Below, in pieces: positions 1 through 64,000 of a stretch of 64,000 bases of DNA. The stretch is from Minisyncoccia bacterium. Its GTDB lineage: Bacteria; Patescibacteriota; Minisyncoccia; Phycocordibacterales; Phycocordibacteraceae. Both the position numbers and the translations under genes were made by a program. Each line of letters starts with the position of its first letter. Within the stretch, counting starts at the first letter, position 1. Below the pieces are notes generated by a model. The model was not told the DNA's origin and made no database searches. It saw nothing but the letters and a program-made list of their open reading frames with translations. The stretch covers positions 64,442-128,441 of the forward strand of contig JBBRPE010000003.1 of NCBI GenBank assembly GCA_038228545.1. Reading direction: 5' to 3'.

Positions 1-26
1 AAGGTACTCGATAGAACACGTAGAAC

Positions 27-770
27 TTACGCGGCCTTCATGAACTCCATAAGGCGAGACCATTCCAGCTTGGGTTGCCAGACGACCTTGCCTGCGGCGA
101 CATCGCCCGCGACCTCGAAGTCGTCTTGCCGGTACTCAGGCATTGCTTCGTCCCAAAACGCGTACACGGGGTAGGAACCGTCGTCGGTGTCGAAGTTCTC
201 ACGAACGAACATCGACCGATTGAGGAAACAGACGATGGCCACAACGGTGCCACCGAGAATGCTAATTTCCTGTATCAGCTTTGCCGTAGTGGAGAAGTTG
301 TTACAGACGTCCTCGACTATGACTACTTTGTCACCCTTGCGCACCGTGTGCCGAGCGAATTTCAGCTCGGTGACGGCGCGTGACGTTTCCGTCGCTGGAG
401 CGACTTCAATCTTCTCGGGGTAGATGTAGCGAGCACGACGCCGACGGGCAAGGAGGACGGCGACCGTCTTGCCACCCTCCGGAGCTCCACAGTACACGAG
501 CTCCACACCACTGAATTTCCGTCTGAGTGTGGCTTGTAAAGGAGCGATGACACAGCGATCGAGAACATCCGGCCACTGTTCAAACGTCGCTACATTAACG
601 AAGACATCGCCAACGAACTGCCGACGTTCTTCATCACGGCCGGCATAGCCGACCAGAGGACCGATGCGGTGCCCCTTACTGTCTCGCGGGCATTCGTAGA
701 AACCACCGCACGCCGTGAGCAATTCTCGCGGCTTGTTGAAACGACTCAGATCAGGCTGTTGTAGTCGCAT
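27..770 (-). CDS. pyrE: Type I phosphoribosyltransferase, probably orotate phosphoribosyltransferase
   Basis: PRPP-binding motif VVIVEDVCNNFSTT. Sits immediately downstream of the OMP decarboxylase gene. At 247 aa it is longer than a typical OPRTase, so the true start may be internal. Confidence 0.5.
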   Translation of the reverse strand: MRLQQPDLSRFNKPRELLTACGGFYECPRDSKGHRIGPLVGYAGRDEERRQFVGDVFVNVATFEQWPDVLDRCVIAPLQATLRRKFSGVELVYCGAPEGGKTVAVLLARRRRARYIYPEKIEVAPATETSRAVTELKFARHTVRKGDKVVIVEDVCNNFSTTAKLIQEISILGGTVVAIVCFLNRSMFVRENFDTDDGSYPVYAFWDEAMPEYRQDDFEVAGDVAAGKVVWQPKLEWSRLMEFMKAA

Positions 771-785
771 AGTAATTCTCCTTAC

Positions 786-1637
786 TCAGACGATGGCGAG
801 GATTTCGCCGTGGAGTTTGAATGCCTCGCGGCGAGCGGCTTCAGCGAAGTCGCGGCCGGAGGAAGCGAAGATAATTCCGGACGACGAGTTGATTATGAAT
901 CCGACACCGTCCTTGTTGCGGCCGTTACGAACTGCCGCTTCAAGGTCTCCACCCTGCGTCCCAATGCCAGGAATCAGAAGGGGCAGCTGGGGCGCATACT
1001 GTCGCACCTTTGCGATATCCTCGGAGTACGTGGCGCCCGTTACCAGCCCGAGGTTGCGGTTATGGTTCCAAAACTCAGAGACCCGCCAGGCGACATATTC
1101 GTAGAGAGTCATAGTACCTCCCTCCGATTCCTTCATGAACTGCAGGTCTTGGAACTCGCCACTGCCCGGGTTGGACGTGCGGCACAACACGAAGACCAGC
1201 TTGTCAGGATTGTCTGCAAGCTCGCCCAGTGCACGGTGCCCAAGGTAGCAGTGCACCGTTACCGAGTCGGCGCCGAGATGGAGATAGAGTGTCGTGGCGT
1301 AGTGGCTGTTGGTGTTTCCGATGTCTTCAACCTTGGCGTCGATGATGATAAGGACGTCCGGCGCTTCTTGCTTGATGTATTGCACCAGCATACGGAGTGT
1401 CCGGAGGCCGTCATCGCCGAGCGACAGGAAGAAGGCCCAGTTCAACTTATAGGCGCAGACCACGTCCTTGGTCGTATCGATGATGGCTCGACAGAAGAGG
1501 AACACGCGTTTGCAGTGTGATTCGCCGTGACCGACTTCTTCAGGAATCTGCTTGAGGTCAGGATCGAGCCCGACGCACAAGAACTTTCCCTCGGCCCACT
1601 TGGCCGCGAGGATGGCGTTCGCATTTCGAGTGGTCAT
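786..1637 (-). CDS. pyrF: Orotidine 5'-phosphate decarboxylase (type 2)
   Basis: Motifs FLCVGLDPD and IIIDAKVEDIGNT. Start moved to the internal ATG (MTTRNANAIL), which is preceded by AGGCGGA. The upstream ORF extension lacks an RBS. Confidence 0.8.
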   Translation of the reverse strand: MTTRNANAILAAKWAEGKFLCVGLDPDLKQIPEEVGHGESHCKRVFLFCRAIIDTTKDVVCAYKLNWAFFLSLGDDGLRTLRMLVQYIKQEAPDVLIIIDAKVEDIGNTNSHYATTLYLHLGADSVTVHCYLGHRALGELADNPDKLVFVLCRTSNPGSGEFQDLQFMKESEGGTMTLYEYVAWRVSEFWNHNRNLGLVTGATYSEDIAKVRQYAPQLPLLIPGIGTQGGDLEAAVRNGRNKDGVGFIINSSSGIIFASSGRDFAEAARREAFKLHGEILAIV

Positions 1638-1855
1638 TGGGTTTCCGCCTAGCTGAATGTGAATGGTGCGTACGGCGTGATTGCCGTTCCGCATGCACAC
1701 TAGCATGCCATTTGGAGGGGTGCACTCTATGCAACACGGTCACAAATCTTCAGGCGCGCGACGTGGAGAAAGCGGCGAGTGAGCCGTACGAACTGGTACG
1801 GTGATTGAGCCACAGAGGCTCCATAACAAAGCAGCTGGGGATTTTGACGTGTTTG

Positions 1856-2518
1856 TTAGATTTTACCCACAAGTCCCATCCCTGGCTCAAGCGTATCGTC
1901 GCCCTCTTCCCAGTTAGCGGGACATACATTTCCAGGGTGTGTTTCCACATACTGTGCAGCCTGTACCTTACGGAGTGTTTCTGCGGCGCGTCGTCCTATG
2001 GAGTTGTCATGTATCTCCATCGTACGCAGTACGCCGTTCGGGTCGATGACAAACGTTCCTCGCAGAGACTGTCCTTCGTCCGGAGTGCGAGCGAGATCAC
2101 CCCCTTCAATGAGCGTGCCGAATACGTAGGAAATTTTTCCGGAAGGGTCTGCGCCCATTGGATAGTTCACCTGTTTGATTGCGGGAGACGTGTCATGCCA
2201 TGCCTTGTGCACAAACACGGTGTCGGTTGAAAACGAAAGCACTTCCGTGTTTATGGCTTCAAACTGCGGGTACAGGCGTGCCATATCTTCAAGCTCGGTT
2301 GGGCACACAAAGGTGAAGTCACCGGGATAGAACATCACCACAAGCCATTTTCCGCGGTAATCCGAGAACTTCACCGTTTTCTGGTCGTCCTTATGATATA
2401 TATCGAACTCGTAGTCGGGAATTGTTTCGCCGATACGCACACCAGTAACGAAGTCGCCCATATCATGGAAATCGCCACAGTTCTCACAGTAGTTGCTTTT
2501 CTGGCCGTTTTTGTTCAT
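1856..2518 (-). CDS. Peroxiredoxin (AhpC/TSA family, 2-Cys)
   Basis: Peroxidatic-cysteine motif FTFVCPTE. Start set at MNKNGQ. Carries a short N-terminal extension containing CENCGD. Confidence 0.8.
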   Translation of the reverse strand: MNKNGQKSNYCENCGDFHDMGDFVTGVRIGETIPDYEFDIYHKDDQKTVKFSDYRGKWLVVMFYPGDFTFVCPTELEDMARLYPQFEAINTEVLSFSTDTVFVHKAWHDTSPAIKQVNYPMGADPSGKISYVFGTLIEGGDLARTPDEGQSLRGTFVIDPNGVLRTMEIHDNSIGRRAAETLRKVQAAQYVETHPGNVCPANWEEGDDTLEPGMGLVGKI

Positions 2519-2549
2519 ATAAGTAGGATTAGCTTGCGCAAGTAGACCT

Positions 2550-3455
2550 ATGATACCACCGGAAGATACAGGTCTCAAAAACGACTCACGCGAGCGTATT
2601 TCTATTGTGTGCGTCGTGGGGCCAACTGCGTCTGGGAAAACAGCTCGAGGAATAGAGCTCGCACAGGAGCGCAACGGCGAAATTATCTCCGTAGATTCAC
2701 GGCAGGTATACCGCATGCTTAATATCGGCACCGAGAAAATAGCAAAAGAAGAAATGCGTGGAGTCCCTCACCACCTTATAGACATATGTGAGCCTGAAAC
2801 CACCTACAGCGCGGGCGATTTCGTACGAGATGCTGACACTCTCATACAAGAGCTTCATATGCGTGGAAAAACACCAATACTTGTTGGCGGAACACACTTC
2901 TACTTTGATGCACTCCTCTATGGTCTTCCGAGCGATATTCCGCATGATGAGAAACTTCGTGCAGAGCTCGAAGCGTTGTCGAGCGACGAGCTCATGGAGC
3001 GTATACACGCCGCAGACAGCAGACGCGCGAGCCGTCTTGACTCAAACAATCGTCGCCGGCTTATCCGAGCACTGGAGATAATTAGCGAGCACGGCCATGT
3101 CCCCGAGCGAAAGCATGACGAAATGCGCTACGACGTTGAGTGGGTGATTCTCAACCCGGAGCGCGACGAACTTCGTTCCCGTATACATACACGTCTTCAA
3201 TTTGCGCTCAACAACGGTCTGATTGAAGAAGTGAAGAGCGTCCGTGCGCTCGTCGGTGATGAGCGTCTGAATGAACTTGGACTTGAATACAAAGTCATCG
3301 GAGAGTATCTACGCGACGAACGCGACTACGATTCCTTGCTCCCGACACTTTCCTCGCGTCTCTGGCACTATGCCCGCCGTCAGAAAGCGTGGCTCAGAAA
3401 ACTTATGCACGAGAGCCAAATAGCAATGACAGCGAGTGATAAACTATCCTCATGA
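2550..3455 (+). CDS. miaA: tRNA dimethylallyltransferase
   Basis: P-loop GPTASGKT and ISVDSRQVY. Similarity runs the full length. Confidence 0.85.
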   Translation: MIPPEDTGLKNDSRERISIVCVVGPTASGKTARGIELAQERNGEIISVDSRQVYRMLNIGTEKIAKEEMRGVPHHLIDICEPETTYSAGDFVRDADTLIQELHMRGKTPILVGGTHFYFDALLYGLPSDIPHDEKLRAELEALSSDELMERIHAADSRRASRLDSNNRRRLIRALEIISEHGHVPERKHDEMRYDVEWVILNPERDELRSRIHTRLQFALNNGLIEEVKSVRALVGDERLNELGLEYKVIGEYLRDERDYDSLLPTLSSRLWHYARRQKAWLRKLMHESQIAMTASDKLSS

Positions 3456-3952
3456 AGAAATTTGTCGTGATATTTGTACTGGTTTTCTTTTTTATAGCTC
3501 TTCTCGGAGCAATCTTGTTTAAAGTGCTGTCTCCGGGGACACAGCCCAAAAAGCAAGCAACGACTACCTTCCCTACCGCTACGGGAATTTCGTATACGTC
3601 AGTTTCAAACACGCCTGATGCAGTAGCAAAAACATGTGTTAGCTGGTACGTGCAAGCGGAAAACGTGGCACTCGATGACTATGAAAAAGGTATCGAAAGC
3701 TGTTTTACTCCTACCTTTTATAAAAGCTGGGATAGTATTCGCGATGATACAGGCCAGGACCCGGTGCTGTACTCACATACCTACACTCCTAGCTGGTTAA
3801 CGAAGCAAACTGCATCTATAAAAACTCAAACAGACACTGAAAGTACGGTATCTGTCACACTCGGCAACGGCACTACTGCGCTTATGGTAGACGTACAACT
3901 TGAGAAGACGAGTAACGGTTGGCGTATCACAAACGTTACTGAATCGAAGTAG
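3452..3952 (+). CDS. Hypothetical secreted/membrane-anchored protein
   Basis: N-terminal hydrophobic helix followed by a Thr/Ser-rich region. Start overlaps the miaA stop. Confidence 0.5.
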   Translation: MKKFVVIFVLVFFFIALLGAILFKVLSPGTQPKKQATTTFPTATGISYTSVSNTPDAVAKTCVSWYVQAENVALDDYEKGIESCFTPTFYKSWDSIRDDTGQDPVLYSHTYTPSWLTKQTASIKTQTDTESTVSVTLGNGTTALMVDVQLEKTSNGWRITNVTESK

Positions 3953-3995
3953 GTACGTTACGACAATACGGGAACGGCCACCGTTTCCTCAAAAA

Positions 3996-5027
3996 CTATC
4001 TGCCTGATGCAGACCAGTGCGGTGGGTCGTTCGGCAACTGATTATAAAATCCATACTGTCCGGCATGAGCTCTGAGCCACGTGTATGCGCCCGGTCCGAG
4101 TCGTATATCAACAGCAGTTCCTGACGTGTGATTCGAGCCATTGCCTCCAAGCGAGCATGGCACCGCGGCAGTTCTGGTGGAACACACAGCACTGCCATTC
4201 ACCAGACGACACCCGTTGTTATTCCACGCAGCTGTCTGGTCGTCTGGAGATCGATACCCAGACGACACCCGCAAATCTACACCTTCTCTGAGGGCAGCAG
4301 TACGCATAGATACAAAACGCTGAACCGTATCTGCCAAATCTCTATGAGACCCGATGTCAGCAGAACTGGGGAATGGAACGAGCTGTGATTCTGGTATCGC
4401 TGTACAACTACCTCCGCCTCCGCCTGGGCCCGGGCCGCCAGTACCACCTCCAGGACCAGTTAGACTTCCAGCGTCCGTACTACCCACAATTCCGTTTGTG
4501 ATACTCCCAAACAAACCTTGGATACGCTGTGGTGTTGTTTCGCTTATGCACATGTCTTCACCATTGTCAGCAAGAATGCTATTCCATGGACCAAATGTTG
4601 AACCGGAAGCTGTACCGTCTGATGCATTTGGTTTATAGAGTTTTTTCATTATGTAATCGACGATGAGCCATGCGGCAAGCACGATTGCAAGTCCAATCAT
4701 CACATTAATAAACATCCCTCTTCCTTTGCTTCTCGCTTCAGCATTACTGCCGTTAAACATCCAAATAAATCCCGCGTAAACGAGCGCGAGCGTAGCGAAG
4801 ATACAGCCGAGAGAAATCATAAGATTTATGACATTTTGTGTCGTTGCAAGTACACAACCATAGGAAGCGGCCGAGGTATGGCCGGGAACACCATCGCAAT
4901 TACATTCTGTTGGGACTATCGGCCCGAAGAAATTTGCGGTTGCCGCATGGGCTGACACAGGAACTATAAGCACGATGAACGCCAGGGTGAGTCCTGCACT
5001 GAGCTTTGTTAGTGTGCTGTACTTCAT
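3996..5027 (-). CDS. Secreted fusion protein: T4SS-pilin-like (TrbC/VirB2-like) N-domain, Gly-rich linker, C-terminal peptidase M15 (VanY/LAS-type zinc peptidoglycan peptidase)
   Basis: Signal peptide (…VSAHA). Then IVPTECNCDG and two TM helices (LMISLGCIFATLALVYAGFIWMF … INVMIGLAIVLAAWLIVDYIMKK). These match the paralog array at 19.9-22.1 kb. Linker is GPGGGTGGPGPGGGGGS. The C-terminus has SGYRSPDDQ, HTSGTAVDI and DPPHW, which are M15 zinc-ligand motifs. Confidence 0.7.
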   Translation of the reverse strand: MKYSTLTKLSAGLTLAFIVLIVPVSAHAATANFFGPIVPTECNCDGVPGHTSAASYGCVLATTQNVINLMISLGCIFATLALVYAGFIWMFNGSNAEARSKGRGMFINVMIGLAIVLAAWLIVDYIMKKLYKPNASDGTASGSTFGPWNSILADNGEDMCISETTPQRIQGLFGSITNGIVGSTDAGSLTGPGGGTGGPGPGGGGGSCTAIPESQLVPFPSSADIGSHRDLADTVQRFVSMRTAALREGVDLRVSSGYRSPDDQTAAWNNNGCRLVNGSAVCSTRTAAVPCSLGGNGSNHTSGTAVDIRLGPGAYTWLRAHAGQYGFYNQLPNDPPHWSASGR

Positions 5028-5029
5028 TA

Positions 5030-5563
5030 TTACGGGAGCTTCACCGCTCCTGGACAGAAACTAAGTCCGACCGGGTCGGTGCCATAGGTATCACTCAATC
5101 CCGGACCTGCTGAAACATAAGTGTCGAGCGCACAAAGCACTGGATTAGATAGTTTGAGTGTGGTGCGCAATGCGTCTTCTGCAGCTATTCTCGTCGCTCC
5201 GAGAGGTTCCGCAAGAAGTGTAACAAGCACGCGTGCCTTACCTCCATTTTGGGCCGGAGGTACATAAGTTATAAGAAAAGTAGAATACTCTGAGCCTGCA
5301 ACACGATACCCGGACACCGGATCTGCCCATGCGGGCTGGTCTATTTTTGTAAAATCAGGAACTGCTACTTTTGACCCATCGCTCAGAACGATAGTGAGCT
5401 GGTTACCAACGGGTATTACACTGCTCCCAAGACCTCCAAAGGGAGAGGTCGTTGCTGTACCGGATGTGACGGGTGAATACGTTTTTTTAATCAGCCAGTA
5501 CATTCCGAATACGGCGAATACCACGAGAAGTACTGCCAACCCTATAGCCAGCGGCTTATTCAT
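5030..5563 (-). CDS. Hypothetical membrane-anchored protein
   Basis: One N-terminal TM helix. Lies between the two pilin-hydrolase fusion genes and is probably in the same operon. Confidence 0.5.
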   Translation of the reverse strand: MNKPLAIGLAVLLVVFAVFGMYWLIKKTYSPVTSGTATTSPFGGLGSSVIPVGNQLTIVLSDGSKVAVPDFTKIDQPAWADPVSGYRVAGSEYSTFLITYVPPAQNGGKARVLVTLLAEPLGATRIAAEDALRTTLKLSNPVLCALDTYVSAGPGLSDTYGTDPVGLSFCPGAVKLP

Positions 5564-5587
5564 AAAAAAATTGTATCATGCATGATT

Positions 5588-6631
5588 TTAGCGAGCCTGA
5601 CATCTTGGGTCGGACGACCTTGCTCCTGGAACTGCGCAACGAGTCGCCGAGCATTGCCATGCAGAAAGATTCTGTGTGTACAGACTACAGGCCACCTGTG
5701 TGTTAGTTTGACCATTTTGGGCGGCCGAAACACAGTCCTGATAGAGACGTTCCTTACCGGGTACAACCGAGGAGTCACATCCACCGAGTCGTTGACCCGC
5801 ATAGTGGAGCGCGTTTCCCTCGCATCTTTGTGTAAACGCAGTCGTACAGGCTATACCGTTCACTCTAAGGGGCGAGGTTGTGAGGTTAATCTGCCAGAGC
5901 CCAACAGAGTAGCTCCGCCCGTTACCACGATCCAATTTATCCGAGGTGGAAAGGATGGCGACTTGTCCGCCCGCACTCTCGAGATTGCAAGTTCTTGACG
6001 CTGCTTCTCCAAGAGCTGCGAAGCAAGTACTGGATAGACTCTGCACACTACACGCTCCGCTTGCAGGAAGAGTACAACTCCCTCCACCCCCCACTCCACC
6101 AAAACCACCTCCTCCACTTCCAGCGTTCGTGCCTCCCACGACGCCATTTGCAATACTTCCGAATAGTCCTGGGATTACTGTCGTCTCCCTCGGTTGTATA
6201 CACCAGGAGCCTGCCGCTGCAGGAGAGAGAATTTTATTCCACGGACCATAGGAACTTTCGTTGTAGAGCGTCTTCATGATGAAGTCTACGAACAGCCAGG
6301 CAGCAAGAACGATGAACATACCAATAACGACATTCAGTAACATACTCTTCGCCTTACTGCGCATTTCGGGATTTGTCGGATTGAGCATCATACTTGCGCC
6401 TGCGTAGGCTGCGACAAGAACGAATGCAATAACCCCAATGGAAACGGCCGCATTCATAAGGTTCTGAATGAGTTGCAGTACACCTCCGTAATCACACGGA
6501 CATGCGGTGCACTCCGTCGGAACTATTGAAAAGGTTGGGTCAAGAAGCGATAAATTTGCGGCATACACGGGAAGAGCCGCGCTTACAAAAAGAGTAAGCG
6601 AGAGAGAAGTAACCAGGAGAGCCCTACGCAT
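5588..6631 (-). CDS. Secreted fusion protein: T4SS-pilin-like N-domain, Gly-rich linker, C-terminal lytic transglycosylase-like (GH23/SLT-like) domain
   Basis: Start set at MRRALLVTSLSLTLFVSAALPVYA (signal peptide). IVPTECTACPCDYG plus two TM helices are paralogous to 3996..5027. Linker is GSGGGGFGGVGGGGS. The C-terminus has ES…(30 aa)…GLWQIN and HYAG, which resemble the SLT catalytic E-S and GLMQ/AYNAG motifs. Confidence 0.6.
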   Translation of the reverse strand: MRRALLVTSLSLTLFVSAALPVYAANLSLLDPTFSIVPTECTACPCDYGGVLQLIQNLMNAAVSIGVIAFVLVAAYAGASMMLNPTNPEMRSKAKSMLLNVVIGMFIVLAAWLFVDFIMKTLYNESSYGPWNKILSPAAAGSWCIQPRETTVIPGLFGSIANGVVGGTNAGSGGGGFGGVGGGGSCTLPASGACSVQSLSSTCFAALGEAASRTCNLESAGGQVAILSTSDKLDRGNGRSYSVGLWQINLTTSPLRVNGIACTTAFTQRCEGNALHYAGQRLGGCDSSVVPGKERLYQDCVSAAQNGQTNTQVACSLYTQNLSAWQCSATRCAVPGARSSDPRCQAR

Positions 6632-6814
6632 ACTTGTATTGTAGCCTCTCAGAAGGCCCTGGCACTGCTTTGTTCCCACCTTATAAATCTGCTAAGGTAG
6701 CCAAGAGGAAGCTCAAATTCGCTTCGCTCGGGCCATATGCGTTGCTTGCACGTATATGAACCCTTCGTTCGGCGGATTACACTGAATCCTGATTCAATGT
6801 ACTCACCTCACTCA

Positions 6815-6885
6815 GGGTCCATAGTTTAGTGGTAGAACATCGGTCTCCAAAACCGATAGTGTAGGTTCGATTCCTACTGGGCCCG
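6815..6885 (+). tRNA. tRNA-Trp (anticodon CCA)
   Basis: Cloverleaf readable by hand. Acceptor gggtcca/tgggccc with discriminator g. Anticodon loop ctCCAaa. T-arm ggttcgattcc. CCA is not encoded. Confidence 0.8.
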
Positions 6886-6932
6886 CAAATAGAAAAGCGC
6901 CATTCGGCGCCTTTTCTATTTGCGGGCCCAAG
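6886..6932 (+). terminator. Perfect 20-bp-stem hairpin downstream of tRNA-Trp
   Basis: gggcccgcaaatagaaaagcgcc-attc-ggcgccttttctatttgcgggccc. The stem re-uses the tRNA 3' end. Confidence 0.5.
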
Positions 6933-7006
6933 CAAACCTGGGAGGTTTGCTTGTAGGAATCGAAGATGTTGCGGAGAAATGGAGGAAATGGGGTCAGGAA
7001 ATGGGG

Positions 7007-7684
7007 TCAGCCACCATTCTTTTTCGGACGTCCGACTGTCCGGAGAGTTTGCTCGAGACCGTGTCTCTTCACCATGGTATCAAGCCACACGTCGTTCCCA
7101 AACGGAATACTCTTTCTTTCAGACTGTTCGAGTGCTTCTTCTTCGCTTGGGGTCTGCGGCTCGTCGAGCCATGCAAGATAGTCAGGGGGAGAGGATACGG
7201 GCCAGGCTGAGAGGAGTTTCTGTTGTTGTGCAGTACCACTTTCTCTTCGCCAGGCACTTCCCCACCTCCACTGTGGTGCACTCTTTACCAAGTTTGCTTT
7301 CTTAGCGTTTCGCTCAACGTATCTAACCAGAGTTAGAAAATACTTGTCCTCTCCACAGAGAAAGGACTTGTAGCGTCCCTGATACAGATGACCTTCGCCG
7401 ACCGTTCCTTTTGCGATATGCCATCGGCGGGTATGAGTGTTGGTGACCCAAGACATGAATTTCGAGAGATCGCCGTCTTCTTTCGGGTACAGGACAAGAT
7501 GCCAGTGATTGGGCATGAGGCAATACGCGAGTATGCGCATATCGAAGGTTTCTGCTGCTTCTTCCAGGATGGTCTCGAACATGCGATAGTCGTCAGGAGT
7601 GTCGAAAATCTGAGCACGGACATTGGCGCGATTAAGGACGTGATATACATGTTTTCCCACGTCGACACGTTCGATGCGTGGCAT
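7007..7684 (-). CDS. Y1 (HUH) transposase, IS200-like / REP-associated tyrosine transposase-like
   Basis: HuH motif in YCLMPNHWHLVL and conserved HVYHVLNRANVRAQIF. At 225 aa it is longer than classic IS200 TnpA, so it may be RAYT-like. Confidence 0.7.
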   Translation of the reverse strand: MPRIERVDVGKHVYHVLNRANVRAQIFDTPDDYRMFETILEEAAETFDMRILAYCLMPNHWHLVLYPKEDGDLSKFMSWVTNTHTRRWHIAKGTVGEGHLYQGRYKSFLCGEDKYFLTLVRYVERNAKKANLVKSAPQWRWGSAWRRESGTAQQQKLLSAWPVSSPPDYLAWLDEPQTPSEEEALEQSERKSIPFGNDVWLDTMVKRHGLEQTLRTVGRPKKNGG

Positions 7685-7789
7685 GCAGTAAGGGTATCAC
7701 GGGGAAATGGTGGCTGACCCCATTTATCCGAAGAAACTTCTGCGAGCATTTTGTGATTCTGAGAGCAAAATCCGCAAAGTGGACAGCGA

Positions 7790-7818
7790 GTGTAGCTCGA
7801 GTTTCCTACTGGGCCCGC
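7790..7818 (+). pseudogene. tRNA-Trp 3'-fragment duplicate (pseudo-tRNA)
   Basis: agtgtagctcgagtttcctactgggcccgc versus the tRNA 3' part agtgtaggttcgattcctactgggcccgc. Confidence 0.55.
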
Positions 7819-7892
7819 GACCGAGCCGAGTGACGACGAGGCGAGAGTTGTGACCGCAGAGGGCCCAAGCAGGCGTGGGGCGCCTGCGTGTA

Positions 7893-8008
7893 GGAATCGA
7901 AAGGCGCAGGCCGGGTAGGCCGAGCCGGGGTCGACCAAAATCGCAGCAGCGATTTATGGGTGACTGATGCCTGCCTGATTCTTATCAGGACACTTCCTAC
8001 TGCCCACT
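7893..8008 (+). repeat. tRNA-flank structured repeat, copy A
   Basis: Has ggaatcgaaa…ggggtcgaccaaaat-[hairpin aaatcgc/agca/gcgattt]-atttatgggtgactgatgcctgcctgattcttatcaggacac. Ends with a degenerate tRNA-Trp 3' end (ttcctactgcccac). Paralogous to copies at 44143-44260 and 43555-43680. Confidence 0.6.
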
Positions 8009-8507
8009 ACCGCACATACACAAACACTCCATCCTTCTTCTCCCCTTCCCACGTCGGAAGCGGAAATAGATTACAGACAACACGTGCTCCGGGCGCAAGT
8101 TCTCGCGAGAGCTTTCGTTCGAGACGCTTCATAATGTGCGAAATACCAAACACGGTCACTACCGAGTACCGGGATAAATCGACAGACCACATGTCCCTCC
8201 ATTCAACCGATGCACGTGAACCAAGCCCTTCCTTGCGAATGGCTCTATTTGAAAGCCACACAAGAAGTGGATTTATCTCAACACCTCGTGCTTCTATTCC
8301 AAGTCGTGCAGCAGCTATGACGAGACGGCCATCGCCACTTCCAATATCAATAAGACGGTCTCCGGGCCCTAGTTTCGTGCTGCTCAACATACTTTGCATA
8401 AGAAGTGTGTCAGTCGGTATATAGAGCGCCCCATTGAGTAGCCCTAGAAAATAGGCACAGAGCGCTGAACCGACCACAAGCAGGAGGTAGAGGAGAAGTG
8501 CCCACAT
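8007..8507 (-). CDS. Class I SAM-dependent methyltransferase with N-terminal TM helix
   Basis: SAM-binding motif LIDIGSGDGRLV. Hydrophobic N-terminus. Lies downstream of the type IV pilin gene. Confidence 0.6.
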   Translation of the reverse strand: MWALLLYLLLVVGSALCAYFLGLLNGALYIPTDTLLMQSMLSSTKLGPGDRLIDIGSGDGRLVIAAARLGIEARGVEINPLLVWLSNRAIRKEGLGSRASVEWRDMWSVDLSRYSVVTVFGISHIMKRLERKLSRELAPGARVVCNLFPLPTWEGEKKDGVFVYVR

Positions 8508-8534
8508 ACCTACACCATACAGGAATGCGCCTCG

Positions 8535-8993
8535 TTAGCAGTTTGTCGCTACGCCGAGCGCAGCTGCCTTCTGAGTAGATGTACTCGTGCTATCAACGCA
8601 CCAATAGAGGGCGGTATTAGTTTTAAGCTGGGCTGACATAGCCCACGCGGTGGCAGAACTGTTACAGGTAACTGCAGCAGAACCAGAGCTCGCGGCGCCG
8701 TTTTTCATACTGACAATACTCGGCACGTTATTTATAGGAGTCGTTGCTTGGCATACGTCAGTTGCAGCAGATCCTTTGTTGTACGAATTACCATTAGCAT
8801 CATAAAAGAGCTCCGCCTGTGCGAGCGCACTGTGGAGTGAGGCCTTTATGGCGGCGTCAGCACCTTTTTGACGTGCTGTACTGAGCGAGGCTAATACGAC
8901 TGAAGAAAGTATGCCAATAATGGCAATGACAACGAGGAGTTCTATGAGAGTGAAGCCTTTTGGGTGGGAGAGAGTATCGTGGTTCATTATCAA
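8535..8993 (-). CDS. Type IV pilin (prepilin-type N-terminal cleavage/methylation domain)
   Basis: G|FTLIELLVVIAIIGILSSVVLASL, the classic class III signal. C-terminal Cys pair. Confidence 0.85.
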   Translation of the reverse strand: MIMNHDTLSHPKGFTLIELLVVIAIIGILSSVVLASLSTARQKGADAAIKASLHSALAQAELFYDANGNSYNKGSAATDVCQATTPINNVPSIVSMKNGAASSGSAAVTCNSSATAWAMSAQLKTNTALYWCVDSTSTSTQKAAALGVATNC

Positions 8994-9072
8994 GAAACTA
9001 TCAACAATATACGTACTATACAGTCTATTTAACTACAGAGACGTGTTTTGGGGGATAACACTCTAATAAATA

Positions 9073-9093
9073 AAGGCCCCGAAGGGGCCTTTA
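9073..9093 (-). terminator. Intrinsic terminator (ggcccc-gaa-ggggcc) after rpmG
   Basis: Perfect GC hairpin flanked by T-runs on both strands. Confidence 0.6.
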
Positions 9094-9101
9094 CTTGTAG
9101 A

Positions 9102-9257
9102 TTATTTCTTAACCTCCTTGTAGATGACGCGTTCGCGCAGCGTCGGGTCGAACTTCTTGAGTTCGATTTTACGTTCAACCTTCTTCTTATTCTTACGGCT
9201 GAAATAGACGTGATCCGACTTCGTGGAGCGGAGTTTGATGAGGCGGTCTTGTGACAT
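9102..9257 (-). CDS. rpmG: 50S ribosomal protein L33
   Basis: 51-aa ORF absent from the 6-frame track (<60 aa). MSQDRLIKLRSTKSDHVYFSRKNKKKVERKIELKKFDPTLRERVIYKEVKK aligns with E. coli L33 (…[23 protein letters not shown]). Confidence 0.8.
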   Translation of the reverse strand: MSQDRLIKLRSTKSDHVYFSRKNKKKVERKIELKKFDPTLRERVIYKEVKK

Positions 9258-9323
9258 AACCCCACCTTACCAAAAAGGCAACTTTCCCGCAATCTCTGAG
9301 CATTTACCGGGCCGAGCGAGTAC

Positions 9324-11999
9324 CTACACACCAACGGCAACCTTCTTGGCCCGTACAGCAGATTTCTTCTTTACATCGAAATGGGGTTCACCATTCTTGA
9401 GCGTAACCGAAACAGTACCGCCCTCCATCATGCCCTGCGAGACCATATAACTTGCGATAGGCGTGAGAATCTTGTCCTGGATGGCGCGCTTTAAGGGACG
9501 AGCTCCGTATTGTGGGTTGTAGCCCTTGTCAGCGAGCCACGCACGAACTGCCGGATCGATAGTGAGTGTTATGCGCTTACCGCCAAGACGCTCGATGACA
9601 TCCTTGACTTGGTTTTCCACTATGCGTGAGAGGGACTCTTTACCAAGAACGTCGAAGATTACTATTTCATCAAGACGATTCAGGAATTCCGGACGGAAAC
9701 GGTCCTTGAGCGCGACGAGTACCTTTTCTTTTACCTGCTCATACTGCGCAACGTCGTCGGCACCGGAATACCCGAAGCCGATGTTCGCCATACGATCAAT
9801 AAATTCTGCGCCGATGTTCGACGTGAGCACGATGATGGTGTTTTTAAAGTTCACCTTGCGTCCCTTGCCATCAGTAAGGTGTCCGTTATCGAGCACCTGC
9901 AGAAGGATATTAAATACTTCCGGATGTGCTTTCTCTATCTCGTCAAAGAGGATGACAGCGTACGGACGATGACGAATACGCTCAGTGAGTGAACCCGCTT
10001 CTTCGTAGCCCACGTATCCCGGTGGTGCGCCTATGAGTTTACTGACTGAGTGCTTCTCCATGAATTCCGACATATCAACTCGTACGAGTGCTTCCGTGTC
10101 GTTAAACATGAATTCTGCAAGCTTCTTTGAAAGCTCGGTCTTACCCACTCCCGTTGGTCCCATAAAGAGGAACGAGCCGATAGGACGATTTGGGTCTGCA
10201 ATGCCGACACGAGAGCGCTTCACTGCGTCTGAAATTGCCTTAACGGCCACGTCCTGACCAATGACCGCGTCTTTGAGTGTGTCTTCCATGCGCGCGAGCT
10301 TTGCCGCCTCTTCCTCGAGCATTTTGGAGACGGGGATACCCGTCCAGCGCGACACCACACCAGCTATCTCGTGCTCAGTGACTTCTTCATGGAGTACACG
10401 ACGCGACTTCTGAAGTGTTTTAAGGCGCTTCGTCTTGGTATCAAGTTCCTTTTCAAGAACGGGAATGCGACCGTAGCGAATTTCTGCGGTTGTACCAAGG
10501 TCACTCATGGCCTCAGCATTGTCTGCCTGCTGACGCAGCTTCTCGAGCTCTCCTTTTATTTCGCGAATTGCCTGAATGACTTCCTTTTCGTTGCGCCACT
10601 TAAGCTCGAGCTCTCCCGTCTTCTCGCGGAAGTCTGCGATTTCTGCCTCAATAGTCTTAATGCGATCTTTAATTTCCTTACCATGTTCGCTCTCAATGTC
10701 TTTCTGGAGCGCTTGGCGTTCAATCTCAAGGCGACGAATCTTACGGTCAGTCTCTTCGAGAAGCGGTGGCTTGTTTTCAAGCGCAATGCGAAGTCCCGAA
10801 GCAGCTTCGTCTATAAGGTCTATCGCTTTGTCTGGGAGGAAACGGTCGCTGATGTAACGACTGGAAAGGTCCACGGCAGACACAATGGCGCCGTCGGTAA
10901 TACGCACTCCATGAAAGAGCTCGTACTTATCACGCAATCCGCGCAGGATTGCGACTGCATCTTCTACCGTTGGCTCATTAACAAATACAGGCTGGAAGCG
11001 ACGAGTGAGCGCAGTATCTTTTTCTATGTGCTGCTGATATTCCTTCAGTGTTGTTGCGCCGATAAGCCGAAATTCACCGCGCGCGAGCGCGGGCTTCAAC
11101 ATATTGCTCGCGTCCATAGCGCCTTCTGCAGCTCCGGCACCGACGAGCGTGTGCAGCTCGTCGACGAACAGAATGACCTGCCCCTGTGCCTTCTCCACTT
11201 CCTTCATAACGCTCTTCATGCGCTCCTCAAATTCTCCGCGATACTTCGTGCCAGCAATCATAAGACCGAGATCGAGTGAAAGAAGTTCTTTGCCCTTGAG
11301 GGATTCCGGCACATCGCCCGTGGCCATGCGGGATGCCAAACCTTCTGCGATAGCAGTCTTACCTACGCCCGCCTCACCGATAAGTACAGGATTATTTTTT
11401 GTACGACGCGAAAGAATTTGTATGACGCGACTTATTTCCTGGTCACGTCCTATGACGGGGTCGAGCGCGTTATCCGCAGCCATCTTCGTGAGATTACGTG
11501 TGTACTTTGCGAGTGCACGGAATCGTTTAGCTTCCCCTACCTGGCCATCCTTCGTGGACTTCAGCTCCTTAAGGACTGCAAGCACCGTCTCGTCGTCAAT
11601 CTTGAATCGATTGATGATGTCGCTCGCTGGTCCCGGGTTTTCAAGCACTGCTACAAAAAGGTGCTCAGTTCCGATGAATGAATCATTCATGCGCGCCGCG
11701 ACTTTGCCGGCAGATTCCAGTGCCTGTGCAAGGTCCGGCGTGAGGTAGAGCTGGTAGGACGGAGAAAGTGTTGCATTGGTTTCCGGAGCTTCAAGCGTTT
11801 CCAGGACGGTATCTGCAAGAAGCATGGTGTCTATGTCCATGCGGTCGAGTACGGAAAAAACCATGCTCTCTTCTTGATGAATGAGAGCGGCAAGGAGATG
11901 CAGCGGGCTTACGTGATTCTGACCCCGTTCAATAGCGAGCTCATGCGCCTTCCGTATGGCTTCTTTAGCTTTCGTGGTGAAGTTCTTGAATGGTGGCAT
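9324..11999 (-). CDS. clpB: ATP-dependent chaperone ClpB
   Basis: Two AAA+ modules ([16 protein letters not shown]) and a long coiled-coil middle domain. 891 aa. Confidence 0.9.
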
Positions 12000-12009
12000 A
12001 TATCTACTA

Positions 12010-12765
12010 TTACGGCGCAGAAGGCGAAGATGTTGCAGAAAGGAGGGTGTTTATCTTTTCTGTAGGTGCAAATATACCCGTCGAATCGAGCGCAATTCCA
12101 ATAATATTTCCTGAGCTATTCACCGCTGCCGAGCCTATCTGCACGCCCGTGAGGCTTGTATGAATGGTGTCATCGACCTTTGACACGATACCGGTGATGG
12201 CGGACCCGCCGCTACCTATAGCAAGAACCGTCTGTCCCTGCTTGAGGTCACTCTTGAGGACGAGTAGTGGGACCGGAACTTTCGGAAGCTTCGCGATATC
12301 TGAGAATCCATAGATGCTTATGGTGGCTCCTGCACGCGAGAGCGAAGCGGGAACGGCAGTACCATCGGGGAATACTATGAGCGCTTCTTTAGGCAAATCG
12401 GTGCCAGTCGCTGTGGCGACCGCACGAGCCTTTGGGAGATAGGTGCCGATGGCGACAGGTGGTGTTGACGTTGACTTCGAATAGATTGAGACCGTTCGGG
12501 CGACGTTCGCGGCAATAGCTGCTGTTTGAAGGTCTTCGTCATGTATGACGACGGTCGATGGCTGAGACGGAATTATCTGAATCGGTGTCGAAGATGAGAT
12601 GGTTTCCACTGTATGATCGACGATGCGATTCACCGTCTGAGTAATGGTTGGAGGTGCCTGATCAAGCAAGGAAACGGTAAGAACGCCGACCGCAATGGAC
12701 GTAACGAAGTTCACGAGCACCGTGAGGAGCAAGAGCTGTGATTTGCTGAGGTCTTCCAGGTTCAT
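12010..12765 (-). CDS. Trypsin-like (S1C/HtrA-like) domain protein. Catalytic triad not evident.
   Basis: Start set at MNLEDLSK to avoid overlap with the cysteine desulfurase. N-terminal TM. VLAIGSGGSAITGIVS and IGSAAVNSSGNIIGIA resemble HtrA segments, but GNSGG is replaced and no TNNHV motif is present. Confidence 0.35.
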   Translation of the reverse strand: MNLEDLSKSQLLLLTVLVNFVTSIAVGVLTVSLLDQAPPTITQTVNRIVDHTVETISSSTPIQIIPSQPSTVVIHDEDLQTAAIAANVARTVSIYSKSTSTPPVAIGTYLPKARAVATATGTDLPKEALIVFPDGTAVPASLSRAGATISIYGFSDIAKLPKVPVPLLVLKSDLKQGQTVLAIGSGGSAITGIVSKVDDTIHTSLTGVQIGSAAVNSSGNIIGIALDSTGIFAPTEKINTLLSATSSPSAP

Positions 12766-12769
12766 ACCA

Positions 12770-13906
12770 TTAGTATATAGCTTTCTCGTCGAGGAATCGA
12801 ACTGTACGCAGTAGTGCAGGAACCAGTGCGTCGAGGTCTTGTGCCTTCGTTGTTGGTCCCCAGGAAATACGAAGTGTGGAGTCGGCACGTGTAGTATCTG
12901 CAGTCAGTGCGAAGACGGCACGCGAACCGTGCTCATCTGTTTCGCATGCGCTCTTCGTCGACACCGCAAACCCTTCAACGTCCAGTAGCGCGACGACGTA
13001 ATCGGTGTCACGACCGAGTAGTGAGATATTCAAAATATGCGGCGCATTCGCTACACCCTGATTTATTTCCATACGTTCTATCTTCGAAAGAGCGATGCAA
13101 AGATTTGCTCGCATGCGCTCTGACCGTTCGCAAAATTCTTTCCTTTTTTCCTCTGCCTCTTCGAGAGCTGCAGTGAACGCGCGTGCCAATGCGGTGTTCT
13201 CCGTGCCTGCGCGCCTCCCGCCTTCTTGGCCACCACCGCCATAGAGCGGCGACAGAGTAATACCCTGTCGTAGCAACAGAACGCCGATACCCCGCACACC
13301 GCCAACTTTCTGGCTATCAAGCGTCACGAGGTCAGCACCGAGATGAGCCAGTGTGAATGACCGCACGAGGGGTGCTTGGCTTGCGTCCACATGTAAGAGA
13401 ATCCCCGGACGATACGCGTCGAGCGTGCGACGTACGGCAAGGGTGTCGTACAACGTACCTGTCTCACCGCACACAGCGTCGAGCGTAACGAGCACGGTTG
13501 ATGGCGTGAGCTGGCGCGTCAGAGTATCGAGCTGTATCTCTTCAACGGTTGCACCTTCTACGCGAAGTGTCTGTACCGCACTCTGAACCGATGCGTGCTG
13601 GCTAGGGTGATGCAGCACGTGCGCTTTCTGGGCTCCTTTCGCTCGTACAGACCCGAGGAGTGCGAGTGCGTTCGCTTCCGTTGCACCAGAGGTGAATATC
13701 ACGCCGTCTGTCTTCACTTCAGCAATGCGCGCTATGCGTGTGCGAGCGTCTTCGAGCAATGTCTTAGCTTCCCTGCCTTCTGCGTACGGTGCGCTGGGAT
13801 TACCAAAAAAGGGAAGTGTGGCGTCGAATGCTCTTCGTGCACGTGCAGACACTGGAGCACTTGCTGCCCAGTCCAAATACACCCGCTCCTTTTTCGTGCC
13901 CCACAT
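12770..13906 (-). CDS. Cysteine desulfurase (class V aminotransferase; IscS/NifS/SufS-like)
   Basis: Full-length PLP-fold similarity; pattern FTSGATEAN…HKVGGV…. Confidence 0.75.
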   Translation of the reverse strand: MWGTKKERVYLDWAASAPVSARARRAFDATLPFFGNPSAPYAEGREAKTLLEDARTRIARIAEVKTDGVIFTSGATEANALALLGSVRAKGAQKAHVLHHPSQHASVQSAVQTLRVEGATVEEIQLDTLTRQLTPSTVLVTLDAVCGETGTLYDTLAVRRTLDAYRPGILLHVDASQAPLVRSFTLAHLGADLVTLDSQKVGGVRGIGVLLLRQGITLSPLYGGGGQEGGRRAGTENTALARAFTAALEEAEEKRKEFCERSERMRANLCIALSKIERMEINQGVANAPHILNISLLGRDTDYVVALLDVEGFAVSTKSACETDEHGSRAVFALTADTTRADSTLRISWGPTTKAQDLDALVPALLRTVRFLDEKAIY

Positions 13907-13930
13907 ACATGCTTTGTAGCATTTTAGCCT

Positions 13931-13959
13931 TTGAAAATCGAGTTATTTTGTGGTATAGT
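13931..13959 (+). promoter_or_regulatory. Sigma70-like promoter for infB
   Basis: TTGAAA, 17-nt spacer, then TGgTATAGT (extended -10). Sits 10 nt upstream of the infB ATG region. Confidence 0.5.
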
Positions 13960-13968
13960 CCTGCCATT

Positions 13969-15450
13969 ATGGCGAGCAGCACCCGACCACCTATCGTGGC
14001 CGTTATGGGTCACATCGATCATGGAAAGTCTTCCCTGCTCGATTACATCCGTAAGGCCAATGTCACTGCCGGCGAGGCGGGAGGCATTACGCAACACGTC
14101 TCAGCCTATGAGGCGGTACATGAGCACGAAGGTGCCGAGCGCCGCATCACCTTCCTCGATACACCGGGTCACGAAGCGTTCCGTGCGCTTCGCGCACGCG
14201 GTGCTGCTGTTGCGGATGTCGCTATTCTCGTCATCGCTGCTGAAGAAGGCGTAAAGCCACAGACGCTTGAGGCGTATACGGCAGCGACTGAAGCGGGCAC
14301 TCCTATCGTCGTTGCATTCACGAAGATTGATAAGTCGGGAGCAGACATTGAACGCGCTAAGGTCTCCGCACTCGAGCACAGCATCTACCTTGAAGGGCTT
14401 GGAGGCTCTATCGCCTACACCGGCGTGTCGTCAAAATCTGGCGAAGGTGTTCCAGAACTTCTTGACCTCGTCCTACTCACGGCGGACCTTGCTGAACTTA
14501 CGGGCGACCCTGACGTTTCGGCTGAAGGCTTCGTACTCGAATCATCGCAGGACCCGAAGCAGGGTATGACGGCGACACTTATCATGAAGAATGGAACGCT
14601 AAAGACCGGCGACTTCGTCGTTGCAGGTAGCGCACTTGCTCCGGTTCGTTTTATAGAAAACTTCGCCGGCCTTCGCATTCCGACAGCTGGACCATCTCAG
14701 CCAGTACGTATCGCCGGATGGAATGCACTTCCCGCTGCAGGCACCCCATTCCGTGTTGCGTCTTCAAAGAAGGAGGCAGAGAAACTAGCCAGCGAAGCTG
14801 AAGCTCCACTTCTTAAGGTCCGTGTTCCAACGGTAAACGAAGAAGGAAAGGCGGAACTCCCTCTTATCATCAAGGCTGATGTATCAGGCTCCATCGAGGC
14901 AATTAGCCATGAACTCGCGAAGATTGCGCACGACCGCGTTACTATCCGTATAGTATCGGAAGGCATCGGCGCCGTCTCTGAGGCTGATGTAAAGACAGCC
15001 GTTGCTGGTGGCGGGAACATCATCGCGTTTAATGTCGGTACTGATACGAACGCGCGCGACATTGCAGAGCGCACCGGTATCACCATCGATACCTTTTCTA
15101 TAATTTATGACCTCAAGGAGCGTGTCGAAGCGCTCGTCACGGCGCGCGCTCCGCGTATCACTGTTGAGGAAATCCTCGGTGAACTCAAAGTACTCAAGTC
15201 CTTCAGTGTAGCTTCCGGTAAGGCTGTCCTCGGTGCTAAGTGGGTATCCGGTTCCCTTACCGTGGGTGATGTAGTTAAGATTGACCGTCGCGGTATAGAC
15301 CTCGGACGTGGCAAGCTCGTAAACCTTCAAATCATGCGAAGTGACGTAAAAGAAATTCATATTGAGGGGGAATTCGGACTCCAGGTGGAAACAAAGGTGG
15401 AAATTGCCGGAGGAGATACTATTGTGTGTTTCCGGATGGTTGAAAAATAG
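13969..15450 (+). CDS. infB: Translation initiation factor IF-2 (short form lacking N-terminal domains)
   Basis: Start set at MASSTRPPIVAVMGHIDHGKSSLLD. G-domain motifs present. The upstream ORF extension is antisense to the desulfurase gene. Confidence 0.85.
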   Translation: MASSTRPPIVAVMGHIDHGKSSLLDYIRKANVTAGEAGGITQHVSAYEAVHEHEGAERRITFLDTPGHEAFRALRARGAAVADVAILVIAAEEGVKPQTLEAYTAATEAGTPIVVAFTKIDKSGADIERAKVSALEHSIYLEGLGGSIAYTGVSSKSGEGVPELLDLVLLTADLAELTGDPDVSAEGFVLESSQDPKQGMTATLIMKNGTLKTGDFVVAGSALAPVRFIENFAGLRIPTAGPSQPVRIAGWNALPAAGTPFRVASSKKEAEKLASEAEAPLLKVRVPTVNEEGKAELPLIIKADVSGSIEAISHELAKIAHDRVTIRIVSEGIGAVSEADVKTAVAGGGNIIAFNVGTDTNARDIAERTGITIDTFSIIYDLKERVEALVTARAPRITVEEILGELKVLKSFSVASGKAVLGAKWVSGSLTVGDVVKIDRRGIDLGRGKLVNLQIMRSDVKEIHIEGEFGLQVETKVEIAGGDTIVCFRMVEK

Positions 15451-15454
15451 ACGT

Positions 15455-15778
15455 ATGACGATGCGCGACGAAAAAGCAGCCGCCCAGCTTATGGTGCTTG
15501 CCGGTGAATTTATAGCTCGCGAAGCGGGTCGCTCGACGCTCATCACACCAACGCGTGTCGGCTTTGGACGCAATCCGAAGTTTGCGACGGTATTTGTAAG
15601 CGTATTCCCCTTTGAGGAAACCAATCATGCACTCGCCTTCCTCGGACGCAACGTAAACGAATTCCGTGAATACTTAAAGAAGCACGGTAGGTTTAATATG
15701 CTTCCCTTCATAACCTTCGAGGCAGACTATGGTGAGCAGAATCGCCAACGCCTCGACGAGATTTCAAAAGACGTTTAG
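15455..15778 (+). CDS. rbfA: Ribosome-binding factor A
   Basis: Classic position after infB. Size (107 aa) and pattern fit RbfA: ATVFVSVFPFEE…. Confidence 0.7.
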   Translation: MTMRDEKAAAQLMVLAGEFIAREAGRSTLITPTRVGFGRNPKFATVFVSVFPFEETNHALAFLGRNVNEFREYLKKHGRFNMLPFITFEADYGEQNRQRLDEISKDV

Positions 15779-15781
15779 ATG

Positions 15782-15853
15782 AGGCCTGGGCGGGAATCGC
15801 ACCCGCGCATGGAGGATTTGCAGTCCCCAGCGTTACTACTTCGCCACCAGGCC
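15782..15853 (-). tRNA. tRNA-Cys (GCA)
   Basis: Anticodon loop cuGCAaa. U73 discriminator, typical of tRNA-Cys. T-arm gcgggtgcgattcccgc. Confidence 0.75.
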
Positions 15854-15902
15854 GTTAGTTGAATATAACGCGCGGAACATAAATCTGCATCTCCACTTCT
15901 TG

Positions 15903-15925
15903 TACCGGGGGTGGGAGTCGGCTCC
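15903..15925 (-). pseudogene. Duplicate of the tRNA-Leu(TAA) 3' end
   Basis: 18-nt identity (taccgggggtgggagtcg) with 16076-16093. Lies 173 bp downstream of the gene on its strand. Confidence 0.5.
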
Positions 15926-16075
15926 CGTCACTAATTCGCTTCGCTCAGAAGTGCGCCAACCGGAGCTCGTCACATTCTCCTGCCCCGCAGACGTGACTAC
16001 GCTGTTCGACTCCCACACGGACTGTGCGAAGGCACTATCCTCCCCGGTACAGCTTTATGGCTTCGCCTAAATCAG

Positions 16076-16158
16076 TACCGGGGGTGGGAGTCGAACCCAC
16101 ACGGCATTTCTGCCAGGGGATTTTAAGTCCCCGCTGTCTACCATTCCATCACCCCGGC
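16076..16158 (-). tRNA. tRNA-Leu (TAA)
   Basis: Long variable arm. Anticodon loop cuUAAaa. T-arm gggttcgactccc. Confidence 0.75.
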
Positions 16159-16184
16159 CTCTGTGGAAGATACCACATGACCAT

Positions 16185-17360
16185 GTGCTACCGTATATAT
16201 TCATGTCACTCCGTACTACCCTACGCAAAATTCGTCGCGCAATAACGCGCTACACCCCCTTGGTAGAGGTGAGTATTTCGCGAGAGAATCTACTCCACAA
16301 TCTACATACCTATCAAAGCGCTTACTCGAAAGCGGCGTTTGCTCCCGTACTTAAGAGCAATGCCTATGGGCACGACATTGGCACTGTAGCTCGTATTCTT
16401 GACCGTGAGAAGATTGCGTTCTTCATGGTGGATTCCTATTACGAAGCTCGGCGTCTTCGTCAGGCAGGCATTCGTTCACGCATTCTGGTTATGGGCTACG
16501 TACGCCCAGAGGACATAGCTCGGAGCCGTCTCCGCAACGTAGACTTCGGTATCACGGATATTGAACAGCTTCGTACACTCACAGAACTCGTAAAGCATCC
16601 AACACGTATCCACTTGAAGCTTGATACCGGCATGCACCGCCAAGGTATTCCATTTGACCTCATTGCAGAAGCTGAGGATCTTATCAAAGGAGAAGAGCAA
16701 TTAGAGCTCGTCGGTATTTGCTCGCATTTTGCGGATGCGGATAATACTAACGAAACGTTTACCGAACGACAGATTGCAGTATGGAGAGCAGCTGCCGAGG
16801 AGTTTACGCTTGCCTTTCCTACTATCGAATATCGCCATATCGCAGCCACCAAGGGCGTACGTTTCGGGAAAGACACAGAAACAAACGTTGCTCGTCTCGG
16901 CATTGGCCTCTATGGCTTTGACACGTCGCCATCCTCAGAAACTCCTCTTCGGCCAGTGCTTGAAATGCGTTCGCTTATTAGTTCGGTGCGCGACATTCAG
17001 AAAGGGGAATCGGTCGGCTATAACGCAACGTTCACCGCGGACTATCCCATGAAGATAGCTACGGTACCAGTTGGATACTACGAAGGAATAGACCGCCGAC
17101 TTTCAAACAGAGGCTCCATGCTGGTAAAAGGAATAGTCTGTCCAATCATTGGACGTGTTTCGATGAACATGACGTCCATTGATGTTTCGAATGTTCCGAG
17201 CGTAACTGCGGGCGACTCGGTCGTTGCAATAAGTCGAAATCCGGCCGATGATAATTCAGTGAGCGCAATGGTGAAAGCGGTAAGTTGTGAGGACTACCGT
17301 GAGACCGAATACGTACTCCTCGTACACCTTGCCCCGCACCTCGAACGAATTGTGGAATAA
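16185..17360 (+). CDS. alr: Alanine racemase
   Basis: PLP-lysine motif PVLKSNAYGHD. Full-length similarity. Confidence 0.85.
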   Translation: MLPYIFMSLRTTLRKIRRAITRYTPLVEVSISRENLLHNLHTYQSAYSKAAFAPVLKSNAYGHDIGTVARILDREKIAFFMVDSYYEARRLRQAGIRSRILVMGYVRPEDIARSRLRNVDFGITDIEQLRTLTELVKHPTRIHLKLDTGMHRQGIPFDLIAEAEDLIKGEEQLELVGICSHFADADNTNETFTERQIAVWRAAAEEFTLAFPTIEYRHIAATKGVRFGKDTETNVARLGIGLYGFDTSPSSETPLRPVLEMRSLISSVRDIQKGESVGYNATFTADYPMKIATVPVGYYEGIDRRLSNRGSMLVKGIVCPIIGRVSMNMTSIDVSNVPSVTAGDSVVAISRNPADDNSVSAMVKAVSCEDYRETEYVLLVHLAPHLERIVE

Positions 17361-17505
17361 GGTTGAATATCGGAGCACTTCCGTATAGTATTTACCAATC
17401 GTCCGAAAGGACGTGTATTTACGCCCATACGTAGGCTTGTGGCCTGCTCACTCGGCGCACAAGAAATATCTCACCAAGAATGATATATTTCTTGTGACCT
17501 CGTTC

Positions 17506-17578
17506 GCGCCCATAGCTCAGCTGGTAGAGCAGATCCCTCTTAAGGATAAGGTCCCTGGTTCGAGCCCAGGTGGGCGCA
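17506..17578 (+). tRNA. tRNA-Lys (CTT)
   Basis: gcgccca…ctCTTaa…ggttcgagcc…tgggcgca. Followed by a terminator hairpin at 17591-17620. Confidence 0.75.
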
Positions 17579-17854
17579 CATGAAAGAAAACACTGCGTCT
17601 GCACGCAGTTTTTCTTTACATGTGCGAGGCGGAGTCATGTTTTCATTCCCCTGAAAACGGACGAGCCCGGGTCGGGGTTGCGAGCTAATTTGTAAATCCT
17701 GGAACAAATGAGCCGCAAACCGTGACCACAAGTGCGCCCACGCAGACGTGGGGTCGCGGAATCACGTCCCATGCAAGGCAACAAATCACCTAATCTGCTA
17801 CGATACACACATGCCCCTGGGGCGGAATCGGTAGACGCGAATTGGAAGTAAAGT

Positions 17855-17935
17855 GCGGGGATGGCGAAATGGTAGACGCGCCTGCCTTAGGAGCAGGTCC
17901 CTTCGGGGGTGGAGGTTCAAGTCCTCTTCCCCGCA
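17855..17935 (+). tRNA. tRNA-Leu (TAG)
   Basis: Long variable arm (ggtcccttcgggggt). Anticodon loop ctTAGga. T-arm ggttcaagtcc. Confidence 0.75.
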
Positions 17936-17995
17936 CTTTGTTTCGAATAGCCTGCCGCGGGACGTAGATGAAGTGGGGCTTCATCTACGCGCACT

Positions 17996-18046
17996 GGTCC
18001 CTTCGGGGGTGGAGGTTCAAGTCCTCTTCCCCGCACTTTGTTTCCA
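17996..18046 (+). pseudogene. Duplicate of the 3' 44 nt of tRNA-Leu(TAG) plus 9 nt of flank
   Basis: Identical ggtcccttcgggggtggaggttcaagtcctcttccccgcactttgttt. Preceded by a perfect 10-bp hairpin (gtagatgaag-tgggg-cttcatctac). Confidence 0.55.
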
Positions 18047-18125
18047 ATAGCTAATAAGCACAAAAGAAAGACGCCGTACGGCGTCTTGTGCGTTCCGGGG
18101 CAAACAGTCAGTATCTAGCGGATAC

Positions 18126-18154
18126 TTGACTTTAGTTATAAAATGGTGTATTAT
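18126..18154 (+). promoter_or_regulatory. Sigma70-like promoter for the SPFH gene
   Basis: TTGACT, 17 nt, tgTATTAT(AAT). Follows a terminator (aagacgccgtacggcgtctt). Confidence 0.45.
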
Positions 18155-18202
18155 AATACATAACCCCTAACTACTGGGCAAACAGCAAACAGGAGAGTTG
18201 GG

Positions 18203-19318
18203 ATGTTCCTCAACAAAAATATCAGCCGTAATATGTGGATAGTGGCCCTCACGCTCATCGCGTTCGGCTTCTACTACGCATTCCTGGGTCCTCGCTGGCT
18301 CATGATTGTGGGTGCCCTCGGGTGTTCCATCTTCCTCTTGGGTCAGGAGACCATCAAAAACGACCCTCTCGAGGTGGGTTTACTCACCTTTTGGGGCCGA
18401 CGACTGGAAGTCGTCATCCGTGAAGGCAACAAGCTACTTGCACCGTTCTTTCCGTTCATGATCGGCGTCATCAAGATTCCGGTTGGACGAGAAGTACTCG
18501 AACAGAAGTTTGAGGTCGTCGCCCGCAACAAGCAGGTGGACGCTAACGGCAACGTCGAGTTCCAAATGGCAGGCAAGTTGTCTGTCGAAATTTCCCTCGT
18601 CTTTCAGCCTGACTATGAGGCTCACAACGCGGGATACCGCCTGAAGCGCTATCTGATCTCCGGTCGAGCGGCCGGCGTGAAAGTAATGTTGGAGCAAGTG
18701 CTCGTCACCTACACCAGGTACGCAGCGCTTACGCATTCCTGGAATGTCTTCATGTCGCTCAAAGCCCCTCTGGGGGCGGCGATCATCACGAAGATTGCAG
18801 GGTCCCAGATGCGGTCTTTGAATCGCGTTGCTGGTACTATTCCGGCAAACGATCTTCTACTTGAAGGCGACGCCTACTGGGCGCGGCCTGAAATAACGGA
18901 AGCGAGTGCGGTCGAGTACCTCCTCGTACATCCTGTCGACAGTCCAGAGTACAAGAACCGCTATCGTGAAATTGAGCGCTTTCTCGAAATCGCGCTCAAG
19001 AACGGCGGCGGCGACGTGCTCGACCTCGGCATATTGTTGCAACGCGTCAACGTCGAAGCAATCGAACCCACCGGCGATCTCGCCGCTGTGGCCGATGACC
19101 CCGCCGTTGAAGACGTGCAGCGCACGTCTGAGACCAAGGACATTGCCACTGAGCTTGTTTTGGCTCAGATGTACCGCGATGTCGATCCCAGCATGAGCCT
19201 CAAGGACGCTCTTGAGTTTGTCCGCGTGAACCGCGGACGTGCGAAAGAGCTCATTGTCCGCTCAAGCGGCAACCCCGCCGTCGATGCAGCTGCGCTGTTC
19301 GGCAACCTCAACCACTAG
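18203..19318 (+). CDS. SPFH/band-7 (stomatin/prohibitin-like) domain membrane protein
   Basis: N-terminal TM then a core resembling SPFH (LLTFWGRRLEVVIREGNKLLAPFFPFMIGVIKIPVGREV). Long C-terminal coiled/acidic tail. Confidence 0.5.
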   Translation: MFLNKNISRNMWIVALTLIAFGFYYAFLGPRWLMIVGALGCSIFLLGQETIKNDPLEVGLLTFWGRRLEVVIREGNKLLAPFFPFMIGVIKIPVGREVLEQKFEVVARNKQVDANGNVEFQMAGKLSVEISLVFQPDYEAHNAGYRLKRYLISGRAAGVKVMLEQVLVTYTRYAALTHSWNVFMSLKAPLGAAIITKIAGSQMRSLNRVAGTIPANDLLLEGDAYWARPEITEASAVEYLLVHPVDSPEYKNRYREIERFLEIALKNGGGDVLDLGILLQRVNVEAIEPTGDLAAVADDPAVEDVQRTSETKDIATELVLAQMYRDVDPSMSLKDALEFVRVNRGRAKELIVRSSGNPAVDAAALFGNLNH

Positions 19319-19327
19319 GAGACACCT

Positions 19328-19870
19328 ATGGCTGCACATGCCACACCGCCTGTCGCGCCGCGCGCGACAGGCAAGAACTGGCTCCCCGCCACACTCATGA
19401 AGTGGGTCGGGAGTCTCTCGGTGCTATTCGTTGTTGGTGCCATCGTTTTCGGAGTGATGGTACCCTTCATCGGAAGGTTATTCCACCCGCAGCCTACCCA
19501 ACAAAATCAGGCAACGGCTGGTGATAGCCACCAACGCAGCCAGCAGAGCGCAAGCTCTTCTGCACCTGCCCGCGTCGAGACCTCGCCCGTCGCTCTTCCG
19601 GCACCGCTCACTATCCAAGTGCCGGTATGCGGAGATACGGCGAATCGAACTTTCTCGACGCCGACGCCTATTCCGAGTCGCGTCTTCGTGTGTTCCAGCC
19701 GCAACAGCGGATGGAACTACCAAGCACACGACCGGAGCTCGTCAGACATCTCCGACGCCCAATGGGTGGACGGGCCAGGTGTGCACGGCAATGGCGTTCG
19801 CTTCTGCTCGACTACCGGGCAGGCCTACACCATGGACCTAACGTGGTCCAACACCGAAGGCGTCTGCTAG
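19328..19870 (+). CDS. Hypothetical membrane-anchored protein
   Basis: RBS AGGAGA 6 nt upstream. Translationally coupled to the SPFH gene. One TM helix. Confidence 0.5.
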   Translation: MAAHATPPVAPRATGKNWLPATLMKWVGSLSVLFVVGAIVFGVMVPFIGRLFHPQPTQQNQATAGDSHQRSQQSASSSAPARVETSPVALPAPLTIQVPVCGDTANRTFSTPTPIPSRVFVCSSRNSGWNYQAHDRSSSDISDAQWVDGPGVHGNGVRFCSTTGQAYTMDLTWSNTEGVC

Positions 19871-19932
19871 ACACCATCGGCTTGATCTTTCCGAGCCCTC
19901 TTCGCGCAAGCGTTGGGGGCTCTTTCTTTTAC

Positions 19933-20208
19933 TTAATGCGCTGGAGTGAGAGGAACACCGAGCGTTGACGAGACGGTTGCAGTAAGGAGTGCAATGATTG
20001 CGCGTGCACCGAAGATAATAACAAGGCCAATGATTCCCCATATGATGTGCTGTTGACCGGTCTTTCTTTTTTCATCATTTCCGGCGCCTTGTATGAATTC
20101 AACAACGCCCCATACAAATACCACAAAAGCGGCAAGCACCATAAGCTCAATGAGAGGGTTCAGTATTGCGTTCTCGACTTTAACGAGAAAGGCATCGAAG
20201 GCAGGCAT
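19933..20208 (-). CDS. T4SS-pilin-like (TrbC/VirB2-like) protein, N-terminally truncated paralog
   Basis: LMVLAAFVVFVWGVVEFIQGAGNDEKRKTGQQHIIWGIIGLVIIFGA matches the family core. No signal peptide. Separated from the upstream paralog by a terminator at 20226-20250. Confidence 0.5.
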   Translation of the reverse strand: MPAFDAFLVKVENAILNPLIELMVLAAFVVFVWGVVEFIQGAGNDEKRKTGQQHIIWGIIGLVIIFGARAIIALLTATVSSTLGVPLTPAH

Positions 20209-20273
20209 ACCCTAATACTAGCAGAACCCCGCGCCAGAGGCGCGGGGTTCCGTGGAGAAAGCGAACAGTCTAA

Positions 20274-20633
20274 CTAGCGGCCCTGTGTAGTGTAGGGAGC
20301 GGTTGGATACGTCGGTGTGGATGGGTTGAGGTTGAAGGTACCAATAAGAATGTGTACCAAGCCCCAAACCGAGACCATGACAAAGAAGCCGATGAGACCC
20401 CAGAGCATGAGTTGCTTGCCGCTTTCACGCTTCTCTTCATCATGTCCGCCCTGAATGAAGTACTGGAAGATACCCCAGATGAAGACGATGAATGCGAGTG
20501 CGAAAACGATAGGCACCGCGACGTTGTTGATAAGGTCGATAACTATTCTGCTCGCATCGTTGACGCTGTTCACCTGCGCGAAGGCAAGGAACGGGAGAGC
20601 AAAGGCAGCACCGATATAGCCGATTTTCTTCAT
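20274..20633 (-). CDS. T4SS-pilin-like (TrbC/VirB2-like) protein
   Basis: Signal peptide (…LAFA|Q). Two TM helices flank the GGHDEEKRESGKQLMLWG motif. Confidence 0.65.
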   Translation of the reverse strand: MKKIGYIGAAFALPFLAFAQVNSVNDASRIVIDLINNVAVPIVFALAFIVFIWGIFQYFIQGGHDEEKRESGKQLMLWGLIGFFVMVSVWGLVHILIGTFNLNPSTPTYPTAPYTTQGR

Positions 20634-20736
20634 AATGTGTGATTAGTATAACCGCGTAGGTTCTCCTATAGGATAGCGCGAGGGCGAGTTCCGTCAATGG
20701 AATACGGGGCGCTATGTGGAAAACAAAGGAATCTCG

Positions 20737-21267
20737 TTACGGAGGCGTTGGATTGGAGTTAATGATGGTTGTACCTGAATTACTTGGTGCTGGTGTTTGT
20801 GTCGCACCACTCGATGGGAGTGTTGTCTGTGTCTGGGCTGCAGGAGCGTTCGACTGATTAAACACCGGGTACTGCGGACGAACGGCAGAACTGAGGCCGA
20901 GCGTGCCGTTTATGACATTAATCAAGCCCCATACGGAAAGCATGATAACGAACCCGATAAGTCCCCACAGGAGAAGTTGCTGGCCTTCCTTACGCTTCTC
21001 TTCATTACTGCCACCGAGGATGAAGTAACGGTAGATACCGACGATGAAGACAACGAATGCAAGAGCAAAAACAATAGGAACAACAATACTATCGATGAAC
21101 GAGATGCCGCAATTGAGAAACGTGCCGAGATTCGTAATGTCGCAACGTCCGGTGCCGCCGGGTGCAAATGGGTCCGTTGGTGCGGCGTAGGCCAGCTGTG
21201 TGAATCCGAGAAATGCCACTGAAACGAGTGCAAACAGGCGAGCGATAAGAATACGGAAAGATGTCAT
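20737..21267 (-). CDS. T4SS-pilin-like (TrbC/VirB2-like) protein
   Basis: Same core (VVPIVFALAFVVFIVGIYRYFILGGSNEEKRKEGQQLLLWGLIGFVIM). C-terminal Thr/Pro/Ser-rich tail. Start taken at MTSFRILIARL. Confidence 0.6.
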   Translation of the reverse strand: MTSFRILIARLFALVSVAFLGFTQLAYAAPTDPFAPGGTGRCDITNLGTFLNCGISFIDSIVVPIVFALAFVVFIVGIYRYFILGGSNEEKRKEGQQLLLWGLIGFVIMLSVWGLINVINGTLGLSSAVRPQYPVFNQSNAPAAQTQTTLPSSGATQTPAPSNSGTTIINSNPTPP

Positions 21268-21309
21268 ATATATGAAGCGTACCAAGGACGGATAATCGAG
21301 CAAGCTAAG

Positions 21310-21645
21310 TTATGCACTGGTGCCAAGAAGAGTCGTGACGAGGATTTTAATTATTCCCCACACACTGAAGATAATGACCATCCCAACCATGGCCCATATG
21401 ATGAAACCGCGGCCTTGCTCCCGATTCTCTGCTCCGCCCGTAAAGAAATACCGAACGATGCCGATAACCAAGAATAGGAACGCGAGTGAATACAAGAGAG
21501 GAATAACACCCGTGTCAACGAGCGGGACTATCTTCTGGTCTACGAGCTGCTGAAACGTCAGGCCGGCTGTGCTTGTGGTGGCAAAGACCGGAAGTGCTGT
21601 CGTAAGGAGTGCGCCAAGCCCAATAAGCCTCTGTACAATTTTCAT
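21310..21645 (-). CDS. T4SS-pilin-like (TrbC/VirB2-like) protein
   Basis: Signal peptide plus core (LAFLFLVIGIVRYFFTGGAENREQGRGFIIWAMVGMVIIF). Confidence 0.65.
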   Translation of the reverse strand: MKIVQRLIGLGALLTTALPVFATTSTAGLTFQQLVDQKIVPLVDTGVIPLLYSLAFLFLVIGIVRYFFTGGAENREQGRGFIIWAMVGMVIIFSVWGIIKILVTTLLGTSA

Positions 21646-22103
21646 GAGCCAAGACCGGCAACGGTCGCAGTAATAACTACTTCAATGGCTTTCGCCCCGA
21701 GCAAAATAAGTCCACCAATGAGCGTCCATATGAGAGCGCTACGTGCTTTCGATATTTCTTCCGGATTACCTCGGGCAAGAACGAATAGGAATCCGACGTA
21801 TACGAGCATGACAACGAGAAGTACAGAACCGAGCTCAACGACCGCACCAAGTATTGCATCTATGAGTTTCGGTAGACTATCAATATTGCCAAGTGGGTTC
21901 TGCAGCACTGCGGTGCTGCCATCAGAAGCCGGGTTACCTGTTACTGGTGTTGCGGGATTCCCTGTGACGGGAGTGGCAGGATTACCAGTTACCGGAGTCG
22001 GTTCAGCATGAGCAATTGGAGCTGAAATACAGAAAACGGCGAATGCTAGTGTAGCGAGACTTACTACGACAATGTGTGATGAGGAAGTGCGAAGAGTACT
22101 CAT
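21642..22103 (-). CDS. T4SS-pilin-like (TrbC/VirB2-like) protein with tandem PVTGNPAT repeats
   Basis: Signal peptide. EPTPVTGNPATPVTGNPATPVTGNPA occurs three times. Core LLVVMLVYVGFLFVLARGNPEEISKARSALIWTLIGGLILL. Start overlaps the upstream gene (ATGA). Confidence 0.65.
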   Translation of the reverse strand: MSTLRTSSSHIVVVSLATLAFAVFCISAPIAHAEPTPVTGNPATPVTGNPATPVTGNPASDGSTAVLQNPLGNIDSLPKLIDAILGAVVELGSVLLVVMLVYVGFLFVLARGNPEEISKARSALIWTLIGGLILLGAKAIEVVITATVAGLGS

Positions 22104-23407
22104 TGTAGTGCCGCTGTTAGGGATTGATCCGCGGCGACCAGTGCGTCCCGGACGCTCAACTGGCCGCTTACGATACCGTTAATCATATCAGCGAAAACAC
22201 GGTCGGTGACGGCGGGTGCTGGGGACAGCCACCCTTTTGCCTGTAACGCTCCGGCGTTCAGTATAGGTGCATAAATATTATCGCTTGCAGCGGTGAGGAG
22301 CGCACGATTCGATGGAGCCATACCAAGTGCAGTGGCTGCTGTCGTAACCTCGGTCACAGCCCCTAGAGCGCTAGCAACACGGAAGGCTCCACTAGAGTTA
22401 TGGCTCACCTTCGGTATTGCAAAGGCGTAGGCGAGCGCGTAGTCGGTCTTGGAGGCACTTGTCTGTGGCTGCGGTATTTGTGCCATATCAAAATCGAGAT
22501 TGGGGTTCGCACTCTTTAAATAGGCAAGTTCAGAGCCGTAGCCCACATAGAATGCAGCATCCCCGGCAAGGAAACTCTGACGTGCGTCCGTCTTTGAACG
22601 ATTCCAGCTGTAGACAGTCTTCGCGGGGTCTGCGAACTGTGTGTAGAAAGAAACGGCAGACTCTCCTGGAGAACGCGCAGCGCTATCCGCTGCTCCAGAG
22701 GAAAGCGTACTGCGGAATATGCCGGACGAATATTCAACGAGCGAACTGCCCGACTGCAACATCAAAAGAGAAATAATAGCGCGTGCGTCCGGAATGTTCT
22801 GATAGGTGCCAAATGGTATGGCGCTCTTTGAAATAACGCCGGCATCTGACTTTACCGTCAGGTGCGGTGCCAGACCGACAACCGCTTCCCAGGTTGTTGG
22901 TACCTGCGGCACGCTCGCGCTTGAGAGCATGGTGCGGTTGAAGTACAAGACGAGTGGGTCCGCGACGAACGGCACCGCATACGTTCCATTCGATGTCAGA
23001 AACAATTCGTATATAGGAAGGTATTCATCTCTATAGGTCCGCTCGGGGACAGAGGAAAACGGAATGACACTTATCTTATTGCGTTCAGCAAGCAGGTGCT
23101 CTTGGTCGGTAATGATGAGGTCTGGACCGTTTCCAGCTGCAAGCGCGTCCGCAAGAAGCGTATCGAAGCTATCTGTGGATTGCTGTACGTACGTAACTTT
23201 TCCGAATTCCTGATGTGTGCGCTTTAAGTCTTCAAGTGTGCCAACCATAGCGGTAGCGGAAAGCGTTCCCCATATCGTGACGGCACCTACGGGTTTGGCA
23301 CCTCCGAATCCTTTAAAGGTTGAGAAAAGCACAAGACCGCCAACCGCGAGGAACGCGAAGACCGAAATCACGATTATTTGGAACGGGCGCATGTTCATCA
23401 TGGACAA
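22100..23407 (-). CDS. Extracellular solute-binding protein (ABC transporter SBP family 1-like)
   Basis: N-terminal TM/signal anchor. MalE-like segments (GPDLIITDQ, VPFVADPLVLYFNRTML…PTTWEA). Confidence 0.55.
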   Translation of the reverse strand: MSMMNMRPFQIIVISVFAFLAVGGLVLFSTFKGFGGAKPVGAVTIWGTLSATAMVGTLEDLKRTHQEFGKVTYVQQSTDSFDTLLADALAAGNGPDLIITDQEHLLAERNKISVIPFSSVPERTYRDEYLPIYELFLTSNGTYAVPFVADPLVLYFNRTMLSSASVPQVPTTWEAVVGLAPHLTVKSDAGVISKSAIPFGTYQNIPDARAIISLLMLQSGSSLVEYSSGIFRSTLSSGAADSAARSPGESAVSFYTQFADPAKTVYSWNRSKTDARQSFLAGDAAFYVGYGSELAYLKSANPNLDFDMAQIPQPQTSASKTDYALAYAFAIPKVSHNSSGAFRVASALGAVTEVTTAATALGMAPSNRALLTAASDNIYAPILNAGALQAKGWLSPAPAVTDRVFADMINGIVSGQLSVRDALVAADQSLTAALQ

Positions 23408-23940
23408 GTAAAAAGTATTGAATAGTGATGTGGTCCAGCTCGATATGATTTTACCTTATGAAATCCCCTCGTGATGAAAAGTTCCTCTGCTTCGTGCTCG
23501 GAGACGACATGCTTTTCGTGCGGACCGATGCCACCATACGCTCCCGCCCAGTCAGTCACCAATACCTTTCCGCTCGGTTTTAGGATTCGTCGTATCTCGG
23601 TAACTACCACGTCGCGGTTTTCGAGTTGAAACAGGGTGTTGGAAAGAATAACGGCATCAAGAACTCCCTCGCGCAATTTCGTGCCGCCGGGTTTCTCAAT
23701 GTTCCCCCATATCGTTTCAATATTTTTGAACTTCTTTTCGCTTGCGGTGTCTCGAATATGTTTCAGTACATCTTCCTGCACGTCCACTGCATACACATGG
23801 CCGGTGGCTCCCACGATACCTGCAGCCGCGAGCGCGTAGTGACCTACACCTGAGCCAAGGTCGCCGACTTTCATACCGTCCGTAAGTCCCATCTGAAGAA
23901 TATTCTTCGTAGGGTTCGCAAAAAGGTCCTCAAGGTGCAT
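23398..23940 (-). CDS. Class I SAM-dependent methyltransferase
   Basis: Motif I VGDLGSGVGHYAL. Small at 180 aa. Confidence 0.7.
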   Translation of the reverse strand: MHLEDLFANPTKNILQMGLTDGMKVGDLGSGVGHYALAAAGIVGATGHVYAVDVQEDVLKHIRDTASEKKFKNIETIWGNIEKPGGTKLREGVLDAVILSNTLFQLENRDVVVTEIRRILKPSGKVLVTDWAGAYGGIGPHEKHVVSEHEAEELFITRGFHKVKSYRAGPHHYSILFTCP

Positions 23941-23999
23941 ACCATAAAAATAGCACGCGCCGAAGCAAAGCTTCGGCGCGTGCTATTTCACTACGTGGA

Positions 24000-24338
24000 C
24001 TACTGCCCAAGCATCTGTAGCGTTACTTCACCATTTTTATGAAGAGTAACTGCATAGGAATGCCCTGAAGGACTGGTAAACGGCACCGAAACGTCGACGT
24101 GCTCGGTAAGCGGACGGCTATGGTCATACTTATCTTTTCCCCTATCTTCCGCAGAAGTTGCGTTGAAATCCGCAATCCACTTCACGAAGTTTGATTCCGG
24201 TGTGCCAGCTACCTTCATAGCCATCCAGAGGTTAAGTGCTTCGCCTTCAATAGTGTGCTCTAGCGCGCTATACACCTTCTCCTTGTCGGTCAGTACTGAG
24301 GATTCAGGACGCTGCGAGAATGAAGGTACTTGTTCCAT
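24000..24338 (-). CDS. Hypothetical protein
   Basis: 112-aa ORF in an operon-like position downstream of gyrA. No recognisable motif. Confidence 0.4.
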   Translation of the reverse strand: MEQVPSFSQRPESSVLTDKEKVYSALEHTIEGEALNLWMAMKVAGTPESNFVKWIADFNATSAEDRGKDKYDHSRPLTEHVDVSVPFTSPSGHSYAVTLHKNGEVTLQMLGQ

Positions 24339-24354
24339 ATAAATGTGCTAACTA

Positions 24355-26829
24355 TTAAAGCGCCACCATCGATGCGATTGAGTCCCCCTCCCGCATCTTC
24401 ATAATGCGCACACCCTGCGTTGCGCGCGATAGGGAAGGAATCTCACCTGCGGAACAGCGGATGACCTGGCCCTTCTTTGATATCACGACAATCTCTTCTT
24501 CCTTTATTTCTTCGTCGCCACCCACGAGCACCTTTGCGCCGATAATTTCACCGGTTTTCGCCGTGACTTCTGCAGTCTTAATACCGGAGCCGCCGCGACC
24601 CTGAATCTTGTACTCAGAAAGTGCGGTCTTCTTGCCGTAGCCTTTATCCATAATCACGAGGAGCGACGCGTTCTTAGCGCTTGCATCAACTATCTCAGCA
24701 GACACAACACGGTCGTCCTTCTTTACGGCCATGCCACGCACACCTGCTGCGGTACGACCCATAGCGCGTACATCTTCCTCATCAAATCGTATGGATTGTC
24801 CCTTGCTCGTTACTATGGAAATAGAATCGCCGGTACCCGCAAGCGATGCAGAGACGAGGCGGTCGGAGCCCTTAAGGGCGATGGCAATGATGCCGGACTT
24901 GCGTACATCTGCGAAGTTCTTTGCTTCGACCTTCTTTACAACACCCTCGCTCGTTACGAAGAACACACTCATAGCTTCGCGCGCCGCACCCTTTGGTACT
25001 GGCAGCACACTGGTCACTTTCTCATCACCTGCAAGTGGTAGGAAGTTCATGATGGACTTACCCTTCGTCGCACGGCGACCCTCGGGAATGTCATACATTT
25101 TGGTCTGGTACGCTTTGCCCTTATCGGTAAAGAAGAGTAAGTCGGAGTGCGCGGAAGCCGATAGGAAATGCGTTACGACGTCTTCCTCTTTTGTCGACAT
25201 ATCAATGACACCGACGCCACCGCGCTTCTGTATTTTGTACTCCTCGGGATTCGTACGCTTTACGTAGCCACCTGCGGTAAGCACAAGGACTGATTCATCG
25301 TCGGCAACGAGGTCTTCCAGAGATATGTTCTTCACGCCACCCTTTACGATTTTCGTACGGCGGTCGTCGCCGAACTTATCGGAGATCTCTTGCAGTTCAG
25401 CGCGCACGACCGCAAGGATGTTCTTCGCACTCGATAGGATTTTCTTTAGTGCTTTGATGATTTCCTGTATCTCGGCGAGCTCGTCTTCAATCTTCTTACG
25501 TTCAAGTCCGGCGAGCGTCTGGAGACGCATCGCAAGAATAGCTGCCGTCTGAATGGGTGTGAAGGCAAACTTCTTTATGAGTGCCTCGCTCGCGGTGGGT
25601 ACGTCCTTTGATGCACGAATAGTTTTGATGACTTCATCAATGTGATCGAGCGCCTTTACGAGGCCGAGCAAGATATGCTCGCGTTCTTCCGCCTTGCGCA
25701 AATCGTATTCCGTACGACGCTTCACCACCTCCTGACGATGCGCCACGAAATTCTCGAGCATGCCCTTGAGCGAAAGCGTTTGCGGTACGCCATCTACGAG
25801 CGCGAGCATGTTGTAGTGGAACGTGCTTTCAAGTTCCGTGTGCTTATAAAGCGAATTCAAAATGGTCTGCGGATGCGCGGTGCCTTTCAAATCAACGACA
25901 ATGCGAATGTCCGAAGTTGATTCATCACGCAAGTCGCGAATACCTTCAAGCTTCTTGTCACGGACAAGGTCTGCAATGCGTGTGATGAGATCCGCTTTGT
26001 TAACACGGAAGGGAATTGAAGTAACGATAATTTGAGTACCCTTCTTGTCTTCGACAATGTCAGCTTCCCCACGCACCACAACACCGCCCTTGCCGGTAGT
26101 GTACGCATGCTTAATATCCGCCTGATTAAATGCGATAGCGCCAAGCGGGAAGTCAGGTCCTTTTACAAATTGAAGCAAGTCTTCTGTGGTTGCCTCTTCG
26201 TTATCTATAAGGTGCGTCGTAGCCGCAATCACCTCACGCAAATTGTGCGGAGGAATGTTGGTCGCCATACCCACCGCAATACCAAGCGTGCCGTTGAGGA
26301 GCAAATTCGGGAATGCAGCCGGAAGCACGGTCGGCTCTTGCTTACTTCCGTCGTAGTTCGGAACCCAGTCAACGGTTTCCTTATCTATATCTTTCAGCAG
26401 TTCTTCCGCGAGGCGCGACATCTTTGCTTCCGTATAGCGGTATGCAGCGGCCGGGTCGCCGTCGATAGAACCGAAGTTACCCTGCCCAAGTACCAGTGGA
26501 TAGCGCGTCGAGAAGTCCTGCGCGAGTTTTACCATCGCGTCGTACACAGATGAGTCACCATGTGGGTGATACGAACCGAGCACGTCTCCCACGACCGTTG
26601 CCGACTTACGGAACTTCGCAGATGCCGTCAGTCCGTTTTGTTTCATCGCAAAGAGAATGCGGCGATGCACGGGTTTCAGTCCGTCACGCACGTCCGGAAG
26701 TGCGCGCGAGGTAATAACCGTCATCGCGTAGTCGATATACGACTGACGCATCTCGCTTACGATTGGTTGGTCAATTATGGAAATGCGCGGCTCAACTGGC
26801 GCTACTTCTTCTACTGCTTTCTTTGCCAT
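24355..26829 (-). CDS. gyrA: DNA gyrase subunit A
   Basis: N-terminal breakage-reunion domain with the active-site region (…[23 protein letters not shown]…). C-terminal beta-pinwheel repeats. 824 aa. Confidence 0.85.
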
Positions 26830-26841
26830 GGAATAAACGTT

Positions 26842-27234
26842 CTAAAAATGAATGACGGTCGCGTCTGACGAAGACTGTCCACTATCGAGTGTCGAGTGCA
26901 CTTGCGTGTCTACGATAGTGATGGCGGTAGGCGAGGAGGTGGCGCCTACAGCGGCGCCTGCGGCGCCGACAAGCTGTGAAAAACTATTTGAATTCTGCGT
27001 AATCGCCTCTTTAAAATTCGGTGCATTCTGATCGGTCGAAGCGAATGTCGACGGAGCGAGCGAGAACGTGCCACCAAGTGCGTTTGCAGCAAACCACCCG
27101 AGTGCAACGACAAGTGTAACGCCACCAGCTACACCCAAGGCGATATTCTGACGCACATGGAGTGGCTTCTGGCGGAGGTCGTGCACTACTTCATGGACGC
27201 GCTTTGTTTCCATACTGTTACGGGGTAATAACAA
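26842..27234 (-). CDS. Hypothetical membrane-anchored protein
   Basis: One TM helix (IALGVAGGVTLVVALGWF). Ala/Ser-rich. Confidence 0.4.
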   Translation of the reverse strand: MLLPRNSMETKRVHEVVHDLRQKPLHVRQNIALGVAGGVTLVVALGWFAANALGGTFSLAPSTFASTDQNAPNFKEAITQNSNSFSQLVGAAGAAVGATSSPTAITIVDTQVHSTLDSGQSSSDATVIHF

Positions 27235-27859
27235 TTATAGCCCCATCTTTGTCCGCAGCATCCTTTTTCTTGAGGGTAAGTTTGTCGACTGTTTCTGCAG
27301 AGCCACCCTCCTCTTTAAGGTACGCTTCCAGAGACTTTGGCTCGCCCATGCCGTTCCAGTGCATCGGAATTACGATTCGTGGCTCAAGCGTGACTGCGAG
27401 CTTAGCGGCCTTTGCTGCATCAAGCACCCCATCGCCACCAACAGGAAGGAAGAGCACGTCAATTTCATCAATTGCTTCGCGCGCCTCTTGCGAGAGCATG
27501 GGGTCGTTAAGGGCACCAAGGTGCACGAGTGTCATACCTTCGAGCCCCACTGCGTAGACCGTGTTGACTGCGGAGTCTTGGCCGTTACCAAGTGCGTATT
27601 CGCTCTTGGTCAGAAATCCCTGCACGGTGACGCCTGAGTGCTCGTATTCACCTGGGCCTGTGATGGCAAATGGTTCCTTGCCATTAAACGAAACTTCCTC
27701 CAGACCATTCATATTTGGATGATTTCGCGACACGAGTGCAAGGTCTGCGCCAAAGCGTACCGCAGGAAGGGTACCTTTCTTAGAAATAGGATCGAAGACG
27801 ACGGTGAGGTCGCCAAACGTCACCTTGAAGCACTGCCCGCCGTGGTGGGTGATTACCAT
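27218..27859 (-). CDS. MBL-fold metallo-hydrolase
   Basis: Start set at MVITHHGGQCFKV. Beta-lactamase-fold pattern (HHGG…D…H). Confidence 0.6.
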   Translation of the reverse strand: MVITHHGGQCFKVTFGDLTVVFDPISKKGTLPAVRFGADLALVSRNHPNMNGLEEVSFNGKEPFAITGPGEYEHSGVTVQGFLTKSEYALGNGQDSAVNTVYAVGLEGMTLVHLGALNDPMLSQEAREAIDEIDVLFLPVGGDGVLDAAKAAKLAVTLEPRIVIPMHWNGMGEPKSLEAYLKEEGGSAETVDKLTLKKKDAADKDGAIIVITP

Positions 27860-28899
27860 TGTGGAGACATTATACCTTGAAAAAGCTACGTGTGGTAGCT
27901 TCATAGTAGGAACGCAACCCTGCGTTCCTAACCTATGAAAGGTTCGTTTTGCCTTTGAACCAAGCACCCAATTGATGGGGAGCTTGGTTCATTGAAAAAA
28001 CGTTCGCCCCCCACTTCACCCTGTTGAAGTGGTGTTGTTTTACCGGCTCTTCATTGACCCAACAGGGAAGTTAGGTTATATTTCTCATGTCGCCCAACTG
28101 GGGCGATTTCCATTTGGAGGTGAGCTGTGAGCCACACTGACGATACTCTGACTCTGACACGGCCTCCGAAGGCCTCGTTCTTCCAACACCAGGATCCCCC
28201 TCGCTCCAACTTCGTGAGCGTCGCGGGAGGTAGCAATGGCAAGCCGCCTCTGGGCTCTGACGGCAGAAACAACATGCCTGCCGACGATGCCGGCGACCCG
28301 ACGGCCAAGCGTACCGGCACGAACGGCTAGAACATCATGGGCCAAGAAACTCATGAAGAACTTCCGGCGATCCGGCACACGCCAGTGAGCCACGGCGACC
28401 TTGGTCAGGACGACTTTGACGACGACTACCCGGACGGCAGCAAACCGCTCCCGCCGAGCACCGTCTACAACTAACCGAACAGGCGAGCGTAACAGGGAAG
28501 CCGACCCCCTTTAGAGGGTCATAGGGAGGACACCCCCATGTCCAAACCAAAAATCCTGTATGCGCGCCGTGGTGGAGGGGACAGCGTTTCCTCCACCACA
28601 CCAACTTGCTCTTTATGTTCTAAACCTTCGCCACTAGGGCGAACTACACATTCAAGGTCTACCTACACGGGTGGGCCTTTATTCGTTATGTGAAGAGATG
28701 AGAATGTAATGTGCGCACTTCCCTGTCTCGGCTAAAAAAGTTATCCACAGGTGCTTGATTTTAGTAAAAGTTATGTTGGAACCGATTTTCCGACCTATGT
28801 TCAGCTGAAAGATTTGGATTTAAAGTTTCTCGTAATTCGAAAAATATTTGAGTGGATAGAGCGAGAGAACCCCTACTTCCCTGCCTCACTACGGAAAAC

Positions 28900-28927
28900 T
28901 TGACACTAAAATAACGGGTGCTATAGT
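28900..28927 (+). promoter_or_regulatory. Near-consensus sigma70 promoter
   Basis: TTGACA, 16 nt, TGcTATAGT. Followed by a leader hairpin plus T-tract (gagggctcgccctcttttttc) and then the 49-aa ORF. Confidence 0.45.
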
Positions 28928-29027
28928 GCTTTCACTGACTGGTGCGGTAGTTCGTTATTGAGGGCTCGCCCTCTTTTTTCGTTCCCGATGAACTAGACAG
29001 CTGAACCTCGCAAAGGAGATTGCCCAT

Positions 29028-29177
29028 GAAGACCTCTTCGACCCGCTCGATGTTGAAACCCATCCCCCTGGCCGCCGGCCTGGCCCTGTCCGCCGCCGCC
29101 ATCGGCGCCGGCATCATGCTGGCCAAGCGCAGCAACAAGTCCAACCCGGCCGGCGCCGTCCCCAAGGCGGCCTGATC
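29028..29177 (+). CDS. Small hydrophobic peptide (49 aa, single TM), extremely GC-rich
   Basis: RBS AAGGAG 7 nt upstream. Sequence MKTSSTRSMLKPIPLAAGLALSAAAIGAGIMLAKRSNKSNPAGAVPKAA. About 68% GC with GC3 near-saturated, versus about 55% for the genome. Followed by a palindromic terminator (ggcccgac…gtcgggcc). Confidence 0.4.
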
Positions 29178-29377
29178 GGACAAAGGCCCGACACGCCCCC
29201 CCCCGACTAGTCGGGCCTCCAGCCCCCATCGCATGTAAAGTGCGGTGGGAGTTTTGCTTTATTGCTCAATTCCCCACTATTTGCTATATTCCCTGAGTTA
29301 AGGCGAGAGCAGTACGGAGGCGTTAACCCTGAAAGTCGCAAGGCTTCAGCACCCTTCAGAACGTCCGTCTCTTATAT

Positions 29378-30508
29378 ATGGAAACAGAAGAGAAGAAAGC
29401 TGCCCCAGTGGTAGCGTCTACGATAGTTATTGACCCGAGCCACCCGATGGCAGGGCTGATTGACTCTATCCCTACCCCACCTCGCCCAGGCGACTTGGTA
29501 GAAGGAACAATCATCGAGCTCGTCCGCGGCCGCCTCTTTGTCGACTTGCCACCGTTCGGCACCGGCATCATTTACGGACGTGAGTACCTCAACGCTGCTG
29601 ATGTGCTTCGCAAGGCAAACCCTGGCGACACCATTACGGCAAAGGTCGTTGACCCAGCAGGTATCGAAGGCTATATCGAACTTTCTCTCAAGGAAGCTCG
29701 TCAGGCAGCTATCTGGGGAGAGGCCGAGCAGGCTATCGCAGGCCAGGTGGTCTACAACCTCGTCGTTGAGGAAGCAAACAAGGGTGGACTCATCCTCTCA
29801 TGGCAGGGTATCCAGGGCTTCCTCCCTGCTTCCCAGCTCTCGAAGGACCACTACCCACGTGTACCAGAGGGCGACAAGGATAAGATTTTCGGTGAGCTCT
29901 TGAAGCTCGTCGGTGTCGCACTCCCGGTCCGCATCATTACCGCTGAGCCAAAGGAAGGTAAGCTCATCTTCTCTGAGCGCGCAGGTGATGAAGAGCAGGA
30001 AAAGGCAAACCTTATCGACAAGTACCAGGTTGGTGACGAAGTCACGGGCGAGGTTACGGGTGCTGTCGACTTCGGTGTCTTCGTTAAGCTCGAGCAGGGT
30101 CTTGAAGGACTCGTGCACATCTCTGAGCTCGACTGGGGCCTCGTGGAAGACCCACGCGCACTCTTCACGGTCGGTGACCAGGTGAAGGTCAAGGTTATTG
30201 AAATCAAGGACGGAAAGATTTCCCTCTCCATCAAGGCACTCAAGGAGAATCCTTGGAAGACCGCTTCTGACCGTTACACGAAGGGCATGGAAGTAAATGG
30301 CGTTATCATCAAGTACAACAAGCACGGTGCACTCGCTTCCATCGAGGAAGGTGTTGCCGGCCTTGTACACATCAGCGAGTTCGCTTCCCCAGTGGAGCTC
30401 CGCGAGACGCTTGAGCTTGGTAAGAGCTATCCGTTCTCCATTACCCTCTTTGAGCCAAAGGACCAGAGGATGACGCTTGCGTACTCGGGACCGAAGGGCA
30501 AAAAATAG
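29378..30508 (+). CDS. rpsA: 30S ribosomal protein S1 (four S1 domains)
   Basis: Repeated S1 RNA-binding domain pattern (GxV.G.V…G.FV.L..g.eGLvHiSE). Confidence 0.8.
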   Translation: METEEKKAAPVVASTIVIDPSHPMAGLIDSIPTPPRPGDLVEGTIIELVRGRLFVDLPPFGTGIIYGREYLNAADVLRKANPGDTITAKVVDPAGIEGYIELSLKEARQAAIWGEAEQAIAGQVVYNLVVEEANKGGLILSWQGIQGFLPASQLSKDHYPRVPEGDKDKIFGELLKLVGVALPVRIITAEPKEGKLIFSERAGDEEQEKANLIDKYQVGDEVTGEVTGAVDFGVFVKLEQGLEGLVHISELDWGLVEDPRALFTVGDQVKVKVIEIKDGKISLSIKALKENPWKTASDRYTKGMEVNGVIIKYNKHGALASIEEGVAGLVHISEFASPVELRETLELGKSYPFSITLFEPKDQRMTLAYSGPKGKK

Positions 30509-30682
30509 CTCCGCTCGCATAGCGAACAGAACCGCAGCCCGACACTCAGGTGTCGGGTTTTGCGTTGTCTCCTCGTGGCGGAATTTCCCTAGAGCGCTTC
30601 GCTAGTCGGGAAATTCCTTCTCGGCTCTGCGCAAAACTACTCTGCCTTCGGAATAGCGGTTCTGTTCGCTACGCTCGCTCCG
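30509..30682 (+). repeat. Structured intergenic repeat, family X copy 1
   Basis: Starts at the rpsA stop. Outer helix tagcgaacagaaccgc/gcggttctgttcgcta. Terminator-like hairpin cccgacactcaggtgtcggg+tttt. Inner stem ggaatttccc/gggaaattcc around the conserved tagagcgcttcgctagtcgg. Paralog at 41429-41578. Confidence 0.65.
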
Positions 30683-30825
30683 TGAGGTAGATAAGAAAAA
30701 TGAGGAAACCTCGCTTTTCCTCAGTACAGGGTGTCTGGTACGACGTGGGAACCGCGATACTTGACCAAAGGAAATATTAGTATTATAGTTTCCCCACGTT
30801 TACGGGTTTCTTAGAGGAGATTCTG

Positions 30826-31209
30826 ATGCCCAAGGTAACTATGTACTTTCAAATGGACTTACTGCCCCGAGAGTTCATGCTCAAGTTCGACCACAAGAAG
30901 GCGGGATTGGCTATCCGCCAGCTGGTCGCAGACGCGGTGAGCACCGAAGGTACAATCTTCGGCATCGACGACGTGGACTTCTTACCCACTATGTATCCCC
31001 CTGGGACCCAGGTGTCGGCACCGCTCTCGTTCGAAATCGAGACCATCGGCTACACCGACCGGAAAGCGAAGTTGAGAGAGGGCCTGGTGCAGCAACTCAA
31101 GTCTGACATCATCAAGACGATGGCAGACGGGCCCTACGGCGTCGAGCTCGATCCGGACAAGCCGCTCATATGGCTAAAATTCCAGGACCCGGATGGACTC
31201 CACATCTAA
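30826..31209 (+). CDS. Hypothetical protein
   Basis: RBS GGAGA. 127 aa. No motif recognised. Confidence 0.5.
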   Translation: MPKVTMYFQMDLLPREFMLKFDHKKAGLAIRQLVADAVSTEGTIFGIDDVDFLPTMYPPGTQVSAPLSFEIETIGYTDRKAKLREGLVQQLKSDIIKTMADGPYGVELDPDKPLIWLKFQDPDGLHI

Positions 31210-31330
31210 CCGCTTCTTCGGCGAAACGAAAACCAAACCTTCGTTTCGTACGAAGGGGCGGTTTTCTTTTACTTACTTATGATGACTACAATTAATTAAC
31301 GTGCTGGGAGTTTGGGACGACGTGGGAACT

Positions 31331-31786
31331 TCAATCGACATCAACTTCCAACAAGTACTGCCTAGCCGAGTAGTAAAAGACCACGCACGCAAGCACGTCG
31401 CCGACGATATAGGTGAAAATTAAGAGCGAGGAGATTTGACTACGAGCAATGAATATTCCGCTTAGAAAATTTAATACCATTGAAATAAATATATAAAGAG
31501 TTCCTAACACGATGACTTTCTTCCGATTGGGCAATTGATACTTTTTGAGTATGTAACGACAGGCGTATTTTACTCCTAGCCAAATAGAGAAGATTTGAAC
31601 GACTTCGCCAGTAGATTGAAGTAATTGATTGGTGTATGTATCCACAAGATTAAACTTCACTACGCCTGTGAGATAAAAGAGGCCTCCGTACAAGGAAGTT
31701 GGGATTAATGCAATGAGAGAACTTATAACCACAAGCACTAACGCAACCCACCAGTTACTCTTTTCTTTTTTTATGTAAGCTTCCAT
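31331..31786 (-). CDS. Hypothetical integral membrane protein (4 TM)
   Basis: Hydrophobicity pattern only. Confidence 0.5.
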   Translation of the reverse strand: MEAYIKKEKSNWWVALVLVVISSLIALIPTSLYGGLFYLTGVVKFNLVDTYTNQLLQSTGEVVQIFSIWLGVKYACRYILKKYQLPNRKKVIVLGTLYIFISMVLNFLSGIFIARSQISSLLIFTYIVGDVLACVVFYYSARQYLLEVDVD

Positions 31787-31852
31787 TTATTTGAGAATTA
31801 TGACACAAAAATCAGTGACTGGGTGTCTGGTACGACGTTGGAACTTTTTTAA

Positions 31853-32533
31853 CTAAAGGACCGGAAAGACAAGGAAAAGGAGACCAATAACTGCAATGAA
31901 TACTCCGCTAAATACCTCGCCATATTTCTCGAATGCTCCGAACTTCACCTGCTCTAAGCTCGCTGTGGAATAGACACAAAGTAAGACATAGGTCGCAATT
32001 GTGCTGATAGCAAACACAACAGCCATGACGCTAATGACACCGATACCGTACTTCCCCGCCGCAAAGAATGCCGGTATCCCCTCAATCATGGGTGACGACC
32101 CAAGTATTAAAAGGAGTGCGGTGCGGGTCTTCTTCGAGCCATGATCGTGATCTTCGTGAATGCTTCCGTCTTCGTGCGTATGGGTATGGTGACCGTGTCC
32201 GTGAATTTCCTGCCATGCAGAAAGAGCGACCCAGAGACCGAATCCGATAAGTGCTGCGCTTGAAAGTAAATCAACTGCATGTCCGAAACGAGCCGCTACA
32301 ACCACACCAGCAACCCACACAATCACACCGAGAATGAGAGTCGTAACTACATGACCCGTTCCCGCAATAAAAGCTGCACGAGCGGTTTCTCTTCGACTCC
32401 ATTTCCTATCGCGTGCAATAAGAGTGATGGGAACCCAGTGGTCGGGAACCATCGTGTGTAATACGCCAATTATTGCCACTGTAGCGACAAGCAGTAGAGG
32501 GCCACTCCCAAATAAATTAGACAAAGTATCCAT
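31853..32533 (-). CDS. Putative metal-cation transporter with His-rich loop (NicO/RcnA-like)
   Basis: 6 TM. Central HGHGHHTHTHEDGSIHEDHDHG loop. TM motif HTMVPDHW. Confidence 0.4.
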   Translation of the reverse strand: MDTLSNLFGSGPLLLVATVAIIGVLHTMVPDHWVPITLIARDRKWSRRETARAAFIAGTGHVVTTLILGVIVWVAGVVVAARFGHAVDLLSSAALIGFGLWVALSAWQEIHGHGHHTHTHEDGSIHEDHDHGSKKTRTALLLILGSSPMIEGIPAFFAAGKYGIGVISVMAVVFAISTIATYVLLCVYSTASLEQVKFGAFEKYGEVFSGVFIAVIGLLFLVFPVL

Positions 32534-32599
32534 ATTCGGAGTATACCTTCGCGATATACATACAAGAAACCAAGTGCTGGGAGATTAGGACTCGAACTT

Positions 32600-33196
32600 T
32601 TACTTCGTATTCGCAATAAGCATCGCGCGTTCGATGTCGCCTGCGACAAATGCTTCAGTAGCTTCTACCGTACGGTCGAACATTTTCTTAAGGACTTTTT
32701 CTTCTTCCGGCTTGAACTTCCCTATCACGTGCTTGATGACTTTGTCCTCGTCACCCGGCTTCTTTATTTTTCCTTTTGCCGTACTGCCGGAAATGCCAAT
32801 CTTTATCTGAGCGAAGTCCTTGGTCTTAATGGCGCGCATAACGCTCTCAGCGCCCTTGTGACCCCCACTTCCCCGTCCGAACGTCATCTTCATGGTGCCG
32901 AGTGGCATGTCGAGCTCATCACGAATTATGAGCATTTTTTTTGCAGCTGGTTTGCTCTTCACGAAACTCGGTATAACTTTCCCGGAAAGATTCATAAACA
33001 CCTCAGGTAAGACGAGCACTACTTTCTCACCGTCTATAGTGCCCTCTGAGACAAGTGCTTTCGCAAGCTTCTTCAGTGTGAAATCCGGGAAGTGCTCTTC
33101 ACGGGCGATGCGTTCCACCGCCATGCGTCCCGCGTTGTGGCGTGTCTTCGCATATTCTCCCCCTGGATTACCAAGTCCGATGATGATGTAGGCCAT
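32600..33196 (-). CDS. pth: Peptidyl-tRNA hydrolase
   Basis: GLGNPGGEYAKTRHNAG motif. Start set at MAYIIIGLGNPG. Confidence 0.85.
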   Translation of the reverse strand: MAYIIIGLGNPGGEYAKTRHNAGRMAVERIAREEHFPDFTLKKLAKALVSEGTIDGEKVVLVLPEVFMNLSGKVIPSFVKSKPAAKKMLIIRDELDMPLGTMKMTFGRGSGGHKGAESVMRAIKTKDFAQIKIGISGSTAKGKIKKPGDEDKVIKHVIGKFKPEEEKVLKKMFDRTVEATEAFVAGDIERAMLIANTK

Positions 33197-33501
33197 TGCC
33201 GCCATAGTAGCATCTGCGCCCACCTCGCTCATCTTGTGTTATCAAACACAAACTACTGCGGTGACCACCGAGATCGCTAGGATCGCTGACACGACACACT
33301 TGGCAAAATAGACCATCATCAACTTGTGACGACCGTCACAAGTTGATGATGGTCCGGAATAGTAAATAGTGGTGGAAGACAGCGGACGGTCGTGGATAAC
33401 ATGGGCACGACGGAACGAATGTGTACGGCACTAAAGTTGTTTAGCCGAAGTTGAAGTTGTTCGAACTGGAGTACTTGGCGAAGTTGGAAATTGTCGATGC
33501 G

Positions 33502-34029
33502 CTAGCATCCACCTGTAAATGAGCCGATGCCAATATATGCATTATTAACTCCTGAGCACTGACCGTTCGATATCGTGCCACACCTGCCCGTACCAATCTG
33601 CGACGCTTTATAATTATTCATATTTTCAGGCGTGAGATACGTCAGAATGCAGTAGTCGTTGGCAGTTCCCCAAAACAGTACACCAGCTGCCCCTCCAATA
33701 GTGGCTGTGCGCGGATCGCTCACCTTACCGATATACGCTGTGAGCGCCGAGGTGAGATTGGACGCACTGGGTGTGCCACCAATCGGGTTTCCGGAAAATG
33801 TTGGGGAATCAAATGAAGTCCACGTACCTCCCGTATCGGGATAGTGTCCATAGTCGGCATTAAATGCTTCCACTGCCTTTTGTATTTCCACCATTTCCTG
33901 AATACGGCGTGAATCATTGCCTTTTATGCGTGCACTGTTCAGTGATGCAAGCACCACTGATGACAGTAGTCCGATAATGGCTATGACCACGAGTAGTTCA
34001 ATAAGCGTAAATCCCTGTGCTGTTTTCAT
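33502..34029 (-). CDS. Type IV pilin (prepilin-type N-terminal domain)
   Basis: MKTAQG|FTLIELLVVIAIIGLLSSVVLASL. Start set at MKTAQG. The upstream part of the ORF lacks support. Confidence 0.8.
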   Translation of the reverse strand: MKTAQGFTLIELLVVIAIIGLLSSVVLASLNSARIKGNDSRRIQEMVEIQKAVEAFNADYGHYPDTGGTWTSFDSPTFSGNPIGGTPSASNLTSALTAYIGKVSDPRTATIGGAAGVLFWGTANDYCILTYLTPENMNNYKASQIGTGRCGTISNGQCSGVNNAYIGIGSFTGGC

Positions 34030-34031
34030 AC

Positions 34032-34316
34032 TTAGTGCTGTCCAGCGGGGTTCGGTCGCGCAGGACCGAGCGTCGTAGGTGAATTCGATTGAACTTTCGG
34101 TACACCTGTGTGAGAAAACAGAAAAATACCCGCAGCAAGTAGTGACGCAACGACAGTTACACCAAGAAGGACTAATTCCGCCTGGTGTCCGGTCTTTACA
34201 ACCTTTTTCTTCACGAGCCACGCAATCATTCCCGTCGGCGCACTCCGGACAATTTGAATATTGCTTACCGTATCGGCCCCGACCTCATCGATAAATTCAA
34301 CACCATTGACTTCCAT
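34032..34316 (-). CDS. Hypothetical small membrane protein (94 aa, C-terminal TM) upstream of the pilin
   Basis: Start at MEVNGVEF. Stop overlaps the pilin start. Confidence 0.35.
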   Translation of the reverse strand: MEVNGVEFIDEVGADTVSNIQIVRSAPTGMIAWLVKKKVVKTGHQAELVLLGVTVVASLLAAGIFLFSHTGVPKVQSNSPTTLGPARPNPAGQH

Positions 34317-34404
34317 CTCACAATAATGGCCGAGTTCAGCACATGAAGCAAGAACGTGACGTGAAAAAGTTGACGCGGAAAAAAGTAGGAATACAATTCC
34401 CGAT

Positions 34405-34956
34405 ATGAAGTTCCTCGAAGGCGCGTTTAAAGAAATACTCACCTTCATCGTTCTCGCAGTCATCATTGTCGTCCCCATCCGCCTGTTCGTCGCGCAACCA
34501 TTCGTGGTTGAAGGCGAATCAATGCATCCGACATTTGAGAGCACCGACTACCTCATCGTCGACGAGCTCACCTATCACCTCTCTGCACCGAAACGCGGCG
34601 ATGTCATCATCTTCCGCTATCCTGGGGACCCAAATGTTTTCTATATCAAGCGTATTATCGGCCTTCCGGGCGAAACCGTGCACATTGATCACGGTGTAAC
34701 GACCGTCACCAAGACAGACGGGACGACAATTTCGCTCAATGAGCCGTATGTAGTCGCTGAGGACGCTACCTACACACAGGATTCTGCCCTTGGAGCAGAC
34801 CAATACTTCGTTATGGGAGATAATCGTCCTCGTTCCTCGGATTCGCGCATCTGGGGCCCGCTTCCGAAGAAGAACATCGTTGGACGTGCCTATATTCGTC
34901 TTCTTCCATTTGGCGAAGTGGGTGTATTACCTGGAGCGGCAACCGAACCGCAATGA
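34405..34956 (+). CDS. lepB: Signal peptidase I
   Basis: S26 motifs VVEGESMHPTF (Ser) and GDNRPRSSDSR, with RIIGLPGETV. Confidence 0.85.
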   Translation: MKFLEGAFKEILTFIVLAVIIVVPIRLFVAQPFVVEGESMHPTFESTDYLIVDELTYHLSAPKRGDVIIFRYPGDPNVFYIKRIIGLPGETVHIDHGVTTVTKTDGTTISLNEPYVVAEDATYTQDSALGADQYFVMGDNRPRSSDSRIWGPLPKKNIVGRAYIRLLPFGEVGVLPGAATEPQ

Positions 34957-36098
34957 GTACAACCGTAACAGCGTCTGATGTTTTCAAACGCGCGCACGCG
35001 GTTGGCACGTATTACGGATTTGCTTCACTCTCCTCACTCGCCGCAGAGAAAAAAGGGCAAGGTACGAAAGCTCCTTATCCTGATACGCTTAATCTCGATG
35101 CGCTCGATACGAGCGCGCGCGAAGTAACCGGTCTTCTGAAGCAGGTGCGTGACAGTGGCCTCACGCCGTCGGCGCAGACTCCACTCTTTCTCTGGCACAC
35201 GAATGCTGCACCTGGACGCCCTTCGCCAAAATCAATCATCGTGCAATTCCACGCACTCGGCGTTGAGCACGCTATTGCTGACGCAGTGCTCATACGCGCT
35301 GTTCGCTCATTCATGCAAGACCTTACGAAGAACGAGCTCAGTCTTCGCGTCAACTCGATGGGTGATAAAGAGACCCGTAGTCGCTTCGCGCGCGAGCTCA
35401 CCGGATTTTTCCGCAAGAACGGTGCCAATCTTCCTGCAGACTGCGTCGCTTGCGCACGCACCGATGTATTCGAGGCTGCTGAAAAACTCATCACCTGCCA
35501 AGGTGACGACTGTGATATTCCATCACCCACCGATCACCTTTCGGAAGCAAGTCGTAAGCATTTCGAAGCCGTACTTGAATATCTGGAAGCAACAGACACC
35601 CCGTATGAACTTGCTCCGGACATTCTCTCGCGCGGTTCTTCCTGGGCGGAAACCTGTTTTGAAATACGTGCAGATGAAAATCTACACGCTTGGGGCTCAC
35701 GCTACTCGGAGCTCGCAAAGCCATTCTTTAAAGGAAACTTCTCTTCAGTAGGCGCTGTGGTCCGCATTACACTTCCGGACCGCTCTGAAGTAGCCCCAGT
35801 AAAAGAAAGGACAAATCCTCGTTTCGTATTCGTACACATTGGAGACGAAGCGAAGCGCGAGAGCATGAAAATGGTAGACATGCTCCGTCATGCGCGTATC
35901 CCCATGACCCAGTCCATAGGCATTGAGTCCCTTACCGAGCAGATGCGTTTTGTAGACGCCCTCAACCCGCCGTACCTGCTCATTATGGGCCGTAAAGAGG
36001 CTCTGGAACGCTCCGTCATCCTCCGTGAGCGCTCAAGCCATACCGAAACCTTCATTCCCTTCGACTCTCTGGTAGACCGTCTTCGCGCGGTTGCCTGA
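34953..36098 (+). CDS. Class II aminoacyl-tRNA synthetase-like protein (HisRS/HisZ-like), divergent
   Basis: C-terminal HGTP-type anticodon-binding domain (FVFVHIGDEAKRESMKMVDMLRHARIP…LLIMGRKEALERSVILRERS). The catalytic motifs 2 and 3 are weak or degenerate. Confidence 0.4.
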   Translation: MSTTVTASDVFKRAHAVGTYYGFASLSSLAAEKKGQGTKAPYPDTLNLDALDTSAREVTGLLKQVRDSGLTPSAQTPLFLWHTNAAPGRPSPKSIIVQFHALGVEHAIADAVLIRAVRSFMQDLTKNELSLRVNSMGDKETRSRFARELTGFFRKNGANLPADCVACARTDVFEAAEKLITCQGDDCDIPSPTDHLSEASRKHFEAVLEYLEATDTPYELAPDILSRGSSWAETCFEIRADENLHAWGSRYSELAKPFFKGNFSSVGAVVRITLPDRSEVAPVKERTNPRFVFVHIGDEAKRESMKMVDMLRHARIPMTQSIGIESLTEQMRFVDALNPPYLLIMGRKEALERSVILRERSSHTETFIPFDSLVDRLRAVA

Positions 36099-36128
36099 AT
36101 ATAGGCCGCGTGGTACATTGCAACACAC

Positions 36129-36389
36129 ATGCAAAACGCTACACGTATTGAAGTACGCCGCGGCAAGAACGAGAGTGCAGCCTCGCTTATTCGCCGTTTC
36201 TCCCGCCGTGCCCAGGGCCTTAACCTCGTGCGTATGATGCGCAAGAAGCGCTACTATGTTCGTCTTAAGTCTAAGAACGTCGACCACATGCGCGCACTCG
36301 TTTCCGGAGCTCGCAAGGCTGCGTACAACGAACAGGTTAAGCTCGGAAAAATTGACCCGACAGCTCGCCGCGTTAAGGGCAAGCGATAG
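36129..36389 (+). CDS. rpsU: 30S ribosomal protein S21
   Basis: IEVRRGKNESAASLIRRFSRRAQGLNLVRMMRKKRYYVRLKSK resembles S21 (V.VRENE…ALRRFKR…G.L.E.RRR.FYEKP). Confidence 0.7.
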   Translation: MQNATRIEVRRGKNESAASLIRRFSRRAQGLNLVRMMRKKRYYVRLKSKNVDHMRALVSGARKAAYNEQVKLGKIDPTARRVKGKR

Positions 36390-36580
36390 AGCTTGTTAAA
36401 AGCTTCCTCTACTTTGGTACGGGTCCCAAGTGACTCACTTCTTCGTACTATGCACCCCGAGGGCATTACCCATGCACTAATTCACTGCGTTCATAAGTGC
36501 TTGGGGGCAAGTACGTGTCGTTCATCACTTTTCCCGTGTCTCGTATATGAAGCTTTTCTCCAAGCTCTTATACTGTCGGT

Positions 36581-37042
36581 ATGAGTAATCTAGATATTCG
36601 GAACTTCACCCGCAGCAAGCCTGCGGTTTTCCCGTTCGCGAAAGCAGCGGACAAGGTTCTTCCCGGGTGGGAGATTTCGCTCGTCTTCGCCGGAGAGACA
36701 CGTGCGAAGGCTCTCAATATGCAACTTCGCAACAAGGACTACGTTCCAAACGTACTCTCATATGTGTCGGGTACTAAATCGGGAGAAATCATTATTTGCC
36801 CGAACGTTGCGAAGAAACAGGCACCTGAATATGGGTTCACCTACACCCAGATGGTCGGTTTTCTCTTTATCCACGGACTTTTGCATTTGAAGGGCATGCA
36901 ACACAGCGCTACAATGGATAAGCACGAACGCGAGACACTCTCGCTCTTTATTCCTTTACCTAAATTGAATGGCCCGACGCATCGCAACCGGAATCGACAT
37001 CGGAACACACCACACGAAAGTAGTGGTGGTCGAAGAGGTTAG
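36581..37042 (+). CDS. ybeY: Endoribonuclease YbeY (rRNA maturation factor)
   Basis: Zinc-binding motif IHGLLHLKGMQH. The 3' end overlaps the ftsA start, so the true stop is uncertain. Confidence 0.7.
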   Translation: MSNLDIRNFTRSKPAVFPFAKAADKVLPGWEISLVFAGETRAKALNMQLRNKDYVPNVLSYVSGTKSGEIIICPNVAKKQAPEYGFTYTQMVGFLFIHGLLHLKGMQHSATMDKHERETLSLFIPLPKLNGPTHRNRNRHRNTPHESSGGRRG

Positions 37043-38135
37043 CGGTCCGGAAGGAACGGCGATTCACATCATCGGCACGGGTCTTTCCCAAACAGCCGGC
37101 ATGCGCCACGGCTACGTCGTCGATGCGGAAGATGTTGCGGCAAGTGTACGCGCCGCAAAGCACCAGGCAGAGCAAACGGCGCGGGTCGCGCTGAAGAAAG
37201 GTTTCCTTGCCATTGGTGGTGTATCGCTCGATGAGGTGCGTGCGTCAGGGACTACAATAATTTCGCGAGCGGACCAGGAAATTACGGAGCTCGACATGGA
37301 CAAGACACTCGACGCCGCGCGCGAAGCCGCGGCGCCCAATTTTTTAAATAGAAAGATTCTGCATGAAATTCCACTCGAGTATCGTGTGGACGGTGCGAAG
37401 TCGCTCGGAGAGCCGTATGGCCTCAAGGGCACACGCCTGGAAGCTGATTACCTTTTCATAACGTGCCTCGCACAGCATGAGGCTTCACTCACTCAAGCAG
37501 CTGAGGCAGCAGATATTGAAGTCATCGACCGCATGGCCTCCCCACTTGCTGGCTCCTACGTCACACTCACTAAAGATCAAAAAATGAAGGGGTGTGTGCT
37601 TGCCAATATCGGGTCTGAGACCGTTTCTATAGTGGTCTACGACGAAGGTGTTCCTCTTTCCGTAAAGGTCTTCCCTGTTGGTTCAACTAATATCACTGAC
37701 GACCTCGCACTCGGATTTAAAATATCGCTTGAAGATGCAGAGCGCCTCAAGATGGGTAGACTTGGTGGCTCCATGTATCCGCGTAAGAAAGTGGAAGAAG
37801 TTATTGCCGCTCGTTTCCGACACATGTTCGATTTGATTGATAAACATTTGAAAGTACTTGGTCGCAAAGGTGCGCTTCCTGCGGGCATTATTATTTCCGG
37901 CGGTGGTTCCGGGCAAGGTTCCATTGCAGACATTGCAAAAGGTTCACTCTCACTTCCCTCGCGCATTGCAGATATGAAAGTCGGTACGGATAGCAAGGTC
38001 CGCGACGCAACGTGGGCAGTCGCGTACGGTCTCGCGCTCTGGGGACTCACTGGCGACACGGAAACACCAAAGAAAAAGCCGCTCGCAGGAATCGGAATGA
38101 CGTTTGAACGCTTTTTCAAGCAGTTTTTGCCCTAA
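36969..38135 (+). CDS. ftsA: Cell division protein FtsA
   Basis: Actin-fold ATPase. IATGIDIGTHHTKVVVVE. Upstream of ftsZ. Confidence 0.85.
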   Translation: MARRIATGIDIGTHHTKVVVVEEVSGPEGTAIHIIGTGLSQTAGMRHGYVVDAEDVAASVRAAKHQAEQTARVALKKGFLAIGGVSLDEVRASGTTIISRADQEITELDMDKTLDAAREAAAPNFLNRKILHEIPLEYRVDGAKSLGEPYGLKGTRLEADYLFITCLAQHEASLTQAAEAADIEVIDRMASPLAGSYVTLTKDQKMKGCVLANIGSETVSIVVYDEGVPLSVKVFPVGSTNITDDLALGFKISLEDAERLKMGRLGGSMYPRKKVEEVIAARFRHMFDLIDKHLKVLGRKGALPAGIIISGGGSGQGSIADIAKGSLSLPSRIADMKVGTDSKVRDATWAVAYGLALWGLTGDTETPKKKPLAGIGMTFERFFKQFLP

Positions 38136-38235
38136 AAAGACGAAACAAACGGGACGCTTGTCAATATTTGCGTAATCACGTGCCCTGGTATCATGAGCGC
38201 ACCATATTGGCGACTATTAATTACCTGATTATTTT

Positions 38236-39513
38236 ATGTCTAAGCGCGTTGAACCTGAGATTGAGACTTTTGCACGCATCCGCGTGGTGGGCGTAGGCGG
38301 TTCTGGTGGCAATGCAGTCAACCACATGATCAACTCCAAAGTGAAGGGAGTTGAGTTTATCGCGGTTAACTCCGATGCTCAGGACCTACACCGTTCACTC
38401 GCTAAGCGCAAAATCCACATTGGTAAGAATCTCACCCGCGGTCTCGGCACCGGAATGAATCCTGAGCTCGGCAAGCGTGCTGCTGAAGAGACTCGCCAGG
38501 AAATCCAGGAAGCTCTACAGGGTTCCGACATGGTGTTCATCACCTGCGGTATGGGTGGCGGTACTGGTACCGGCGCATCCGCAGTTGTCGCGAAGATGGC
38601 GAAGGAAATCGGTGCACTCACCATTGCGGTTGTTACGCGCCCATTCTCATTCGAGGGAGCACAGCGCAAGGACATCGCTGAGCATGGACTCGCAGAACTC
38701 AAGAAGGAAGTAGACGCCTTCATCATCATTCCAAACGACAAGCTTCTCGCTATCGTTGAGGCGCAGACCTCTGCAAAGTCAGCATTCGCTATGGCCGATG
38801 AAATTCTTCGTCAGGCAGTGGAGGGTGTTTCCGACATCATCACGACACCGGGAGAAATCAATACAGACTTCAACGACATCAAGACCATTATGGAAGGAGC
38901 TGGTCCTGCACTCATGGGTATCGGTATCGCTGACGGCGACCGTCGTGCACAGGACGCAGCCGCTATGGCCGTCAATTCTCCTCTCCTCGATGTCTCTATC
39001 GCAGGCGCGAAGGGCGTACTCTTCGTTGTTGCAGGCTCCGACGATCTCGGCATTCTCGAGGTGCAGGAAGCAGCTAAGGTTATCAGCGACTCCGTTGATA
39101 AGCAGGCACGCGTTATCTTCGGTATCATGCGCGACGAGAAGCTCAAGAAGGGCCAAATCCGCATTATCGTCATCGCTACCGGATTCCCGGAGTCTGAGGC
39201 AGCTGACACGGGCTCAAATGGCCCTGAGCGCTCGCTCTTCGCGATGCCGGCCAAGGAACAGGAAGAGAGTCGCGGAAAGATTTTTAACGACGTCATGAGG
39301 CGCGAGGCAGGCGTAGAGCCAGCCCCGGCTCCGGCCGTCGAAGAAGCTTCTAAGGAGATTCTTCGCCGCGAGGAGCCCATCGTAACGGCTCAGCCAAAGC
39401 CGCGTGATGAGACCCCGAAGACGGTCACTCCCCCATCGGCAAACAAGCCCGCTGAAGAAGAGGACGACGCCTGGGGCGCCATTCCAAACTTCCTCCGCCG
39501 TCACAAGAAATAG
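38236..39513 (+). CDS. ftsZ: Cell division protein FtsZ
   Basis: GVGGSGGNAVNHM and tubulin signature GGGTGTG. C-terminal tail. Confidence 0.95.
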   Translation: MSKRVEPEIETFARIRVVGVGGSGGNAVNHMINSKVKGVEFIAVNSDAQDLHRSLAKRKIHIGKNLTRGLGTGMNPELGKRAAEETRQEIQEALQGSDMVFITCGMGGGTGTGASAVVAKMAKEIGALTIAVVTRPFSFEGAQRKDIAEHGLAELKKEVDAFIIIPNDKLLAIVEAQTSAKSAFAMADEILRQAVEGVSDIITTPGEINTDFNDIKTIMEGAGPALMGIGIADGDRRAQDAAAMAVNSPLLDVSIAGAKGVLFVVAGSDDLGILEVQEAAKVISDSVDKQARVIFGIMRDEKLKKGQIRIIVIATGFPESEAADTGSNGPERSLFAMPAKEQEESRGKIFNDVMRREAGVEPAPAPAVEEASKEILRREEPIVTAQPKPRDETPKTVTPPSANKPAEEEDDAWGAIPNFLRRHKK

Positions 39514-39594
39514 ACCGGCAACAAAAAGAAATCCCGCTTTGCGGGATTTCTTTTTACACAGGTCAAGTCAACTTAACTTTGCTATACTGCGCAC

Positions 39595-40518
39595 ATGAAA
39601 GATCTCATCATCATCGGCGGCGGACCAGCAGGAATTGCAGCAGGAGTGTACGCAGCGCGTAAGCGTCTGCGTTCCTGCCTTATTACCGAAACTATCGGTG
39701 GACAATCGACTGATTCACTTGGCGTGGAAAATTGGATAGGCACTGTAAAGATTGCCGGCATAGATATGGCTAAGGCATTTCGTGAGCATCTCGACGCATA
39801 CAGAGGCGATATTGTTGAAGTAGCTGAAGGCGAGCGTGTTGCAAAACTCGAGAAGACTGAGGCAGGATTTACAGCAACCACAGTAAGCGGTACGACGCAT
39901 AGCGCTCGCGCCGTACTCATCGCTTCCGGAGCCGCTCGGCGCAAGCTCGCTATTCCTGGCGCTCTCGAATACGAGAACAAGGGTGTTGTGTATTGTGCTT
40001 CCTGCGACGGACCTCTCTTCGCAGACCAGGACGTCGCAGTCGTCGGCGGTGGCAATGCTGGCCTTGAGACCTGCGCGCAGCTTCTCGCCTACTGCAAGAG
40101 CGTCACGCTCATACATCGTCACGACATGCTGAAGGGAGACAAGATAACCGTCGAGAAACTTTCCTCAAATCCTAAGTTCAAGACGATTTGTAAGTCCGAA
40201 CCCTCGGAAATAACCGGTGATAAATTCGTTAGTGGAATGAAGGTAAAAAATCGCGATACAGGTGAAGAGATTTCACTTGCGGTCACGGGAGTGTTCGTGG
40301 AGATCGGCGTCATTCCTAGTACTGATTTTGCTACAGGACTTGTTGATATGGACGAAGTAAAGCGCATCAAGATAGACGCGAGGAACCAGCACACGAGTGT
40401 GGATGGCATATGGGCTGCCGGCGACTGTACCGACGAGCTTTACCATCAGAACAATATTGCCGCTGGAGACGCCGTGAAGGCCCTCGAGGACATTTACCAG
40501 TACCTCATGGCGCATTAG
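39595..40518 (+). CDS. trxB: Thioredoxin reductase
   Basis: FAD motif IIGGGPAG. Redox-active CASCDG. NADPH motif VVGGGNAG. Confidence 0.85.
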   Translation: MKDLIIIGGGPAGIAAGVYAARKRLRSCLITETIGGQSTDSLGVENWIGTVKIAGIDMAKAFREHLDAYRGDIVEVAEGERVAKLEKTEAGFTATTVSGTTHSARAVLIASGAARRKLAIPGALEYENKGVVYCASCDGPLFADQDVAVVGGGNAGLETCAQLLAYCKSVTLIHRHDMLKGDKITVEKLSSNPKFKTICKSEPSEITGDKFVSGMKVKNRDTGEEISLAVTGVFVEIGVIPSTDFATGLVDMDEVKRIKIDARNQHTSVDGIWAAGDCTDELYHQNNIAAGDAVKALEDIYQYLMAH

Positions 40519-40568
40519 CGGCACATACAGTCTTCGGCCACCGATTTCTCGGCGGCCGTTGAAGGTAC

Positions 40569-41063
40569 TTATTGTCTCCGTTCATGGAGAAACGGAAAGG
40601 GGTAAACATTTGCCGGTAGCCGATGGCGTTGGTCGTCGAGATTATCCGGGATAAGCACCCAGTTCGCCATACTACCGAAACCGATACACTCGTCGTCGGT
40701 TAGAAACCGACGCACGGAAATCACTCCGATACTGCGAGCTCCCGCAAAACTTGCGGAGAGCATCGACGATAGCAACGATTGCGCGAATAGAAGTCCGCCA
40801 ACAATGACAACATGCCGACCGGCGGTTTCGGAATACGTGCGGTAGTCGCAGTCTGCATTTCGTCCCTCGGCGAACGTAGCTGCGTGCAGTTCGATTCCTC
40901 CCTCTTCTCCTGGCCAGAAGATGATTGTCTCTTTTTCATCAGATGCCCACTCGACCAGGTCGAGTACTTCTGCACACACGTCTTGTAAACGCGTGTGCAT
41001 ATACAAGTGACTACAGAGGCAGTTGCACGCACTCTTGACGCGCTCTTTAGAAATTCCTGACAT
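40569..41063 (-). CDS. Hypothetical protein
   Basis: 164 aa. No confident motif. The start may be internal. Confidence 0.35.
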   Translation of the reverse strand: MSGISKERVKSACNCLCSHLYMHTRLQDVCAEVLDLVEWASDEKETIIFWPGEEGGIELHAATFAEGRNADCDYRTYSETAGRHVVIVGGLLFAQSLLSSMLSASFAGARSIGVISVRRFLTDDECIGFGSMANWVLIPDNLDDQRHRLPANVYPFPFLHERRQ

Positions 41064-41133
41064 AACGTCCCCTTGTTACAATTCCGTCCAAGAACAGTGG
41101 ACCTGCTCCTACCCTAGCATGACGAGAAAAGTA

Positions 41134-41158
41134 AAAACCACCCGTGAGGGTGGTTTTT
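41134..41158. terminator. Bidirectional intrinsic terminator (aaaaaccaccc-gtga-gggtggttttt)
   Basis: Perfect 11-bp stem with A/T tracts on both sides. Confidence 0.6.
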
Positions 41159-41176
41159 ACTTCGATTGTCGAGTGG

Positions 41177-41327
41177 CTTATGCAGCCGCCTCGTCAGTCT
41201 CCTCAGCAGGCATGTCGGTAGCAACTTCTTCTGCTTCCGTACCCTCTTCCATAGGATCAGCGGCAACGCCGTCCTTCATTTCATCGTCCATCATAGTGAT
41301 TTGGGAGAACAGCTCATTCCTTGGCAT
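41177..41327 (-). CDS. Small acidic protein (50 aa)
   Basis: Not in the 6-frame track. MPRNELFSQITMMDDEMKDGVAADPMEEGTEAEEVATDMPAEETDEAAA, followed by the terminator. No RBS checked. Confidence 0.3.
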
Positions 41328-41428
41328 AAACCAAAAAATAAAGCCGTCCAATTAAATTGGCTGGCAATCGACCTACCTCTGAAGTGTACCGTCCTGAGTA
41401 TGGGAATGCAATGAAGCTTCATTCGTAA

Positions 41429-41578
41429 GCAAGAAAGGTCCGCAGCCCGACACTCAGAAGTCGGGTTTTGCGTTGTCGTCTCCTAGCGAAATATGCCTAG
41501 AGCGCTTCGCTAGTCGGCATATTTCTTCTCGACTCTGCGCAAAACTACTCTGTCTTCGGAATAGCGGACCTTTCTTGC
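41429..41578 (+). repeat. Structured intergenic repeat, family X copy 2
   Basis: Outer helix gcaagaaaggtccgc/gcggacctttcttgc. Same conserved core as X1. Inner stem gaaatatgcc/ggcatatttc compensates relative to X1. Confidence 0.65.
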
Positions 41579-41628
41579 ATACTCATTCCGTACTGAACTT
41601 TAGCCATGAGAACGGAGCGAGCGGTCTT

Positions 41629-41775
41629 GAAATAAAAGAATTTCCTGTAAGCAGCCGTAGAATACGAAGCCAGCGAGGTGAGTCATCCGACCGAGGTCTT
41701 CGAGTGGCGGTGCGAGCCGATGGCTGGCGACTTATTCTACGTGTCGCCCTGGAAGGCGGAGTCCTCTTTTATTTT
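41629..41775. repeat. Intergenic repeat, family Y copy 1
   Basis: gaaataaaaga…[long imperfect hairpin ccgtagaata…tattctacg]…tcttttattt. About 95% identical to 56211-56346. Sits immediately 3' of the ATP-grasp gene stop. Confidence 0.6.
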
Positions 41776-42979
41776 AAGATTGCGAGCGGAGCACCATATC
41801 CCAAATAAGTGCCGCTACATTCCGTGGTTCCCCCTCAAACGGCAAATGATGATTATCGAAAAACGGCATTGAATTACATTCGATTACTCCGCATCGCTCC
41901 TGTTCCTTCCAGGACTTCGTAATGTCGTCGATGATGAAATCAATGCCCACAATTGATGCCTTAAGCACCCGCGCCACTTCTTCAAAGAGTTCCGCGTTGT
42001 CCGGATGTACGTCATCAGTAACGTCAGCCGTCGTACCTCCGACGCCCCAGTTTATTTTTTGATTGAGTAGTACTTTCTGGCAGTTTTCAGGAATACTGGA
42101 AAAGGTCATCTTTTGCCAAGCAAGCTCTTTTTCTGCATTGTCATCGAGCTTCATCTGGTGGAAATACGGTCCACTACGCTTCGGGTTCTTATTCGCTTCT
42201 TCTACGAGTTCAGCCACGGTGTGCGTGCCGTCACCAATAACGTATGGCTGGTCACGCCGCAGTGTTGCTGCCAGTTTTCCATCGACAACGGTCGCGCGAT
42301 ATACCGGGCCCACCAGCTCCTCTTCTATGACGGCTGCAGGGCAAATTTGAGTAGCAATCTTAAACGCGCGTTGGAGTTCTTCAAGAGAATCAATGTGCAA
42401 TAGCGTGTGGCGAGAGCCGGAACCGGAATACGGCTTCACAATAACAGGTGGTGTAAGTCCGTTATATATCTTCTTGGCTGCCCACCAATTACTTGCTGAG
42501 CCTCCGCGGGCGACCGGCAGTCCCAGCTTTGAGAAATGTTTCTTAAGAAGTGCTTTATTATCCAGCCATTGAACACGTTGTATAGAGCGCGGTGGAAGCG
42601 GTATACCCTCGTACACTATCTTCTTCCCATCGGGCAATCGCGCCATAAATATATTGCGCGGTAGATTAAAAAGACGTACTTCTTCTATCTGAATTCCACG
42701 AGTATCAGCTTCCTTCCATAACATGAGCGCAAGAAGTTGTGTGCTGTCGTCGGGCCGAGAGATGCGTGTGGCCCAGCCAAGACGCATAAAAAGCTCAAGC
42801 AAGTATGGCGTGAGAGCACGCTCTATGGCGGACGCTCCTTTGCCAAGCACGACCCCGACAAAGCCTGGGTCAAACATGGCGCGCATCGAATCATCGATGA
42901 GAATCGTGTAGTACGTCATCCCGTGAAAGATAGGATCGCCACCGCACTCGGCACACGCTTTTGCTTGAGGCATATTCAT
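41774..42979 (-). CDS. ATP-grasp domain protein (RimK/cyanophycin-synthetase-like ligase)
   Basis: C-terminal half has ATP-grasp pattern (VIVKPYSGSGSRHTLL…VIEEELVGPVYRATVVDGKL…GVIECNSMP). Confidence 0.5.
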   Translation of the reverse strand: MNMPQAKACAECGGDPIFHGMTYYTILIDDSMRAMFDPGFVGVVLGKGASAIERALTPYLLELFMRLGWATRISRPDDSTQLLALMLWKEADTRGIQIEEVRLFNLPRNIFMARLPDGKKIVYEGIPLPPRSIQRVQWLDNKALLKKHFSKLGLPVARGGSASNWWAAKKIYNGLTPPVIVKPYSGSGSRHTLLHIDSLEELQRAFKIATQICPAAVIEEELVGPVYRATVVDGKLAATLRRDQPYVIGDGTHTVAELVEEANKNPKRSGPYFHQMKLDDNAEKELAWQKMTFSSIPENCQKVLLNQKINWGVGGTTADVTDDVHPDNAELFEEVARVLKASIVGIDFIIDDITKSWKEQERCGVIECNSMPFFDNHHLPFEGEPRNVAALIWDMVLRSQS

Positions 42980-42983
42980 AGTG

Positions 42984-43298
42984 CTAATCCTTCCACGCCG
43001 ACGACATCAAATCGACTTTCTCACCTCGGAACGCTACTCCCTCTTTTTGAAGCATTTGTTTCTTGGTCGTAATTCCGTTTCCGAAGGCGTAGCCGGTGAG
43101 CGCGCCGTTTGCAGCAACAACACGATGGCACGGCACTGCTTTCGTGTCGTTGTTTTTACTCATTATCATTCCGACAGCGCGTGCAGCACCTGGCTTTCCC
43201 GCCAGACTCGCCACCTGTCCGTATGTTGCAGCTTTCCCTTTTGGGATTCTTGTTACGACAGCTCGTACACGCTCGGTAAACGTACCTATCGTTTTCAT
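42984..43298 (-). CDS. MGMT-family (6-O-methylguanine-DNA methyltransferase DNA-binding domain) protein
   Basis: Active-site-like PCHRVV with helix-turn-helix context. 104 aa. Confidence 0.7.
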   Translation of the reverse strand: MKTIGTFTERVRAVVTRIPKGKAATYGQVASLAGKPGAARAVGMIMSKNNDTKAVPCHRVVAANGALTGYAFGNGITTKKQMLQKEGVAFRGEKVDLMSSAWKD

Positions 43299-43554
43299 AT
43301 ACCTATTTTACCGTGTCTTTCGAAATCCAGAAACAAGCACTGTGTGTGGGCTATATCTAGATATGGAATGCGACACCGAGATAGTACGGCCAGATAATAA
43401 GTGCGAAAACCGCTGGCCAGAGAGTCAGTTGCAAATAACCGACGGTAAACAACCACGCGGCAATCCAAACACCTCCCCACAAACTATGGTGCTCTACTTT
43501 TATTTTTTCCATATACCTAGTATAGCAACGGAAAATCCGCCCGAAGGCGGTTTC

Positions 43555-43680
43555 CAGTTGCGGAGAGGGAGAGATGTGTCCTCACAAGAATGAGGCACGC
43601 ATCGGTCACAGATATTTTTCTGCTGAAAAATTCCGCGACCCCGCCTCGGCGCCGGCGCGCCTCCGGCTTTCGAATCTCCC
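43555..43680 (-). repeat. tRNA-flank structured repeat, copy C
   Basis: Minus strand reads gggagattcgaaa…gcggggtcgcgg-[hairpin atttttc/agca/gaaaaat]-…gtgaccgatgcgtgcctcattcttgtgaggacac. Then atctctccctctccgca, a copy of the tRNA-Ser 3' end. Confidence 0.6.
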
Positions 43681-43746
43681 ACGTCCAGTCCCCAACTGGA
43701 CTCCTCTCCACAAATGAAAAGACCCGCCTGTGCGGGTTTTCATTTG

Positions 43747-43833
43747 CGGAGAGGGAGAGATTCGAACTCTCGGTACAGTTTCCCATACGCCACATTTCGA
43801 GTGTGGTGCCTTCGACCACTCAGCCACCTCTCC
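43747..43833 (-). tRNA. tRNA-Ser (CGA)
   Basis: Long variable arm. Anticodon loop cuCGAaa. T-arm gagagttcgaatctctc. A terminator hairpin (cccgcacaggcggg) follows on the minus strand. Confidence 0.75.
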
Positions 43834-43998
43834 AGGTTGCTTCGCACACGGGGTGGCTTCGTGTCCTGCTCGGACACTCCCTTCGGATGAATTGTAGCCC
43901 CGCTACAATTCATAGCCACCTCTCCAGAGTCGAACGTTCGTAATCCTAGCATTTATGGCCCTAAAAATGTAGGATGTATCTGTTCCGACCTTATATAA

Positions 43999-44070
43999 GG
44001 TCCCATCGTCTAACGGTTAGGACGCGGCCCTTTCACGGCTGAAATCGGGGTTCGATTCCCCGTGGGATCA
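43999..44070 (+). tRNA. tRNA-Glu (TTC)
   Basis: ggtccca…cggccctTTCacggctg…cggggttcgattccccg tgggatc a. Terminator gccgccgcaaggcggtttt follows. Confidence 0.75.
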
Positions 44071-44142
44071 TGAGACACGAGCCGCCGCAAGGCGGTTTTG
44101 TGCTACATGGTCCCACGAGCACGATGTGGGACATCGTGCGGG

Positions 44143-44260
44143 GGAATCGAAACGCGGAGCCGTGTCGACGGCGAGCGGGGGTCGACCAAAATTGTAGCAA
44201 CGATTTATGGGTGACCGATGCGTGCCTGATTCCTATCTGGACACTTCCCCGTGGGATCAC
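44143..44260 (+). repeat. tRNA-flank structured repeat, copy B
   Basis: ggaatcgaaa…gggggtcgaccaaaat-[hairpin aaattg/tagcaa/cgattt]-atttatgggtgaccgatgcgtgcctgattcctatctggacac. Then ttccccgtgggatcac, a copy of the tRNA-Glu 3' end. Confidence 0.6.
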
Positions 44261-44328
44261 CAGTTCCGTCAATCTCGCGTTTGAGCACGATACAGTAAGA
44301 GCATCCTTACTCATTCGTCACCTAGTGT

Positions 44329-45342
44329 ATGAAAGCATCCCATATCGTACTTACCTCGCTCGTGTTTGCCGTTGTTGCCTTTTCCGGCGTCGGTGTAGAA
44401 ATAGCTAATGCACAGACGTCTACAAAGACCTGTGTCTCACTCTCGAGCAATATCCGCTACGGGACGACCGATGCGCGCACTGATGGCGACGTAAGCCGCC
44501 TTCAGGCGTTTCTTGTGACCCAGGGCCTTTTCAATCAGAACGACATGGGTACGCTCCACTTCGGACGCATCACGCTTGCATCCGTCGTAAAATTCCAAGC
44601 CCTAAACGGTCTCCCAACCACTGGATACGTCGGTCCTATGACTCGGTCTGCAATTAGCTCCATTACTTGTGGCGGAACTCCTACCTCGCCCGTGTCGCTC
44701 TATAGACTTAACCCGGGTATCAGCGCGGTCGGCTCAACAGTTTCTATTACCGGCTTCGGCTTCACGGCTAACAACACGGTTCTTATGGACGGTAGTGTTG
44801 CGGCACGCGACGTACCCATAACGTCTTCCATCGCCATCGCCTGCACAACCAGCCCGTCATGCCATGGCGGAATCAATCAGACGATTCAATTCACCATTCC
44901 GTCCTCCCTTGCACCAAACTGCCCTATCGGCTCCATGTGTCCGATGTACATGCGCCTCGTAACACCTGCTACGTATCAGATAACGGTTCAAAATGATAAT
45001 GGCACTAGCAACACGCTCTCATTGGTAATCGGCACACTGAACGGAACCCAAACACTTTCCATTACGAGCCTCGATGCTCCATCGTCACTCTCGAGTGGCC
45101 AGACCGGAACATGGACCGTACATGCGCAGTCGTGGGCGAACATGAATCTTCACTACTCGGTGGTATGGGGAGATGAAGTAAGCTATGGCGTGACTTCAAA
45201 TGTTGCGGCTATGGAAACCACATCAAGTTCTGCTACCTTCACACACGTATACTCTCGCGGAGGTACCTATACACCCACGTTTACCGTTACGGATGACCAA
45301 GGCCACAACGTGACCGCATCCAATACCCTCACGGTCTACTAG
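44329..45342 (+). CDS. Secreted peptidoglycan-binding-domain protein with Ig/PKD-like repeats
   Basis: Signal peptide. PG_binding_1-like segment (DVSRLQAFLVTQGLF…FQALNGLPTTGYVGPMT). Thr/Ser-rich beta-repeat C-terminus. Confidence 0.55.
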   Translation: MKASHIVLTSLVFAVVAFSGVGVEIANAQTSTKTCVSLSSNIRYGTTDARTDGDVSRLQAFLVTQGLFNQNDMGTLHFGRITLASVVKFQALNGLPTTGYVGPMTRSAISSITCGGTPTSPVSLYRLNPGISAVGSTVSITGFGFTANNTVLMDGSVAARDVPITSSIAIACTTSPSCHGGINQTIQFTIPSSLAPNCPIGSMCPMYMRLVTPATYQITVQNDNGTSNTLSLVIGTLNGTQTLSITSLDAPSSLSSGQTGTWTVHAQSWANMNLHYSVVWGDEVSYGVTSNVAAMETTSSSATFTHVYSRGGTYTPTFTVTDDQGHNVTASNTLTVY

Positions 45343-45346
45343 CTCG

Positions 45347-45967
45347 CTAGAGTCCGAGTTCTTCCCTACTGATTGCCCCTTCACGGAGAATATAGGGTGT
45401 GCCATCGATAAACGTAACCACAGTAGAGGGTGTCCCGCCCGCACGCTCTCCAGCGTCAATCACCATGTCTATGAGATGCGAGAACTGTCCGAATTGACTG
45501 AGTATTTCTTGCACAGTAGCCAGTGTTTGAAATCCCGAACGATTTGCAGATGTAGCGGTAATAGGCCCATCGAGTGCGTGCGCGAGTGCACGAGCAAAGT
45601 CTTCGTCCGGTATACGCACACCCACCTGCCCATTCAACATGAGTTCGTCAGGAAGATGGCTCCTACCGGGGACAACAAGAGTGAGCGCTCCAGGAAGATG
45701 TCGTTGTATAAGTTCACGACCCTTCTCGTGCAGCTCGGTGTGTTTTTCTACTGCAGTCATATCCATAAGCACGATTGAAATTGGTTTCTTTTTTTCACGT
45801 CCTTTGAGCTCACGAAGTGTCGCAAGTGCTGGCCGATTAAGTGCGTCCACTGCGAGGCCGTAGAGTGTATCCGTTGGATAGAGCACGATGCCACCTTTCT
45901 TAAGGACATCACGAGCGCGCGACAGTGCCGTGTCGAATGTATCCTCGCTGAGACGGATAATTTCCAT
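45347..45967 (-). CDS. tsaC: L-threonylcarbamoyladenylate synthase (YrdC/Sua5 family)
   Basis: YPTDTLYGLAVDA and SANRSG motifs. 206 aa. Confidence 0.8.
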   Translation of the reverse strand: MEIIRLSEDTFDTALSRARDVLKKGGIVLYPTDTLYGLAVDALNRPALATLRELKGREKKKPISIVLMDMTAVEKHTELHEKGRELIQRHLPGALTLVVPGRSHLPDELMLNGQVGVRIPDEDFARALAHALDGPITATSANRSGFQTLATVQEILSQFGQFSHLIDMVIDAGERAGGTPSTVVTFIDGTPYILREGAISREELGL

Positions 45968-46010
45968 ATATTGAATACTAGGCTAAGAATTGCTATTCTG
46001 CGAGAGTTCT

Positions 46011-46053
46011 GCGCGGTTACCTGCCTGCCGGCAGGCAGGGCTCAGTTGGTAAG
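46011..46053 (+). pseudogene. tRNA-Val 5' fragment duplicate interrupted by a 20-bp perfect palindrome
   Basis: gcgcggtta-CCTGCCTGCCGGCAGGCAGG-gctcagttggtaag versus the tRNA-Val 5' end gcgcggttagctcagttggtagag, which lies 17 nt downstream. Confidence 0.5.
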
Positions 46054-46069
46054 TTGAATGTGTGAATAT

Positions 46070-46142
46070 GCGCGGTTAGCTCAGTTGGTAGAGCGCGTCA
46101 TTGACGTTGACGATGTCGGGGGTTCGAATCCCTCACCGCGCA
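46070..46142 (+). tRNA. tRNA-Val (GAC)
   Basis: gcgcggt…cgtcaTTGACGTtgacg…ggggttcgaatccc…accgcgc a. Anticodon GAC. Confidence 0.75.
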
Positions 46143-46237
46143 CAAAACGAAGTCGCCTCAAGCGTAAGCTTGGGACTGCTATCGTTTTGCAGTAGCGGTG
46201 AGAGATTCGAAAACCGTGCGACTGAATCCCAGTATTT

Positions 46238-47296
46238 TTAAACTCTCGTCACATTCCTCCAAAATATCTCCCCCGCCTTCTTCCACGAAAACTGTTCCGC
46301 TTTCTCACGACAGGCAACGCGAGACAGCGTAAGACATTTAAGAGCCGCTTTTTCTAGGTCGTCACTGAGTACACCGTCCACACCATTCGTGATAATGTCG
46401 CGCGGACCGAGAACATCGTGCGCGGCTACCGGCACACCACATGAAAGCGCTTCTATAACGACAAGCCCGAATGTATCAGTACGAGATGGAAACACACATA
46501 CATCTGATGCAGAAAGCCAGTCAACAAGCTCCTGCCCTTTTTTGTAACCCAAAAAAGTAGCGGACTTGGCATAGCGCTCGCTGAATTCTTCGAGTTGAGG
46601 ACCACCACCGATAACCACCTTGGTACCAGGTAGATTGAGCTGTAGAAATTCTTCAACGTTTTTCTCATGGGCAACGCGTCCGACATAGACAAAAAGCGGA
46701 CGTGGAAGCACCTTCGCTTCTGCAGGCGTTCGCTCTTCGTTCCGAACAAAGAAATCTATATCAACGCCGTTTGGTGTTATGACGACATTCGTATTCTTTC
46801 GTTTCTCAAATTCACTCGCGAGGGTTTGCGTGGCCACAAATAATGCCTTAGCGGGAGCGTGGAACCAATGCAGATACCAGTACGCAGGCTCCACAAAGAG
46901 TTTTCCAAGAAAGACGTAGTGCTCCACATACAACGGCCAATTCGTATGGAAGTAGGTAGTGAACGGAATATTGTCTTCAATACATACGTTACGTGCGCTG
47001 TAACCAAGCGATCCTTCCGTGGATATATGAACATAATCCGGTTTCTCGAAGCGAATATGTTCCCGCATTCCGTGTTTTGGAAAGAGCGTAACGGAGACCT
47101 CAGGATAGATAGGGAGAGGACTCACGAGTGAAAAAAGTCCGGGATGCACAATAGTAACCTCAACGCCTTTTTGTTCGAGTTCTTTTTTTATATTTTGAAT
47201 ACTCGTAACGACACCGTTCACTTGAGGAGTCCATGTGTCCGTTACGATAAGCAGTTTTGGCATAGGTCGAGGCGAGTCAGGGCGAGTATAGCGCAC
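46238..47296 (-). CDS. Glycosyltransferase family 4 (GT-B, group 1)
   Basis: C-terminal GT1 domain with FVYVGRVAHEKNVEEFL (EX7E-like region). 352 aa. Confidence 0.75.
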   Translation of the reverse strand: MRYTRPDSPRPMPKLLIVTDTWTPQVNGVVTSIQNIKKELEQKGVEVTIVHPGLFSLVSPLPIYPEVSVTLFPKHGMREHIRFEKPDYVHISTEGSLGYSARNVCIEDNIPFTTYFHTNWPLYVEHYVFLGKLFVEPAYWYLHWFHAPAKALFVATQTLASEFEKRKNTNVVITPNGVDIDFFVRNEERTPAEAKVLPRPLFVYVGRVAHEKNVEEFLQLNLPGTKVVIGGGPQLEEFSERYAKSATFLGYKKGQELVDWLSASDVCVFPSRTDTFGLVVIEALSCGVPVAAHDVLGPRDIITNGVDGVLSDDLEKAALKCLTLSRVACREKAEQFSWKKAGEIFWRNVTRV

Positions 47297-47381
47297 TTTC
47301 GTGAACAGGCTTTAGTAAAGTGTATAATCGCCGAATCCACGTATACCAGTGCTACTATTTCTTCCTAGGGAGGAAGAAAAT

Positions 47382-47486
47382 ATGCAGCAATTGCTCGAAC
47401 TGCCGTGGCAGGTCTACGTCTTTGGAGGATTCTCTCTCGCCATATGCTTCGTGATTTTCATGAAGAATTTCGGCGTCAAACGATGA
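47382..47486 (+). CDS. Small hydrophobic peptide (34 aa)
   Basis: Strong RBS GGGAGGAAG 8 nt upstream. MQQLLELPWQVYVFGGFSLAICFVIFMKNFGVKR. Not in the 6-frame track. Confidence 0.35.
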   Translation: MQQLLELPWQVYVFGGFSLAICFVIFMKNFGVKR

Positions 47487-47573
47487 GTGCAACACCACTG
47501 CCGCGCCGTCCCCTCTTGGAGACGGCGCGCACACGTTCTCGCGATTACCTCCTAAATACGCTATAACTGAGCT

Positions 47574-48443
47574 ATGGAACGAACCATTGTCTTCTACCAC
47601 GCAAACTGCCCAGATGGCTTCGGAGGCGCGTATTCTGCCTGGAAGAAGTTTGGTGACACCGCTCAATACTGCCCGCTTTCGTACGGTAAACCCATTCCGG
47701 AGAACCTCGATGGCGCACACCTCTTTTTCATAGATTTCTGCTACGACCAAGAAGTAATGGACAGTATCAAGGCTGTTGCAGGCTCACTCACCGTGCTCGA
47801 CCATCACGAGGGTGTTGAGGAAGTGACACGCAGCATGCCGGAATTTGTGTACGATGTTAATCGTTCCGGTGCTTCTATAGCCTGGGCATATTTCCATCCC
47901 GACGTACCGCTTCCCACTCTCCTTACTCTTATCGAAGACGACGACCTCTTCCGCTTCAAACTTCCGGACACGAAAGCGATGTTGGCATATATTGCCGTAA
48001 AGCCATTCACGTTTGAATTCTGGGATGAACTCGCGCAAGTCCTCGACGATCCGGAGCAAAAAGAAAAAATGCTAGAAAAAGTTCGCGCCTACCGCGAGTA
48101 CTTTGATTTACTCGTCGAGCAAAGTGTGGAGCGTGCCAAACTTCTGCAGTTTGAGGATTACCAGATACTTGCCGGTGTTACGCATCCCATGAAGCCAATG
48201 GTATCGGCTCTTGGAAATGCACTTGCGAAGAAGCAGGGACCGTTCGCATTCGTTCTCCAAGTACGCGAAGAAGGTATTGCGGTCTCGGTACGTGGCGACG
48301 GCTCCATTGATTTGGCTGCACTCACGCAAAAATACGGAGGTAATGGTCATCACGACTCCGCTGCGTTCTTCGTGCCATGGGGCGCTCCCCTTCCATGGAC
48401 ACCCGTACCAAAAGAAGACGAACATGAAAGTCCTCGCAATTGA
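47574..48443 (+). CDS. DHH-family phosphoesterase (NrnA-like nanoRNase / pAp phosphatase)
   Basis: DHH motif LDHHEG. DHHA1 motif GGNGHHDSAAF. Confidence 0.7.
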   Translation: MERTIVFYHANCPDGFGGAYSAWKKFGDTAQYCPLSYGKPIPENLDGAHLFFIDFCYDQEVMDSIKAVAGSLTVLDHHEGVEEVTRSMPEFVYDVNRSGASIAWAYFHPDVPLPTLLTLIEDDDLFRFKLPDTKAMLAYIAVKPFTFEFWDELAQVLDDPEQKEKMLEKVRAYREYFDLLVEQSVERAKLLQFEDYQILAGVTHPMKPMVSALGNALAKKQGPFAFVLQVREEGIAVSVRGDGSIDLAALTQKYGGNGHHDSAAFFVPWGAPLPWTPVPKEDEHESPRN

Positions 48444-49599
48444 GACATCGTGCGATGAAACTGCAGTAGCTATTCTCGAAGCCACCGGCGACGAGTCGTC
48501 GGCAACCTTTACCATTCTCGGTAACGCACTTATTTCACAGATAGACATACACCGCGAATACGGCGGGGTATTCCCCGCCGTCGCAAAACGCGAGCACGCA
48601 AAAAATCTCGTACCGCTTCTTGAGAATGCCCTCGCAGAAGCAGAGCTTCTTGTTGAGACTACTCAAGCAATCCCGACTGAACTGCACGATGAGCTCGCCG
48701 TACTCCTTGAGCGCGAGCCGGAATTATCGAGCGCTTTTCTTGCTCGCCTCGCACAAATAGAACGCCCAGCACTAGACGCGATAGCCGTGACGGCAGGCCC
48801 GGGACTCGAGCCAGCACTCTGGGTTGGCATCAACTTTGCGAAAGCGCTCGCACGTATATGGAATCTTCCGCTTGTTGCGGTAAACCACATGGAAGGTCAT
48901 GCGCTTTCTGCACTTGCCGTACAAGAAGGTAATCAGCTCACCATACACGCAACGAAACTACCACTCTTAGCGCTTCTCATTTCCGGCGGACATACGGAGA
49001 TTCTTCTGATGAAAGAGTGGCTTTCGTATGAAATGATCGGCCAGACCAAAGACGACGCAGTTGGTGAGGCATTTGATAAAGTAGCCCGCATGATGGGTCT
49101 GCCCTATCCGGGTGGTCCTGAGATAGACCGACTCGCAGCACTCGACCGTGAAGATTTTTCTACCGCACCCTTCAAGCTCCCACGTCCCATGCTGCATGAC
49201 GCGAGTTGTGATTTTTCATTCAGTGGCCTTAAGACTGCAGTGCTCTATATCATCAAAGACCTGGGCGAACTAACCGGTACACAGAAGGAACAGATGGCTC
49301 GAGAATTCGAGGACGCGGTCACAGAAGTACTCTGGGCCAAGACCGCTCGCGCGCTCGAAGAAACCGGAGCCAAAACTCTCGTGATAGGTGGTGGAGTCTC
49401 AGCGAATCGCCACATTCAGGAAACCTTCGCGCAAAATATCGAAAAGGATTTTGGAGACGTCACACTGCACATCCCGTCCCGAGAGCTTTCAACAGATAAC
49501 GCGATAATGATTGGCATCGCCGGCTATTACCGCGCCCTACAGAAAGACTTTGCCGACCCTGCCACCTTACGTGCTAATGGCAATCAAAGTCTCGCATAG
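48424..49599 (+). CDS. tsaD: tRNA N6-adenosine threonylcarbamoyltransferase
   Basis: Start set at MKVLAIETSCDETAVAI. Kae1/TsaD metal-binding region …NHMEGHAL…. Confidence 0.85.
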   Translation: MKVLAIETSCDETAVAILEATGDESSATFTILGNALISQIDIHREYGGVFPAVAKREHAKNLVPLLENALAEAELLVETTQAIPTELHDELAVLLEREPELSSAFLARLAQIERPALDAIAVTAGPGLEPALWVGINFAKALARIWNLPLVAVNHMEGHALSALAVQEGNQLTIHATKLPLLALLISGGHTEILLMKEWLSYEMIGQTKDDAVGEAFDKVARMMGLPYPGGPEIDRLAALDREDFSTAPFKLPRPMLHDASCDFSFSGLKTAVLYIIKDLGELTGTQKEQMAREFEDAVTEVLWAKTARALEETGAKTLVIGGGVSANRHIQETFAQNIEKDFGDVTLHIPSRELSTDNAIMIGIAGYYRALQKDFADPATLRANGNQSLA

Positions 49600-49640
49600 G
49601 CCCTCGCTCGAGTCCCGTTTTCTGCTATATTCAGAGAATA

Positions 49641-51815
49641 ATGGACGAGAAATTCAAGAAGCCGTACGACCCAAGCGCTACCGAGACGCGCATCTACGAG
49701 GCCTGGGAAAAAAGCGGTTATTTTAATCCGGATAACCTTCCGGGCCCTAGAAACGAGACTTTCACCGTGGCACTCCCGCCACCAAACGTGACCGGTATTC
49801 TCCACTTAGGCCATGCGTATGAAGATTCTCTTCAGGACGCAGTCGTGCGGTACATGCGTATGCAAGGCAAGAAAGTGCTCTGGGTTCCAGGAGCGGACTC
49901 GGCAGCCATTGCTACCCAAGCGCGCGTGGAGAAGAATATTCAAAAAGATGAAGGTAAGAGCCGTCATGACATTGGGCGCGAGGAGCTCGTGAAGCGCGTT
50001 GGGGAGTTTGCGAAGAACAGTGAGAGCTCAATCCTTTCGCAGGTACGACGTATGGGCGCGTCGCTCGATTGGTCGCGCTACGCATATACTCTCGATGACA
50101 AACGTACCAGCGCAGTACTGACTGCGTTCGTACGCATGTACGAAGCGGGTTTGATTTATCGAGGCAATCGTATCGTGAACTGGGACCCAAAGGGCCAGAC
50201 AACTATCTCTGACGACGAAATAGTCCACGAGGAGCGAAAGTCAAAACTCTACACCTTCCTGTACAGTAAGGACTTCCCTATTCCAGTCGCTACAACTCGT
50301 CTTGAAACAAAAGTTGGCGATGTTGCCGTTGCGGTGCATCCAGACGATGTCCGGTATAAGGAATTCGTCGGCAAAGAATTTAAACTCACCTTCTGTGAGA
50401 CACCGCTCTCTATCCGAGTTATCGCTGACAAGGAAGTAGACCCTGAATACGGCACAGGCGCGCTCGGTGTTACCCCCGCTCACAGCATCATCGACTGGGA
50501 AATGGCAGAACGCCATAATCTACCCAAGGACAAAATCGTCATAAACGAATACGCCAAGATGAGCGTCGAAGGACCCCTCAACGGTCTCAAGGCAGTTGAT
50601 GCACGCGAGAAAGTCGCGGAGTGGCTCCGTGAGCAAGGTCTTATGGAGAAGGAAGAAGAGGTCACACAGAACGTGGCGACTGCAGAACGCACGGGCGGCA
50701 TCATCGAACCGTTACCTAAATTGCAGTGGTTTATAGGCGTAGATAGGGTATTCACCATTCCCCATTCCGAGATTCCTGGAATTGAATCCGGAAGTGAGAC
50801 AACACTCAAAACTATTATGCGCACCGCAGTTGAGAGCGGAGAAGTCTCTATGCCACAGGAAAACTTCCGTAAGGTATACATGAATTGGATTAGTAACCTT
50901 CACGATTGGTGCATTAGTCGCCAGATTTGGTTTGGTCACCGTATCCCTGTTTGGTATAAGGGTGACGAAATTTTTTGCGGATTAGAAGCTCCTGGGGGAA
51001 CAAATTGGGAACAAGACCCGGATGTACTTGATACCTGGTTCTCATCTGCACTCTGGACTTTTTCAACACTCGGGTGGCCAGAGAAAACACTCGACCTCAA
51101 GGAATTCCATCCAACTTCATTCATGTCGCCAGCGTACGAAATTCTTACGCTCTGGGTATCCCGCATGGTTCTTATGTCCGGATTTCACCTTGGCCAAGTA
51201 CCATTCCGCACTGTCATGATTCACGGCCTCGTGCGTGATAAACAGGGACGAAAATTCAGTAAATCACTTGGTAACGGAGCGGACCCTATCGACACGATTG
51301 ATAAGTACGGGACCGACGCACTTCGCATGGGTCTTCTTGTCGGCACAGCTATCGGAAACGATATCCGTTTCGATGAAGACAAGGTAAAGGGCTACAAGCA
51401 TTTCGCAAATAAGCTCTGGAACATCACTCGTTTCATTCTTGAAAGTACGGAAGGTGCAGACCCACATATGTCACTCAATGAGACGGACCAAGCGCTCATC
51501 GCTGAGCTCGATGCGATTGTTGTAGACGTAACTCTCGATATGGAGAATTACCGCATCTACATGGCGGCCGAGAAGCTCTACCACTATGCTTGGGACAGAC
51601 TTGCAGCAGAACTTATTGAAGATTCAAAACCGATACTACTCGGAACAGACGAAACGGCGAAAGCTTCTCGCCAGGCAGTTCTTCTCGTATTGCTTTCTAC
51701 GACCATAAAGCTGTTGCATCCGTTCATGCCGTTTGTGACAGAAGAAATATATCAATCGCTCCCCGGAAAGTCTTCCGATTTTCTTATGGTCGAGAAGTGG
51801 CCAACGAATTCATAG
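49641..51815 (+). CDS. valS: Valine--tRNA ligase (short form lacking C-terminal coiled coil)
   Basis: HIGH region PPPNVTGILHLGHA. KMSKS as KFSKSLGN. Editing domain present. 724 aa. Confidence 0.85.
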   Translation: MDEKFKKPYDPSATETRIYEAWEKSGYFNPDNLPGPRNETFTVALPPPNVTGILHLGHAYEDSLQDAVVRYMRMQGKKVLWVPGADSAAIATQARVEKNIQKDEGKSRHDIGREELVKRVGEFAKNSESSILSQVRRMGASLDWSRYAYTLDDKRTSAVLTAFVRMYEAGLIYRGNRIVNWDPKGQTTISDDEIVHEERKSKLYTFLYSKDFPIPVATTRLETKVGDVAVAVHPDDVRYKEFVGKEFKLTFCETPLSIRVIADKEVDPEYGTGALGVTPAHSIIDWEMAERHNLPKDKIVINEYAKMSVEGPLNGLKAVDAREKVAEWLREQGLMEKEEEVTQNVATAERTGGIIEPLPKLQWFIGVDRVFTIPHSEIPGIESGSETTLKTIMRTAVESGEVSMPQENFRKVYMNWISNLHDWCISRQIWFGHRIPVWYKGDEIFCGLEAPGGTNWEQDPDVLDTWFSSALWTFSTLGWPEKTLDLKEFHPTSFMSPAYEILTLWVSRMVLMSGFHLGQVPFRTVMIHGLVRDKQGRKFSKSLGNGADPIDTIDKYGTDALRMGLLVGTAIGNDIRFDEDKVKGYKHFANKLWNITRFILESTEGADPHMSLNETDQALIAELDAIVVDVTLDMENYRIYMAAEKLYHYAWDRLAAELIEDSKPILLGTDETAKASRQAVLLVLLSTTIKLLHPFMPFVTEEIYQSLPGKSSDFLMVEKWPTNS

Positions 51816-51827
51816 TAAGATGAAGGC

Positions 51828-52553
51828 ATGACCTTCCCTTTCATGACGCTCGGGTATTCGTTCCTGGGTGGAGTTCTTCCTGCAATGATATGGCTGTACT
51901 TTCTTCTGAAAGAAGACTCGCGTTGTCCGGAACCTCGTCACATGATTATCATCGCGGTACTCGCCGGCATGATTGCCGTTCCACTCGTACTTCCGCTTGA
52001 GCATATTGCAATCATTACCCTTCCGAAGGCAGACCCAGGGCCAGGCACATCCGTACTTATCGCATGGGCAACCATAGAAGAGACTGCAAAGTACGCTCTC
52101 GCGGCCATTCTCGTTCTCTGGCGACGTTGGGTAAACGAGTCCGTCGACTTTGTTATTTACATGATTACCGTAGCGCTGGGCTTTGCGGCTATTGAGAACA
52201 TGCTCTTTCTTATTCAGCCGCTTGCACAAGGACACATTGCAGCAAGCATCGCAACGGAGAATCTCCGCTTTGTCGGCTCAACACTAGTGCACGTCATTTC
52301 GTCGGCAGCAGTCGGATTCGCACTCGCGTTTTCCTTCAAACTCAATCGAACACTCAGAGCTTTTGCTGCTGCGGCAGGACTTGTCCTTGCTATCGCATTG
52401 CACAGCCTATTCAACTTCCTTATAATTATGCGAGATGGCTCACACACATTGCTCGCGTTTTTCATCGTGTGGACTGGAGCTGTCGTCTTCCTCGCACTCT
52501 TCGAGATACTGAAATACTTTCGGTATCGTAAATTACCAAAAAATACCTGCTAG
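51828..52553 (+). CDS. PrsW-family intramembrane protease
   Basis: Motifs IEETAKY (EExxK), FAAIEN (FxxxE), HSLFN (HxxxN/D) in a polytopic membrane protein. Confidence 0.6.
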   Translation: MTFPFMTLGYSFLGGVLPAMIWLYFLLKEDSRCPEPRHMIIIAVLAGMIAVPLVLPLEHIAIITLPKADPGPGTSVLIAWATIEETAKYALAAILVLWRRWVNESVDFVIYMITVALGFAAIENMLFLIQPLAQGHIAASIATENLRFVGSTLVHVISSAAVGFALAFSFKLNRTLRAFAAAAGLVLAIALHSLFNFLIIMRDGSHTLLAFFIVWTGAVVFLALFEILKYFRYRKLPKNTC

Positions 52554-52562
52554 ACTACGCGT

Positions 52563-53066
52563 ATGCCTCCAAAAAAGCGTTCCTTCTTCGATAGACTCTC
52601 CGGCGCACTTCCAGCCGACGACTACGAGGCGTTCGAAGACGATGTGCCTATGACACAATCTCCTACACGGAAGATTATTCCGAATGCGGGCGTAAGCACA
52701 CCTATACAGGTGCATCACGAAGAGGAGGTCGAAGCTGAGGGACAGCTTCCGGTGGACGTGTACCAAACACAAAACGAAATCGTCATCCGCGCATTCGTAG
52801 CAGGTGTTCGCGCTGACGAACTTAATGTTTCTATCAGCCGCGACATGGTGGAGATTGAAGGCTCTCGTGAAGAGCGCGATCAGGTTTCAGTCCCTGATTA
52901 CTTCAGCCAGGAACTTTTCTGGGGCTCTTTTGCACGAACCATTCTCCTTCCCCAGGAGATAGACGTCGATGCTTCGACCGCAGGAGCTAAGGACGGTCTT
53001 TTGACACTCGTTCTTCCGAAACTGGATAAGACCCGCCAGACCAAGCTTCGCGTCAAAGCAGGCTAG
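52563..53066 (+). CDS. Hsp20/alpha-crystallin family small heat shock protein
   Basis: ACD pattern (LPVDVYQTQNEIVIRAFVAGVRADELNVSISRDMVEIEG… GLLTLVLPK). Confidence 0.8.
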   Translation: MPPKKRSFFDRLSGALPADDYEAFEDDVPMTQSPTRKIIPNAGVSTPIQVHHEEEVEAEGQLPVDVYQTQNEIVIRAFVAGVRADELNVSISRDMVEIEGSREERDQVSVPDYFSQELFWGSFARTILLPQEIDVDASTAGAKDGLLTLVLPKLDKTRQTKLRVKAG

Positions 53067-53194
53067 CAATTCACGCAGTCCACATGTCCTGTGCTGAAAG
53101 TTTGTAGCTTTCATTAAAAGTACTTTTACGTACGACTTTTCCGAGTTTGCTCATCGCCTTGTGCTGAAAATCCGCGGTGCTTCCTAAGAAAGTG

Positions 53195-54280
53195 TTAGCG
53201 AATTTCTTCCCGTATGAGCGGTGGGCTGTCGACGTCCACTAACGTAAAGTACAGACGTCCAATTATCTGATGATCAATTGTTTCTATGGTCACGCGCCAT
53301 TTTCCTGCTTGTGGATTAGCAGTTTCTGAATAGCCACGATACCCTCCATCGCGTCCGCCCGCTATATGAAATGTAATGCGATTCCATTCACGCCATTTCT
53401 TTGTGCTTACGTCATAGTAGTCCCATACATGTACAACGCTCGTACCGAAATTAAAGGGAGCGGAGACTGAGGTAAAGACATACAGGGCTGTGCCAGGTAC
53501 ATGATGTATGACTTGATTGCGTAGGTTCCACCACGCTTTAGTGTCTTCAAGCGTGACGACATAGCCACCATCGCGATGTGTTACTGAATGATAGACACCC
53601 GCTTCCGGGAGCGTGAGTGGTATGGGAGGAATAAGCCCTGTGAAATAAAAGATGTTCATTGCTGAGATGATGACCACAACTCCAGGAATGACATAGCGGA
53701 GACTTGCGAAGAAGCCGGTACGCTGGATGCGAAACAGGATGTATAAGAACAGAATAAATCCAACTATGCTTACAGCCGTAGAAGCAAGAAATATGAACGG
53801 TCCAAGCTGATGTAGGAAAAGTGGGAGCGCGAATATTGCATAGGCGTAGATACCGAAGAACAACAGTACTGCCTGGAATGCGAGATATTTATAGTAGGTA
53901 CGAAAATATTCGTTCCCGATAAACACGAGAGCAAGCAACAGCAGGAACGGCCATGACACCACAGCCGAAGCGCTCTTCGCATAGAAAATAAGGCAACCTG
54001 AGAGCAGACTGCCGATAGCGTACTGTGCGCCGAGCGGAAACACTATTGAAAGTGTCCGACGCCACAGCGTCGCGTGTTCACGCGCACCCGCAAACAGATG
54101 ACTTCCGAGTGTACAGACCACGGCGATAACGAGGTAGCCAATGAATGCAAGATTCACGAGCGACACAGACAGTACTGCAAACGTGAACAGGTCCGTTATA
54201 AACCCAAAGACGAAGAGTACTGCTCCGAGATGGCGCTCGTTCCGCTGTGCCCACGCGAGAACACGCTTTAAGATTTCCAT
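53195..54280 (-). CDS. Hypothetical polytopic membrane protein with C-terminal extracytoplasmic domain
   Basis: Start set at MEILKRV so the CDS does not run into tRNA-Phe. 7-8 TM helices. Confidence 0.45.
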   Translation of the reverse strand: MEILKRVLAWAQRNERHLGAVLFVFGFITDLFTFAVLSVSLVNLAFIGYLVIAVVCTLGSHLFAGAREHATLWRRTLSIVFPLGAQYAIGSLLSGCLIFYAKSASAVVSWPFLLLLALVFIGNEYFRTYYKYLAFQAVLLFFGIYAYAIFALPLFLHQLGPFIFLASTAVSIVGFILFLYILFRIQRTGFFASLRYVIPGVVVIISAMNIFYFTGLIPPIPLTLPEAGVYHSVTHRDGGYVVTLEDTKAWWNLRNQVIHHVPGTALYVFTSVSAPFNFGTSVVHVWDYYDVSTKKWREWNRITFHIAGGRDGGYRGYSETANPQAGKWRVTIETIDHQIIGRLYFTLVDVDSPPLIREEIR

Positions 54281-54285
54281 ACTGG

Positions 54286-54358
54286 TGCTTGGGACCGGGG
54301 TCGAACCGGTGACCCTTCCCTCTTCAGGGGAATGCTCTACCAACTGAGCTACCCAAGC
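54286..54358 (-). tRNA. tRNA-Phe (GAA)
   Basis: gcttggg…ttcccctGAAgagggaa…ccggttcgaccccgg…cccaagc a. Confidence 0.75.
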
Positions 54359-54439
54359 ATGTATGCCCCTAGGGCAACGAACTAGGCCATAGTAGCGTAA
54401 AAACCGCCCTTGTGGAAGGCGGTTTTTACGCTAGGAATT

Positions 54440-54802
54440 CTATTTCTGTCCGGCCCTATAGATGTCTATGAACTTCTGAATCTGTGCGGCTGATGGCAGT
54501 CCGAGGAGGCGTTCTTCTGGAGTTGTTGGGCTAACTTTTACGGCACCTCCACTAAGTGCAGACATGAGCGGCCCGAAGTACGAGCTGAGGAAGAATATCG
54601 GCACACCAAGAACAATCAGCCACACGAGTACCTTCAGCACAAAGCCAATCAGCGCATTGCGCTCCATGCGCTTCAATATCTTATGGTTCTGCTTCGCGAC
54701 CTCAAGATTCTGTTTGAGCAAATCTTCAAGGTGCCCGTAGGGCATGCCTCCCGAAACCGGTTGTGGAGGCGTATCCATGATTACGACTTGAGGACCGTGC
54801 AC
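54440..54802 (-). CDS. Hypothetical membrane protein
   Basis: One TM (IGFVLKVLVWLIVLGVPIFFL). Downstream of the DoxX gene. Confidence 0.4.
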   Translation of the reverse strand: MHGPQVVIMDTPPQPVSGGMPYGHLEDLLKQNLEVAKQNHKILKRMERNALIGFVLKVLVWLIVLGVPIFFLSSYFGPLMSALSGGAVKVSPTTPEERLLGLPSAAQIQKFIDIYRAGQK

Positions 54803-55233
54803 GTACCTGCCTCACCGTTGCACAGCATGCCACCACAGTGTCTGCACTCCATCTTGTAGATTGAATACTTGCCGCTACCGGTAAGCATAATACCGAACGA
54901 AATGAGCATGAGTACGAACTCAAGACCGATGCCACGACCGAATCCAATGAGTAAAGTTGCAACGAGCATTTCAATACCGAACAGGAAACCGAAGATGCGT
55001 GTAGCAACACCTACGATGAGAGCAACTCCACCAATGACTTCAAGCCATGAGATGAAGTACACCAAGAGCGGTGCAATGCCGAAATGTCCGAGCATGGCGA
55101 CGGTACCACCGAGGTTTTGAACCTTCAGCCATCCATGGGTAAGGAAAATGATGCCGGCAGAAACACGAATAAGGAGAAGACCAAATGCCGGATTATAGAA
55201 AAAGCGACTGGTCTTGTTCACGAGTATTTTCAT
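54781..55233 (-). CDS. DoxX-family membrane protein
   Basis: N-terminal GLLLIRVSAGIIFLTHGWLK pattern typical of DoxX. 4 TM. Confidence 0.6.
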   Translation of the reverse strand: MKILVNKTSRFFYNPAFGLLLIRVSAGIIFLTHGWLKVQNLGGTVAMLGHFGIAPLLVYFISWLEVIGGVALIVGVATRIFGFLFGIEMLVATLLIGFGRGIGLEFVLMLISFGIMLTGSGKYSIYKMECRHCGGMLCNGEAGTCTVLKS

Positions 55234-55270
55234 AGGTCTAACTAGACTGGTATAGCTCTAGTATATCAGC

Positions 55271-55300
55271 ACGAAACCGCGCCAGAGGCGCGGTTTCGTG
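55271..55300 (+). terminator. Intrinsic terminator (cgaaaccgcgcc-agag-gcgcggtttcg)
   Basis: Perfect hairpin. The core ccgcgccagaggcgcgg also occurs at 20226-20250. Confidence 0.5.
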
Positions 55301-55317
55301 CTAGTCTCGGACTGTTA

Positions 55318-55389
55318 GCCTTCGTAGCTCAATGGATAGAGCATCTCACTCCTAACGAGACGATGTAGGTTCGATTCCTGCCGAAGGCA
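55318..55389 (+). tRNA. tRNA-Arg (CCT)
   Basis: gccttcg…ctCCTaa…ggttcgattcc…cgaaggc a. Anticodon stem has one A/C mismatch. Confidence 0.65.
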
Positions 55390-55393
55390 CTTG

Positions 55394-55663
55394 TTACTCA
55401 GCCGGAGTGGTGGAAGCGCCTCCCGTGATTCCAAGAAGAGATTCAAGGCGATTCTTGTCAAATCCGATAGTCATCTCGTCACCGACAAAAATTACCGGCA
55501 CGCCCATCTGACCGCTCTTCTCAATCATTTCCTGACGCTTCTCGGTATCGGTTGCTACGTTGTATTCCGTGTATTCGATGCCATTTGCCTTAAAAAGCTC
55601 CTTGCTCATCTGGCAGAAATGGCACGTTGGTGTTGTATAAATGCTAACTGTTTTCTGTTCCAT
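55394..55663 (-). CDS. Glutaredoxin-like protein (NrdH/Grx family)
   Basis: VSIYTTPTCHFCQ (CxxC) with thioredoxin-fold pattern GVPVIFVGDEMTIGFD. Confidence 0.75.
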   Translation of the reverse strand: MEQKTVSIYTTPTCHFCQMSKELFKANGIEYTEYNVATDTEKRQEMIEKSGQMGVPVIFVGDEMTIGFDKNRLESLLGITGGASTTPAE

Positions 55664-55719
55664 ATACGATACGTAAATTTATGTCGTTGAATTATATCAT
55701 ATCTGTTCTGTGGATAACC

Positions 55720-55793
55720 TGGTGCGGATAGGGGGAATCGAACCCCCGCCCGGTGCTTGGGAAGCACCAGTTCTACCACTAAACTATATCCGC
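55720..55793 (-). tRNA. tRNA-Gly (CCC)
   Basis: gcggata…ggtgcttCCCaagcacc…gggggttcgattccccc…tatccgc a cca. CCA is encoded. Confidence 0.75.
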
Positions 55794-55797
55794 TTTC

Positions 55798-56178
55798 TTA
55801 TAGGTGGAACCAGCCAAGTACCTTCCTCCACCAGGGGAGTACGGGCGTACTGGTCGCCACCTTCGGTGGCACCACGATAATAACGCTCTCGCCTGGCTTC
55901 GCAACGCCGTAGGTTTCTCGGAGCACTGCTTCCTGACCCCGCTCCGTATTCTGCTCAGCTAAATTTGTTTTCAGCGATACTTCGCGTGTCTGCAAACTGG
56001 CAAGCTCTGCCTTCGTGTCAGCAACTGCGTGACGAGCTATCTCCTCTTTTCGGATAATCCCGAACAAAAGCCAGAGTAACCACAGCACAAGGATAGTCAT
56101 CAGTCCCGCAATAACGTACTCACTCATTCTTCGTCTACTAACGCGTCGTGGCATGGCTCTCAGTATACCAACCCTCAT
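55798..56178 (-). CDS. Septum formation initiator (FtsB/DivIC-like)
   Basis: TM, then coiled coil, then C-terminal YGVAKPGESVIIV motif. Confidence 0.5.
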   Translation of the reverse strand: MRVGILRAMPRRVSRRRMSEYVIAGLMTILVLWLLWLLFGIIRKEEIARHAVADTKAELASLQTREVSLKTNLAEQNTERGQEAVLRETYGVAKPGESVIIVVPPKVATSTPVLPWWRKVLGWFHL

Positions 56179-56210
56179 CCTCCCTCGAGCGAGGGAGTGC
56201 GAAATAAAAG

Positions 56211-56346
56211 ACTCTCTGGAAGCAGCCGTAGAATAGGAAGCCAGCGAGACGAGTCATCCGACCGAGTTCTTCGAGTGGCGGTGCGAGTCGATGGCTGGCG
56301 ACTTATTCTACGTGTCGCCCTGGAAGGCGAAGTTTTCTTTTATTTC
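56211..56346. repeat. Intergenic repeat, family Y copy 2
   Basis: gaaataaaaga…ccgtagaata…tattctacg…tcttttatttc. Lies 18 nt downstream of the lepA stop on the minus strand. Confidence 0.6.
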
Positions 56347-56364
56347 GTACACCCGAGCGACTTT

Positions 56365-58155
56365 TTAGCGTTCGCTGTCTTGAACCATTTTCATAAAGAC
56401 TTCTTGCGGTATCTCCATAGATGCATGCGCACCACGACGCTTTTTTCCCTTCTTTTGCTTCTCGAGGAGCTTCATACGACGGGTAATATCACCTCCGTAG
56501 AGATAACCGGTGACGTCTTTGCGAAGTGCCGAGATGGACCGCGACGAAATAATGCGTCCGATAGCGTGTGCCTGAATCTTCACGACGAACATCTGGCGCG
56601 GAAGAATATCATGGAGTTTCTCTACCATGCGTTCCCCTTCTTCTTGTACACGACGACGGGAAACCACACGTGCAAATGCCGGAACCGCTTCCTCCGCAAC
56701 ATATATCTCCAGCTTCACGACATCAGCAACGCGTTCTTCAAGAAACTCGTACGAAAGAGAAGCATATCCGGACGAGACGTTCTTTACCTTATCGAAGAAT
56801 CCGCGCATGAGTTCACGTAACGGCATCTGTGCTGCGAGCTCGATGCGACCATCAAGATGCGTCTGTGTATCCATAACGGCGCCCTCGTGATCATGGAACA
56901 CTTGCAATAGCCCCGAAAGAGATTCCGGTGGCGTAATGAGTACGACTTTCACCCAAGGCTCTTCAATCGTTTGAATATCGCCAAACGCGGGAAACTTGGA
57001 AGCAGTATAAATAGTTTCTCGCTTCCCTTTCGTATCGGTCACGATGTACGCAATGGTAGGAATGGTGACGATGAGTGAGAGGTCAAACTCGCGTTTCAAA
57101 CGCTCGACGATAATTTCCAAGTGGAGCATGCCGAGGAAACCACAGCGGAAACCACGGCCAAGCACACCCGAAGATTCTTCCTCAAACGAGAGGGATGAGT
57201 CCGAAAGACGGAGGCGTTCGAGGGCCTGACGCAGCTCGGTGAGCGTGTCCTGATTCTCGGGGTAGACTGAGGCCCACACTACCGGACGAGGGCGCTCAAA
57301 GCCTTCCAGAGCGCCTACAGAGGCCCTATCCGAGGTAATGGTGTCTCCCACAGCGACGACGCCTGCCTCCTTAATACCGGTAACAATATAGCCGATTTCT
57401 CCCGCCTCGAGACCTTCCGTCGGGGTTTCGTCCGGCATGAATATGCCCGTCTCAAGGGCTGTGAATTTCTTGTCAGCAAAGGCAAATTTAAGGGCAGAGC
57501 CTTTCTTAACGGAGCCATCAAACACGCGGGCGTACACCGCGATACCACGATGCGTTGAGTAGGAGAAATCAAAAATGAGTGCGCGTGGTTCGGTCGAAGT
57601 ACTTGGACGTGGAGCAGGTACACGAGCAAGTATTGCCTCAAGCAAGTCTTCAACACCTTCACCCGTGCGACCGGAAACAGCGAGCACACTTTCTTCGTCT
57701 ACTCCGAGAAGCGCCGCAAGCTCCGTGGTTACTTCCTCCGGACGAGCAGCGGGTGCATCAATCTTCGAAATAACCGGAATAATGACGCAGCCCGCTTTCT
57801 TTGCCATCCCAAGTGTGGTGAGCGTCTGTGCCTGGACGCCCTGTGTAGAATCAACGAGCAGGATAACACCCTCCACTGCCGAAAGAGCACGTGAGACTTC
57901 GTACGCAAAATCGATGTGTCCCGGTGTGTCGATGAGGTTCAGTACGTAGTCGATGCCATCTTTACCTTTGTACTTCATGCGCGCTGGCTGCATCTTAATC
58001 GTGATACCGCGCTCGCGCTCAAGGTCCATTTTGTCGAGCACCTGGTCGCGCATTTTACGTGCTTCGATGGTGCCGGTACGTTCAAGAAGCCGGTCCGCGA
58101 GGGTCGACTTGCCGTGATCGATATGAGCAATGATTGAGAAGTTTCGGATATTCAT
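56365..58155 (-). CDS. lepA: Elongation factor 4
   Basis: NFSIIAHIDHGKSTLADRLL. Full-length LepA architecture including the unique C-terminal domain. Start set at MNIRNF. Confidence 0.9.
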   Translation of the reverse strand: MNIRNFSIIAHIDHGKSTLADRLLERTGTIEARKMRDQVLDKMDLERERGITIKMQPARMKYKGKDGIDYVLNLIDTPGHIDFAYEVSRALSAVEGVILLVDSTQGVQAQTLTTLGMAKKAGCVIIPVISKIDAPAARPEEVTTELAALLGVDEESVLAVSGRTGEGVEDLLEAILARVPAPRPSTSTEPRALIFDFSYSTHRGIAVYARVFDGSVKKGSALKFAFADKKFTALETGIFMPDETPTEGLEAGEIGYIVTGIKEAGVVAVGDTITSDRASVGALEGFERPRPVVWASVYPENQDTLTELRQALERLRLSDSSLSFEEESSGVLGRGFRCGFLGMLHLEIIVERLKREFDLSLIVTIPTIAYIVTDTKGKRETIYTASKFPAFGDIQTIEEPWVKVVLITPPESLSGLLQVFHDHEGAVMDTQTHLDGRIELAAQMPLRELMRGFFDKVKNVSSGYASLSYEFLEERVADVVKLEIYVAEEAVPAFARVVSRRRVQEEGERMVEKLHDILPRQMFVVKIQAHAIGRIISSRSISALRKDVTGYLYGGDITRRMKLLEKQKKGKKRRGAHASMEIPQEVFMKMVQDSER

Positions 58156-58156
58156 G

Positions 58157-59839
58157 TTACGTGTCAGAGCGATCTTCAAGAATAGCTCCATGTGGCTGAA
58201 GCGCCTTTGTGGAGGTGAGGCGCTTTAAGGAATCAATGAGTTCTTTGAATTCCTGATTCTCGAGAAGTGCAAGGACTGCGGCGGCGACGGCTAGCCCCAC
58301 CATACCAGCAACAGCACCCTCAAGGAAGACGGTCGTGAGACGAGTGAGCGGAGCAAGGGTACCCATAAATGAGAGTACGCCGTAGCTTGCTGTGCCTCCC
58401 AAAATTGCCGCTCCGAAGCCTTCAAACATAGGACGCACGAGCGAGCCCGCTACACCGGGCGCGACCGTACGTAGTGTTATAAGAGCAACCAGACCCATAA
58501 GTACCTGCCCTATCGTTGCTCCAAGTGCGATGAAAAGAATGCTGGTACCCGGTACATCTCCCACACGGAACAATGCTTCAAGGAAGTAACGAATGGCGGG
58601 ATAGTGCGAAGCCAGCGCAACAAGACCCCATGCTGACGCAACCGAAATACCACAGTCAGCAAGCTGCACCAGGAGCGGATTCCAGGATTTCTGCGCAGCA
58701 TAGAACGCTCGAGCAGCGAGAAGTATGAGCCCTTGCGCCATGAGTCCAACGACGAGGATAGCGAGTACTGCCGCAGTGAGGCGTGTGTCATTCCAATCGA
58801 ACGCGCCTGAGCCAAGAATGATACGCACAATATACGCGCGCATCACGATAGTGAGCACCGTAATGACTGCTGACCAGAAGATAATGTGACGCGCTGCCGC
58901 AGTGAGCGTTGTTTTAAACTCTCCGAATCGCTTCGCACTAATATGTTCTGCAAGCACGGGGAACGCGGCTGTGGCGTACGACGCACCAATAAGCGAGAGT
59001 GGCACTGCCTCAAGATTTCCTGCAAGCGTATATACCGAGACTCCACCGGATGAGGTGCGTGATGCAAGCGAAATCAAGAGAAGTGTAATGACAGAACTCA
59101 TACCAAGCGCCATGGAGCGCGGTACCGAGCTTTTCATCACGGACCACATTATTGCAGGCGACGGAATAACCAGTCGTGGCAAGAGCTTAGCTTGCATCAC
59201 TACCGGAATGTGAATAGCCAAGTGGAAGAACGCTCCAATCACAACACCCATGCCAATGCCAGGTAATCCGAATATCGGGTACAACACTACGGTACCGAAG
59301 ATAATGCCTACGTTGTAGAGCACTGGCGACAGGGCAAACAAAACGAATCGCCGATGTATCTGCGTCACGCTTGTGAGGATTCCCGAGAGTCCGAGGAATA
59401 TCGGCTGGATGAGAAGTAGGCGTGCGAGTAGTACGAACTCAGCGGCGTGTGCCGAATTCTTAAATGTCGGAAACAAGAGAAAGAGGAATGAAGGCGCGGC
59501 GAAGGCAAGCACCCCACAGATTATTCCTCCGCCGATAAGTAGGAACGACGCGCAGTGTGAGAGTAATTTCTTTGCGTCACCGGTGTCTGCTTTGGCAATA
59601 CGCGGAATGAGTACGTATGCCGAGACTAACGACGCGACCAACGCAAATACGACGTCCGGCACCTTGAAGGCGGCGTAGTAGAGGTCGAGTATTTCCCCTG
59701 CCCCAAACTGGTGTGCAAAGAGACGGTCGCGAAACAACGCGAGCGCTTGGGACACCAGTGTTAGGGCTGCAAGCAAGTACGCGGCCTGATGTAGGCCGCG
59801 TACCGGGGATACTAATGTCTTCAGTATCCTGCTAACCAT
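58157..59839 (-). CDS. murJ: Lipid II flippase MurJ (MviN)
   Basis: 14-TM MOP-superfamily pattern. N-terminal AFKVPDVVFALVASLVSAYVLIP. Confidence 0.8.
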   Translation of the reverse strand: MVSRILKTLVSPVRGLHQAAYLLAALTLVSQALALFRDRLFAHQFGAGEILDLYYAAFKVPDVVFALVASLVSAYVLIPRIAKADTGDAKKLLSHCASFLLIGGGIICGVLAFAAPSFLFLLFPTFKNSAHAAEFVLLARLLLIQPIFLGLSGILTSVTQIHRRFVLFALSPVLYNVGIIFGTVVLYPIFGLPGIGMGVVIGAFFHLAIHIPVVMQAKLLPRLVIPSPAIMWSVMKSSVPRSMALGMSSVITLLLISLASRTSSGGVSVYTLAGNLEAVPLSLIGASYATAAFPVLAEHISAKRFGEFKTTLTAAARHIIFWSAVITVLTIVMRAYIVRIILGSGAFDWNDTRLTAAVLAILVVGLMAQGLILLAARAFYAAQKSWNPLLVQLADCGISVASAWGLVALASHYPAIRYFLEALFRVGDVPGTSILFIALGATIGQVLMGLVALITLRTVAPGVAGSLVRPMFEGFGAAILGGTASYGVLSFMGTLAPLTRLTTVFLEGAVAGMVGLAVAAAVLALLENQEFKELIDSLKRLTSTKALQPHGAILEDRSDT

Positions 59840-59855
59840 GTGCTCAAGTGTAGCA

Positions 59856-62327
59856 CTACTTGGTCGTTGTGGTGCCAGCTGGTGCAGGCGGAGTCACTCC
59901 GGCCTGTCCGGGCTTAGCTGTTGGTTCTGCTACTGGCTGTGGAATCCCGAGTGCGCCGAGGCGAGATGGCGGGAACGGATTCTTGCCGGCCGTGAGGCTT
60001 GCGATATCCGGCGCCACTGCCTTTGCGTTATCCGGTGAGAACGCTGCGACCGTGTTGAGTTCCGTGAGGGACTTCGCAAGGTCACCCTTGATGGCGTACA
60101 TCACACCGAGGAAGAAGTGAGCGTTTGCGTACTGCGGATTCGCCTGAATTGCAGCCTGAAGTGCCTGAATGGCGCCATCAGTGTTGCCGTTAGCCGAGCG
60201 CAGGATGCCGACCTGGAAGAGCACGGTTGGGTCGGTTGGGGCGAAGTATGCCGCTGCTTCAGCTGCCTGAAGAGCTTCCTTCGCCTTGCCCTCCTGAGCC
60301 TGAAGCTGCGAGAGGAGGAAGATGGCCTGCGTGTAGTCATGCTTAAGCGTAATAGCCTTCACAAGATCTTCTTCTGCAGGAGCACCATTACCCTTCGCAA
60401 TTTCAAGTTGAGCGAGAATGAACGGAAGCGTCGGATTTGTTGGCGATAGCGTCTGGGCCTGCGTAAATGCAGCCTTCGCGTTATCGAATGCGCCCTCGAT
60501 ATTGAGAGGCACCACCGTTTCGTAAACGTTTCCGAGCATTACCCAGTTCTGGTAGTTCTTCGGCCAGAGGCGGGTTGCCGTTGTTCCAGCCTGAATACCA
60601 CCAGTAAGCGCTGCCTGGAACTGCTGCTGTGCATCTGCCGGGCTGAGTGCGGTGTTAGCCACAATCTGACGCATGCGTGCGATGCCGATAGCCGCAGCGA
60701 GCTGATACGCTCGTTCGCTTGGAGCGAAGAGAATAGAGCGGTTCACTGCAGTCGTAGCGCCGGCAAGGTCGCTCTTCGCGTAGTCAACGGTCGCCGTTGC
60801 GTAAGCAAGGTCACCGAGGTAACGCTCAACGACAACGTATGCGGCAACTACTGATGCAAGAAGCAGGAGCGTAAGGCCGAATACGATGACGAAGCCGATG
60901 CGCGGACTACGAGCGAAGATGACACCGTATTCACGACGCTCTCGGCCGTAGCGGAGAGACGATATGAATATACCGAGCATCATAAACCCGACCATCAGCA
61001 CTATCGGACCGGGCACCGTAAGAATCGAAAGTACGAATACGTACAGCGTTCCCGTAAAGGAAGCGAGCGATACGTACCGCATAAACGGATCAGACGGTGT
61101 ACGGAACAGAAGTGCACGAATACCGAAGAACCGTAACATCCCGAGGAATGCGAGCCACGCGAGCACGCCGATTACTCCGGTCGTCACGAATGACGTTGGA
61201 AGATAGCCGATGCCGGACGTGAAGTCTACATTCCAGAAGATAGTGTCGTTAAGCGAGCGGTCACGGAACTTGAGCCACTGCGTACCGAACGTTCCTGGAC
61301 CGGATCCGAAGATTGGCGAGGTTGCGTAGGTGTGGCTACCGACATCAAACGTTGACTGCCACGATGGACGGACGTCGATGACGTTCGCATTGAAGGCAGT
61401 CACAAGTGCGTTTCCAATGGTCGATCCTCCAATAAGGAAGAAGAGGGCCACGAGAAGCGTTATGAGAGGTGCGGCAAGAGCGGAAGAATCCGGCTCTGCG
61501 GTCTCCATATCGCGTTCACCTGATACGACGGACACGCCGTCGAAATCAGCGTCGTCCCCTTGAGGACGTTTCTTCATAATTGCCTCGATAAAGAGACCGA
61601 GAGCAACGAGCGCCACCATACCCCAGACAATCTGGGAGTTCACGAGTGCGAGCACGGCAAGTCCGATAGCAGCACCGACGTATATCGCTATGCGAGCACG
61701 TCCGGTGATAGTAAGGAACCTAAGCGCAAGCAACGTGAGCGTAAGTGCGAGACCAATGAGGATACCCAAATCCCCAAAGGTGCCGACCAAGTTCACGGTA
61801 GGCGTCACCAAAGATGGAGCAATCTTGCCCACGATGATGAATCCAAGCTGCGCGACAAGCACGACGCCCATAAGCACTGCACCCCACTTGAAGAACGTGC
61901 GGTAGTGCGGGCCACGACGGAATGCGAGTGCGGTAAGCGTTGCTATCGCAGCCATGAGCACCATAAATCCGAGCGTATCGGATTCAAGGTCAGTGCCGAA
62001 AAACGCCGTAACGAGATTCGTACCGGAGAAAAGTGCCGAAAGCAGGTATGCAATCGGAACTATCCACAGTGCTCCAAGAAGCGGAAGCGGCGGAACAATG
62101 ACGTTACCGCGACGCAAGCGAGCGAGGATGAAGAACACGAGAGCGACCAATCCACCGATAGCGAGGATCGAAATCTTCGTATAGATAAACGGAATCGTCT
62201 GTGACGGAATAAAGGCAATAGTGGCAAGACCGCCTGAGGCGATCAGTGCCCATATTGCTGCAGCATCGAACGAAAAACGCCGAGGGTTAGGCGTAGTCGC
62301 CGACACAGGTGTAGCTGTATCTGACAT
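59856..62327 (-). CDS. O-antigen-ligase-like polytopic membrane domain fused to C-terminal TPR repeats
   Basis: About 12 TM N-terminal half. C-terminal about 250 aa of TPR-like helical repeats (…ANAHFFLGVMYAIKGDLAKSL…). Confidence 0.55.
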   Translation of the reverse strand: MSDTATPVSATTPNPRRFSFDAAAIWALIASGGLATIAFIPSQTIPFIYTKISILAIGGLVALVFFILARLRRGNVIVPPLPLLGALWIVPIAYLLSALFSGTNLVTAFFGTDLESDTLGFMVLMAAIATLTALAFRRGPHYRTFFKWGAVLMGVVLVAQLGFIIVGKIAPSLVTPTVNLVGTFGDLGILIGLALTLTLLALRFLTITGRARIAIYVGAAIGLAVLALVNSQIVWGMVALVALGLFIEAIMKKRPQGDDADFDGVSVVSGERDMETAEPDSSALAAPLITLLVALFFLIGGSTIGNALVTAFNANVIDVRPSWQSTFDVGSHTYATSPIFGSGPGTFGTQWLKFRDRSLNDTIFWNVDFTSGIGYLPTSFVTTGVIGVLAWLAFLGMLRFFGIRALLFRTPSDPFMRYVSLASFTGTLYVFVLSILTVPGPIVLMVGFMMLGIFISSLRYGRERREYGVIFARSPRIGFVIVFGLTLLLLASVVAAYVVVERYLGDLAYATATVDYAKSDLAGATTAVNRSILFAPSERAYQLAAAIGIARMRQIVANTALSPADAQQQFQAALTGGIQAGTTATRLWPKNYQNWVMLGNVYETVVPLNIEGAFDNAKAAFTQAQTLSPTNPTLPFILAQLEIAKGNGAPAEEDLVKAITLKHDYTQAIFLLSQLQAQEGKAKEALQAAEAAAYFAPTDPTVLFQVGILRSANGNTDGAIQALQAAIQANPQYANAHFFLGVMYAIKGDLAKSLTELNTVAAFSPDNAKAVAPDIASLTAGKNPFPPSRLGALGIPQPVAEPTAKPGQAGVTPPAPAGTTTTK

Positions 62328-62431
62328 ATTTTTGTTGTTACTCCGTAATCACGGGATTAACCCAAGCACATTAATAATGCCTCTTTAGTATAGCTAGATA
62401 TGCCCTGGTCAAGGCGATAAGGTGTGGGGAT

Positions 62432-62470
62432 AGAAAAGCAAAAGCTCAAGCCGTAGGCTTGAGCTTTTGC
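62432..62470 (-). terminator. Intrinsic terminator of rnpB
   Basis: caaaagctcaagcc-tac-ggcttgagcttttg followed by cttttc on the minus strand. Confidence 0.6.
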
Positions 62471-62477
62471 ATGTTTG

Positions 62478-62812
62478 TTGGACTGGTTCGATAAGCCGAA
62501 TTCTGTCATTCCCGGAGGAACGGACGACCATTTATCTGGGCCGTATGTTGCCATACGGCTCGAGCGGCACCCCTTCCGAAGAAGGTACGGCCTTGCACCG
62601 AAGTAAGGATTTTGCCGTTTCAGCCTGAAGTCGCCCTCAGGACGCTCTACGAGAGAGCATCTACCCTTTCGGGATCGATCGTTTCTGTTCGCACCTCGCA
62701 CATTACTGTGGACGGGCGTTACCCGCTACCCTTCTGCCTGCATTGCTGCAAGCCGGAGTTCGGACTTTCCTCAGCACGCGAGCGGTGTTGCGATCGTCTG
62801 AACCAGTCCGAA
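62478..62812 (-). ncRNA. rnpB: RNase P RNA (bacterial type A, reduced)
   Basis: Minus strand carries AGGAAAGUCCGAACUCC (P4 5' strand with bulged U), GGGUAACGCC, and ACAGAAUUCGGCUUAUCG (P4 3' strand; GAA/UUC compensates the usual GGG/CCC). P1 is GGACUGGUUC/GAACCAGUCC. TGgTATAAT -10 box at 62813-62821. Confidence 0.85.
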
Positions 62813-62849
62813 ACTATTATACCACGCGAAGTGGATTTCGCCAGTTTAC

Positions 62850-63338
62850 CTACTTTGCGTAGGGAGCCGGAAGTGGAATTGTTGTGCCCACTGTCCACCC
62901 ATGGTCGTTGGCGTAGCCTGCTTGTGTCTCAACAACATAGCGGACAGGCACCGGTGGATAGAACGGATGCGGATAGGTAGAAGGGTCAACTGAGTGGTCT
63001 ATGAGAATGATAGTGCCGGTGTCCGATAGCCAGGTGATATCGAGAGGAACAAGCATGTCCTTCATCCAGAATCCGTAGCGGTCCGGTGTTTTAAAGACAA
63101 ACAACATGGCGTAGTTGTCAGGAATCATTGCTCTGTTACTTAAGCCAAGTTCTTGCTTTGCTTCTGTATCAGCTATTTCAAACTGCAGTGCCACAGCAGG
63201 AGTCCTGGCAATAGTCGCAAAAATGTCCTTTAGAGGATTTCTATAGGACATCTGAGAGCTTGCGAGCAACGCTCCGACTCCTATAACAACAAGGACTGCA
63301 AGAACACCGAACACAACGCGTGAATGTAGAAACTTCAT
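62850..63338 (-). CDS. DUF192-family protein
   Basis: N-terminal TM, then pattern …AMLFVFKTPDRYGFWMKDMLVPLDITWLSDTGTIILI… typical of DUF192/COG1430. Start at MKFLHS. Confidence 0.6.
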   Translation of the reverse strand: MKFLHSRVVFGVLAVLVVIGVGALLASSQMSYRNPLKDIFATIARTPAVALQFEIADTEAKQELGLSNRAMIPDNYAMLFVFKTPDRYGFWMKDMLVPLDITWLSDTGTIILIDHSVDPSTYPHPFYPPVPVRYVVETQAGYANDHGWTVGTTIPLPAPYAK

Positions 63339-63407
63339 ACGTATATGATAACGCACCCATGTAAGGACCAAAGTGCTTAGTATGGTACGGTACGCACATG
63401 CACTGGC

Positions 63408-64000
63408 TTGCCACCTTCTTTATAGGGCTTCTCTCGCTTATGGGTGTGGGTCATGTTTCGTTTATAGACAGCGTTGCAACCACAACGCCCGCACATCCGG
63501 TAGATACGAGCGGCGCTCCTTTGCGGATTCCAATTTTTATCTATCACACGACGAAGCCCGAAGACCCTCAGAAACCAAGTAAACCGACCGACTACGTCAC
63601 CGATCCGTCACTTCTGGACGAACAGCTCACCTACCTCGACACGCACGGGTACACTACCGTCACCATGAAGCAGGTCGCGGATATGCTCAAGCGAGGAACA
63701 ACGTCCCCGTATATAAAACCGGTGGCGCTTACGTTCGACGACGGATGGGTTACGCAATACAAGTACGCTCTACCGCTTTTAAAAAAGCACCACGTGCAGT
63801 CAACGTTTTATATCTATCCGAACCCTATCGGCAAGGACGATCGCTTCATGACCTGGGACGAGCTTAAGGAAGTACGGGACTCAGGTGCAGAAATTGCAGA
63901 CCATACGCTCACACATCCCCTTATGTCCAAGCAAACACCCGAGATGCTCCACCACGAGATGTATGACAGCAAGACCATCCTTGAAGAGAAACTTGGAGTA
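63408..64000 (+). CDS. Polysaccharide deacetylase (NodB-homology) family protein, 3'-truncated by the window end
   Basis: Signal anchor. NodB motifs LTFDDGW and HTLTHP. The ORF has no stop within the window. Confidence 0.7.

Follow-up and report, generated by a model that had tools for sequence, protein, structure and literature searches.

Two copies of a non-coding hairpin repeat, Y1 and Y2, are found on the minus strand of the DNA analysed here, a stretch of 64,000 nucleotides referred to below as the window. Y1 is situated at the 3' end of a gene for an ATP-grasp protein of 401 amino acids (D-Ala-D-Ala-ligase-like or cyanophycin-synthetase-like), and Y2 separates lepA from a divIC-like gene (Table 1). 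Both copies, recognised earlier by the first-pass annotation, were confirmed at 41629-41775 and 56201-56346, and their reported placement directly 3' of stop codons was borne out for the ATP-grasp gene and lepA: the ATP-grasp stop (41774-41776, minus strand) overlaps the end of the Y1 repeat by 2 nt, and 18 nt separate the lepA stop (56365-56367) from the end of the inner unit of Y2. The full Y2 element, as delimited below, follows the lepA stop immediately and leaves about 9 nt up to the extended -10 box of divIC. The copy of another repeat, X, that had been said to adjoin Y1 (41440-41567) was likewise recovered; in its full extent (X2) it stands tail-to-tail with Y1. A further X copy, X1, begins at the stop codon (TAG) of a gene with an S1 domain (29378-30508). 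The window contains four members of the superfamily described below (Y1, Y2, X1 and X2), only two of them being Y copies, as judged by an nhmmer profile of the pair, which found no third. Downstream of Y1 and X2 there is a hairpin with a T-run, resembling an intrinsic terminator, which is also kept in relatives without the elements. Since Y1 and X2 precede this putative terminator and Y2 precedes the divIC -10 box, the three elements should be transcribed as part of the 3' UTR.

Table 1. Positions of the elements, their parts and the neighbouring genes in the window
Feature	Position	Strand	Remarks
RAYT-like HUH/Y1 transposase gene	7007..7684	-	225 aa; inverted repeat 7000-7018 and 7706-7724
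X1, superfamily member	30507..30686	+	covariance model R1, 74.3 bits
Intrinsic-terminator-like hairpin and T-run	41333..41365	-	downstream of Y1 and X2; putative terminator
X2, superfamily member	41415..41594	+	R1, 62.9 bits; nhmmer; tail-to-tail with Y1
Y1 full element, about 184 nt	41609..41793	-	R1, 178.5 bits, full-length
Y1 3' terminal motif CGCTCGCTCCGT	41612..41623	-	same 12-mer ends X1
Y1 inner unit	41629..41775	-	arm-to-arm of the inverted repeat; 90-93% common with Y2
Central hairpin P2 of Y1	41656..41741	.	arms 41656-41674 and 41723-41741
ATP-grasp gene	41774..42979	-	last codons and stop inside Y1
Y1 5' terminal motif GCTCCGCTCGC	41782..41792	-	in frame, new C-terminal L-R-S of the ATP-grasp protein
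divIC-like gene	55798..56154	-	real ATG at 56154
Extended -10 box TGGTATACT preceding divIC	56163-56171		TGnTATACT-N6-7-ATG kept in relatives; putative promoter
Y2 full element	56181..56364	-	R1, 171.8 bits
Y2 inner unit	56201..56346	-	alignment, blastn, inverted repeat
lepA	56365..58191	-	

The similarity between the two Y copies is slightly lower than had been indicated, the value of about 95% having to be reduced to 93% (ungapped, over 130 nt) or 91.8% (blastn, over 146 nt). The 11-nt inverted repeat given as the boundary of both copies (GAAATAAAAGA / TCTTTTATTTC) is exact in Y2 but carries one mismatch in Y1. Each copy does contain the long imperfect hairpin described for it, with 19-nt arms that are 84% complementary (56227-56245 and 56294-56312 in Y2), and in neither strand did any of 200 dinucleotide shuffles match the fold of the Y copies (z = -3.1 to -4.4). 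The length of about 140 nt is appropriate for the repeat unit, but not for the full extent of the element, which amounts to about 184 nt according to both homology to relatives and the covariance model; in Y1 it consists, in this order, of a 5' terminal motif, a closing stem, a core and a 3' terminal motif. A larger segmental duplication can be discarded, since the homology between Y1 and Y2 ends a few bases beyond the 11-nt inverted repeat: the flanks do not align, and identity is 90% in the core against 58% in the terminal parts. Y as first delimited corresponds to the inner 146 nt, copied recently, of a non-coding element of about 184 nt.

That the element is non-coding had been proposed from the outset. 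The frame on the plus strand is open through each copy and gives the common pseudo-peptide RVAVR.DGWRLILRVALEG, and the ORFs across Y are indeed artefacts, the pseudo-peptide having neither a Pfam match nor a homologue among 5.8 billion proteins. When the window was scanned with Rfam, nothing matched over Y at gathering thresholds, and at E<=10 the sole match over the Y1/X2 region (41350-41850) was a chance one of 12.6 bits to a norovirus element. Y was also considered as an intrinsic terminator and rejected, given that the match is found only antisense to the genes, does not exceed shuffle expectation and is not kept in relatives, being missing from those whose closing stems are not T-rich. 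Promoter-like sites are absent from the Y1 locus; three are present at the Y2 locus, all of them more than 120 nt away and inside or beyond divIC. Scans with exact 20-mers from the Y core gave no match in the GTDB representative genomes or the JGI metagenomes, and scans of viral contigs gave nothing. A scan of the JGI metagenomes with a two-box gapped pattern returned one true relative (L080) and one chance match in a coding region (L079); here and below, L-numbers (L016, L024, L078-L083, L091) designate loci from other genomes or metagenomes.

Diverged members of the Y family have been located after lepA (L024), after gyrB (L080) and in the second position after the ATP-grasp gene (L082 and L083). 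The L024 member has the small hairpin CGCCTTCYAGGGCG in common with the Y copies of the window, and the second box GGCTGCTTCCAG follows exactly 88-89 nt further; its right flank is orthologous to that of the window, and its closing stem and central hairpin are of different sequence. A consensus fold of 54 pairs was obtained with RNAalifold from six Y members, 85% of the cells in these pairs being paired. Compensatory changes on both sides were observed in 30 of the 54 pairs, and none of 500 column shuffles reached the observed values; when the partners were slid by 1-3 columns, pairing fell to 36-46% and the compensated pairs to 6-10. A generic census of long-range inverted repeats proved too noisy for use.

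The covariance model R1, built from the six Y members only, recovers these at 148-179 bits. It also matches, in full length, the X repeats at 63-74 bits (X1, X2, copies in L081, L082 and L083, and a further copy situated right after ftsZ in L082) and, at 45 bits, the element after lepA in L016, which is a more distant member. As a model built from Y alone finds X, and nhmmer agrees on their kinship, X and Y constitute a single superfamily. When all 13 members were combined in an nhmmer profile, no others were found in about 0.98 Mb of related DNA, so that the distribution is patchy, and the superfamily is restricted to a sub-clade of Parcubacteria (Patescibacteria).

The core shared by the members comprises a small hairpin, CGCCTTCCAGGGCG, the long central hairpin and a second CTTCCAG box. 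In the model-guided alignment, the core holds an ATAGTCG box, followed by a CTGCYTYCRG box before the second arm of the closing stem, and an apical box similar to CGCTTCGCT is seen in X, L024 and L080. As regards the strand on which the fold is formed, the tests conflict: in gene-sense orientation G-U pairs outnumber A-C pairs by 44 to 17 overall and by 33 to 3 in X, which favours the sense strand, although the model-fitted alignment may bias this count, whereas, among the Y members, the antisense version of the shared fold is the more stable by 10-19 kcal/mol, both strands being equal for X.

Outside the core, the closing stem of 12-20 bp is free in sequence, and only its pairing is kept. All the X elements and the members in L024, L080, L082 and L083 have entirely different, self-complementary closing stems, so perfect and yet so unrelated from copy to copy that the 11-nt inverted repeat, shared by Y1 and Y2 only, is to be regarded as their closing stem and not as a conserved terminus of the family. 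Family-wide identity is accordingly 25-60% in the terminal parts against 52-90% in the core. The terminal motifs are C/T-rich and constitute direct repeats of each other, with GCTYCRYTCG at the 5' end and GCTCRYTCCGYT at the 3' end. Y1 and X1 are flanked by the same 11-12-mers, and the 14-mer CGCTCGCTCCGTTC ends both Y1 and the element of L080.

Target-site duplications, which the first-pass annotation had suggested looking for, are not present next to the inverted repeat, where the flanks are themselves inverted (tctt/aaga; gtg..cg/cg..cac); the nearest direct repeats, the CGCTCG motifs, lie 5-9 nt from it. The terminal motifs were also considered as simple target-site duplications and rejected for the lepA site, since the empty lepA junctions are without the motif. 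At the ATP-grasp gene, the second site is unoccupied in L078 and L091, where a single copy of the motif is found (reverse complement GGCTTCAYTCC), and a duplicated target may apply to this site. Compared with the empty site of L091, the insert corresponds to the whole first ATP-grasp element including both motifs (ATGGT|...|TCTAGAA). The motifs may therefore be either the ends of the element, one of which stays behind on its own when the element is deleted, or the core of a site-specific integration. A search for 'empty sockets', made up of motif, short hairpin and motif, gave none that was convincing.

The same sites were compared in related genomes. Retrieval by LepA assigns the window to Patescibacteria/Parcubacteria, the nearest LepA retrieved being 89% identical to that of the window. 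The lepA-divIC order is conserved, and the junction spans no more than 3-37 nt in 13 close relatives, where the lepA stop is followed almost at once by the TGnTATACT box and the ATG of divIC; the window has an additional 184 nt precisely between this stop and the box. A member of the Y superfamily occupies this junction in L024 and L016 as well, and seven other relatives have unrelated long palindromic elements there. After the ftsZ stop there is an X copy in L082 and a plain terminator hairpin in the window. The 3' site of the ATP-grasp gene holds two elements tail to tail, namely Y and X in the window, X and Y in L082 and L083, and V and X in L081; a different palindromic element, W, is found in L078 and nothing in L091. 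From the empty orthologous sites it follows that Y has been gained by insertion or copying, and the comparison with REP, ERIC or MITE-type elements made in the first-pass annotation is a fair one. Elements of the families W and U, and the L016 element as well, have a 3' flank complementary to the gene end of their own genome, and the elements of the T family, which stand just after tRNA genes, begin with inverted copies of part of that tRNA.

The identity of the cores follows the genome and not the locus. Y1 and Y2 are 90% identical in the core, against 52% between Y2 and the orthologous copy in L024; for X, the values are 85% between X1 and X2 and 68% between X2 and its positional orthologue in L081. 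Similarly, the first-position X of L082 is 84% identical to the second-position X of L081 and 79% to the first-position X of L083. Between copies of the same genome, by contrast, identity drops to 53-58% in the 20-30 nt at either end, which indicates that the part moved most recently is the core with the inner stem, that is, the 146-nt unit.

Whenever an element directly follows a gene, it has the orientation of that gene; this has been found for the S1-domain gene, for lepA (in the window, L024 and L016), for gyrB, for ftsZ and for the ATP-grasp gene. For the S1 gene, lepA (twice), gyrB and ftsZ, the 5' end of the element and the stop codon are at most about 2 nt apart. The second elements of the tail-to-tail pairs are antisense to the upstream gene, and this counts against the reading preferred below. 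In the case of the ATP-grasp gene, Y1 begins inside the gene and replaces its last codons. Most of 44 ATP-grasp homologues end in ...MVERG* or close variants of it, evidently the ancestral tail, and the element replaces it by ...MVLRS(x)*, with LRS encoded by the 5' motif. The latter tail is polyphyletic, appearing in at least four separate places of a rough neighbour-joining tree, which is approximate and suggests repeated insertion at the same point of the gene.

Taken together, these observations are probably best accounted for by regarding Y as a structure-dependent mobile element, non-autonomous and carried along in 3' UTRs, the X elements belonging to the same superfamily and the enzyme involved being putative. 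According to this reading, cores would be copied between loci within a genome, with orthologous sites left empty or holding a different member of the family. As structure and not sequence is kept in the stems, copying would seem to need a folded single strand, and a hairpin-recognising enzyme such as an HUH/Y1 transposase would fit. Once in place, the multi-branched mRNA hairpin could serve as a 3'-end structure, either a barrier to exonucleases or a processing site, and for this reason the elements might be tolerated, or even mildly useful, after highly expressed housekeeping genes.

Several known systems resemble these elements to different degrees. ERIC (or IRU) sequences are transcribed intergenic palindromic repeats of enterobacteria, of about 130-180 nt, which lie close to stop codons, vary in presence and absence between related genomes and have been proposed to form structures in mRNA; they are not known to have a transposase. 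Y is similar to them as a non-coding imperfect palindrome in a transcribed 3' region, present or absent from genome to genome, with a proposed mRNA structure and without a known transposase. However, it has no sequence relationship to them, its terminal motifs are direct repeats, its closing stem is hypervariable, and it is strictly gene-sense at the stop codon when directly after a gene. Given the different host phylum and the lack of an Rfam match, homology to ERIC appears unlikely, and Y may be likened to it by behaviour only. The palindromic elements of Rickettsia (RPE) are also found in a reduced genome and insert in frame inside genes. Y can likewise join a coding region, as its 5' motif supplies LRS(x) and the stop of the ATP-grasp gene, but it touches the last codons only and otherwise follows the stop codon.

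Elements of the IS200/IS605 type insert 3' of a fixed target of 4-5 nt, have subterminal hairpins and cause no duplication. Y shares with elements derived from them an apparent dependence on a folded single strand, the absence of duplication at the boundaries of the copied unit, and similar boxes in direct orientation near both ends (the two CTTCCAG boxes and the terminal motifs). It differs in that its closing stem pairs its own ends, no TnpA/TnpB partner has been identified, and no short fixed target can be defined, five element sites lying directly after TA(A/G) and the ATP-grasp sites after ATGGT or ATGAAG. The attC sites of integrons carry an inverse core RYYYAAC and a core GTTRRRY in inverted orientation, in cassette arrays beside an integrase. 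Y was considered as an attC site and rejected, its terminal motifs being direct and not inverted and its host genes being housekeeping genes in conserved synteny.

A more far-reaching interpretation, possible though rather doubtful as a whole, is that X and Y represent a new class of 'stop-codon-homing' hairpin cassettes, in which sockets, core exchange and fold-back stems act jointly. The 3' ends of housekeeping genes would hold fixed sockets, marked by the C/T-rich direct-repeat motifs; structured cores would be swapped within the sockets by single-strand or site-specific recombination; and fold-back (template-switch) synthesis would regenerate the closing stems with the flanking gene end as template. 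Fold-back synthesis would explain the perfect but unrelated stems, the flanks of W, U and the L016 element, and the tRNA-derived starts of the T family; the complementary flanks offer a speculative hint that stems may be constructed by template switching.

Instead of a mobile element, X and Y could constitute a cis-acting RNA module of the host, that is, a stabiliser, a processing site or an unconventional terminator of the 3' UTR, spread by recombination and kept by selection. The strong covariation with conserved loops, the strict gene-sense placement at the stops of the lepA, gyrB, ftsZ, S1 and ATP-grasp genes, the location ahead of the putative terminator and the G-U excess in sense orientation, chiefly in X (33 vs 3), are all in keeping with such a role. 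Nevertheless, this explanation is considered unlikely: most close relatives are without any element at the same junctions, unrelated palindromic families are found at the same spots, a number of copies run antisense to the gene upstream, the sense strand gives the shared fold no greater stability, and no Rfam family is matched.

The comparison with REP sequences also involves a gene present in the same window. A REP unit comprises 20-40 nt, or a doublet of two inverted REPs forms one hairpin (REPIN), and the gene for the REP-associated tyrosine transposase (RAYT) is flanked by dispersed REPs. HUH/Y1 enzymes are the kind that act on single-stranded hairpins, and among the window ORFs scanned (about 40 of 72 candidates) the protein encoded at 7007-7684 is the only candidate for a hairpin-acting enzyme. 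It matches Pfam Y1_Tnp (E 1.5e-18), carries HUH (HWH) and Tyr (GRYKS) motifs, and has 'REP-associated tyrosine transposase' as its best NCBIfam family, with a score of 62.9 bits that falls short of the curated cut-off (80); against the TnpA of IS200 it scores only 20.7 bits. On both sides of its gene stands a perfect inverted repeat of 19 nt, AATGGGGTCAGCCACCATT, which in the window occurs only there, is unrelated to X/Y and is identical around homologues of 71-76% identity in other Patescibacteria.

From these data, X and Y might be viewed as REP-type hairpins of a true REP/REPIN-RAYT system, mobilised by this HUH protein. Like REPs and REPINs, they are extragenic hairpins in which compensatory changes preserve the pairing, and the ATP-grasp locus has an inverted doublet reminiscent of a REPIN. 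They are, however, units of about 180 nt with a branched three-way architecture instead of 20-40 nt; the inverted doublet is found at that locus only and is made of whole elements; and the repeat flanking the RAYT-like gene differs from X/Y and, in contrast to the REPs of a RAYT, is not dispersed. Moreover, gene and 19-nt repeat occur together in many Patescibacteria, and no X/Y copy was found within 20 kb of the gene in other genomes. With the NCBIfam score below its cut-off in addition, a REP/REPIN-RAYT system is quite improbable; that the RAYT-like protein acts on X/Y may be entertained as a hypothesis only.

The earlier likening of Y to REP/BIME/ERIC-type elements or to a MITE was right in kind, Y being a dispersed non-coding hairpin repeat, although it does not hold for a classical MITE, in other words, a deletion derivative of an insertion sequence with a DDE transposase that recognises terminal inverted repeats and duplicates its target. 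Correia elements, RUP and bcr1 (of the Bacillus cereus group) are small multi-copy MITEs with long hairpins, next to genes and co-transcribed with them. Y is comparably small, multi-copy, hairpin-forming and adjacent to genes, with which it would be co-transcribed, and its near-identical intergenic copies of some 150 nt are bounded by an 11-nt inverted repeat. This repeat, however, is kept in no diverged member, and Y differs from the above MITEs in having no conserved terminal inverted repeat and no abutting duplication, whether of TA or of other bases. Direct repeats do not adjoin the inverted repeat, and the flanks at that point are inverted. A parent insertion sequence was found neither among the scanned ORFs of the window nor in about 0.98 Mb of related loci, nor did the collection scans give one, and the exact core 20-mers are missing from the GTDB representatives and JGI metagenomes, all of which makes a classical MITE very improbable. 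Finally, an independent small-RNA gene or a protein-coding or segmentally duplicated sequence, in spite of the stable conserved fold and the one frame open through both copies, is hardly tenable, since the element starts at the stop codon and leaves no room for a promoter, no promoter-like site lies beside either copy, Rfam gives no match, the pseudo-peptide has no homologue or Pfam match, and the flanks are unrelated.

The genomes of Patescibacteria (the candidate phyla radiation) are compact and very small, and they are generally said to contain few repeats and little mobile DNA; a search of the literature gave no account of elements of this kind in the group. In line with the preferred reading of a mobile element carried in 3' UTRs, X and Y are likely to represent a previously undescribed, clade-restricted superfamily of structured mobile elements of about 184 nt at gene 3' ends. 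Unusual about it are its gene-sense placement, precise to the stop codon, its end motifs in direct repeat and its perfect yet unrelated closing stems. A structured family repeatedly lands in the short space separating a stop codon from the promoter or terminator that follows, and at least once the C-terminus of a protein has been rewritten by the element. The superfamily offers a handle on the survival of mobile DNA in streamlined genomes, on the origin of 3' UTR structures and on the reasons why short-read assemblies break at particular gene ends. If the interpretation based on cassette exchange or fold-back synthesis were true, it would also provide a natural example of the creation of RNA hairpins by template switching.

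A third repeat family of the window, T (unit of approximately 180-190 nt), is found at tRNA genes. The 5' start of every T copy is the T-arm of its own tRNA, inverted (gggggaatcgaa, gggagattcgaa, gtaggaatcgaa), and its 3' end is a direct copy of the final 15-17 nt or so of that tRNA. The shared cores at 7921-7997 and 44172-44248 share 90% identity. The last 56 nt of tRNA-Leu(tag) recur 100 nt downstream with 98% identity (region 17855-18051), which is one more insertion-like duplication at a tRNA end. At 46123-46211, a small structured insert lies between the 3' end of tRNA-Val and an inverted copy of it, 17 nt long and 55 nt further downstream.

At tRNA-Trp (6815-8006), the 3'-end sequence ttcctactgggcccgc has a second copy at 7803-7818 and a diverged repeat at 7993-8006, a pattern that looks like serial insertions at the end of the tRNA. 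Immediately 3' of this tRNA lies a gene for a RAYT-like HUH/Y1 transposase, whose protein has 7,921 homologues (E<=1e-10); a perfect inverted repeat of 19 nt, AATGGGGTCAGCCACCATT, flanks this gene on both sides. Homologues (71-76% amino acid identity) in other Patescibacteria have this repeat around them too; elsewhere in the window, and in a further 84 loci, it does not occur. Two clusters of small paralogues, at 3996-6679 and at 20274-22103, carry type IV secretion pilin-like domains (PF18895), with one such protein fused to a VanY-like domain.

Coordinates of the features (L-numbers, loci of related genomes)
Feature	Position	Strand	Context
RAYT-like gene	7007-7684	-	inverted-repeat-bounded region 7000-7724
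T copy	44071-44258	+	directly 3' of tRNA-Glu
T copy	43573-43745	-	directly 3' of tRNA-Ser
T copy	7819-8006	+	inside tRNA-Trp island
tRNA-Leu(tag) 3'-end duplication	17896-17951, 17996-18051		
W, U and third-type elements, grouped	L002:5742-5867, L012:7778-7901, L078:~3781-3895; L014:7799-7892, L018:7805-7886; L022, L062		L022 and L062: after lepA
Acidic ORF, window	~41180-41296	-	
Acidic ORF, relatives	L078:4036-4164, L081:11664-11792, L082:8356-8496, L083:3256-3399, L091:11331-11465		
Terminator-like long hairpins	6878-6930, 17575-17626, 43703-43754, 39523-39555, 33311-33354, and others		

As regards X/Y, the superfamily of non-coding hairpin repeats at gene 3' ends, its 12-nt 3' terminal motif, CGCTCGCTCCGT, also occurs exactly at 27051-27062 (minus strand), within a 130-aa ORF (26842-27234) for which there was no Pfam match. 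Furthermore, a strongly acidic ORF of 38-47 aa (MMDDEMKDG...EETDEAAA), 3' of the ATP-grasp terminator, is conserved in all relatives examined. For the divIC-like gene 3' of lepA, the mechanical ORF (55798-56178) begins 24 nt upstream of the true start: judged by conservation, the real ATG is at 56154, 8 nt downstream of a TGGTATACT box, a spacing which suggests a leaderless or near-leaderless mRNA.

In relatives, the same stop-codon-adjacent sites hold other palindromic families, namely W, U and one further type, which are unrelated to X/Y. For W, U and the element of locus L016, the sequence immediately 3' of the element complements the gene end of its own genome, as in AGCGAACGA/TCGCTCGCT, GGAGCGA/TCGCTCC and TCGAAAGGG/CCCTTTCGA. 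Finally, the terminator-like hairpins of the source genome are of unusual length and perfection (15-21 bp), and several of them begin within the 3' end of the tRNA ahead of them; the end of the gene therefore forms part of the stem.
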